This document shows positions 1 through 32,677 of a DNA stretch of 32,677 nt, piece after piece. The notes below the pieces were generated by a model that ran no database searches, was not told the origin of the DNA, and saw nothing but the letters and a program-made list of their open reading frames with translations. This stretch comes from Elusimicrobiales bacterium (lineage in GTDB: Bacteria; Elusimicrobiota; Elusimicrobia; Elusimicrobiales; UBA9959). The position numbers and the translations under genes are program-made. How positions within the stretch are numbered: the first letter of the stretch is position 1; every line of letters starts with the position of its first letter. Location of the stretch: the NCBI GenBank assembly GCA_026416895.1, contig JAOAEH010000028.1, positions 1 through 32,677 of the forward strand, in the 5' to 3' direction.

Positions 1-1
1 A

Positions 2-43
2 ACTCTTGAAACTTTTAAAGAAATCTATGAATCAAATAAATGA
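2..43 (+). CDS. Possible 3' end of a hypC-like gene (partial, runs off the left edge)
   Basis: Frame 2 is open from the window edge to TGA at 41-43 and encodes ...TLETFKEIYESNK*. It overlaps the hypD start, as hypC-hypD junctions usually do. The tail loosely resembles the acidic helical C-terminus of HypC. It is too short to confirm. Confidence 0.25.
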   Translation, partial: TLETFKEIYESNK

Positions 44-1154
44 GATTTTTTCTTCATCTGTGTGGTCTAATCCTAAAATAGCAATTGAAATAGTTAAATC
101 GATAAAACAAAAAGCAGTTATTTTTAAAAGAAAATATTTAAGAAATGTATATATAATGGAAGTTTGCGGTACACATACAATGTCTATAGCAAAAAGTGGT
201 ATAAGAGATGCTTTATATGAATATGTAAATCTTATTTCGGGACCAGGTTGTCCTGTTTGTGTTACATCACAGGGTGAGATTGATTCAATTATTGAATTGG
301 GTGAAAAAAATGATGTTATAATTACAACATTTGGTGATATGATGAAAGTAAAAGGAACCTTGGGAAAAAGTTTGTCTTCACTTAGATTATTAAATAAAGA
401 TGTTAGAGTTGTTTATTCAGCTATGGATGCGATAAATATTGCTTGTGAAAATCCTTCTAAAGAGGTTGTTTTTGTTGGTGTTGGCTTTGAAACTACTGCT
501 CCTACTATTGCTGCTTCTGTTAAATATGCTTTTGAAAATGGTGTGAGAAATTTTAGTATTGTTCCTTTTTTTAAATTAGTACCTCCTGCTTTAAAGTATT
601 TAGTTGATTTTAAAATAGGTGTTATAGATGGATTTATATTACCTGGACATGTTAGTGTTATAATTGGAGCTAAATCATATGATTTTTTAAGAGAATATAA
701 TATACCTTCAGTTATTTCTGGTTTTGAACCACTTGATATTTTAAGAAGCATCGATATATTACTTGAAAAAAAAATAAATAATCAAAATGAAATTATAAAT
801 GAATATAGTAGAGCAGTAAATTATGAAGGTAATAAGAATGCTTTGAAAGTGATGGAAGAAGTTTTTAGTGTTGTAGATTCAAGATGGAGAGCAGTTGGAG
901 TTATTAAATACTCTGGCTATGACTTTACAAAAAAATATGTATATTTTAATGCTTTGAAAAAGTTTAATGTTAAGATTAAAGATTCTTTAGAACCAAAAGA
1001 TTGTTTATGTGGAATGATTTTGTTAGGATTAAAAAAACCGTCTGATTGTCCTTTATTCGGAAAAAGATGTAGACCTGAAGATGCTGTTGGTCCTTGTATG
1101 GTTTCATCTGAAGGAGCATGTGCTGCATGGTATAAATATGGAGTTAAAAGATGA
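27..1154 (+). CDS. hypD: [NiFe]-hydrogenase maturation protein HypD
   Basis: Motifs seen: EVCGTHT, GPGCPVCV, PGHVS and the C-terminal Cys cluster CLCG...CPLFGKRC...GPCMVSSEGACAAWYKY. The protein is collinear with E. coli HypD. I prefer ATG at 27 (MNQINEIF matches the usual N-terminal xDEFR region). The ORF track start, TTG at 6, is an alternative. Confidence 0.93.
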   Translation: MNQINEIFSSSVWSNPKIAIEIVKSIKQKAVIFKRKYLRNVYIMEVCGTHTMSIAKSGIRDALYEYVNLISGPGCPVCVTSQGEIDSIIELGEKNDVIITTFGDMMKVKGTLGKSLSSLRLLNKDVRVVYSAMDAINIACENPSKEVVFVGVGFETTAPTIAASVKYAFENGVRNFSIVPFFKLVPPALKYLVDFKIGVIDGFILPGHVSVIIGAKSYDFLREYNIPSVISGFEPLDILRSIDILLEKKINNQNEIINEYSRAVNYEGNKNALKVMEEVFSVVDSRWRAVGVIKYSGYDFTKKYVYFNALKKFNVKIKDSLEPKDCLCGMILLGLKKPSDCPLFGKRCRPEDAVGPCMVSSEGACAAWYKYGVKR

Positions 1155-2056
1155 ATATAGAAACTTTAAAAATGTTTAAAGATCTTATTGATACTCAAAA
1201 TTTTACAAAAACTGCAGAGTTAAATTTTGTAACTCAGTCTGCTGTAAGCCAACACATGAAAAAATTAGAAATAATTTTTAAAACTAAACTTTTTCTCAAG
1301 AAAAATGAGAAACTTGAACTTACAGAAATAGGCAAGATAGTTTATCAATATTCTTCAGATATAGTTTCTAAATACAGTGAAATGCTTGAGAAAGTTAATT
1401 TGAATTTTAATAGATCTATTTTAGGTGAAGTGAGGATTTCATCGATATATAGTGTGGGAATATACTATCTTAGAAATTATATAAGAGAATTTATCTCTCT
1501 TAATCCAAATATCAAAATTAGTTTGAATTATATGGAGTGGGATGAAGTAATAGAAAAAGTAATAAAAGGAGATGCGGATTTTGGCTTTCTTGCTTGTAAA
1601 AGTGTTAATGATCATAATCTTTCTTCTATACCAGTAGCAGATGAAGAACTTGTTCTGGTAGCTCCAGTATCATTTAAAATTGGAGAAAAAAATCAAGTTC
1701 CGCTTTCTTATATTTCTTCACTTAAACTTGTATTTTTTGAAAAAAATACACCTTCACGAAAATTTATTGATAATATTCTGAAGAAAAGTAATGTAAAGCT
1801 AAATATAACTATGGAACTAAATAATATTGATACTATTAAAGCAGCAGTGATGTCAAATACTGGTTTTTCTATTCTTCCGCTAAATTCAGTCATAGAGGAT
1901 GAAAAAAATTCAAGATTAAAATTTTATAGATTTACAACTCCATTATATAGACCAGTTTATATGATTTATTGTAAAAGAAAAAAATTCAGTAAAGAAGTAA
2001 ACAGATTTTTAAATTTTATTCTTTCTAAAAAAAAGGAGAAGAATTATAATGAATAG
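1151..2056 (+). CDS. LysR-family transcriptional regulator
   Basis: N-terminal LysR HTH (FTKTAELNFVTQSAVSQHMKKLE) followed by a ~200-aa substrate-binding-type domain. There is an ATGA overlap with the hypD stop, and the 3' end overlaps the hypE start by 8 nt. Confidence 0.9.
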   Translation: MNIETLKMFKDLIDTQNFTKTAELNFVTQSAVSQHMKKLEIIFKTKLFLKKNEKLELTEIGKIVYQYSSDIVSKYSEMLEKVNLNFNRSILGEVRISSIYSVGIYYLRNYIREFISLNPNIKISLNYMEWDEVIEKVIKGDADFGFLACKSVNDHNLSSIPVADEELVLVAPVSFKIGEKNQVPLSYISSLKLVFFEKNTPSRKFIDNILKKSNVKLNITMELNNIDTIKAAVMSNTGFSILPLNSVIEDEKNSRLKFYRFTTPLYRPVYMIYCKRKKFSKEVNRFLNFILSKKKEKNYNE

Positions 2057-3050
2057 TTTAATAAAAATTGAACATGGAAGTGGTGGAAAATATACTTTTG
2101 AATTGATAAAAAATGTGTTTCTTAAAGAACTTGGAATATCTGAATCAAATTATACATTTGAGGATTCATATGTTTTTAATAAAAATAATGAAAAAATTGC
2201 GTTTACCACTGATTCATATGTAGTGAATCCTTTATTTTTTCCTGGGGGAGATATAGGCAGATTAGCTGTATGTGGAACGGTTAATGATTTAGCAGTTAGT
2301 GGAGCTATTCCTTATGTAATTTCTGCTGGGTTTATTATAGAGGAAGGATTTGAAATTGATAACTTGAGAAAAATAATTAGGTCAATGAAAAAGGCGTGTA
2401 TTGAGGCTAATGTAAAGATTGTTTGTGGTGATACTAAAGTTGTAGAAAAGGGAAAAGCTGATGGGGTTTTTATAAACACAAGTGGAATAGGCTTTTTTGA
2501 GGAAAATTTAAATTTTTCTTATAGAAATGCTAAGCCTAAAGATTTAATTATTATAAATGGGGAAATTGCATCGCATGGAATTGCTGTTATGAATGAAAGA
2601 CATAAACTTGGAATAAAAGGAAGTATTAGAAGCGATGTATCTCCTTTAAATGGACTTATTTCAATGATAAAAAATATTCCAGGAATAAGATGTATTAAAG
2701 ATTTGACTAGAGGAGGACTTGCTGAAGGAATTATTGAGATTTCATTAGCTTGTGGTTTTGGTATAGAGATTGATGAAGCATCTATTCCAATAAATAAATC
2801 TGTTAAATCTGCTTGTGAGCTTTTAGGAATAGATCCTTTATATGTTGCAAATGAAGGTAAGATCATTGTAATTGTTGATAGTAAATATGGAGATAGGGTG
2901 TTAGAAAAAATGAAAAAACATTGTTATGGTAGAAAATCAGCTATTATAGGTAGAATTTTATATGAAAATGGTGTTTATTTAAAAACTATTTCAGGAATGA
3001 GAAGAATGGTCATAAGTATGAGTGGAGAGCAATTGCCGAGAATATGCTAA
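2049..3050 (+). CDS. hypE: Hydrogenase maturation protein HypE
   Basis: PurM-like fold motifs (IEHGSGG, FTTDSYVVNPLFFPGGDIGRLAVCGTVNDLAVSGA, GDTKVV) and the diagnostic C-terminal PRIC tail. Confidence 0.94.
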   Translation: MNSLIKIEHGSGGKYTFELIKNVFLKELGISESNYTFEDSYVFNKNNEKIAFTTDSYVVNPLFFPGGDIGRLAVCGTVNDLAVSGAIPYVISAGFIIEEGFEIDNLRKIIRSMKKACIEANVKIVCGDTKVVEKGKADGVFINTSGIGFFEENLNFSYRNAKPKDLIIINGEIASHGIAVMNERHKLGIKGSIRSDVSPLNGLISMIKNIPGIRCIKDLTRGGLAEGIIEISLACGFGIEIDEASIPINKSVKSACELLGIDPLYVANEGKIIVIVDSKYGDRVLEKMKKHCYGRKSAIIGRILYENGVYLKTISGMRRMVISMSGEQLPRIC

Positions 3051-3853
3051 GAAAAATTATTTATTTATTTTTCTCTCTTTTATTTTCGGTATTGTTGGTT
3101 TTTTTTCAAAGAAAAACTGGGCCAACATATCCAGTTAAAGGATCTTTTGATATTTATAATGATAATATAAAATATTTTTTTCCAAGAAGTTGTACTATAA
3201 AAGAACAGAAATGTAATGCAGTAATAGATTCTAAAGTTGGAGATTTTTATATTAAATATAAAAGGTATAAGATTAACGAAGAATTCAAAATTATTAGGTT
3301 TAGTTTTGTAGATTCTAATAAAAAATTTATAGCTAATATTCCTAGTGATTTTCCACCGGCTGCAAAGATTGAGTATAATGTTTATGCTAAAATTGGAGAG
3401 AATGAGTTTAAAATAAATAATAAAAGTGTTATTTTAAGATTTAAGAACAAGGTCGATAGCTGGATTCTAATTATACACGTAATTATAATGTTTGGTTCTT
3501 TAGTTTTAAGTTTATATATGTTTTTTAGAGTTATTTTTGATAAAAAATATTCTTCTTTGTTGTTATACATTAATTGGATTTTGCTTTTAATTGGTGGGTT
3601 TGTATTTGGAGGTTTATTACAAAAACAAGCTTTTGGACTATGGTGGAGTGGATTTCCGTTAGGTTATGATATAACAGATAATAAAACTCTTATAGTTTTT
3701 TTATCTTGGAGTGTTGCTTTATTGTTTTCTATAAGAAAAAAGAATGTATCTAAATATATAGTTTTTTCTTCTATACTTATGATACTTTCATATTTAATTC
3801 CTCATAGTTTATTTGGTAGTGAGTATGATTATTTAAATGAAAAAATTAGATGA
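3044..3853 (+). CDS. Uncharacterised membrane protein (N-terminal anchor, ~120-aa extracytoplasmic domain, 4 C-terminal TM helices)
   Basis: A 269-codon stop-free ORF in an AT-rich genome. It overlaps the hypE stop by 7 nt and the hypF start by ATGA. The hydrophobic segments are clear, and there is a Trp-rich loop, AFGLWWSGFPLGYDITDNKT. I recognise no family. Confidence 0.7.
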   Translation: MLRKIIYLFFSLLFSVLLVFFQRKTGPTYPVKGSFDIYNDNIKYFFPRSCTIKEQKCNAVIDSKVGDFYIKYKRYKINEEFKIIRFSFVDSNKKFIANIPSDFPPAAKIEYNVYAKIGENEFKINNKSVILRFKNKVDSWILIIHVIIMFGSLVLSLYMFFRVIFDKKYSSLLLYINWILLLIGGFVFGGLLQKQAFGLWWSGFPLGYDITDNKTLIVFLSWSVALLFSIRKKNVSKYIVFSSILMILSYLIPHSLFGSEYDYLNEKIR

Positions 3854-6120
3854 CTAAAAAGATAATTATAACTGGTACAGTACAAGGTGTAGGATTTAGA
3901 CCTTTTATTTATAATTTGGCAAAGTCTTTAAATCTTAAGGGAACAGTCTCAAATACATCGCAAGGTGTGTTAATATATGTAAATGTTAGCAATGATGAGG
4001 AATTAAGGAATTTCATAAAAAATATAAATGAAAAAAAACCTGTAAATTCTAAAATAGATAATATCTATATAGAAAATGTTAAAAATAAAGTTTTTAATGA
4101 TTTTGAAATAATTATAAGTAAAAATTCATCTAAAAAATCAGCTTTAATACCACCAGATCTAGCAATATGTAAAGATTGTGTTAGTGATATAGTGGATAAG
4201 TCAAATAGAAGATATTTATATCCTTTTACGAATTGTACTAATTGTGGTCCTAGGTTTTCAATAACGGAAAAAATTCCTTATGATAGAAAAAATACATCTA
4301 TGGGTATTTTTAGAATGTGTGGAAAATGTTTAGATGAATACAACGATCCTAATAACAGACGTTTTCATGCTCAACCTAATGCATGTCCTGTATGTGGACC
4401 GGAGGTTTGGGTAGTTTGGAAGGGTAAAAAGGTAAATGGTATAAAAGCGATAGATTTTATTGTAGAGAAAGTAGTGGAAGGAGAAGTGGTTTTAATTAAA
4501 GGTTTGGGTGGTTTTCATATTGCATGTGATGCTTTTAATTATAAAAGTGTAGAAAAAGTTAGAAAGATAAAAAAGAGAGAATTTAAACCTTTTGCTGTTA
4601 TGTTTGGAGATTTGTTTGAAATAGATAAATACTTGGAGCTTAATAGTCAAGAATCTGAAATACTTACATCGTCTGTTTCTCCAATAGTTATGCTTAAAAA
4701 AAAGGATTACAAAAATTTTGAATATGTTTCTCCAAAACTTGATTGTGTTGGTGTAATGATTCCATATACGCCATTACATTTGATTATTTTTAAAAAACTT
4801 AGAGAAAAAGGTTTTTTTAATCCTTTGGTTATGACTTCAGGGAACTTTAAAGATGAACCTATAATTACAGATAATGAAGAGGCTTTATCTAAATTTAATA
4901 AATTAGCTGTTTTATGTCATGATAGAGAGATAATAAATAGAGTAGATGATAGCATAGGATTTGTTGATGAGACAAATATTTTTAGGCTTATAAGAAGATC
5001 AAGGGGATATGTACCAAGTCCAATAAAATTATCTTATTCTTGTAATAAAGAGGTTTTTGCTTGTGGAGGGGATCTTAAAAACTCATTTGCTTTTTTGCGT
5101 GGTGAAGATGTCTTTTTATCCCAATATATAGGGGATTTGGATACTCAAGAAAATGCTGTTTATTATAAAAATACTTTTAATAATATAAAAAAACTTTATG
5201 ATTTTAAACCTACTGTTATGATTTGTGATATGCATCCACTTTATAGATCTTCTTTTATTGCATCAAATAATTTTAATATTGCTAAAAAAATATATGTTCA
5301 ACATCATATAGCTCATATATATTCGGTCATGGCAGAATATAACCTTTATGATAATTTAATTGGAATATCCTTTGATGGTACCGGTTATGGTATGGATGGC
5401 AATATATGGGGAGGTGAATTTTTTATACTCAAAAATAAAAAGATAACTAGAATATCTCATCTAGAAAATTTCTTTATATTTGGAGGAGACAGTTCTATTA
5501 AAGATATATGGAAAAGTTTTGTTTCTGTTTTTAGTGATAGAGAAGATTTTATTTTTAGAGTTCTAAAAGGTAAAGTAAATGAAGAAAAAATAAAGTTAGT
5601 ATTGAAATCTCTTAATAAGAAAATAAATGGTTTTTATAGTTCAAGCTGTGGAAGATTGTTTGATGCTTTTTCAGTAGTGGTTACTGGTAAAACTTATTCA
5701 GATTTTGAAGCAGAAGGTCCTATGAGAATGGAGACATTCCTTATTAAGGATCTTTTAGAAAGTTATAAATTTTCTATAGAGAAATATAATGGAAAATATA
5801 TTCTTAGATATTCAAATTTCTTAGATGAGGTAATTTATGATTATGAATATTATAGAGAGAAAATTTCTACTAAATTTCATAATTCTATTATAAATGTTAT
5901 TGTTGATATGTGCAATATTTTAAGAAAAGAATATTCTATAAATAATGTGGTTTTAAGTGGTGGAGTTTTTCAAAATAGATATATTTTAAATGGAGTAATC
6001 AAAAATCTTTCTATTTTTGGTTTTAAAGTATACTCAAATAGATTAGTTCCTTTAAATGATGGTGGAATTTCCCTTGGACAGATATATTGGAGTATTTGTA
6101 ATCATTCTTTTATTTTTTAG
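3850..6120 (+). CDS. hypF: Carbamoyltransferase HypF
   Basis: Acylphosphatase-like N-terminus (VQGVGFRPF). Two zinc-finger pairs (CKDC...CTNCGPR and CGKC...CPVCGP). YrdC-like LIKGLGGFHIACDA. Kae1-like C-terminal half with HHIAHI. The 756-aa length is typical. Confidence 0.95.
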   Translation: MTKKIIITGTVQGVGFRPFIYNLAKSLNLKGTVSNTSQGVLIYVNVSNDEELRNFIKNINEKKPVNSKIDNIYIENVKNKVFNDFEIIISKNSSKKSALIPPDLAICKDCVSDIVDKSNRRYLYPFTNCTNCGPRFSITEKIPYDRKNTSMGIFRMCGKCLDEYNDPNNRRFHAQPNACPVCGPEVWVVWKGKKVNGIKAIDFIVEKVVEGEVVLIKGLGGFHIACDAFNYKSVEKVRKIKKREFKPFAVMFGDLFEIDKYLELNSQESEILTSSVSPIVMLKKKDYKNFEYVSPKLDCVGVMIPYTPLHLIIFKKLREKGFFNPLVMTSGNFKDEPIITDNEEALSKFNKLAVLCHDREIINRVDDSIGFVDETNIFRLIRRSRGYVPSPIKLSYSCNKEVFACGGDLKNSFAFLRGEDVFLSQYIGDLDTQENAVYYKNTFNNIKKLYDFKPTVMICDMHPLYRSSFIASNNFNIAKKIYVQHHIAHIYSVMAEYNLYDNLIGISFDGTGYGMDGNIWGGEFFILKNKKITRISHLENFFIFGGDSSIKDIWKSFVSVFSDREDFIFRVLKGKVNEEKIKLVLKSLNKKINGFYSSSCGRLFDAFSVVVTGKTYSDFEAEGPMRMETFLIKDLLESYKFSIEKYNGKYILRYSNFLDEVIYDYEYYREKISTKFHNSIINVIVDMCNILRKEYSINNVVLSGGVFQNRYILNGVIKNLSIFGFKVYSNRLVPLNDGGISLGQIYWSICNHSFIF

Positions 6121-6784
6121 TTTTCTTATTTTTAGGCTCTTCAGATGTTTTTGATATGTTGTCAAAGTCAGTTGAAGAAATGTTTTGAATCATATATTGA
6201 ATTCGAGGATCAGTTCCCATTTTCATAAAAGATTTCATTAGTTCAGGATTTGATAAAAATTCTTTTGTAATTTTTTGCATAAACTTTGGATCATTCATTT
6301 TTTTGAACATTTTAATTGGTCTTTCTTTTGGTGGTAATTCAAATATTTCTTTTATTTCTGGATCATTTTTAAATTTTTCTATAAACTGATTTATAGCTGG
6401 ATCATTGTAATAATCTTCTACAATTTCTTCTACATTTTTAATATTTTCTGATTTTGATACTGTTTCAATTATGTCTTTTGGAAGAGTACCTATTTTTGAA
6501 AGAGAAGAGTTTTCAAATGATATAGATGAGCTAATTATTTGAGTTTGTTGTTTTAAATCTTCTATTTTTATTTCTTGTTCAATATTTGTTATTGTTTCTT
6601 CTACTGTTTTTGAAAACTTTTTGTAATTTATGTAGACGATATAAATTATAATTGAGAATATTATTACTATAAAAATTAGAATAATTAAAATAATCTTTAA
6701 AAATTTATCTCTTTTCTTTAATTTTTCAACTTCACCTATTATTTTTTGATTTTCTTGAGTATTTTTATCCTTTTTTTCTTCCAT
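6110..6784 (-). CDS. Single-pass membrane protein with C-terminal DP/STI1-like repeats
   Basis: 224 aa: a charged N-terminus, one strong TM helix (ILIILIFIVIIFSIIIYIVYI), then five [NST][DN]P-x3-hydrophobic repeats at aa 127-201. An AGAGG-like SD lies upstream of the ATG at 6784. The 3' end overlaps the hypF 3' end by 11 nt. Confidence 0.7.
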   Translation of the reverse strand: MEEKKDKNTQENQKIIGEVEKLKKRDKFLKIILIILIFIVIIFSIIIYIVYINYKKFSKTVEETITNIEQEIKIEDLKQQTQIISSSISFENSSLSKIGTLPKDIIETVSKSENIKNVEEIVEDYYNDPAINQFIEKFKNDPEIKEIFELPPKERPIKMFKKMNDPKFMQKITKEFLSNPELMKSFMKMGTDPRIQYMIQNISSTDFDNISKTSEEPKNKKTKK

Positions 6785-6829
6785 AATATAAACCTCTTAT
6801 TTGACATTATACAAAATAAATTGATAAGA

Positions 6830-6835
6830 TATAAT
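6830..6835 (+). promoter_or_regulatory. Candidate -10 box (TATAAT) upstream of tRNA-Glu and the envelope operon
   Basis: A perfect TATAAT lies 48 nt upstream of the tRNA. It sits in TTGATAAGATATAATT, which resembles the TTGATATAATTT element seen at 13328 and 16487. TTGACA at 6801-6806 is 23 nt away, too far for a canonical -35. Confidence 0.25.
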
Positions 6836-6883
6836 TACATTTCCATTTTGAGTCTCTTAAACTTACTTTTAATTACAGAAAAT

Positions 6884-6957
6884 GCCCTCATCGTCTAGTG
6901 GCCTAGGACGCCGCCCTTTCAAGGCGGAAATCACGGGTTCGAATCCCGTTGAGGGCG
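6884..6957 (+). tRNA. tRNA-Glu (anticodon UUC)
   Basis: Hand-folded cloverleaf: acceptor GCCCTCA/TGAGGGC, D arm GTCT..GGAC, anticodon stem CCGCC/GGCGG with loop CTTTCAA, T arm ACGGG-TTCGAAT-CCCGT, discriminator G. 74 nt. CCA is not encoded. Confidence 0.93.
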
Positions 6958-7005
6958 CTTTTAATAATATTGACTTTCTATATAGATTTAGTTAAACTGT
7001 ATTTG

Positions 7006-7944
7006 ATGAGAGATTTTTTTTATTTGTTTAAAAAGTTTTTTAAAAGTTTTTTGAGACATAGAATTTATATAAGTTTGACCCCTACTTCTTATTTGCCTTA
7101 TTTTAGACTAAATTTAAGCTTTTTAAGTTTTTTTATTTTTATTTTTTTTATTTTAATTATTTTTAGTTTTTCTTTATTTAATTTTTTTTCATATCTTGAT
7201 TATTATGCTTTAAAAATTGAAAATTTTATATTGAAAAGAAAGTTAACTGGAATTATAAGGGAAGCAGAAGAAAGTTTTTCTTATCTTGCTGCTCTTAAAA
7301 AAGCTGAAATGCAACTTAGTGAGATATCTTTTTCAAAAAATAGAATGTCTAGTAATACAGAATTTATTGGTGGTCCTTCTTCTAAAGAATGGCTTAGATT
7401 TTCAAACTTGATAAATAGGGTTGATTATTCTAGGCTTAATGATAAGGAAATAATAGATGCATATAGAATAATAAAGTCTGAAGCTCAACAGAGAATAAAA
7501 GACTATGAAAAACTTTTTAATTACATTACTTCTCATATTTCTCGAATTAATTCTACTCCTAAAGGATGGCCGGTAAATGGATATATAACTTCTTATTTCG
7601 GATATAGAATTCATCCTTTTACTTTTTCTTATGATTTTCATAGTGGAGTTGATATAGTTAATGATCCTGGAACAGATGTAAAAGTTACTGCAGATGGTGT
7701 TGTAAGATATACTGGTTGGGCGGTTGGTTATGGTTTATGTATTATTGTAGATCATGGTTTTGGATATACAACTCTTTATGGTCATTTAAGTCAAGTATTT
7801 GTTAAAATTGGAGATATTATCAAGAAAGGAACTGTTATAGGTAAGCTTGGTTCTACAGGCACATCAACTGGTCCGCATCTACATTACGAAGTTTGGGAAT
7901 ATGGTGTTCCTAAAAATCCTTTAAAGTATATAACTAGTAATTAA
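7006..7944 (+). CDS. Membrane-anchored M23/LytM-family metallopeptidase
   Basis: HxxxD (HSGVD) and HxH (GPHLHYEV) motifs. There is an N-terminal TM segment and a coiled-coil region. The start is set at ATG 7006, because the ORF-track start at 6949 is a TTG inside the tRNA-Glu gene. Confidence 0.9.
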   Translation: MRDFFYLFKKFFKSFLRHRIYISLTPTSYLPYFRLNLSFLSFFIFIFFILIIFSFSLFNFFSYLDYYALKIENFILKRKLTGIIREAEESFSYLAALKKAEMQLSEISFSKNRMSSNTEFIGGPSSKEWLRFSNLINRVDYSRLNDKEIIDAYRIIKSEAQQRIKDYEKLFNYITSHISRINSTPKGWPVNGYITSYFGYRIHPFTFSYDFHSGVDIVNDPGTDVKVTADGVVRYTGWAVGYGLCIIVDHGFGYTTLYGHLSQVFVKIGDIIKKGTVIGKLGSTGTSTGPHLHYEVWEYGVPKNPLKYITSN

Positions 7945-7946
7945 TT

Positions 7947-8306
7947 ATGTCTGTCTTTAAAGATAAAATTTCAGAACTTACTGTAAGTGAAAGTGTTATT
8001 ACAGAAGATTGTACTTTTATAGGTAATATTAATACTAAAGGATCTATCAAAGTAGAAGGAGTAGTTGAAGGAAATATAACAAGCTCAAAAGAGGTTTTTG
8101 TTACTAAAACTGCTAGAGTAAATGGTGATATAGTTTGTGGTAGATGTGTTGTATATGGAAATATTAATGGTAATATTATAGCATCTAATTCAGTTGAAAT
8201 TATGTCGATTGGTTGTGTAAATGGAGATATAAGGACTTCACGAATAATGATTGAAGATGGTGCTTATATTTGTGGTAATATTGATATGAAAAAGGAGAAA
8301 GTATGA
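7947..8306 (+). CDS. Bactofilin-family cytoskeletal protein
   Basis: 119 aa with a typical DUF583 beta-helix repeat pattern (IKVEGVVEGNI...VNGDIVC...GNINGNIIAS...VNGDIRT). It starts 2 nt after the M23 stop. Confidence 0.88.
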   Translation: MSVFKDKISELTVSESVITEDCTFIGNINTKGSIKVEGVVEGNITSSKEVFVTKTARVNGDIVCGRCVVYGNINGNIIASNSVEIMSIGCVNGDIRTSRIMIEDGAYICGNIDMKKEKV

Positions 8307-9013
8307 TTGGTTTTTTTAATAAGTATAAAAAAATTATATTTACAATTACTGTTGTAGCTTTTGTTGTAAGTATATTTTTTGGACTTGGAGCTTATATTGG
8401 GGAGATAACTATTGGTGATACAGTTGCAAAGATTGGAAATAAAAGGATTTCATTTAAACATTACCAAAAAATGGTTTCTATAGCTATGAATAATTTGATA
8501 AGAGAAAATAAGAAAATCGATAGTGATGAGGCATATAAAGTAGTAGAAAAGATGGTTAAGGAGGAAGTATTTAAAGAACTTATAGTTGAGGAAATATTAA
8601 AAATGGAATCTAAAAAGTTTAAATTCAAAATAAGCGATTTTGAAGTTGCTATGGAGATACAAAACACTCAAGCATTTCTAATTGAGGATAAATTTGACCC
8701 TCGTTTATATGTTAATACTGTATGGTCAAATTATAGAATGACGTCAAGAGAATATGAAGAGTGGAGGAGAGGTGTTAGACTTGCAAATAGATTTAAGTCA
8801 TTTATTTTTGAGAATATAAAAGTGAGTCCAGATGAGATAGCTTTTTATAAACAATTTATTAAAAATGAAAAAATAAAAGATGAAAATCAATTTTTGATGA
8901 CATTAAAACAGCAGAAATTTTATGATGTTACTAATCACTATCTTAGAAGTTATGTGTCAAAGATAGAGATTCAAGATTTTAGAAAAAAATTTGAAAAAGA
9001 TGCTAATAGCTAA
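8303..9013 (+). CDS. PpiD/SurA-N-like membrane-anchored periplasmic chaperone (no PPIase domain seen)
   Basis: An N-terminal TM anchor, then a SurA_N-type helical region (VAKIGNKRISFKHYQK...). AAGGAG SD. ATGA overlap with the bactofilin gene. Confidence 0.6.
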   Translation: MIGFFNKYKKIIFTITVVAFVVSIFFGLGAYIGEITIGDTVAKIGNKRISFKHYQKMVSIAMNNLIRENKKIDSDEAYKVVEKMVKEEVFKELIVEEILKMESKKFKFKISDFEVAMEIQNTQAFLIEDKFDPRLYVNTVWSNYRMTSREYEEWRRGVRLANRFKSFIFENIKVSPDEIAFYKQFIKNEKIKDENQFLMTLKQQKFYDVTNHYLRSYVSKIEIQDFRKKFEKDANS

Positions 9014-9717
9014 TGCTTGAAATAGTAAACGTTACAAAAAAATTTGAAGATAAAATTGCAGTTAATAATATTTCTTTTAAAATTGAAGAATCTGAAATAT
9101 TTGCTTTGCTTGGTCCAAACGGTGCTGGAAAAACTACTACAGTTAAAATGATAGCAGGTCTTTTGCTTCCAACTAGTGGAAATATTTATCTTAGTGGTAT
9201 TGATGTTGTTAAAAAACCTTTAGAAGCTAAAAGAATGATATCTTATATTCCAGATGAGCCTTTTATTTATCCTAATCTTACTGGAAGAGAATTTTTGAGT
9301 TTTATATCGGAAATATATGGTATTGATAATTATGATGATCAAATTTCTGAGCTTAGTGAATATTTTGGTTTATCACAAGATATTGATAAATTACTTGTTA
9401 CATATTCACATGGAATGAAACAAAAGATTTTAATAGCATCTGCAATTATAAGAAAACCTAAACTTATGATTTTTGATGAACCAACTGTGGGACTTGATCC
9501 TATAAGCGTAAAAAAATTTAAAGTTTATCTTCAGAGATTAAAAGAAAATGGAACATCTATTTTAATTTGTACACATATACTTGAAATGGCAGAAAAAATT
9601 TGTGATAGAGTTTGTGTTCTTAATAATGGAAAAATTGTTTATAATAACTTAGTTAAAAATATTTATTTAGATCTTAATAAAAACCTTGAAGATCTTTTTT
9701 TTAATCTTGTCGAATGA
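9013..9717 (+). CDS. ABC transporter ATP-binding protein
   Basis: Walker A GPNGAGKTT, signature-like YSHGMKQK, Walker B LMIFDEPTVGLD, H-loop CTHIL. Confidence 0.93.
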   Translation: MLEIVNVTKKFEDKIAVNNISFKIEESEIFALLGPNGAGKTTTVKMIAGLLLPTSGNIYLSGIDVVKKPLEAKRMISYIPDEPFIYPNLTGREFLSFISEIYGIDNYDDQISELSEYFGLSQDIDKLLVTYSHGMKQKILIASAIIRKPKLMIFDEPTVGLDPISVKKFKVYLQRLKENGTSILICTHILEMAEKICDRVCVLNNGKIVYNNLVKNIYLDLNKNLEDLFFNLVE

Positions 9718-11387
9718 ATTATTATTTCATAATTTTAAATTATCGTCTTAAATCATTTATTAATCGGATAAAAAATTTAAATAGATGGAAAAAGATTAAA
9801 AATTTTATATTTTCAATTTCTATAATAATACTTCTTTCGTTTTTATATCTTGGTTTTTTAAGGATTTTAAATTATCTTAAAGGGATAGATATTATTGGTA
9901 TGTTGCTTATATGGAAACTGTCCTCAATAGTTTTTCTTATAAATTTTTTTATGATAGCAATTTCTTCTTTGATTATTTCTATGACAACTCTTTTTTATTC
10001 ATCAGATTTGAAGTTTTTATTTTCCTTCCCTCTACCACATCATTCAATTTTACTAGATAAAATTTTATTAAGTGTTTTTTATTCATCATGGAGCCTTATT
10101 GCTGTAATGTTGCCTTATGTGGTTGCAATGATTAAAAGTTGTGATTTTAATAGTTCTTTTATAGTAGCGTTTTTATTTTTAATTATTCCATATTCATTTT
10201 TAGCTTCCTATTTTGGAATTTTTTTTTCTATTATATTAATGTATTTTTTCCCTTCTTCTAGAACACGCGATATTGTGTGGCTTTTGTCTAGCTTTTCTTT
10301 TGCTGGTGTTTATATGTCTATTAGATTTTCAAAACCGGAAAAATTATTAAATCCTGATGCTTTAGGTCTTATTGTAAATTATCTTTCTTATCTTCAGGCT
10401 CCAACAGCTTCTTATCTACCAAGTTGGTGGTTTACTAAGTCATTAATTAAGTTTTCAAATGGTGAATATTTTTATTTTTTTCTTTACGGTTTTTTACAAT
10501 ATCTTATGTTAATATTTGTTAGTTTTTTAATTGTTAAAGTTGGGAGTAAAATGTATGTGAAAGCTTTTAATGGTGCTCAAAACAATCCTTCTACTAAATT
10601 TAGCTTTAATAAAACTTTTGAATTTTTAATAAACAAAAAATTTAGGAGAATTAATCAATTTTTAATGTTTATTTTTAAAGAGAGGAAGAATTTTATAAGA
10701 GATATAAGATATTATTCACAAACAATATTGGTTTTTGCTTTAAGTATGGTTTATGTATTTAGTATAAGAAATATTCCTATTGATGGACAAGATGCAAAAA
10801 ATTTTATTGCATTTGTTAATATAATTATAAGTGGTTTTGTAGTTTCAGCTCTTTCTTTGAGGTTTGTATTTCCTTCTGTTAGTCTTGAAGATGGTAATGT
10901 ATGGATTATAAAAACATTGCCTATTAAAGCTTATACTTTTTTATATTCTAAACTTGTTTTTTATTTTTTTTATATATTGATTTTTAATCTAATTCTTGTA
11001 GGCCTTTCAGGTCATTATTTAGGTATAGATAAACTTATATTCTCATTTTCAATTTTTGTTTCTGTAATAATGAGTTTTTTTATATGTTGTCTTGCTATAT
11101 CTATGGGAGCAATATTTCCTGATTTTAATATTGAAAATATACATTATGTAGAGTCTTCTTATGGAGGTTTTTTATTTATGACACTTTCTGTTTTGTATAC
11201 TTTATCTGTTGCAGTTTGGTTTGCCTATCCAATTAAGATATATTTTATGTCTAGATATTTAAAGAATGCTGATTTTGATATAGTATTTTTTTATTCTTCT
11301 ATCTTTGTATTTTTATTGGTTAATATGTTTTTAATTAATTATATTTTTAGAAAGGCTGTAAAAAAGTTTGAAGCTATAGAGGTTTGA
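9714..11387 (+). CDS. Large multi-pass ABC-exporter-type permease
   Basis: 557 aa with at least 10 hydrophobic helices. ATGA overlap with the ABC ATPase gene. Assigning it to the putative-ABC-exporter type is an inference from context and architecture. Confidence 0.65.
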   Translation: MNYYFIILNYRLKSFINRIKNLNRWKKIKNFIFSISIIILLSFLYLGFLRILNYLKGIDIIGMLLIWKLSSIVFLINFFMIAISSLIISMTTLFYSSDLKFLFSFPLPHHSILLDKILLSVFYSSWSLIAVMLPYVVAMIKSCDFNSSFIVAFLFLIIPYSFLASYFGIFFSIILMYFFPSSRTRDIVWLLSSFSFAGVYMSIRFSKPEKLLNPDALGLIVNYLSYLQAPTASYLPSWWFTKSLIKFSNGEYFYFFLYGFLQYLMLIFVSFLIVKVGSKMYVKAFNGAQNNPSTKFSFNKTFEFLINKKFRRINQFLMFIFKERKNFIRDIRYYSQTILVFALSMVYVFSIRNIPIDGQDAKNFIAFVNIIISGFVVSALSLRFVFPSVSLEDGNVWIIKTLPIKAYTFLYSKLVFYFFYILIFNLILVGLSGHYLGIDKLIFSFSIFVSVIMSFFICCLAISMGAIFPDFNIENIHYVESSYGGFLFMTLSVLYTLSVAVWFAYPIKIYFMSRYLKNADFDIVFFYSSIFVFLLVNMFLINYIFRKAVKKFEAIEV

Positions 11388-11388
11388 T

Positions 11389-12009
11389 ATGATGGTTAAA
11401 ATACTTCTAATAACGTATATTTTTCTTTTTTCTGATGATAAGAAGTATGTATATTTAACTGTTGATGATGGACCCTCTTCGATTACAAATCAAATATGTG
11501 ATTTGCTCTCTAAATATAATGCAAAAGCAACTTTTTTTGTTTTAGGAGAAAATGTAAAAAGATATCCTGATATGCTTAAGAGAATTTATTTAGATGGGCA
11601 TCTTGTAGCAAGTCATACTTATTCTCATATAAATTTTTGTAAACTAAAAAATGAAAACAAACAACTTCTAGTAAGTGAAATAAAAAAAACAGAGGTTGAA
11701 ATTTTTAAAATTATTAACTATAAGCCTAGCTATCTTAGATATCCTTATGGTTGTTATTCGAAGAAAGTGATAAATATAGCTAAAGAATTAGGATATAAGG
11801 TTGTTAATTGGGATTTTGGCTATGATTGGCATTCCTATAATGAAGAAAGAATAATAAGTGAGTATTTGAAAAATTTAAAACATAAAAATATTATTTTAGT
11901 ACATGATAGTCCGAAAAGAAATAAGATGGTTCTTAGGGTGATTGAGGAGATTCTTAAAGAAGGAAAAAGAAAGAATTTAAATTTTATAAGATTAGATGAA
12001 AGCTATTGA
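11389..12009 (+). CDS. Polysaccharide deacetylase (CE4/NodB homology domain)
   Basis: NodB motifs TVDDGP, HTYSH and LRYPYG, plus ILVHD. The N-terminus is hydrophobic. Confidence 0.88.
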   Translation: MMVKILLITYIFLFSDDKKYVYLTVDDGPSSITNQICDLLSKYNAKATFFVLGENVKRYPDMLKRIYLDGHLVASHTYSHINFCKLKNENKQLLVSEIKKTEVEIFKIINYKPSYLRYPYGCYSKKVINIAKELGYKVVNWDFGYDWHSYNEERIISEYLKNLKHKNIILVHDSPKRNKMVLRVIEEILKEGKRKNLNFIRLDESY

Positions 12010-13321
12010 AATTTATAAGTCTGTTAATTCTTATATTTCTAGTAATTATAGTTTTCTTGGATTAAATAAGAAAAGAGAAATCGAAAGGTTAGTTTTTGAA
12101 ATATTTAAAAAATATAAGAAAATTGATTTTTCTATTTTACCGAAATATATAAATTACGAGCAGTTTAAAAGACAATTAATAAAGATGAGGTATCCGATAT
12201 CTTATAAATATTATCCTTTAAAAAGTTTTTTTCTTGGAAAATTAGATTTAGATGATGATGAAATATGGAAAGAAGATGAATTTTTTGAAGTAGATGTGGT
12301 GGTAGAAAAAAATAGTAATTTTATTGATATTGTTGATAGATTATCAAAGATATATAAAATAAAATCCTTAAATGTTGTTGATTCTGTAAAAAATGTTATT
12401 AAAGAATCAACTAAGAATTTTAATTATAATTATAGGAAAAGAAAATTTTATATATTAGATGAAAAGTTTGATTTTATTAAATCTTGTCCTTGTACTTCTA
12501 ATTGTATAAGTTGTGGATATTTTATTATAAATCTTGGTTTTGGTTGTCCTTTTGATTGTGAATATTGTTATCTTTCTGGTTATCAAAATGTAGATGGTAT
12601 TATTATAAATACAAATATTTATGATTATCTTAAAAAGATTAGAGAAATGAAAGTATCTTCTCTTTTAAGGGTAGGCAGTGGTGAGTTTACAGATTCTTTA
12701 GTTTATGATAATATCACTAATCATTCAAGCAAAATAATAAACTTTTTTAGAAATCTTGATGGAATTGTGTTTGAATTTAAAACCAAATCCGATGTTATAG
12801 ATAATATACTTAACGAAAAGCCTTGTGAAAATGTTGTTATTTCTTATTCAATAAATCCCCAATACATATGTAGTGAGTTTGAACACGGTTGTACTACTTA
12901 CAAAAAAAGACTCGAATGTTTAGAAAAGCTAGTAAAATGTGGTTGGAAAGTAGCTGTTCATTTTGATCCTATAATATACCTAGATAATTGGAAAAAATTA
13001 TATAGGGAATGTATCTCTGATTTGTTTTCATTTATATCTGCTAAGGATATAAGATGGATTAGTGCAGGTACTCTTAGATTTTATCCACATACTAAAAAGA
13101 TTATAGAAAAACGTTTTCCAGATAGTATTTTGTTAGATTTTGAAATGGTTATTGATTTTGATGGTAAGCTAAGATATCCTTTTTTAATAAGAAAAGAAAT
13201 ATATAATTTTATTATTGAAAATATTAAAAAATATAATTTCCCTCTTGATAAGTTTTATTTATGTATGGAAAATTCAAAAATGTGGAAGGAAATTTCTCTT
13301 TCACCTTCATTTAAATGGTAA
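11996..13321 (+). CDS. Spore-photoproduct-lyase-family radical SAM protein with N-terminal extension
   Basis: CX3CX2C motif (CPFDCEYC). Downstream it is collinear with B. subtilis SplB (SINPQY..FE.G....KR.E, FDPII, RF....KK.IEKRFP). It has about 150 extra N-terminal residues and an additional CPCTSNCISC motif. Confidence 0.8.
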   Translation: MKAIEIYKSVNSYISSNYSFLGLNKKREIERLVFEIFKKYKKIDFSILPKYINYEQFKRQLIKMRYPISYKYYPLKSFFLGKLDLDDDEIWKEDEFFEVDVVVEKNSNFIDIVDRLSKIYKIKSLNVVDSVKNVIKESTKNFNYNYRKRKFYILDEKFDFIKSCPCTSNCISCGYFIINLGFGCPFDCEYCYLSGYQNVDGIIINTNIYDYLKKIREMKVSSLLRVGSGEFTDSLVYDNITNHSSKIINFFRNLDGIVFEFKTKSDVIDNILNEKPCENVVISYSINPQYICSEFEHGCTTYKKRLECLEKLVKCGWKVAVHFDPIIYLDNWKKLYRECISDLFSFISAKDIRWISAGTLRFYPHTKKIIEKRFPDSILLDFEMVIDFDGKLRYPFLIRKEIYNFIIENIKKYNFPLDKFYLCMENSKMWKEISLSPSFKW

Positions 13322-13328
13322 GATAAAT

Positions 13329-13337
13329 TGATATAAT
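13329..13337 (+). promoter_or_regulatory. Extended -10 promoter (TGaTATAAT) for the DUF948/cNMP/AI-2E unit
   Basis: TGATATAAT lies in the 36-nt gap after the radical SAM gene. GGAGG at 13348-13352 is followed by ATG at 13358. Confidence 0.4.
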
Positions 13338-13357
13338 TTAAATTAGTGGAGGTTTAA

Positions 13358-13609
13358 ATGGAAGTTGTAATAAGTGTGTGTGTAGTGATTGTTACAGTTT
13401 TATTTATTTTAGTTGCAATAGAGGTAATAGATACATTAAAAAAAGTAAGAGAAGCTATTGATAGTATATCTAAAGTTGCGATGAATCTTAATGAAATTGT
13501 TGAAAATACTAAACCTGCATTTAAAGGAGTTAGAGTTATTTCAGATGGTATAACCACAATAGTTAATAACATACTATATAAGCTTTTGAATCTTTTTAAA
13601 AAAGGATAA
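13358..13609 (+). CDS. Small membrane-anchored DUF948-like protein
   Basis: 83 aa: an N-terminal TM helix, then a helical segment typical of DUF948/YtxH-like proteins. Strong SD. A 93-aa antisense ORF covers the same DNA, but it has no start signals. Confidence 0.65.
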   Translation: MEVVISVCVVIVTVLFILVAIEVIDTLKKVREAIDSISKVAMNLNEIVENTKPAFKGVRVISDGITTIVNNILYKLLNLFKKG

Positions 13610-14086
13610 ATGAAGTTATTGGATAAATTTTTCAATAGAGTCTATGATAGAGAAACTCTTGAAAAGATAAAATTTTTGTCTAATATTCATATATTAAAAG
13701 GAATTAAAAGAAGGGATTTATTGTATTTGCTTGAAGATCTTTATGAAAAAAAGTATATTAAAGGGGAAGTTATTTTTTTAAAGGGAGATATTGGGAGAGC
13801 TCTTTTTATAGTTTATCGAGGTAAAATTGGTTTATATAATAGCAATGATATGAAAAACTTAGTGGCGGAAGTAAATGAAGGGGATTTCGTTGGAGAGATG
13901 GCATTACTTGAAGAGATGCCACGTACTATGTGTGCTGTCGCTTTACAGGATAGTGTTGTTTTTATGTTATATAAAGTGAATCTTGAAGATATGATAAAAA
14001 CAAAACCCAAAATTGCTTCAATAATAAGTTATAATCTTGCATGTGTGTTGTCAGCTAGATTACGTGCATTACTTGAAGATGAGTAA
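13610..14086 (+). CDS. Stand-alone cyclic-nucleotide-binding (CAP effector-type) domain protein
   Basis: FLKGDIGRALFIVYRGKI ... GDFVGEMALLEEMPRTMCAVAL matches the cNMP-binding beta-barrel and phosphate-binding cassette. There is no DNA-binding or other output domain. Confidence 0.85.
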   Translation: MKLLDKFFNRVYDRETLEKIKFLSNIHILKGIKRRDLLYLLEDLYEKKYIKGEVIFLKGDIGRALFIVYRGKIGLYNSNDMKNLVAEVNEGDFVGEMALLEEMPRTMCAVALQDSVVFMLYKVNLEDMIKTKPKIASIISYNLACVLSARLRALLEDE

Positions 14087-15140
14087 ATCAAGTTTGAAAG
14101 AAATATATATTCCATTGTTTTTTGTATTGTTATTTTTTATAGTTTTTTATTTTGCAAGAAAAACATTTATGGTGGTTATTCTGAGTATATCTTTTTCATA
14201 TCTTCTTAATCCAATTGTTAAGTTTTTCGAAGTAAGAGGAATAAAAAGAAGTTATGTAGTAGGTATGTTATATATATGTAGTGGAACATTTTTTTTAATT
14301 TTAGCTTTTTTAGTTTTTGATATTGCAAGGTTTGATATAGATTCGTTTTTTAATCAGTGGCCTATTTATTACAATAAAATATCCATTATCCTTGATAATT
14401 TTTTTTCAAAACTGGCAAAAGAATTCCCTTTTATTTTACAATTTAATATAAGGGATAAACTTCTTAATTATCTAACAGAAGTTCCAGTTTATCTTATGTC
14501 AATTATTCCTTATTTTATGATTCTTTTTATTGTTCCTTTTATATCTTTTTTTATATTGATAAAAGGGACTAGAATTCTTGATATTTTAGTTGAAAATATT
14601 CCATCTAGATATGTAGAAGTAGTTTTTCATATTGTTTCAAGAGTTGATCATAGTTTGGGCAATTATCTTAGGGGTATTATTACAGATGCCTTAATTCTTT
14701 CTTTTATTGCCTTTTTTGGTCTATTTTTTATGAATATTAATTATTATTCAGTTATAGCTATGCTTGTTGGTATTTCTTGCCTTGTTCCTTATGTAGGTGC
14801 TTTTGTAGGTGCTTTTGTTTCTTGTATAATAGCTTTTCTTCAGTATGGTACCTTTTATTCAGTTTTAAAAGTGCTTTTATTTTTTGTTTTTTTAAGGTTT
14901 ATAGACGATTGGTTTATTCAGCCTTATATAATACAGAAAAGTGTAAATTTAAATCCTGCTGTGGTAGTTTTAGCATTAATGGCAGGGGGAGAAATAGCAG
15001 GATTTTGGGGGGTAGTTTTTGCTGTTCCATTTGTATGCATTATTAGAGAATTTTTGTATATAGCTTTTGAGATACATAAAACACTTTATAATTGGAAATT
15101 TTCTAAACCTTTATTTAGGATTAATATTCCTTATACTTAA
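14079..15140 (+). CDS. AI-2E/PerM-family transporter
   Basis: About 8 TM helices with the family-typical VPYVGAFVGA and FIQPYIIQKSV regions. I prefer the start at ATG 14079 (MSKSSLKEIYIP). This overlaps the upstream stop by 8 nt. Confidence 0.85.
   Translation: MSKSSLKEIYIPLFFVLLFFIVFYFARKTFMVVILSISFSYLLNPIVKFFEVRGIKRSYVVGMLYICSGTFFLILAFLVFDIARFDIDSFFNQWPIYYNKISIILDNFFSKLAKEFPFILQFNIRDKLLNYLTEVPVYLMSIIPYFMILFIVPFISFFILIKGTRILDILVENIPSRYVEVVFHIVSRVDHSLGNYLRGIITDALILSFIAFFGLFFMNINYYSVIAMLVGISCLVPYVGAFVGAFVSCIIAFLQYGTFYSVLKVLLFFVFLRFIDDWFIQPYIIQKSVNLNPAVVVLALMAGGEIAGFWGVVFAVPFVCIIREFLYIAFEIHKTLYNWKFSKPLFRINIPYT
14793..14819 (+). repeat. Perfect 12-nt tandem duplication (GTAGGTGCTTTT x2, plus GTT)
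   Basis: Read directly from the sequence. It encodes VGAF-VGAF-V inside the AI-2E gene. Confidence 0.9.
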
Positions 15141-15146
15141 AATTTT

Positions 15147-15545
15147 ATGATAAAGGAAATTGTTATAAGAACATCAAATCAACAACAAATTATAGATATT
15201 ACTTCTAAAGTTGAACATATTATAAAATCTTTAGATATAGATGAAGGAGTTTGTTTTATTTATAATCCTCATACTACTGCAGCTTTATTTATAAATGAAG
15301 GAGCAGATCCTTCCGTTTGTAAAGATATACTAGATAAACTTAATTTTTTAATAGATCCAAATGACAAATATAAACATTTAGAGGGAAATTCTCATGCTCA
15401 TATAAAATCTGTTGTTATTGGTAATTCTTTAACTATATTTATAAAAGATGGAAACCTTGTTTTAGGTAGATGGCAGTCTATATATTTCTTTGAAGGGGAT
15501 GGACCAAGAGAGAGAACTATCTTTATTAAAGTATTAAAGGGATGA
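15147..15545 (+). CDS. YjbQ/UPF0047-family protein (secondary thiamine-phosphate synthase type)
   Basis: 132 aa with the motifs NPHTTAALFINE, HLEGNSHAHIKS, LGRWQSIYFFE and DGPRER. Confidence 0.85.
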   Translation: MIKEIVIRTSNQQQIIDITSKVEHIIKSLDIDEGVCFIYNPHTTAALFINEGADPSVCKDILDKLNFLIDPNDKYKHLEGNSHAHIKSVVIGNSLTIFIKDGNLVLGRWQSIYFFEGDGPRERTIFIKVLKG

Positions 15546-15568
15546 ATTTTTTGCTAATATGTTATTAA

Positions 15569-15654
15569 GGGCAAGTGGCGGAACTGGTAGACGCGCAGGT
15601 CTCAAAAACCTGTGATCTTCAAAGATCATGAGGGTTCGACTCCCTCCTTGCCCA
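15569..15654 (+). tRNA. tRNA-Leu (anticodon CAA)
   Basis: Acceptor GGGCAAG/CTTGCCC plus discriminator A. Anticodon stem CAGGT/ACCTG with loop CTCAAAA. Long variable arm (GATCTT..AAGATC). T arm GAGGG-TTCGACT-CCCTC. 86 nt. Confidence 0.93.
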
Positions 15655-15681
15655 TTTTTTTAGTAAAGAGTTTTAGATAGT

Positions 15682-16062
15682 GTGAAAAGAATTTTTGTTA
15701 TTGATGATAATTTGCAGTTTTTGAACCTGATGAGAGAATATCTTTCTGATTTAGGTGAGATAGAGTGTTTTTCTGAGTTTAAAACGATAGATGATATTTT
15801 AAATAAGATAAAAGAATTCCTTCCTAATATAATAATTCTTGACATCAATCTTGGTAAGTTTAGCGGAATAGATGTATTGCGAGAAATGAAAAAAAATGAT
15901 AAATTTAAAAAGATTCCAGTAATAGTCCTTACAGCAAGTGATTATAATTTACCTACAGAGATGCTTGTTAAAAATGAGAAAAATGTTATTGGATTTTATT
16001 CAAAGCTTGAGTCAATAGATATTATAAAAGAAAAGATTAATTCTATTAAAGTAGGAGAATAA
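15682..16062 (+). CDS. Single-domain CheY-like response regulator (receiver only)
   Basis: GTG start. Receiver residues present: VIDD, ILDINL (phospho-acceptor Asp), VLTAS and a conserved Lys (YSKL). No output domain. Confidence 0.85.
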   Translation: MKRIFVIDDNLQFLNLMREYLSDLGEIECFSEFKTIDDILNKIKEFLPNIIILDINLGKFSGIDVLREMKKNDKFKKIPVIVLTASDYNLPTEMLVKNEKNVIGFYSKLESIDIIKEKINSIKVGE

Positions 16063-16065
16063 TTT

Positions 16066-16452
16066 ATGGAAAAAAATAAAAAGGTTCTTGTTGTAGATGA
16101 TAATCCTGTAATGATTGAAATAGTAAAAATGGCATTGGAGGGAGATTTTATTGTTATTTCTGCTTCTGATGGGAAGGAAGGGATTGAAATGGCAAAATCT
16201 CAAAAACCTGATGTAATAATAATGGATGTTATGATGCCAAATATATCTGGGATTGAAATGCTAAGACTTTTACTATCAGATGATGATACAAAAAATATCC
16301 CAGTAATAGTTTTTACTGCTAGCCATTTTGATCCATCTACTGAGATGATCTTTATGGTTGAGAAAAATGTTAAAGCTTTTTTAAGAAAGCCGTGTACAGT
16401 TGATACATTAAAAAAGGAAGTCTTTTCCGCAATAGAATCTTCTCATAAATAA
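16066..16452 (+). CDS. Single-domain CheY-like response regulator (receiver only)
   Basis: Receiver residues present: VVDD, IIMDVMMP, VFTAS, LRKP. No output domain. Confidence 0.9.
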   Translation: MEKNKKVLVVDDNPVMIEIVKMALEGDFIVISASDGKEGIEMAKSQKPDVIIMDVMMPNISGIEMLRLLLSDDDTKNIPVIVFTASHFDPSTEMIFMVEKNVKAFLRKPCTVDTLKKEVFSAIESSHK

Positions 16453-16487
16453 TAAATCTTTTTGAAAAAAATCAGTAATTAAATATT

Positions 16488-16496
16488 TGATATAAT
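16488..16496 (+). promoter_or_regulatory. Extended -10 promoter (TGaTATAAT) upstream of ileS
   Basis: TGATATAAT lies 22 nt upstream of the ileS ATG. AAGGAG SD at 16507-16512. It shares the 14-mer TTGATATAATTTAA with the element at 13328. Confidence 0.4.
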
Positions 16497-16517
16497 TTAA
16501 TTCTATAAGGAGTACTT

Positions 16518-19307
16518 ATGGATAAGACAGAAAATAAATCTTTTTCTCACACTGTTTTTCTTCCAAAAACATCATTTTCTATGAAGGCAAATCTTGTTCA
16601 AAAGGAACCTCAGATTTTGAAATTTTGGCAAGAAAATTTTATTTATAGTAAAATGCTTAAAAAAAGAGAAAACTCTAAAGTTTTTTATCTTCATGATGGC
16701 CCTCCCTACGCTAACGGACATATTCATATAGGACATGCATTGAATAAAATTCTTAAAGATTTTGTAGTTAAATCTTATTCTATTTTGGGTTATAAAACTC
16801 CTTTTATTCCTGGTTGGGATTGTCATGGATTGCCAATAGAACAACAGCTTTTAAAGGAATTGAAGATATCTAAAAAAAATATTAATGATGTTTCGCTATT
16901 TAGAAAAAAAGCAAAAGATTTTGCTTTAAAATTTATAAATATACAAAGAGAAGAATTTAAAAGACTTGGGGTTTTTGGTGATTGGGATAGTCCATATATT
17001 ACGATGTCAAATCAGTATGAAGCTACAATAGTAAGAGCTTTTTTGGAATTGTTGGAAAAAGGATATATTGAGCGTGATAAAAAAACTATATATTGGTGTC
17101 CAATTTGTGAAACTGCTTTGGCAGATGCTGAAGTGGAGTATAAGGATAAAATTTCCCCATCTATATATGTAAAATTTAAAGTTTTATATTCAAAATTTAA
17201 TATTTCAAATTTATATCTTGTAGTATGGACTACGACGCCTTGGACGTTGCCGTCAAATATAGCAGTTGCTTTAAAAGAAGATGAATTTTATTCAATTATT
17301 AAAGTAGATAGACTATGTGAAGAATATCTTATTATAGCAACAAAATTAATTGAGGATTTTTCAAAAAATATAGATTATAGTTTCAAAGAAATAAAGAGAA
17401 TAAAAGGTTTGGATTTTGCAGATTTAGTATATGAAGCTCCATTAATTGAACTTTTAGATGAGTCACATAAATATCCAAGAAAAGTTATTTTTACCGATTT
17501 TGTAGAAATGTCAAGTGGGACTGGTATAGTTCATATAGCACCAGGTCATGGAGAAGAGGATTATCTCGCTTCTAGAAAGTGGAATCTTGAAGTTTTTTGT
17601 CCAGTTGATGAAGCTGGAAAGTTTACAAATGAAATTAAGGATCTTAACGGTAAATTTGTGTTTGAAGCAAACGAAGTTATTATTGAGATGTTAAAGAAAA
17701 AAAATATACTTATAAACTCATCTTCTATTTCACACAGTTATCCTCATTGTTGGAGGTGTAAGCAACCGATTATATTTAGAGCTACGAAACAATGGTTTCT
17801 AAAAATAGATAAAGGTAATTTGAGGGAAAAGCTTATTCAAGAGTGCAATAAAGTTAATTGGATACCATCTCAAGGATATGAAAGAATTACATCTATGATA
17901 AGAGTAAGGCCTGATTGGTGTTTGTCTAGACAGAGATATTGGGGAACACCTATAATTGCTTTTTGGTGTAGAAGATGTGGAAAACTTTTTGATGATTTTA
18001 AAGTTTTATATGCTATTTCTGATAGGATTGCTAAAGAAGGTAGCGATTTTTGGTTTACGGAAACTTCTTCTCAGATTCTTAAAAATTGTCAATGTGAGTG
18101 TGGAAGTAATGATTTTGAAAAAGAAAAAGATATACTTGATGTATGGTTAGATTCTGGAATATCATGGTATGCTGTTTGTAGGAATGTATCAAATGTCTAT
18201 CCAGTAGATCTTTATTTAGAAGGTTCTGATCAACATAGGGGATGGTTTCAGACCTCTCTCATTCCCTCAGTTGCTTTAAATTCAAAAGCACCATATAGGA
18301 CAGTTCTTACTCATGGTTTTGTCCTTGATGAGGATGGAAGGGCTATGCATAAATCATTGGGGAATGTTGTTTCTCCAAATGAGGTTATATCAAAATATGG
18401 TGCAGAGATACTTAGAATGTGGGTTGCTTTAAGTGATTGGAGAGAAGATGTTAGAATATCTGATTCATTACTTTCTGTTCCTATAGATTTATATAGAAAG
18501 ATAAGGAATACTTTTAGGTATTTAATTGGTAGTCTTTCAGATTTTTCCACATCTAAGAAAATAGAAATAGAAAATATGACAGATATTGATAAGTATATAC
18601 TATCTAGATTAACAGATACTGTTGAAGGTATAAAATTAGATTGGCAAAAATATGATTACAAAACTGCAACAAAGAGAATTGTAGATTTCTGTATAATTGA
18701 TCTTTCTTCTTTTTATCTTGATGTTTTAAAAGATAGACTTTATACTTTTCCCCTTAATTCTAAAGAAAGAAGATCTTCTCAAACAGCAATATATGAGATT
18801 TTGAAAGTTTTAAGTGTAGTTTCTGCTCCTATTATATCTTTTACTTGTGAGGAAGTTTGGCAAGTATTTAGAAATGAGGTTGATCCTTCTTTATCAGAAA
18901 GTGTTTTTCTTAATAATTTAGATGATGTTTATAAACCATATAAAAATGTAGAAATAGTTGAGAAATACAATAATATACTTAAAATAAGAGAAAATATATT
19001 AAAAGAGATTGAACTAGTTAGAAAAAGAGGTGAAATAGGTTCTTCTTTAGAATGCAAGATAGTAATAGAAGCTGATGGTGATTTATATTCCTTTATAAAA
19101 TCAAATATTTCTGAAATAACAATGGCATGCATAGTTTCTCAAATAGAAGTTGTTAAAGGTGATTTTAAGATAATGGTTAGGAAGGCGGACGGTAAAAAAT
19201 GTCCTAGATGTTGGCAATGGAGAACTGATATAGGTAAAGATGAGAATTATCCTCAGTTATGTTTAAAGTGTGCAGATGCTATTAAAGAAAATGCTAAATA
19301 TTTTTAA
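16518..19307 (+). CDS. ileS: Isoleucine--tRNA ligase (type 1, with C-terminal zinc finger)
   Basis: HIGH motif (PYANGHIHIGHAL), KMSKS variant (KSLGN), editing-domain WTTTPWTLP, and C-terminal CPRCWQW...CLKC. Confidence 0.97.
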   Translation: MDKTENKSFSHTVFLPKTSFSMKANLVQKEPQILKFWQENFIYSKMLKKRENSKVFYLHDGPPYANGHIHIGHALNKILKDFVVKSYSILGYKTPFIPGWDCHGLPIEQQLLKELKISKKNINDVSLFRKKAKDFALKFINIQREEFKRLGVFGDWDSPYITMSNQYEATIVRAFLELLEKGYIERDKKTIYWCPICETALADAEVEYKDKISPSIYVKFKVLYSKFNISNLYLVVWTTTPWTLPSNIAVALKEDEFYSIIKVDRLCEEYLIIATKLIEDFSKNIDYSFKEIKRIKGLDFADLVYEAPLIELLDESHKYPRKVIFTDFVEMSSGTGIVHIAPGHGEEDYLASRKWNLEVFCPVDEAGKFTNEIKDLNGKFVFEANEVIIEMLKKKNILINSSSISHSYPHCWRCKQPIIFRATKQWFLKIDKGNLREKLIQECNKVNWIPSQGYERITSMIRVRPDWCLSRQRYWGTPIIAFWCRRCGKLFDDFKVLYAISDRIAKEGSDFWFTETSSQILKNCQCECGSNDFEKEKDILDVWLDSGISWYAVCRNVSNVYPVDLYLEGSDQHRGWFQTSLIPSVALNSKAPYRTVLTHGFVLDEDGRAMHKSLGNVVSPNEVISKYGAEILRMWVALSDWREDVRISDSLLSVPIDLYRKIRNTFRYLIGSLSDFSTSKKIEIENMTDIDKYILSRLTDTVEGIKLDWQKYDYKTATKRIVDFCIIDLSSFYLDVLKDRLYTFPLNSKERRSSQTAIYEILKVLSVVSAPIISFTCEEVWQVFRNEVDPSLSESVFLNNLDDVYKPYKNVEIVEKYNNILKIRENILKEIELVRKRGEIGSSLECKIVIEADGDLYSFIKSNISEITMACIVSQIEVVKGDFKIMVRKADGKKCPRCWQWRTDIGKDENYPQLCLKCADAIKENAKYF

Positions 19308-19764
19308 TGATAGAAGATTATTAGGAACCTTAATTGTTGTGTTTGTCTTTTTAATTGATGTTATCTCGAAAAATTATGTTATTAAAAATCCATCATTGTG
19401 GTTTAAATCATACCTTTGTAATTTTATAAATATTCATATTATTGAAAATACTGGAGTTGCTTTTGGTATGTTTAAGGGGCATAATGATTTTTTTATAGTT
19501 TTTAATAGTATAATTCTTTTGTTTCTTTTTTATTTTAAAAGAAATATAAGATCTAATATTTCTTTTTATGGTATTCATTTTATAATAGGGGGAGCTATAG
19601 GAAACATTTTTGATAGAATAAAATATGGATTTGTTATTGATTTTATAGATTTAAGATTTTTTCCTGCAATTTTTAATTTTGCTGACTTTTTTATTACGGT
19701 AGGTATTTTTATGCTTGTAGTGGATGAGTTTTTTTTAAAAAAGGGAGGTTTAGGTGAAAAATAA
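19291..19764 (+). CDS. lspA: Lipoprotein signal peptidase (signal peptidase II)
   Basis: ENTGVAFGMF, GGAIGNIFDR and FNFADFFI (catalytic Asp motifs). The ileS-lspA synteny is conserved. Start is ATG 19291 or 19270. Both overlap the ileS 3' end. Confidence 0.9.
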   Translation: MLNIFNDRRLLGTLIVVFVFLIDVISKNYVIKNPSLWFKSYLCNFINIHIIENTGVAFGMFKGHNDFFIVFNSIILLFLFYFKRNIRSNISFYGIHFIIGGAIGNIFDRIKYGFVIDFIDLRFFPAIFNFADFFITVGIFMLVVDEFFLKKGGLGEK

Positions 19765-19785
19765 GTTTTTTTATTTATTTTTTTG
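19754..19785 (+). other. Out-of-frame lipoprotein signal-peptide start (GTG, MKNKFF...) separated from the TPR frame by one base, spanning two T7 tracts
   Basis: GGGAGG SD at 19743-19748, then GTG at 19754 encoding MKNKFFYLFF in frame +2. T7 runs lie at 19766-19772 and 19778-19784. One extra T in either run joins it to LLSCSQSTEYY..., the TPR frame. Confidence 0.7.
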
Positions 19786-20679
19786 CTTTCTTGTTCTCAG
19801 TCTACGGAATATTATCTTAAAAGGGGAAATTCATTTTTTATTGCAGGAGATTATTATAAAGCAATTAATATTTATACTACAGCTATATTAAAAGATCCAA
19901 CTTATGCAGATGCTTATTTTTATAGGGCTATGGCTTATGAAAGGATAAGCGATAAAACAAAAGCAATTGACGATTATATAAAGACAATTACATATAACCC
20001 CACCTATATTGCTGCTTATAATAATCTCGCATCTATTTATATAGAGTCTTCTTTATATGATAAAGCTCTCTATTATATAGAAAAGTCTCTTGAAATTAAC
20101 TCGTCTTATAGGTATGCTTATTATAATAGAGGTTTAGTATATTATTTTACTAAAAAATATTTAGATGCTATTAAAGATTTTACAAAAGCAATTGAATTAT
20201 CAGAAAAAAAGATGTATATTGCCTATTATTATAGAGCATTATCGTATTTAAAGCTTTCAATGCCGCTTGAAGCTATAAAGGATATAAACTATCTTATAGA
20301 AAAAGGAAATGAAAGTGATGTAATTTATTACACATTGGCAAAAATATTTTATAATACTAATAACTTTAATTCTGCAATAGAGAATATAAATAAAGCTATA
20401 AATATAAAAGAGGATGCTAATTATTATTATCTCAGAGCTAAAATAAATGAAAAGCTTAATGAAATTATTCAAGCGATTGATGATATAAATAAAGCAATAA
20501 AACTTTCAAATTTTTCAAGGGTTAATTACTTTTATTATGCTGCTGATTTATATCTAAAATTAAAAGAATATGCTAATGCTAAAAGATATTGTGATATGGC
20601 TTTAGAAATTGAACCTTCTTCTAAAGGGGAATATGAAATAAGAATTTCAGCTATTAAAAGCAAAACCAAAGTTAAATAA
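19783..20679 (+). CDS. TPR-repeat protein, probably a lipoprotein (N-terminus disrupted or recoded)
   Basis: About 8 TPR units (for example AYFYRAMAYERISDKTKAIDDYIKTITYNP). As sequenced, the ORF can only start at TTG 19783, immediately before the lipobox-like LSC. See the frameshift finding. Confidence 0.85.
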   Translation: MLSCSQSTEYYLKRGNSFFIAGDYYKAINIYTTAILKDPTYADAYFYRAMAYERISDKTKAIDDYIKTITYNPTYIAAYNNLASIYIESSLYDKALYYIEKSLEINSSYRYAYYNRGLVYYFTKKYLDAIKDFTKAIELSEKKMYIAYYYRALSYLKLSMPLEAIKDINYLIEKGNESDVIYYTLAKIFYNTNNFNSAIENINKAINIKEDANYYYLRAKINEKLNEIIQAIDDINKAIKLSNFSRVNYFYYAADLYLKLKEYANAKRYCDMALEIEPSSKGEYEIRISAIKSKTKVK

Positions 20680-20681
20680 AA

Positions 20682-22685
20682 ATGAGTTTAAAAGAAAAAA
20701 TTTTTTCGACAAGAATTGCTATTGAAAAAATTCTGTTTGAAAAAGAAGTAATTTCAGAAAGAAAACTTCAAAAAAAATATTATTATTATCTTTTTTTTGT
20801 TTTTTTTGTTTATTTTTTTGTAAATCTTTTGTATTTTTATTTCAATAGTAACATAATTAGTTATAAGATTTCAAATTTTAACTTTTCTAAGCTTACTTTA
20901 AGTGAGATTTTATTTCATAGTGATTATTTTACTTCTTCTTTTGAAATGCCTTTTTATGCTTTAGTTTTAAAATTAGTTTCTTTAGTGTTTAAACTAAATA
21001 GCTGGACTATTTTTATAATAAATATTTTTGCAAGCATGTTTGGTCTTTTAGGATATTATTTACTTATAGCAAAAACAAGAAATGAGCAGGCAGGATTGAT
21101 TGGTGTTATTGCACTTATTTCTACTCCTTTTTTTATTAATCTTACAAGACAACTATCAAGTAATATATTTTCTTTTGTCTTTTTAGTTTGGAGTTATTAT
21201 TATTATGTTCGTATTAAAACTCAAGTTCAACATAATTCTATTCCATATTTTGTTATTTTTTATTCTCTTGGTTTATTGTCAGATAAGTTTTTTATTTTAT
21301 ATACTCTTCCTTCTTTTTCGTTTATAAGTTTTTTGTTTAATACTGTATATTCAAGCTATATACTTTTAATATTTATTCCTTCTTTTATTATTTCGATTAT
21401 TTTTTATATTAGATTCTTAATTTTGTTTTTAATTAAATATTCTTTTAGTACTGATTTTGTATTAAGATATTTTAATTTTAAAGAGATTTTTCATTTGTAT
21501 TTTAATTATTTTGGTTTGATCCCATTTTTTATTATTTTTCCTTTTTTTATATGGATGATTTTTTCTGTATATAATCCATATATTTGTAAAAAGGAAATAT
21601 TTAAATGGTTTTTTTATCCTCTATTAATTTTTTTTATTGTTTCAATATCTCCTGAAGTTATTGGTTTTACAATTCCAGCAATAGTAATTGGTTTTTCCGT
21701 TATGAGTTTTAGTGCTATAAGAAAGAAATTAGGTTACTTTTTCATGATTTTATTTATTTTGTCTTTTATAAAGGCTTCGCCTTTAGATATTAGAGGATAT
21801 AAATTGTGGGGTGTGATTGATGGTTTTGATGAACATAAAATAGTTAGGCATATTATGTATGCTATTTCTAATGAAGATAATTTAAAAAAAGGTGAAGTTT
21901 ATGTAGCAGTAAAGTTTCATAAAAAAAATATAAATTCTCATTCTTTTGAAGCTTTAAAAGAAAAATATATGCTTAAAAATTTGAAATTTAGAGATTTTGC
22001 TGAAGAGTTTTTGCCTTTTTCATGTTATTTAATTACTGATAAAAAAACAGATGGACTTGAAAGTTTTAATGAAGTTTTTTTTTATAAGGGAGTTTATTTA
22101 CTGAAAAATCCTTTTTGTTTTTATAAGTTTAGTGGGGAATCTTATTTTATACCAAAGATTAAAATTTCGAATATGGAAATTTCTGATATAAATTTTAAAG
22201 TTATTAATAATTTTTCTACAGATGGTGTTAAAGATTTATATGTTGATATTGGTTATTTGGGATATAATGGGATTGATTTTTATGGTATTAAAGGTATATT
22301 TAAAGATGCTATTGTTAATAGCGATAATAAATATTTTATTTCTAATTTTTCAACTTTTGAAATAAAAAGTGTAATAATAAATCAATATTCAATTGAATCA
22401 GTTTTGGAGTCTAAGAAAAAAACTGATATTGAGGTAGTATTTATGAAAAACATTATTAAATTTTTAAAAAATTTTGGTTTTTTTGATTTCGTTATATCTC
22501 TTTCTCCAGAAATTAAAGATAATACTATTTATTTTAGAGCTCTTAATATAAAAATAGGTGATATCAAGTTGGGGGCTTTTTTTTCTGATTTTTTTGTTTT
22601 TAAATTATCATTTGAAAAACTTAATTTTCCTTTAAAGTTTTCAAAAATTTATATTGGGAATGAACTTATTAAATTATCATCATGA
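20682..22685 (+). CDS. GT-C-fold (ArnT/PMT_2-like) membrane glycosyltransferase-like protein with a ~300-aa C-terminal soluble domain
   Basis: The N-terminal ~360 aa have at least 10 TM helices, and the region FYALVLKLVSLVFKLNSWTIFIINIFASMFGLLGYYLLIAK...ALISTPFF is typical of ArnT/PMT_2-like proteins. I do not recognise the C-terminal half. The family call is from pattern only. Confidence 0.55.
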   Translation: MSLKEKIFSTRIAIEKILFEKEVISERKLQKKYYYYLFFVFFVYFFVNLLYFYFNSNIISYKISNFNFSKLTLSEILFHSDYFTSSFEMPFYALVLKLVSLVFKLNSWTIFIINIFASMFGLLGYYLLIAKTRNEQAGLIGVIALISTPFFINLTRQLSSNIFSFVFLVWSYYYYVRIKTQVQHNSIPYFVIFYSLGLLSDKFFILYTLPSFSFISFLFNTVYSSYILLIFIPSFIISIIFYIRFLILFLIKYSFSTDFVLRYFNFKEIFHLYFNYFGLIPFFIIFPFFIWMIFSVYNPYICKKEIFKWFFYPLLIFFIVSISPEVIGFTIPAIVIGFSVMSFSAIRKKLGYFFMILFILSFIKASPLDIRGYKLWGVIDGFDEHKIVRHIMYAISNEDNLKKGEVYVAVKFHKKNINSHSFEALKEKYMLKNLKFRDFAEEFLPFSCYLITDKKTDGLESFNEVFFYKGVYLLKNPFCFYKFSGESYFIPKIKISNMEISDINFKVINNFSTDGVKDLYVDIGYLGYNGIDFYGIKGIFKDAIVNSDNKYFISNFSTFEIKSVIINQYSIESVLESKKKTDIEVVFMKNIIKFLKNFGFFDFVISLSPEIKDNTIYFRALNIKIGDIKLGAFFSDFFVFKLSFEKLNFPLKFSKIYIGNELIKLSS

Positions 22686-22933
22686 AAATTTTTTATGGGT
22701 TTTATTTATTTATTTGTAATTTTTATGAAATAAAAAATTATAGCCGAAACATTTATTTTACTGAGTATAAGCATAGTTATTGTTCATTACATTTTTGTTT
22801 TTATTCTAATGAAACTATTCCTTTAAGAAAATTTACAGGTAAGGCAGAAGAAATTTGTTATTACTTTGTTTCAAATTATAAATTTTCTCTATTAAACTAT
22901 CCATATATAGGAAATAATTCTAATTATGTTTAA
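22682..22933 (+). CDS. Small Tyr/Phe/Cys-rich hypothetical protein (83 aa)
   Basis: ATGA overlap with the upstream gene. An 83-codon stop-free frame is unlikely by chance at this AT content. It contains HSYCSLHFC (H-x2-C-x2-H-x-C). No recognisable family. Confidence 0.45.
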   Translation: MKIFYGFYLFICNFYEIKNYSRNIYFTEYKHSYCSLHFCFYSNETIPLRKFTGKAEEICYYFVSNYKFSLLNYPYIGNNSNYV

Positions 22934-23111
22934 TTTAAGTTCTGAGATGATTTTAGGTAATAATCTGTCGTACCTAGATAATCTTGTTTTATTAGTTTAT
23001 TTTATTATAGCTTATGAGAGTTTTTCACTTTTTGTTAGAGATTTGTTTAAAACTGGTGAACTTAAATTATCTTCATTAAATTATTTGGAAGGGATGTTTT
23101 TTAAAATGTGA
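22926..23111 (+). CDS. Small hypothetical protein with one hydrophobic helix (61 aa)
   Basis: The ATG overlaps the upstream stop by 8 nt. There is a central hydrophobic stretch, LVLLVYFIIAY. No recognisable family. Confidence 0.4.
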   Translation: MFNLSSEMILGNNLSYLDNLVLLVYFIIAYESFSLFVRDLFKTGELKLSSLNYLEGMFFKM

Positions 23112-23126
23112 AAAGTTGTTAAAATA

Positions 23127-24896
23127 ATGGCAATATATAAACTTTTGATATCCCTTGATGAGAGTTATAATAATAAAGTTTATAATTCTATCTATGAGAA
23201 TGTAAGAAAAATGGGAGGGGTAATATCCATAGAGGTTTTTAATTTAAGTGGGGTTATAAAAGTAATTTATGATAATACAGCTGTTACTTATGAAAAGATT
23301 ATTTCAAGAATATTAAGTTTTAATGTTAAAATAGAGAATTATTATATAGAAAACGAACAACATTTTAAACATAGTTATAAATATAATTCATTAGGCTTTA
23401 ATAAGTTAATTTTTTTGATATTGTTTTTTTTGGTTTTTTATTATTCAGATAAATTTTCAACTAATAAATATTTATCTTTTATTATTTATTTTTTTCTTAT
23501 AAGTTGGGTAAGTTATGACTTTATTTTGATAGGGAAACAAGATAAAAGATATACAAAGTTATATTATATTACTGTTTTGTATTTTTTTTCACTTTTTTTA
23601 TATAAATTGATAATCATTTTATTTCCAAATTTGTCTCTTGATGATTTTATAAGTTGGCACATAATAGCTTTCTTTTTATTGATTATAAGTATTGGTTTTC
23701 ACCTTTTTCATTATCTTTTAGCTAAAAATGAAGCTTATCTTGAAAATGTTAGAAGATTTATGCCATCGTTTGTTAATGTAGTAAAGAAAGATAGAATAGA
23801 AAAGGTAAGCATTGATGATTTAATTGAAGATGATATTGTTATATTTAAAAAAGGAGATTTCGTATGTTTGGATTCTTTTGTTGTTTCTGGTAAAGCTTTT
23901 GTTGATGAATCTTTAATTAACGGAAAATTTGGTTTGGTAGAAAAGAAGGAGGGAAGTGATGTTTTATCTGGTTCTTTTGTAATTGATGGAGAAATACAAG
24001 TTAAAGTATTGAAAAGGCCTAAGTTTTCAAATTTTTTTAATATTTTATCTTCTTTGTCAAAGTATTATCAAAAAGGAGTAGATTTTATCTATATTCCTAT
24101 TATTATATTTAGAAAGTATTTGGTTTATATTCCATTTGTAATTTTTTTAATTGTTTTTTTATCTATTAAAAAGTATATAAGTTTTAATGTAATAGAATCG
24201 TTTTTTATTTCCTTTTTCATTGTTTATCCATCTTTGATATGGTTAATTTTTCCTATTTTGTATATGTTTTGCTCTATTTCTAGTGTAAAGAAGGGATTTT
24301 ATATAAGAAATATTAATTCAGTAATACCTATTATTTTTTCAAATACAATTGTTTTTTTCAGTAATAAAAGAATAGATTTACAAACTATTAGAAAACTTAA
24401 AGAAAATGGTTTTGAAACGGTTTTAATTTCAAGTTTTAAAGATAATAAAGAATCTAATTTTGATATTAGTTATTATGAAATTCCATGTGTACAAAAAGAA
24501 GGATTTATAATTAAAATGAAAATGAAAGGAAAAAAAATAATTTCTGTAGGTTATTCTGTTGAAGATCTAGTCGCATTATCAGCTTCTGATGTGTCTGTTA
24601 TTACAGCTTTTCATCCACAGTTATATTCTTTTAATTGTGATGTTGTTCTTTTAAGGGATGAGCCTAATATTATTGTTGACTTAAAAAAATATTCTAGTTT
24701 TATATATAACATAATAAAACAGAACTCTTATTTAGTAATTTTATTTAATTTTTTAATACTCCCTTCTATTCTGGTATTAATTAACATGAATGGTATTTTT
24801 TTACCTATTGATAATTTAGTTTTTTATTTAACAATGTTTATATTTTTTATAATTGTTATAAATTCTGTAAGAATATATTTGTTTTTTAAAAATTAG
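23127..24896 (+). CDS. Degenerate P1B-type (heavy-metal) ATPase homologue lacking catalytic motifs and the N-domain
   Basis: HMA-like N-terminal fold without CxxC. Actuator-domain match (GDFVCLDSFVVSGKAFVDESLINGKFGLVEKKEGSDVLSGSFVIDGEIQVKV). TM6 reads YPSLIWLIFP where CPCALGLATP is expected, and TIVFFSNKR where vvFDKTGT is expected. This runs directly into the second half of the P-domain (LKENGFETVLISS, VGYSVEDLVALSASDVSV, DVVLLRD) and two C-terminal TM helices. Confidence 0.7.
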   Translation: MAIYKLLISLDESYNNKVYNSIYENVRKMGGVISIEVFNLSGVIKVIYDNTAVTYEKIISRILSFNVKIENYYIENEQHFKHSYKYNSLGFNKLIFLILFFLVFYYSDKFSTNKYLSFIIYFFLISWVSYDFILIGKQDKRYTKLYYITVLYFFSLFLYKLIIILFPNLSLDDFISWHIIAFFLLIISIGFHLFHYLLAKNEAYLENVRRFMPSFVNVVKKDRIEKVSIDDLIEDDIVIFKKGDFVCLDSFVVSGKAFVDESLINGKFGLVEKKEGSDVLSGSFVIDGEIQVKVLKRPKFSNFFNILSSLSKYYQKGVDFIYIPIIIFRKYLVYIPFVIFLIVFLSIKKYISFNVIESFFISFFIVYPSLIWLIFPILYMFCSISSVKKGFYIRNINSVIPIIFSNTIVFFSNKRIDLQTIRKLKENGFETVLISSFKDNKESNFDISYYEIPCVQKEGFIIKMKMKGKKIISVGYSVEDLVALSASDVSVITAFHPQLYSFNCDVVLLRDEPNIIVDLKKYSSFIYNIIKQNSYLVILFNFLILPSILVLINMNGIFLPIDNLVFYLTMFIFFIIVINSVRIYLFFKN

Positions 24897-25377
24897 TTTT
24901 GATCATACATTTAAATCTTTTAATAGTGTGATGTATTGCTATTATAAAAAAAATTGTTGATGATTGGATATGCAATGAATAAAGTGTTTGTCTGTGACTG
25001 TCAAGTATTGAAAAGTAGAGAAAAAAACCACTTAAAGAGGATATTATTGTAGAGATAAGAAGTATCCAATTTAAAATTAATCTGATATTTTTAATTCTCT
25101 TATTTAAAAATTCAGCAAGTATAATTATAATGATACTTATAATAATAACTTGAGGTAAAGCATGTCTAAAAATCTTTTTATCTTTTATTTTTTTATAATT
25201 TATATCTTCTCTTTCATTTTTTTCTTCATTATATTTTTCCCAAATATCACATATTCCATTGGTGTTGTTATCAATAAAGCTTTGACATATTCCATAACAT
25301 GGGGTAGAATATGAAATTCCAACACATTCGGTTTGAGCAGATATTAAGGATGTTATAACTGTAAGTATCAAAATCAT
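24886..25377 (-). CDS. Secreted-Cys-motif / DUF4405-like small membrane protein
   Basis: Signal peptide, then a 4-Cys segment (ECVGISYSTPCYGICQSFIDNNTNGICD), then 3 TM helices with conserved-looking His residues (LHIQSS...AIHH), as in DUF4405. ATGA-coupled to the hydrolase gene. Confidence 0.55.
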   Translation of the reverse strand: MILILTVITSLISAQTECVGISYSTPCYGICQSFIDNNTNGICDIWEKYNEEKNEREDINYKKIKDKKIFRHALPQVIIISIIIIILAEFLNKRIKNIRLILNWILLISTIISSLSGFFLYFSILDSHRQTLYSLHIQSSTIFFIIAIHHTIKRFKCMIKTNF

Positions 25378-26225
25378 TTATTACTCCTTATAAATTCATT
25401 CACTATTTTTTTATATTTTTTATTAATAAGAGTTTCTCCATGAGTTAATTCTTCCATAAGTTCAACTTTTAATAGAGGATTGATTTTAGAATAGTCTCTA
25501 GTTTTTGAATTATAACATAGATTATCTTTAGTTCCACATATAAATAAAGTTGGGGATTTGATATCTTGTATTGACTTGTTTATATTAAATTTGTCTATTT
25601 TTTCTCCACAAAATATCTTATATTTTATTCCCATAAAATAAATTATAGGATATTTCATAATGTGATAATTTTTTAGTATGTTTAACATTGTGGATTTTAT
25701 GCTTATAAAAGGAGAATCAGATATTACAAATTTTAAATTTTCAATTTCAGAAGCAGCTCTTAAAGCTAAAAAAGCACCATAAGAATAACCAAAAAGAGCT
25801 ATATCTAAAAAACCTTTTTCATTTAAAAAGTTTATCCATTTTTTTATATCTTCTATTTCATATTTCGATCCACATACATATCCTTGACTTTCTCCAAGGC
25901 CTCTTATATCTATATACAAAAGTGTAGCAAATTCATGCAAAAAATAAGTAAATGGAAGAATATCGGATTTGTCTGCAGGCCAACCATGCATTAATATTAT
26001 TGCAAGTTTTTCTTTTTTATTTTCAATTAACCACCCTTTTAAGATATGATTTTTTGAACTTATACTTACTTTTTGCCATTTAAGATTAAATTCTGAAGGA
26101 TTTGTTTGTTCTTTTAATCTTTTTGGTTTGGAATATAAAAAAAATATAAATGAAGATAAAACAAATGTTATTATTGTAAAGTATAATAGAAATTTTATAA
26201 TAATTTTTGTAAACAGATTTTTCAT
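25374..26225 (-). CDS. Membrane-anchored alpha/beta-fold hydrolase
   Basis: N-terminal TM helix, HGWP oxyanion region, nucleophile elbow GYSYG, later DSPF and THGE (candidate Asp and His). Confidence 0.8.
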   Translation of the reverse strand: MKNLFTKIIIKFLLYFTIITFVLSSFIFFLYSKPKRLKEQTNPSEFNLKWQKVSISSKNHILKGWLIENKKEKLAIILMHGWPADKSDILPFTYFLHEFATLLYIDIRGLGESQGYVCGSKYEIEDIKKWINFLNEKGFLDIALFGYSYGAFLALRAASEIENLKFVISDSPFISIKSTMLNILKNYHIMKYPIIYFMGIKYKIFCGEKIDKFNINKSIQDIKSPTLFICGTKDNLCYNSKTRDYSKINPLLKVELMEELTHGETLINKKYKKIVNEFIRSNK

Positions 26226-26300
26226 ATTAATTAATTATACAAAAAGGTATTTTTTACTAACAAAGTTTTTTTATTATTACAAATTCTGTAAAATATACTT

Positions 26301-27353
26301 GTGAATATAAATAAAGATGATATTTCAAGAGTTTCTCGAAATTTTTTGGTTGTAGAACCAAAAAATATTGAAATAGTATATATGGATAATTTTGAAAAAG
26401 GAAATAGACTTGATATGTTTAGGGCTATTAATGTGGGCAAAAAGTCAGAAATTAGGTTTAAGATACTTTCAGATTTTTATTTTAATCAATTTATATTATC
26501 TGTGTCTCCGTATATGAATGATTCAAATACTATGTCTGTTTTTTGTGATTTTAATAGCAAAAGATATTATTTAGGAAATTTTTCTGTGTCAAGTTCTAAG
26601 AGTTTTCCTCTACAAGATGAAGAAGTTAAAGTTGATATTGATGTTTTATGTTTTAAAAATAGAATTTCTAGTTTAGATGCTGGTATAATTTTCTGGGGAA
26701 ATGGAAAGAAAGGTATAAAGCTTGTTAATTTAATTATGACTGATACAGATAAAAGATTTTTTTATGAAAATTTTTTTCCAAAAAAATATGTAAATATTGA
26801 TATTCCTAAAATTTCACAAATTAGTCAAGGAGTTGAATATAACACAAGAATATGTAGTCCTACATGTATTTCAATGGTTTTAAAATATTATAATTTTAAT
26901 ATAGATCCGGTTTGTATTTCAAAAAATGTCTATGATAATTCTTCTCATATATATGGAAACTGGTTTTTTAACACTGCCTATGTTTCATATCTTGGTTTTT
27001 ATTCATTTGTAGCAAGAATAAATTCTTATAGTTTTCTCTATAAAATTTTAAGCAAAGAAATACCTGTAATAGCAACTATTTCTTTTGACGAAGGAGAACT
27101 TAAAAATTCTCCATTACAAAGAACTAAAGGGCATTTAGTAGTTATAAAAGGAATGACAGAGAAGGGAGATATAATAGTTAATGATCCTGCAGCATCGAGT
27201 GAAAAAGAGGTTGAAAGAATTTATGATTCTTATGAATTTTTTAGGAGTTGGATAGTTAATAAGTATGGTACTTCTTATTTCATTTTAGATGATAAAAAGA
27301 TAGAAGATGTTATAAAGATTTTTGAAGAAGATAATGAGGTGAGATATGAATAG
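26301..27353 (+). CDS. Peptidase C39-like (C39_2-type) cysteine peptidase domain protein with an unknown N-terminal domain
   Basis: C-terminal half: NTRICSPTCISMVLKYYNF (catalytic Cys context) and KGHLVVIKGMTEKGDIIVNDP (His context). The GTG start at 26301 is uncertain. The next in-frame ATG is at 26382. Confidence 0.7.
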   Translation: MNINKDDISRVSRNFLVVEPKNIEIVYMDNFEKGNRLDMFRAINVGKKSEIRFKILSDFYFNQFILSVSPYMNDSNTMSVFCDFNSKRYYLGNFSVSSSKSFPLQDEEVKVDIDVLCFKNRISSLDAGIIFWGNGKKGIKLVNLIMTDTDKRFFYENFFPKKYVNIDIPKISQISQGVEYNTRICSPTCISMVLKYYNFNIDPVCISKNVYDNSSHIYGNWFFNTAYVSYLGFYSFVARINSYSFLYKILSKEIPVIATISFDEGELKNSPLQRTKGHLVVIKGMTEKGDIIVNDPAASSEKEVERIYDSYEFFRSWIVNKYGTSYFILDDKKIEDVIKIFEEDNEVRYE

Positions 27354-29079
27354 AAAAATTTATTTTATTTTTCTATTTTTTGTTTTTTCATGTTCAAAAT
27401 TTAATTATGATAATAAAATATTATATTTTGCACATACAGGAGAAGTTACCTCACTAGATCCATCTTATTCATATGATGCAGTTACTCATGGAACTTTAAT
27501 TAATATTTATGAAACACTGATAGGGTTTGATGGGGAGAAACTTGATAGTTTTATACCATTAATATCTATGAAAGTACCATCAAAGGAGAATGGTCTTATT
27601 TCAAAAGATGGTACTATTTATATTTTTCCTATAAGAAGTGGTATAAAATTTCACAATGGTGATGAACTTACTCCTGAGGATGTAAAATACTCTCTTTTGA
27701 GATTTATGATAACAGATATGCCAGGGGGGCCATCTTCTCTACTTTTAGAACCTATATTTGGAATATCGTCTATTAAAGATGAAAAAAATAATTTAAGAAT
27801 TACTAAAGATCAATTTGAAAGAGCTATTAAAATTGAGGGTAATAATGTTATTGTTAAACTTGAGAAACCATTTTCTCCATTTTTAGCTATTATAGCTAGA
27901 TGGTCTTACATTTTAAACAGTAAATTTGCAATAAAATTAGGAGAATGGGATGGTAAATATGAAACAATAACTAATTATTTAAATAGACCAAAAGACAAAT
28001 CAGCTCTTTTAAATAAAGAATGCGGAAGTGGTCCATTTTTTGTTTCAAGTTGGGATCCCTCAAAAAAGCAAATAATTCTTAAATCATTTGATAATTATTG
28101 GAGAGGTAAAAGTCATTTATCTATGGTTATCCAGAAAACAGTTAATGAATTTTCAACACGGAAATTGATGATAGAGAGAGGAGATGCTGATATAATAGAA
28201 GTTCCTCGTATATATGAAACTCAAGTTGAAGGTCTAAAAGATGTAAAGGTTTATTCGCAATTAAAAAGGCTTTCAGTTGACCCTGTTTTTTTCTTTACTT
28301 TTGACATAAATAGTGTAGCAAATCCAGATATAGGCAGCGGTAAGCTTGATGGGAATGGTATACCACCTGATTTTTTTAAAGACAAAGATATAAGAAAAGC
28401 TTTTGCTTATTCATTTAATTATGATGTTTTTCTTAAAGAAAGTCTAAAAAATAAAGCTGAAAGGGCTTACTCTCCTGTTCCAAATTCTTTGCTTTTATTA
28501 GATAAAATAAAGAAATATGATTATGATATCCAAAAAGCTCGATATCATTTTAAAAAGGCTTTCAATGGTAGAGTTTGGGATAAAGGTTTTAGATTTACAC
28601 TTACTTATAATCTAGGAAGTGACATTAGACAAATTGCTTGTGAAATATTAAAAAAAGAAATTGAATCAATAAATCCTAAATTTAAGATAGATATAAGAGG
28701 TATAGATTGGGCTCTTTATTTAGAAAAAGCTCAAAATAAAAAAATGCCAATTTTTACTAGAGGTTGGGTTGGTGATTATGCAGATCCTCATAATTTTATT
28801 TTTGCTTTCTATCATTCTGATGGAAGATATCCAAAAACACAAGGGTTTTCAAACAAAGAATTGGATAGATTGATTGAATTTGCTGTCAAAGAGAATGATT
28901 GGAAGAAAAGAAAAGAGATTTATGAAAAGATAATAAATATAGCCAATGAAGAAGTTTATCAGATATATACTGTTTATCCATATGGAATTATAGCCTTAAG
29001 AGAAGAGATAAATGGTTTTATTGACAATCCAATTATGATGGGAATTTATTATTATAATATTTCTAAGAATAAGAAATGA
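27346..29079 (+). CDS. ABC substrate-binding lipoprotein, family 5 (peptide/nickel type)
   Basis: Lipoprotein signal MNRKIYFIFLFFVFSCS. SBP_bac_5 pattern (LDPS..YD, FHNGDELTPEDVKYS, GSGPF, GWVGDYADP). GAGGTGAG SD. Confidence 0.88.
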   Translation: MNRKIYFIFLFFVFSCSKFNYDNKILYFAHTGEVTSLDPSYSYDAVTHGTLINIYETLIGFDGEKLDSFIPLISMKVPSKENGLISKDGTIYIFPIRSGIKFHNGDELTPEDVKYSLLRFMITDMPGGPSSLLLEPIFGISSIKDEKNNLRITKDQFERAIKIEGNNVIVKLEKPFSPFLAIIARWSYILNSKFAIKLGEWDGKYETITNYLNRPKDKSALLNKECGSGPFFVSSWDPSKKQIILKSFDNYWRGKSHLSMVIQKTVNEFSTRKLMIERGDADIIEVPRIYETQVEGLKDVKVYSQLKRLSVDPVFFFTFDINSVANPDIGSGKLDGNGIPPDFFKDKDIRKAFAYSFNYDVFLKESLKNKAERAYSPVPNSLLLLDKIKKYDYDIQKARYHFKKAFNGRVWDKGFRFTLTYNLGSDIRQIACEILKKEIESINPKFKIDIRGIDWALYLEKAQNKKMPIFTRGWVGDYADPHNFIFAFYHSDGRYPKTQGFSNKELDRLIEFAVKENDWKKRKEIYEKIINIANEEVYQIYTVYPYGIIALREEINGFIDNPIMMGIYYYNISKNKK

Positions 29080-29702
29080 ATAAAGCAGATAGTAATTTAA
29101 TTATTAAAGCACTAAAAAAAGAATTTCCTAATGCTTGCACTGAGCTTAAATATTCTAGCCCTTTTCAACTTTTAATTGCCACTATTCTTTCAGCTCAAAC
29201 AACAGATGTTACAGTAAATAAAATTACTCCAATCTTGTTTAGTAAATATCCTGATGCTTTTGCTCTCTCTAAAGCTAATGTTTTAGATGTAGAGAAAATT
29301 ATAAAATCTACCGGTTTTTATCATCAAAAAGCAAGATATATAATCGAAACATCAAAAATACTTGTTGAGAGATTTAATGGTAAAGTACCTCAAACTATGG
29401 AAGAATTGATAACGCTTAAAGGAGTTTCAAGAAAAACTGCAAATGTTGTTATGGCAAATGCTTTTGGTATAGCTGAAGGTATAGTTGTAGATACTCATGT
29501 TAAAAGAGTTGCTAAAAGAACAGGTTTTAGTTCATCATCAAATGTTTTAGAAATAGAAAAAGATCTTATGAAGATGTTTGAAAAAAAATATTGGGGTTTC
29601 TTGTCTAATGCTTTGGTGCTTCATGGTAGATATATATGTAAAGCGAAAAACCCCATATGTGAAAAATGTAAAATAGAAAAATGGTGTGAGAAAAATTTCT
29701 AA
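29076..29702 (+). CDS. nth: Endonuclease III
   Basis: LIATILSAQTTD, HhH-GPD region LITLKGVSRKTANVV, VDTHVKRV, and the C-terminal [4Fe-4S] motif C-x6-C-x2-C-x5-C (CKAKNPICEKCKIEKWC). Confidence 0.95.
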   Translation: MNKADSNLIIKALKKEFPNACTELKYSSPFQLLIATILSAQTTDVTVNKITPILFSKYPDAFALSKANVLDVEKIIKSTGFYHQKARYIIETSKILVERFNGKVPQTMEELITLKGVSRKTANVVMANAFGIAEGIVVDTHVKRVAKRTGFSSSSNVLEIEKDLMKMFEKKYWGFLSNALVLHGRYICKAKNPICEKCKIEKWCEKNF

Positions 29703-29708
29703 TTTATT

Positions 29709-30398
29709 ATGAAAGCTATTATTATACAAACTCCAAGTTTTGATGTATATGAGCAAATGGCTTGTGATGAAATTATGTGTGAAATGCTTCCAGCTCAGTA
29801 TATTCTTAGGTTTTATAAATGGAAAGATAAAGGTATTACCTTTGGTTTTTCTCAAAAGTTTAAAGAAGTTTATTCTGTTTTAGATGAAAAGTTAAAAGAT
29901 TATCCTATTACGAGAAGACCTACAGGTGGAGGAGTGGTAATACATGAATACGATTTAACATTTTCTTTTATTTTTTTTGAACCTGGAGAATTTAATCCTA
30001 AAAAAACTTATGAGGTTATTCATTCAGCAATTTGTGATGTTTATCGAAAAAAAGGGTTTAATATTTTTAAATCTGTATCAAATCAGTCAAATTATAATGT
30101 AAATAACCCTGTTATGGAGTGTTTCAAAAAACCAGTTGATATGGATCTTATTTTTAATGGTCAGAAAATTTTAGGGGGTGCTTTAAGAAAATTTTCGGAT
30201 TATATACTTTATCAAGCATCTTTACAATTGGAAAATTCTCGGAATGAATTTATACATTATGACATTATAAGAACTGCTTTTGAAAATTTATTTGAAATTA
30301 AATTTGAATTTTTTAATATTGACGATTTTTACTTTTCTAAGATTATTGAAAAAAAATTTTCTAAGTATTCTTCTAAGTCATGGGTAGAAAGAATATGA
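29709..30398 (+). CDS. Lipoate/octanoate-protein ligase-family protein (BPL_LplA_LipB domain only)
   Basis: RRPTGGGVVIHEYDLTFS and GQKILGGALRK (conserved Lys context). It has the catalytic domain but no LplA C-terminal domain. Confidence 0.75.
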   Translation: MKAIIIQTPSFDVYEQMACDEIMCEMLPAQYILRFYKWKDKGITFGFSQKFKEVYSVLDEKLKDYPITRRPTGGGVVIHEYDLTFSFIFFEPGEFNPKKTYEVIHSAICDVYRKKGFNIFKSVSNQSNYNVNNPVMECFKKPVDMDLIFNGQKILGGALRKFSDYILYQASLQLENSRNEFIHYDIIRTAFENLFEIKFEFFNIDDFYFSKIIEKKFSKYSSKSWVERI

Positions 30399-30416
30399 AG
30401 GTATAGGGAGGAATTT

Positions 30417-30818
30417 ATGAAAAAAACTTCTTATGGATATACTCCTGAGCATGTAGAATCTTTTAAGAAAATAAATTTACCTAAAATTGATGTTTGGGAG
30501 AATCAATATCCAGATAATGATTACGTTATAAAAATAGTAAATCCAGAATTCACTTCAATATGTCCAAAGACAGGTTTACCAGATCTTGGAACTATTACCA
30601 TAGAGTATATCCCGGATAAATATTGTATTGAACTTAAATCTTTAAAATATTATTTTCTTGCTTATAGAAATTTAGGTATTTTTATGGAAAATGCTGTAAA
30701 TAAGATATTAGAGGATATAGTTAAGTATGCTAAACCTAAGTCAGCAACAGTAATTGGTGATTTCACTCCTCGTGGAGGGATAAAATCAGTGATAACTGCA
30801 AATTATAAAAGAAAATAA
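30417..30818 (+). CDS. queF: NADPH-dependent 7-cyano-7-deazaguanine reductase (unimodular type)
   Basis: SICPKTGLPD (catalytic Cys) and the IELKSLKYYF QueF motif. 133 aa. GGGAGG SD. Confidence 0.93.
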   Translation: MKKTSYGYTPEHVESFKKINLPKIDVWENQYPDNDYVIKIVNPEFTSICPKTGLPDLGTITIEYIPDKYCIELKSLKYYFLAYRNLGIFMENAVNKILEDIVKYAKPKSATVIGDFTPRGGIKSVITANYKRK

Positions 30819-31624
30819 TGGATTGTATATATACAAAAGAGTATTTTTTAACCCAATGTGAGGGTTTTAGAAGTTTTAAATCTTCTGGTGGCTTTTTTTT
30901 GTCAAAAAGACTTAAAAAAGTTTATGATATAGTTTCAAGTTATAATTTTTCAAGAATTCTTGATTTTGGTTGTGGTAGAGGAGAGTTTTCTCTTAAATTT
31001 TCATTAAATGGTGTTGAAGCTTATGCGTGTGATGTATCAGATGATGCTATTGAAATTGCAAATTCATTAAAAAATAAATGGGAGAAAAAAAGGGGTAAAC
31101 TTCCATTTTATATATTTAAAATAATTAACAGCAAACTTCCATTTGAAAATTCATTTTTTGATGCTTGTGTGATGAATGATGTTGTTGAACATATAGAAAA
31201 GAAAGAGCTTATGAATGTTTTTGAGGAAATATTTAGGGTTTTAAAGCCACAAGGTAAGATCTTTATTCATACTTCTCCTGGTAAGTTATTTATTAAATAT
31301 GGTCTTTTTTTGTATCGTATTGTTGGTTTTTTTACAGGTTTTAGATTTGATTCAAATTTAAAAGATATACTTCCAGATGGGTTAAAAAAGCCATATCATA
31401 TAAATGAATTAAGTGTTTGGGAAATTAAAAAATTTTTAAAATCAATAGGTTTTGAAAAAGTAAAGTATTCTTTATGGAAGAATCCTCATTATATTTATTA
31501 TTTTACAGGTAGTGATAGATTTTTAAAAATTATTAGAAAAATCTCGTTTTTAATACCTTTTAAAGAAATTGTATATTCAGATATTTTTGTTTATGCTGAA
31601 AAAGGAGGAAATGATGGTACTTGA
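30818..31624 (+). CDS. Class I SAM-dependent methyltransferase
   Basis: Motif I ILDFGCGRGEF, post-I acidic residue (ACDVS), and motif II/III (VMNDVVEHI, LKPQGKIFI). Confidence 0.85.
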   Translation: MDCIYTKEYFLTQCEGFRSFKSSGGFFLSKRLKKVYDIVSSYNFSRILDFGCGRGEFSLKFSLNGVEAYACDVSDDAIEIANSLKNKWEKKRGKLPFYIFKIINSKLPFENSFFDACVMNDVVEHIEKKELMNVFEEIFRVLKPQGKIFIHTSPGKLFIKYGLFLYRIVGFFTGFRFDSNLKDILPDGLKKPYHINELSVWEIKKFLKSIGFEKVKYSLWKNPHYIYYFTGSDRFLKIIRKISFLIPFKEIVYSDIFVYAEKGGNDGT

Positions 31625-32450
31625 AAAAATACATGAATTTAAAGCTGCAAAAACTGGAGTGAATAAAGTTTTGACTATAGGAGAGTTTATTTTTAGTTGT
31701 GATAGTGATGATTTTTTGAGAAAATGGGATATTTCTAATTATAATTTATTAAAAGAAGTTAAGGCACATGATAAAAATATTCAAGGTATATGTAAAAGTC
31801 CAAATTTATCCAGTTTACTATCTTATAGTGATGATGGTAGTGTTAAAGAGTTTGATTTAGAACTTAGACAAGTTTTCGACTATCCATCACATGAAGGTAG
31901 AGTAAATGATCTTACTTTTATAGATAAAAATAGATTTATTACTGCATCAGATGATGCTACTGTGAGAATATATAAGCTTAGTTCTTATTCCTTTAAAGAG
32001 AAAGATTTAAATATTGGAGATATTGAGTCGGTATGTGTTGTTAATGGTAAAGTATTGATTGGGGGTTCTAAATTAATTGTATGTGATTTAGACCTTGAAG
32101 AAATTGCTTCATTTGACAATGATTATATTTATGGAATAGATTTTATATATACAGATGGAAAGATGATATATCTATCAAGGTCAATGGAAAAAAAACTTGA
32201 AGTTAGAGACATTAATATGAATTTAATTAAAATTATTAGAATGCCATCATGGATAAAGTATATTTCATCATATTTAGATTACTTATTTGTGTCAGTTTCA
32301 GATCAGATAATTGTGTATGATAAAGAGTTTAGAGAAATTGCTATTAGTAATTTTTCATCATCAGAGATAAATTCTTTTGCGTTTTATGATAAAAATATAA
32401 TTATTGCTTTTGATGATGGATATATCAGAATTTGGAAAATAAATATTTAA
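31614..32450 (+). CDS. Compact seven-bladed WD40-like beta-propeller protein
   Basis: Seven ~40-aa repeats ending in WD-like dipeptides (SCDSDDFLRKWDI, SYSDDGSVKEFDL, TASDDATVRIYKL, ... AFDDGYIRIWKI). AGGAGG at 31603-31608 favours ATG 31614, with 31611 also possible. The ORF-track start at 31569 is unlikely. Confidence 0.75.
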   Translation: MVLEKIHEFKAAKTGVNKVLTIGEFIFSCDSDDFLRKWDISNYNLLKEVKAHDKNIQGICKSPNLSSLLSYSDDGSVKEFDLELRQVFDYPSHEGRVNDLTFIDKNRFITASDDATVRIYKLSSYSFKEKDLNIGDIESVCVVNGKVLIGGSKLIVCDLDLEEIASFDNDYIYGIDFIYTDGKMIYLSRSMEKKLEVRDINMNLIKIIRMPSWIKYISSYLDYLFVSVSDQIIVYDKEFREIAISNFSSSEINSFAFYDKNIIIAFDDGYIRIWKINI

Positions 32451-32677
32451 AGTTCTTTTTTTATTAATTCTATAAACTCTGATACTATGTAATTCCATCT
32501 ATATTTTTTAAGTTCCTGAAAATTTATTTGTGGGTCAAAACCTTTATTATATATTATTTTTAACTTTTCTATACAATCATTAATTTCAGGATATGCTACA
32601 AACTGTTTTTCTTTTGTTTTTTCATATAACTCATCTTGTGTTTCTTTTAAAACATGTTTTATAAAAACTGTGTTTTT
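32447..32677 (-). CDS. Partial ORF (C-terminal 76 codons; the 5' end lies beyond the window), unknown function
   Basis: My own reverse-strand translation is stop-free from the window edge: KNTVFIKHVLKETQDELYEKTKEKQFVAYPEINDCIEKLKIIYNKGFDPQINFQELKKYRWNYIVSEFIELIKKEL*. This ORF is not in the supplied track. The stop overlaps the WD40-like gene stop by 4 nt. Confidence 0.5.
   Translation of the reverse strand, partial: KNTVFIKHVLKETQDELYEKTKEKQFVAYPEINDCIEKLKIIYNKGFDPQINFQELKKYRWNYIVSEFIELIKKEL

Follow-up and report, generated by a model that had tools for sequence, protein, structure and literature searches.

What are the closely packed membrane-protein genes at positions 20682-24896 of the 32,677-nucleotide stretch of Elusimicrobiales DNA analysed here (termed the window), where did they come from, and do their products work together? 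An earlier interpretation made without database searches (the sequence-only reading) took them for a four-gene, translationally coupled module, comprising a GT-C-like protein, two short membrane proteins (83 and 61 residues) and a dead P-type ATPase, that forms an envelope-modification or lipoprotein-decoration complex downstream of ileS, lspA and a TPR lipoprotein gene. All four of its ORF coordinates hold, and both overlaps that it described (ATGA and 8 nt) are present in the sequence. The number of genes has to be revised: the module consists of three genes, the 83-aa and 61-aa ORFs being pieces of one decayed lipoprotein gene. The explanation favoured here, which is probable though by no means secure as a whole, is that the window carries an eroded version of a clade-specific block, in which a GT-C enzyme has been kept and the relic of a copper pump has been kept as a pseudoenzyme; the descriptive and evolutionary part of this explanation is held with considerable confidence.

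All of the features discussed below lie on the plus strand. The block starts with ileS (16518-19307; isoleucyl-tRNA synthetase, 929 aa), for which tRNA-synt_1 and Anticodon_1 domains are found on the orthologues, and which is 87% identical to its orthologue in the window's nearest relative, L001, with a dN/dS of 0.11. Next comes lspA (19270-19764; lipoprotein signal peptidase II, 164 aa), identified by Peptidase_A8 (E=1.4e-29) and by TIGR00077 (95.6 bits, cut-off 73.95), followed by the TPR, GT-C, peptidase-like and ATPase genes, an order that is constant in every locus that reaches the block. The block is detected in one Elusimicrobia clade only, within which a neighbourhood check found the homologues adjoining one another in every related genome that was detected; the copy in the window, from ileS to the ATPase gene, is the most eroded one known. 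No described system uniting the GT-C, peptidase-like and ATPase-relic genes was found. Of the earlier claim that no gap exceeds 15 nt between ileS and position 24896, a gap of 15 nt is indeed seen, but there is also one of 18 nt, from the lspA stop to the TPR ORF. The ileS-lspA pair is widespread and housekeeping, and this context, from which the sequence-only reading drew a functional clue, reveals little about function.

The TPR lipoprotein gene (19754-20679; TPR_1, E=1e-38) has relatives that begin M/VKxxxFLLFLFLFSCSQ, with a canonical lipobox (MKxx...LFSCSQ in nearly all of them). In the window, as assembled, the T-run at 19766-19772 is one T short, which puts the ancestral GTG start at 19754 in the wrong frame and breaks the signal peptide: the lipobox L-S-C is kept and the h-region lies in another frame, a 1-nt gap that may be a sequencing error. 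The intact ORF (19783-20679) encodes 298 aa, and the gene's dN/dS against L001 is 0.16. The description of this product as a TPR lipoprotein stands as regards its TPR repeats and its LSC lipobox, but in the assembled sequence the signal peptide does not share the frame of the mature protein.

The 667-aa protein (20682-22685) proves, as had been proposed, to be a GT-C glycosyltransferase, and it belongs to the PMT_2 family. The PMT_2 profile (PF13231) matches its residues 90-226 at 30.2 bits (E=6e-7), above the curated cut-off of 26.1 bits, and matches 8 of 9 members of the family, the best at E=1.3e-9. When the AF2 model (pLDDT 77, pTM 0.73) is compared with the PDB by Foldseek, the best 24 matches are all GT-C enzymes, including ArnT (5EZM, E=2.6e-5), STT3, AglB, PglB and ALG9/12, at a probability of 1.0; the TM-scores are low (0.26-0.36), since the C-terminal domain remains unaligned. 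None of the solved GT-C enzymes was matched by sequence in a PDB search with the GT-C family profile. The protein shares with the PMT_2/GT-C enzymes (ArnT of GT83, the protein O-mannosyltransferases of GT39 and TMTC) the PMT_2 match, the GT-C fold, a cytoplasmic N-terminus and a long first periplasmic loop, and the invariant acidic residue in that loop is a candidate equivalent of the catalytic Asp of ArnT or PglB. It differs from them in what follows its polytopic TM domain (residues ~31-362), namely a beta-rich C-terminal domain of about 300 aa (~365-667); this is the large soluble domain that had been noticed earlier, and it matches nothing in the PDB by fold search (best E=0.04). Two features are invariant across 13 loci: [E/D]88-M89-P90-x-Y92, which lies in the first periplasmic loop between TM1 and TM2, and D201-K202. 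The gene has a dN/dS of 0.35 and retains the invariant residues of the periplasmic loop, among which E88 is a putative catalytic residue.

The strongest competing explanation, which has a good, if less than even, chance of being correct, is that these genes form no functional module: the genome is compact and co-oriented, the GT-C protein is a stand-alone envelope enzyme, and the relic either plays an unrelated role or is slowly being lost. Over the whole window, about 20 of the 25 same-strand junctions are overlaps or gaps of at most 18 nt between unrelated genes (for example hypD-LysR-hypE and M23-bactofilin-SurA-ABC). Overlaps are therefore the rule in this genome rather than special to the region, so that the translational coupling invoked by the sequence-only reading carries no weight as evidence, and functional coupling is unproven because overlapping genes are the norm. 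Synteny is likewise high over the whole 20-30 kb within the clade; the unrelated C39_2, SBP_bac_5, HhH-GPD, LplA and QueF genes are equally syntenic, and the block itself includes the unrelated ileS, together with lspA. The components, moreover, are lost independently of one another: the ATPase is shortened to 387 aa in L009, where the GT-C and peptidase genes alongside are intact, and it is the peptidase-like gene that is broken in the window. Yet wherever a locus extends to the six genes they stand side by side, even as both flanks change: the upstream flank differs in L009 and L010, the downstream flank differs in L008, L013 and L010, and in L012 an inversion directly follows the ATPase and QueF genes. 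It also speaks against this explanation that the particular GT-C, peptidase and ATPase families seen here were never detected apart from one another or outside this clade. That these three proteins share one process is a conjecture.

The last gene of the block (23127-24896) encodes a 589-aa pseudo-ATPase, and here the case for a catalytically dead P1B-ATPase turns out to be stronger than was claimed. E1-E2_ATPase (E=6e-20) is the sole domain detected, no HAD/Hydrolase Pfam match being found in the protein, while TIGR01525 matches at E=1e-29 with 103.7 bits, far under its cut-off of 346; the nearest PDB sequences are those of the Cu(I) ATPases CopA and ATP7B (E ~1e-12). The relic is homologous to the CopA ATPases of Legionella pneumophila (3RFU) and Archaeoglobus fulgidus (3J08/3J09) over its TM core, A-domain and P-domain remnant, and has the same domain order, with an N-terminal HMA-like domain first. 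Unlike them, it lacks the N-domain and the signature motifs: FFSNK stands in the window where DKTGT would be expected from the alignment (FDKTGTLT in L010); TGE, TGD and GDGxND are replaced by NGK, ISS and VGYSVED, respectively; and CPC, YN, MxxSS and the HMA CxxC by VYPS, FN, TMFIF and ESYNNKVY, respectively. The missing N-domain corresponds, in the alignment with L010, to ~130-150 residues that are absent from all short forms as one clean shared deletion. A complete pump is retained in two relatives, and the L010 orthologue (724 aa) is a fully canonical member of the CopA group, with CASC, TGES, CPC, DKTGT, GDGLND, YN and MxxSS all present. Among the relatives the loss is graded, the N-domain going first, and then DKTGT, TGE, CPC and GDGxND. 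The relic is evidently a descendant of a canonical CopA-type Cu(I) pump, and is predicted to be no longer capable of binding ATP, of being phosphorylated or of coordinating Cu(I) in the known mode.

Such extensive loss, along with the shortened copy in L009 and a dN/dS of 0.40 between the window and L001 (dS 0.69), well above the 0.11-0.23 of housekeeping genes, could mean that the ATPase-like gene is a functionless pseudogene on its way out of the genome. This is very improbable. The bootstrap confidence interval of that ratio (0.31-0.50) excludes 1, and between L008 and L013, in sister group B, the ratio is 0.087, similar to that of ileS. In the comparison of the window with L001, the HMA-like domain has a dN/dS of 0.18 and the A-domain one of 0.27, and these cytoplasmic domains are the most constrained parts of the relic; its KMGGV motif is conserved throughout. 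Ten or more genomes, with 25-36% GC and ileS identities down to 65%, have kept full-length open frames of 580-604 codons, and a frame of 589 codons at 25% GC cannot have persisted by chance. The relic is under purifying selection, and is therefore a pseudoenzyme rather than a pseudogene.

A true pseudogene does lie between the GT-C and ATPase genes, namely that of a Peptidase_MA_2-like lipoprotein (22682-23126), recognized by blastp, by three-frame translation and by DNA alignment against its orthologues. In 14 of 14 related Elusimicrobia loci this position is occupied by a single intact gene of 231-266 aa, and in none of the relatives are there separate ORFs of 83 and 61 aa. By blastp, residues 2-75 of the 83-aa ORF (22682-22933; the N-terminal remnant) align to residues 4-76 of the 231-aa gene of L001 with 51% identity (E=1e-22), and residues 1-52 of the 61-aa ORF (22926-23111; the C-terminal remnant) align to its residues 161-216 with 64% identity (E=2e-17). 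Residues ~77-160 are missing in the window; the DNA alignment reveals, as assembled, an internal deletion of ~250 nt with its junction at ~22907-22925 and two 1-nt deletions, near 23082 and at 23097-23103. The family assignment comes from Peptidase_MA_2 (PF13485), which matches the positional orthologues in L005, L008 and L010 at 6e-12 to 6e-14 and also gives matches in L012 and L013. In the deeper relatives the orthologues are lipoproteins that, like the M1-like gluzincins, carry HExxH-x18-E: the zinc site HEITH...WLNEGLA is intact in L005, L008, L010, L012 and L013, and L009 has HELTH. No such site remains in L001, L002, L004, L006, L007 and L014, and the window's own subgroup has SEIFSH...WLYYG; HExxH...E was thus already gone in the nearest relatives of the window, where the stretch that bears it is deleted. 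The two small ORFs are evidently descended from this Peptidase_MA_2-like lipoprotein gene, and ORFs of 50-90 aa are in any case common by chance at the window's 25% GC (about half of those listed are antisense or overlapping). Although the ORFs and their overlaps exist, and the 83-aa ORF, which retains the ancestral start overlapping the GT-C stop, may be translated, it is most improbable that four coupled genes with two genuine, conserved small membrane subunits encode an envelope or lipoprotein decoration complex, given that both ORFs are fragments of a gene that is whole in every related locus, that the N-terminal fragment has a degenerate lipobox (F-I-C) and that the 61-aa ORF stops early because of a further frameshift.

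The eroded block, then, has the following history. In the lineage leading to the window the pump first lost its whole nucleotide-binding domain, and then all of its catalytic and metal-binding motifs; the peptidase next lost its zinc site; and last, within the window, the large deletion and the frameshifts reduced the peptidase-like gene to debris. This nested pattern of decay represents a single lineage within one clade and is unreplicated.

A joint mechanism for the GT-C enzyme, a TPR helper and the relic can be offered tentatively, and is rather unlikely to hold. The GT-C enzyme would move a sugar from a polyprenyl-phosphate donor to an acceptor in the periplasm, which could be an envelope protein or a glycolipid, and the TPR lipoprotein would be the likeliest acceptor-binding helper. 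Eukaryotic TMTC enzymes bear fused TPR repeats, and PMT_2+TPR fusions occur elsewhere; the window would harbour a split version of these, its TPR part being a separate lipoprotein encoded immediately upstream. Lipoprotein acylation is linked to glycosylation in the Corynebacterium ppm operon and actinobacterial Pmt. In the window, too, a gene for lipoprotein processing would share a transcription unit with one for a glycosyltransferase of the type that depends on polyprenyl-phosphate sugars; the window differs in having lspA instead of lnt and no gene for a polyprenyl-phosphate sugar synthase (Ppm) within it, and lipoproteins are no more than possible acceptors of its GT-C enzyme. The relic would survive as a non-catalytic membrane protein, perhaps as a partner of the GT-C enzyme, a possible parallel being the non-catalytic subunits of oligosaccharyltransferase. 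The scaffold or sensor role that the sequence-only reading gave it is compatible with purifying selection, but is weakened because the partners have been lost singly, the ATPase by truncation in L009 and the peptidase-like gene in the window. Put forward as a long shot is the idea that the protein, once it had lost its ATP-binding domain, was kept because its membrane core and its HMA-like and A domains had come to serve the neighbouring GT-C enzyme in a structural or regulatory capacity. If this were true, the relic would be the first 'pseudo-pump' among bacterial P-type ATPases to have acquired a defined new job, and the natural series that runs from an intact pump, through forms without the N-domain that keep DKT, TGE and GDGxND, to motif-free forms would document the transition.

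The last gene of the block that begins with ileS, a 589-aa ORF on the + strand (23127-24896), is, judging by what remains of its sequence, a CopA-derived pseudoenzyme. The sequence-only reading had described it as a dead P-type ATPase, and so it proves: E1-E2_ATPase is the only domain detected, the nucleotide-binding domain (N-domain) is lost, and so are all of the motifs, with ESYNNKVY at the position of CxxC, NGK at TGE, VYPS at CPC, FFSNK at DKTGT, ISS at TGD and VGYSVED at GDGxND. The solved proteins nearest to this relic by sequence are all copper pumps.

The state of this gene differs among related loci, 14 of which were gathered by protein searches and by a scan of genome contigs; the protein searches assign the locus to Elusimicrobia/Elusimicrobiales MAGs. 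Two loci (group A) encode a full-length ATPase. That of L010 (724 aa) is canonical and has all the hallmarks of a Cu(I) P1B-1 pump (HMA CASC, TGES, CPC, DKTGT, GDGLND, YN and MxxSS); that of L012 (L012:8792-10969) is full-length, but reads DKPGT rather than DKTGT and GNGLND rather than GDGLND, and may already be impaired. In the alignment all forms except these two share one clean deletion that removed the nucleotide-binding domain. Among them, group B (L005, L008, L013 and the database protein P0146) keeps TGE or TGQ, GDGxND and sometimes DKT; L006 and the protein P0199 have lost more motifs than group B; and group C (the nearest relative L001, L002, L004, L007, L014, L015 and the window) has lost all of them. 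In L009 the ATPase ends after TM4 (387 aa), with a separate ORF of 109 aa behind it (L009:8798-10565); this truncation is a second, independent kind of ATPase decay. Three CopA-like proteins unrelated to this clade, P0189 (589 aa), P0275 (608 aa) and P0150 (738 aa), likewise lack the nucleotide-binding domain and retain DKTGT, CPC, TGES, GDGIND, YN and MxxSS; P1B proteins of this kind, which lack the N-domain but nothing else of the catalytic set, may represent either a form that recurs and has so far gone undescribed or an artefact that recurs.

Purifying selection still acts on the relic, which does not behave as neutral DNA. Between the window and L001 its dN/dS is 0.40 (bootstrap CI 0.31-0.50, dS 0.69), as compared with 0.35 for the glycosyltransferase gene described below, 0.16 for the TPR gene and 0.11 for ileS; its most constrained parts are the HMA-like domain (0.18) and the A-domain (0.27). 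Within group B (L008 versus L013) the ATPase has a dN/dS of 0.087 and ileS one of 0.065. The HMA-like domain has a motif, KMGGV, that hardly varies across all forms (KMGGL in L008 and L013, RMGGI in L009). Full-text literature searches for pseudoenzymes derived from bacterial P-type ATPases found nothing; such proteins are essentially undescribed in bacteria.

All the ORFs named in the sequence-only reading are found in place in an ORF listing of the window, and the ATGA overlap and the 8-nt overlap between them are present in the DNA. What does not stand is its reading of an 83-aa ORF (22682-22933, +) and a 61-aa ORF (22926-23111, +), neither of which has a Pfam or NCBIfam match, as two genes. 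Every relative has, between the glycosyltransferase and the ATPase, a single lipoprotein gene whose product has a signal peptide with a lipobox (for example LVSC, FFSC or FYSC), and both ORFs match this gene: residues 2-75 of the first align with residues 4-76 of the L001 protein (51%, E=1e-22) and residues 1-52 of the second with its residues 161-216 (64%, E=2e-17). DNA alignment reveals that in the window about 250 nt of this middle gene are deleted, which shifts the frame; the deletion may be bounded by two short TATCCAT repeats. The second fragment stops early because two more single nucleotides are deleted close to the 3' end; the lost C-terminal tail (…FGRDVF) can still be read in another frame. 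The two ORFs thus appear to be one broken gene, and the several independent lesions argue for real decay over a single assembly slip. In the deeper relatives (L005, L008, L009, L010, L012 and L013) the gene encodes a Peptidase_MA_2 protein with an M1-like HExxH-x18-E zinc site that reads HEITH…WLNEGLA (HELTH in L009). This site is gone in the window's own group, which has SEIFSH…WLYYG at its place; in the window the segment that had carried it is deleted. ORFs of such sizes often arise by chance here: of those listed in the window with at least 50 aa, about half are antisense noise. This is an annotation trap in AT-rich genomes: the halves of one broken gene mimic an overlapping pair of small genes.

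The 667-aa protein (20682-22685, +) had been proposed to be a GT-C glycosyltransferase, and both profile and structure comparisons bear this out. It matches PMT_2 at 30.2 bits (cut-off 26.1), and eight of nine members of its family match PMT_2. Its AF2 model (pLDDT 77, pTM 0.73) is helical and polytopic as far as about residue 362 and continues as a beta-rich domain. All 24 of the 24 best Foldseek matches are GT-C enzymes (ArnT, STT3/OST, AglB, PglB and ALG9/12; probability 1.0), with modest TM-scores of about 0.36. Across 13 loci, [E/D]88-M-P-x-Y in the first periplasmic loop and D201-K202 in a later loop are kept, and the C-terminal domain has invariant residues of its own; the enzyme looks intact and constrained. 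Modelled alone, residues 365-667 (pLDDT 74.5) match nothing significantly in the PDB (best E=0.04, probability 0.09). A profile search of the family against solved structures gave no match, which left no sequence link by which to place the catalytic residues. We hypothesize that this protein, whose periplasmic domain is unmatched and whose gene adjoins that of a TPR lipoprotein, is a candidate for a hitherto undescribed type of envelope glycosylation in Elusimicrobia; literature searches combining Elusimicrobia, glycosyltransferase and lipoprotein found nothing relevant.

Upstream lie ileS (16518-19307, +), lspA (19270-19764, +) and the TPR ORF (19783-20679, +), the latter two confirmed by Pfam and NCBIfam. 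The TPR gene is out of frame with its own signal peptide (19754-19800): the GTG start at 19754, which like that of the relatives overlaps the lspA stop, lies in the +2 frame with respect to the TPR ORF, and T8 in place of T7 in the T-run at 19766-19772 would bring back VKNKFFLFIFLLSCSQ. Either the frameshift is genuine or the homopolymer is in error; measured against the lengths in relatives (L001 where it overlaps), the window has no further length-disrupted gene. The GC content of the window is about 25.6% and its GC skew steadily positive; the + strand carries nearly all of its genes. At 6-6120 the hydrogenase maturation genes hypD, hypE-like (AIRS) and hypF are broken up by a LysR-type regulator and an unassigned 269-aa ORF, with overlaps all of 4-8 nt. 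A Peptidase_C39_2-like protein (350 aa) and an SBP_bac_5 solute-binding protein follow at 26301-29079 (in L008 and L013 the former is a 640-aa fusion with an NlpC/P60 domain), and a WD40 beta-propeller protein lies at the contig end (31569-32450). An Rfam scan of the whole window found only tRNA-Glu(TTC) (6884-6958) and tRNA-Leu(CAA) (15569-15654). A scan of 15.5-26.5 kb for promoters and terminators was uninformative, its counts being the same as in shuffled sequence, and it found no internal terminator; one terminator-like match (15630-15646) is the T-arm of tRNA-Leu.

Do these genes form a functional module, or are they only neighbours? In all loci reaching far enough the order is ileS, lspA, TPR lipoprotein, GT-C, one 231-266-aa gene, and ATPase or relic, so that the predicted shared neighbourhood of GT-C and ATPase holds. 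These six genes stay joined while the flanks change: upstream genes are others in L009 and L010; L012 has an inversion beginning directly after the ATPase and QueF genes; and the convergent pair (24886-26225, -) that adjoins the relic is confined, at this position, to the group whose relic is fully degenerate, being absent there in L008, L013, L010, L012 and L009. (One member of the pair is a 163-aa membrane protein at 24886-25377, Cys-rich in its N-terminal part and with a weak match of DUF4405/cytochrome-b561-like type; its gene overlaps the 3' end of the 589-aa ORF by 11 nt. The other is a 283-aa alpha/beta hydrolase.) Moreover, the three special families are found only together, and their decay is nested in order along one lineage. 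A search of 5.8 billion proteins retrieved 8 relatives of the GT-C protein, 3 of the relic and 12 of the peptidase, all from this clade where named; the short ATPase family forms about 9 clusters among billions of proteins, in this clade only; a GT-C profile scan of GTDB species genomes hit 2 of 185,579, both Elusimicrobia; and neither search found the block outside this clade. The most distant peptidase match, L011, has neither a GT-C nor an ATPase partner.

On the other hand, adjacent genes throughout the window as a rule overlap or lie no more than 18 nt apart, even where they are plainly unrelated; synteny is high across the entire region in this clade; ileS belongs to the same block; parts can disappear one at a time, as they did in L009 and the window; and a single clade supplies all of the evidence. 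Hence, although the evolutionary description of the block is well supported, a joint mechanism can be inferred only weakly: the GT-C enzyme would use a polyprenyl-phosphate sugar, the TPR lipoprotein would act as an acceptor adaptor and the relic would serve as a non-catalytic partner. Of the envelope-modification complex proposed earlier, the GT-C enzyme, the dead ATPase and their shared neighbourhood thus survive, whereas the four-gene system gives way to a set of three genes, one of them dead in this genome. The idea that the pump metallated the neighbouring zinc peptidase is set aside, since the signatures of the intact ancestral pump are those for Cu(I) rather than Zn(II), and group B retains the zinc site though its pump is already dead. 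More speculatively, the inhibition of lipoprotein acylation by copper in E. coli (PMC6593411) makes it conceivable that CopA was ancestrally linked to lspA and lipoproteins, a link that might reflect this inhibition.

The clade thus provides, within one genomic slot, a natural series leading from a CopA-type pump through an N-domain-less form to a motif-free form under purifying selection; this series from pump to pseudo-pump makes testable what a P-type scaffold does without its chemistry.

Follow-up and report, generated by a model that had tools for sequence, protein, structure and literature searches.

Few membrane enzymes are understood as well as P-type ATPases, which are defined by a phosphorylated aspartate and a cycle of A, P and N domains. 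The CopA-type P1B-1 Cu(I)-ATPases (LpCopA, PDB 3rfu and 4bbj; Archaeoglobus fulgidus CopA, 3j08 and 7r0g; human ATP7B) come closest, in both sequence and structure, to a 589-aa protein encoded in the window, by which we mean the whole 32,677-nt Elusimicrobiales contig analysed here. The two share the domain order HMA, MA-MB, M1-M2, A, M3-M4, P and M5-M6, and canonical pumps of the CopA type are encoded at this genomic position in related Elusimicrobia; in contrast to them, the window protein lacks the N-domain, the DKTGT Asp, TGE, the CPC/YN/MxxSS ligands and CxxC, and a Post-Albers cycle is predicted to be impossible for it. In the literature searched, outside which much subscription literature lies, we found no description of a bacterial pseudo- or inactive P-type ATPase, and the only precedent was a eukaryotic one. 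In the alveolate P4-ATPase-guanylate cyclase P4GC (Cryptosporidium; Plasmodium P4GC-beta), some lineages have changed or lost the Asp of DKTGT and the Glu of the A-domain; the ATPase module is nevertheless retained, and required where tested, which suggests a non-pumping role (PMC13466520). The likeness to the window protein lies in a P-type ATPase module kept despite degenerate catalytic residues; however, P4GC is a eukaryotic fusion of a P4 (lipid flippase) ATPase with a cyclase and keeps its N-domain (PMC13466520), whereas the window protein is bacterial, P1B-derived, stand-alone and N-domain-less. Pseudoenzymes of the HAD superfamily and elsewhere, dead homologues that serve as scaffolds or allosteric regulators, likewise combine catalytic loss with a conserved fold and purifying selection; loss of catalytic residues together with purifying selection, by which a pseudoenzyme is recognized, is what we find in the window protein.

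The gene (Table 1) begins with ATG and runs for 589 codons plus a stop. Its own frame holds a single stop against 30-80 in each of the five other frames, and the longest open stretch in 1,000 shuffled versions averaged 46 codons (maximum 109), upholding the preliminary description of an uninterrupted frame in stop-rich DNA. Pfam E1-E2_ATPase (PF00122) matches aa 212-381 with E=6.1e-20, PDB CopA chains are matched by sequence at E of about 1e-12, and the NCBIfam model TIGR01525 scores 104 bits, well under its 346-bit cut-off; the Pfam Hydrolase model (PF00702) at E≤10 and the Pfam HMA model give no match in this protein. Profile-profile alignment with canonical P1B pumps (hhalign) reaches 100% probability and E=4.9e-45 over 583 columns, with a single long gap exactly at the N-domain site. 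The AF2 model (pLDDT 74, pTM 0.67) contains eight long helices in the expected P1B order, including MA and MB; its pLDDT is just 50-68 in the membrane and peaks in the soluble domains. A Foldseek search with this model returned CopA, ATP7B and ZntA as best matches, CopA 4bbj leading at E=5e-21 and the top entries (4bbj, 7si3, 7r0g, 3rfu and 4umw) lying between 1e-21 and 1e-16 with TM-scores of about 0.54. The ORF thus encodes a true, CopA-like P1B-type ATPase homologue, and the homology claimed from the letters was recovered by profile and structure searches from the HMA-like domain to the last helix. The fold is wholly kept: HMA-like domain, eight membrane helices, A-domain and the Rossmann core of the P-domain.

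Table 1. Positions in the window of the pseudo-P1B-ATPase gene, its domains and the genes upstream (nt; aa numbering refers to the 589-aa protein).
Feature	Position	Strand	Basis
lspA	19270-19764	+	Pfam
TPR lipoprotein	19783-20679	+	Pfam
PMT_2 GT-C-type glycosyltransferase-like membrane protein	20682-22685	+	Pfam
Peptidase_MA_2-like lipoprotein gene, broken remnant	22682..23111	+	tblastn, orthologous loci
Pseudo-P1B-ATPase gene, whole	23127..24896	+	ORF listing, PF00122, hhalign, AF2/Foldseek
HMA-like ferredoxin-fold domain, aa 1-76, without CxxC Cys	23127..23354	+	AF2, alignments, dN/dS
Helices MA, MB, M1, M2, aa 89-210, P1B-specific N-terminal membrane helices	23391..23756	+	AF2, alignment
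Actuator (A) domain, aa 211-300	23757..24026	+	PF00122, motif table, dN/dS, pLDDT 80-93
Helices M3-M4, aa 301-388, CPC site replaced	24027..24290	+	motif table
Remnant P-domain, aa 389-514	24291..24668	+	alignments, hhalign gap, AF2
Helices M5-M6, aa 515-589	24669..24893	+	motif table; AF2 helices 515-554, 561-588

Orthologues that share this architecture form the window clade, clade A, with seven representatives (P0001, P0002, P0003, P0121, P0122, P0123 and P0004). At 31-57% identity and 580-598 aa, all are intact and have the same domain order, and all seven lack the N-domain, the phosphorylated Asp, TGE, CPC and CxxC; the motif losses first read from a single sequence are therefore common to every orthologue surveyed. 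Two loci, each a close variant of P0004, were all that a scan of GTDB genomes contributed, and family peptide patterns picked out no new locus in JGI metagenome contigs. Two publicly named members are annotated "hypothetical protein".

The replacements extend through the whole chain. For the N-terminal domain AF2 predicts a beta-alpha-beta-beta-alpha-beta fold (pLDDT 86-92), in which residues 9-16, SLDESYNN, stand at the place of GMxCxxC and align with GMSCAVC; fold and alignments bear out the earlier reading of an HMA-pattern N-terminus with SLDESYNN for GMTCxxC. None of the seven clade members has a Cys in this loop, and only one gives a Pfam HMA match, a weak one (E=0.018). Invariant residues occupy 14 of the 76 columns across the seven members. 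No other part of the protein is as strongly constrained as this domain, and its signature KMGGV...YD.xAVT..KI..RI recurs in the canonical orthologue P0124. The four helices that follow (89-107, 114-138, 140-165 and 177-210 in the AF2 model) align with LpCopA (3rfu) from residue 116 onwards. The A-domain conserves GDFVxxD...VDESL in the family; NGKF (residues 265-268, nt 23919-23930) replaces TGES, and across the family the TGE position reads NGK, KGS, KGK, KDE, KGN, RGE or KNS, so that TGE is found in none of the seven. At the CPC site in M4 the window protein has YPS (residues 367-369, nt 24225-24233) and the other members YP[YF], the Pro of CPC alone being kept. A family motif, YP[SYF]xIWxxFP, has taken its place, with Y367, P368, W372, F375, P376 and Y379 invariant in the seven sequences. 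This helix had been called TM6, which is right for its rank in the chain; in standard P1B nomenclature it is M4.

In the P-domain, FSNKR (residues 411-415, nt 24357-24371) stands in place of DKTGT, and the phosphorylation position of the clade has no conserved Asp, reading FSNK, FYDK, FYDE, FSHN, LSDK, LYCD and FSSD in the seven members. Directly after FSNKR, at about nt 24357-24383, lies the deletion junction of the N-domain, which leaves the protein 122 residues short of P0124, its closest canonical orthologue; the deletion is clean and amounts to 122 aa, not to the ~170 of the preliminary description. No N-domain-like gene occurs among the neighbouring genes. Further on, SSFKD replaces TGD, and GYSVED (G475 to D480) replaces GDGxND, retaining just the first Gly and the last Asp; the first Asp is missing in six of the seven clade members. 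The HAD motif III Lys, K457, and the last Asp of motif IV, D480, are invariant in the clade, which also has its own P-domain motif, HPExFSxxCD; in the window this motif reads HPQLYSFNCD. In the AF2 model, the strands and helices of this remnant alternate in a Rossmann-like manner (pLDDT 80-91). In M5, the window protein keeps the Asn of the CopA YN ligand and reads FN there, and the other six members have His (FH or IH); in M6, MxxSS is lost and N579 is kept. The hinge CDVVLLRDE and the two C-terminal helices are retained, as had been noted, and all motif coordinates and replacements given in that first reading agree with the translation and the alignments. Having lost the N-domain, the phospho-Asp, TGE, most Mg/phosphate residues, CPC/YN/MxxSS and the HMA Cys, the protein is predicted from its motifs to be incapable of ATP binding, phosphoenzyme formation and Cu(I) binding of the canonical kind.

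Selection on the gene was measured against the closest orthologue (L001), at an unsaturated dS of 0.71. The overall dN/dS is 0.38, similar to that of neighbouring genes (PMT_2, 0.35; C39_2, 0.32), and is lowest in the HMA-like domain (0.17) and the A-domain (0.27), followed by the P-domain remnant (0.35-0.41) and the membrane helices (0.42-0.56). Among the helices, MA-M2 give 0.42-0.46 and M5-M6 0.56, the weakest constraint outside a 12-codon linker, which at 0.95 serves as a neutral internal control. Pairs of close variants (L004, L005, L010 and L011) give values of 0.09-0.55, which agree with constraint but, at just 1-11 substitutions per pair, have little power alone. Constraint on the gene is moderate, since no other intact gene of the region evolves as fast (identities of 58/41/36%, where IleRS has 87/73/65%). 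The dN/dS test proposed earlier reveals purifying selection instead of neutral decay: such selection maintains the gene in one clade of Elusimicrobiales with low GC, and we regard it with high confidence as a selected, catalytically dead orthologue of a P1B pump.

The gene lies last in a block with the order ileS-lspA-TPR-PMT_2-MA_2-like lipoprotein-ATPase(-like), which is conserved across Elusimicrobia and was seen in L001-L004, L006, L009, L012, L013/L014 and L016. The last gene of the block encodes the dead form in the window, L001-L004 and L011, and in L006, L012 and L016 a canonical pump of 724-734 aa that has HMA, E1-E2 and Hydrolase Pfam matches. The canonical proteins P0124 and P0128 possess CxxC, TGES, CPC, DKTGT and GDGLND or GDGIND. 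Because the same block position holds a canonical pump in three other genomes, the ATPase-like gene is a positional orthologue of that pump, converted in place. The MA_2-like lipoprotein gene just upstream encodes 231-233 aa as one gene in orthologous loci, where it abuts or overlaps the ATPase-like start by 1-4 nt (L001, L002, L003) or is separated from it by 12 nt (L004). In the window about 80 of its codons are missing, and what remains is a pair of short ORFs in different frames, to which tblastn maps residues 1-76 and 158-216. Since its gene is broken, the MA_2-like lipoprotein is not an obligatory partner in the window. L006 and L009 have its HExxH motif, which clade A and L007 have lost, and its homologues are few (19 matches). 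A functional pair of MA_2 lipoprotein and P1B ATPase, for example for metallation of the peptidase, was considered and set aside: the one distant homologue examined, L015 from another phylum, adjoins gidB/parA/parB and no ATPase, and L009 has an intact HExxH peptidase beside an already degenerate ATPase. Scans of 19000-26500 gave counts close to chance for DNA this rich in AT: 67 sigma-70 promoter-like sites (65.7 expected) and 1 terminator-like site (1.2 expected).

A second group of N-domain-less proteins, clade B (P0125, P0126, P0127 and P0178), shares the locus with the window clade as seen for P0125, P0127 and P0178, the contig of P0126 containing the gene alone. These proteins are 583-610 aa long, have an N-domain deletion of 114-117 aa and have lost CPC and the HMA Cys. 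They keep the Asp of the phosphorylation site (FDKT, FDNS, FDIA and IDMS); three of the four keep GDGxND, and P0126 keeps TGE. Identity is 19-24% to the window clade and up to 43% to the canonical P0124. In a neighbour-joining tree of four neighbour genes from eight taxa, in which compositional bias is possible, clade B groups with canonical L006 at 88% bootstrap. On the strength of that grouping, the N-domain was probably lost independently in clades A and B, and the pumping machinery was thus probably discarded twice. A single ancestral deletion for both clades is not favoured, with 7% bootstrap and junctions that differ by about 5-8 residues.

Several other accounts of these data were weighed. 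That a canonical pump was mis-assembled or joined into a chimera has a negligible chance of being right: the window is an entire 32.7-kb contig of the metagenomic type, and the deletion and frameshift in the neighbouring gene could in principle be an assembly error, but independent NCBI, ENA, Logan and GTDB assemblies (L001-L005, L010 and L011) agree in architecture and in the deletion junction and refute it, and the motif replacements are point substitutions across the whole protein with no junction effect. These independent assemblies also rule out that a canonical DKTGT and N-domain could be recovered by correcting sequencing errors, an outcome for which the preliminary description had allowed. 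A decaying pseudogene, a functionless relic still open by chance, would fit the gene's rank as the fastest-evolving of the region's intact genes, the visible decay of the adjacent lipoprotein gene in the window genome and an AT-rich lineage (about 25% GC) compatible with reductive evolution. It is largely refuted, and very improbable, in the face of seven representatives at 31-57% identity, all with open frames of 580-598 aa and one domain order; shuffled sequence stays open for only 46 codons on average, the HMA-like domain evolves at a dN/dS of 0.17 against 0.95 in the linker, and 63 columns, including new family-specific motifs, are invariant in the seven sequences. We give as little credence to a pump that still works, be it with non-canonical residues, with an N-domain provided in trans or with phosphoryl groups from a donor that is not ATP. 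Acetyl phosphate and other small donors can phosphorylate P-type ATPases, K457 and D480 are invariant, and the sister-type clade B, with its Asp and GDGxND, might retain such chemistry; yet the window clade has no conserved Asp at or near the phosphorylation position, TGE is absent from seven of seven members and the first Asp of GDGxND from six of seven, CPC, YN, MxxSS and CxxC are lost, and the neighbourhood holds no N-domain-like gene.

An ATP-independent passive conduit, whether channel, facilitator or scramblase, whose substrate is not Cu(I) but another ion or a lipid-linked molecule, is less remote than these readings, and still unlikely. All eight helices are kept, and the bundle is not free to drift, given the invariant M4 motif, the conserved His/Asn of M5 and N579 of M6; a PMT_2 glycosyltransferase-like gene lies two genes upstream, and the polyprenyl-phosphate sugar of this co-linear GT-C enzyme would be a candidate substrate. 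A pure conduit, however, predicts the opposite of the observed selection, in which the helices are the least constrained folded parts (0.42-0.56) and the HMA-like and A-domains the most (0.17 and 0.27). The canonical ligands have been exchanged for bulky hydrophobic or aromatic residues, and the replacement of metal-site residues by invariant aromatics and Pro (YPxxIWxxFP) argues against an open ion path. Moreover, the same block contains the canonical pumps of L006, L012 and L016, so membership in it does not imply a role in glycosylation. Because selection is strongest in the HMA-like and A-domains, a cytosolic-domain role is favoured over a channel, one of the functions first suggested alongside scaffold, sensor and regulator, and we lean towards a selected dead orthologue that acts as a non-pumping membrane pseudoenzyme through its cytosolic domains. 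Its selected function would then reside mainly in the HMA-like domain, the A-domain and the P-domain remnant, which may form a protein-binding scaffold or a regulatory subunit at the inner membrane, with the helix bundle, now largely hydrophobic and putatively plugged, as the anchor. This mechanism specifically, a membrane-anchored scaffold or regulator that does not pump, is put forward tentatively. Its partners could be products of the block (LspA, the TPR lipoprotein, the GT-C glycosyltransferase and the MA_2-like lipoprotein); the whole region is syntenic across related genomes, so that the company of these genes says little about functional coupling.

A more speculative extension of this reading concerns the locus itself. 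In this group of Elusimicrobia the CopA-like protein encoded there might do something at the inner membrane besides pumping, such as organising an envelope module of LspA, TPR lipoprotein, GT-C and MA_2 lipoprotein; selection would have preserved this second role, and the transport machinery would so have become dispensable twice independently, fully in clade A and partly in clade B. If so, these proteins would be the first described bacterial pseudoenzymes derived from a P-type ATPase, and a natural experiment on which parts of the P1B fold are needed apart from pumping.

The scaffold has been selected after the N-domain and the catalytic and metal ligands were gone, pointing to a P1B fold that can serve a non-pumping role. 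At one orthologous locus there is a graded series, from canonical pump through an N-domain-less form with its Asp to a fully dead form, which dissects the surfaces that such a role may use: the Cys-less HMA-like domain, the A-domain and the aromatic M4 motif. There is also a consequence for annotation. Proteins of this kind still match Pfam E1-E2_ATPase, and the clade B proteins P0125 and P0127 match Hydrolase as well; with such matches domain-based annotation could count them as metal-efflux pumps, so that metagenomic surveys could overstate metal-resistance capacity. N-domain-less P1B-like proteins were also seen in other lineages (P0168, P0254, P0129 and P0221), a hint that the phenomenon occurs more widely.

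Profile and structure searches place the product of the ATPase-like gene among the P1B-type ATPases by descent, while it departs from the group on every catalytic criterion. Pfam detects E1-E2_ATPase alone (PF00122, residues 212-381, E = 6e-20), with no match to Hydrolase or HMA even at E ≤ 10, and the NCBIfam heavy-metal P-type ATPase model gives 104 bits (cut-off 346). Phmmer searches of PDB sequences recover the CopA chains 3j08, 7r0g, and 3rfu at about 1e-12 in two stretches, one covering the A-domain and helices and the other the second half of the P-domain with M5-M6, separated by a gap. A profile-profile comparison of seven family members with canonical pumps (100% probability, E = 4.9e-45, 583 columns) runs from the HMA-like domain through the final helix and has a single long gap at the N-domain position. 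In the AlphaFold2 model (pLDDT 74, pTM 0.67; pLDDT 80-93 in the soluble domains and 50-68 in the helices), the N-terminal domain has a ferredoxin-like fold, the A-domain is rich in beta strands, the P-domain remnant is Rossmann-like, and there are eight long helices; the model's top Foldseek matches are LpCopA (4bbj, E = 5e-21), ATP7B, AfCopA, and ZntA. The protein is a P1B ATPase homologue, as the preliminary description had held.

The window is AT-rich (~25% GC), with most genes on the + strand and positive GC skew except at 25001-26000. The reading frame is indeed uninterrupted, as first reported: the other five frames contain 30-80 stop codons, and open stretches in shuffled versions of the gene average 46 codons and reach at most 109. 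All motif positions assigned earlier agree with the translation and alignments, and the hinge and last two helices are kept; the N-domain deletion, originally put at ~170 residues, amounts to 122 relative to the nearest canonical orthologue. The protein cannot bind ATP through an N-domain, it has neither an Asp to phosphorylate nor a TGE for dephosphorylation, and every canonical Cu(I) ligand is missing.

Features of the ATPase-like gene, its family, and its surroundings
Feature	Location	Strand	Description
Six-gene block	window 16518-24896		ileS-lspA-TPR lipoprotein-PMT_2 (GT-C)-Peptidase_MA_2 lipoprotein-P1B ATPase
Broken Peptidase_MA_2-like lipoprotein gene	window 22682-23111	+	two short ORFs, 83 + 61 aa, different frames
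ATPase-like gene	window 23127-24896	+	ORF, 589 aa
GMxCxxC (HMA)			SLDESYNN
TGES (A-domain)	window 23919-23930		NGKF
CPC (M4)	window 24225-24233		YPS
DKTGT	window 24357-24371		FSNKR
TGD			SSFKD
GDGxND			GYSVED
Membrane protein gene	window 24886-25377	-	163 aa; convergent, downstream of ATPase-like gene
Alpha/beta hydrolase gene	window 25374-26225	-	283 aa; convergent, downstream of ATPase-like gene
Family motif YP[SYF]xIWxxFP	M4		not in canonical pumps
Family motif HPExFSxxCD	hinge region		not in canonical pumps; His + Cys replaced in P0121
Family motif F[HN]xxILP	M5		not in canonical pumps
Clade B gene P0125	L007 918-2726
Clade B gene P0127	L009 6218-8032
Clade B gene P0178	L013 7062-8813
Clade B gene P0126	L008 117-1949

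A word-indexed search returned three full-length relatives (57, 41, and 36% identity; 594, 590, and 580 aa), which carry PF00122 as their sole domain; one, from an Elusimicrobiales MAG, bears the name "hypothetical protein". P0121, P0122, and P0123 came from an exhaustive profile search covering 1.8 billion representatives. The earlier question of whether the motif losses are conserved is answered by the seven representatives of this window clade (31-57% mutual identity, 580-598 aa), all of which share them. Their 63 invariant columns include motifs absent from canonical pumps.

At all family loci, the ATPase-like gene is the last of a co-directional block, following ileS, lspA, a TPR lipoprotein gene, PMT_2 (GT-C-like, about 665 aa), and a gene for a 231-233 aa lipoprotein; in L001-L003, its start touches or overlaps the preceding stop by 1-4 nt. 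The same block in three other Elusimicrobia genomes (L006/GCA_012517285.1, L012/GCA_002774685.1, and L016/GCA_029267355.1) ends in a 724-734 aa pump with HMA, E1-E2, and Hydrolase Pfam matches, and P0124 and P0128, read directly, contain CxxC, TGES, CPC, DKTGT, the N-domain, and GDG[LI]ND. The dead ATPase is an orthologous pump converted in place. The block is kept in L001-L004, L006, L009, L012, L013, and L016, in Elusimicrobia genomes of 25% to 53% GC, and starts and stops overlap at several of its genes, which suggests a long-lived operon in which a metal pump is tied to lipoprotein processing and to a GT-C glycosyltransferase.

A natural intermediate is provided by clade B (P0125, P0126, P0127, and P0178), whose members lack the N-domain (114-117 aa), CPC, and the HMA cysteines (CxxC) and keep the phosphorylation-site Asp (FDKT, FDNS, FDIA), with GDGxND in three of four and TGE in P0126; a small phosphoryl donor could still phosphorylate them. 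P0125, P0127, and P0178 occupy the same genomic position as the window gene, and the contig of P0126 holds that gene alone. In a neighbor-joining tree of concatenated IleRS, LspA, TPR, and PMT_2 (1693 gap-free columns), clade B groups at 88% bootstrap with L006, a genome that has the canonical pump, and separately from the window clade; the grouping required for a single N-domain loss has 7% support. Two independent losses are therefore more likely, a history that is provisional because the tree is small and distance-based.

The preliminary description had weighed selection against decay. Relative to the closest orthologue (locus L001), the ATPase-like gene has a dN/dS of 0.38 at an unsaturated dS of 0.71; this exceeds the other values in the region but is near those of PMT_2 (0.35) and the C39_2 peptidase (0.32), with IleRS at 0.11. 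By part, dN/dS is 0.17 in the HMA-like domain, 0.27 in the A-domain, 0.35-0.41 in the P-domain remnant, 0.42-0.56 in the membrane helices, and 0.95 in a 12-codon linker, a useful internal control for local neutrality, and near-identical variants (L004, L005, L010, and L011) give 0.09-0.55 on few substitutions. Purifying selection is therefore real but moderate, strongest on the cytosolic domains, and this evidence rejects a decaying pseudogene; an assembly artefact was also rejected. Both the original observation and its interpretation as a dead but intact ATPase kept for a non-pumping function hold, and the case is now stronger: the family is conserved, it is orthologous to canonical pumps, degeneration forms a graded series, and selection is resolved by domain. 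The window protein is a predicted pseudoenzyme descended from a P1B pump.

We propose that the cytosolic HMA-like, A-, and P-remnant domains would carry most of the selected function, and that the helix bundle, its former ion site filled with invariant aromatic residues, may anchor them in the membrane. On these grounds, we tentatively prefer a membrane-anchored scaffold or regulatory subunit; a passive conduit ranks below it and seems unlikely. Possible partners are the other products of the block, all of them proteins of envelope biogenesis. However, shared gene order among related genomes is weak evidence for such a link, and the findings below on the MA_2 homologue also speak against it.

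The lipoprotein encoded upstream is a Peptidase_MA_2 homologue whose HExxH is intact in L006 and L009 and lost in L007 and the whole window clade. Set against the 231-233 aa orthologues, the two ORFs left in the window cover residues 1-76 and about 158-216, with ~80 codons deleted. Since the gene is broken here and the zinc site is lost clade-wide, its product is a second degenerate "enzyme" adjoining the dead ATPase, and the gene is dispensable in the window genome; in the one neighborhood inspected from another phylum, an MA_2 homologue was not linked to an ATPase. Downstream, the membrane protein/hydrolase pair occurs in 4/4 clade loci reaching past the ATPase-like gene (window, L001, L002/L003, and L004) and is missing at the same position in L006, L007, L009, L013, and L016; it was thus gained in the clade with the fully dead ATPase. 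In the membrane protein, a signal peptide and four invariant Cys (C-x8-C-x3-C-x11-C, "TPCYGxC..FID.N.NGICD.WE") are accompanied by a weakly DUF4405/cytochrome b561-like C-terminus with conserved His; its gene and the ATPase-like gene overlap at their 3' ends by 11 nt.

The nearest described precedent found is the degenerate flippase module retained in alveolate P4-ATPase-guanylate cyclase chimeras, some lineages of which have the DKTGT Asp and A-domain Glu altered or lost; unlike the window protein, that module is eukaryotic, cyclase-fused, and keeps its N-domain (PMC13466520). Among bacteria, nothing relevant on inactive or pseudo-P-type ATPases appeared in the literature searched, much subscription literature lying outside it, and earlier mention in large superfamily surveys is possible. 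The exhaustive profile search also returned P1B ATPases of 589-738 aa, from other lineages, in which the N-domain is missing. Three (P0168, P0254, and P0129) keep CPC, DKTGT, TGD, and GDGxND; the fourth, P0221, has an intact CPC, but its DKTGT and TGE positions read SDRGF and TGT. Absence of the N-domain from P1B-like proteins may therefore be a broader phenomenon that has yet to be described. A 2-kb contig (L010, JBAMLT010000260.1) from a MAG recorded as "Caldisericota bacterium" encodes a protein >90% identical to P0004; its near-identical counterparts, L011 and P0269, carry the label Elusimicrobiales, and erroneous binning in the MAG probably explains the Caldisericota label.
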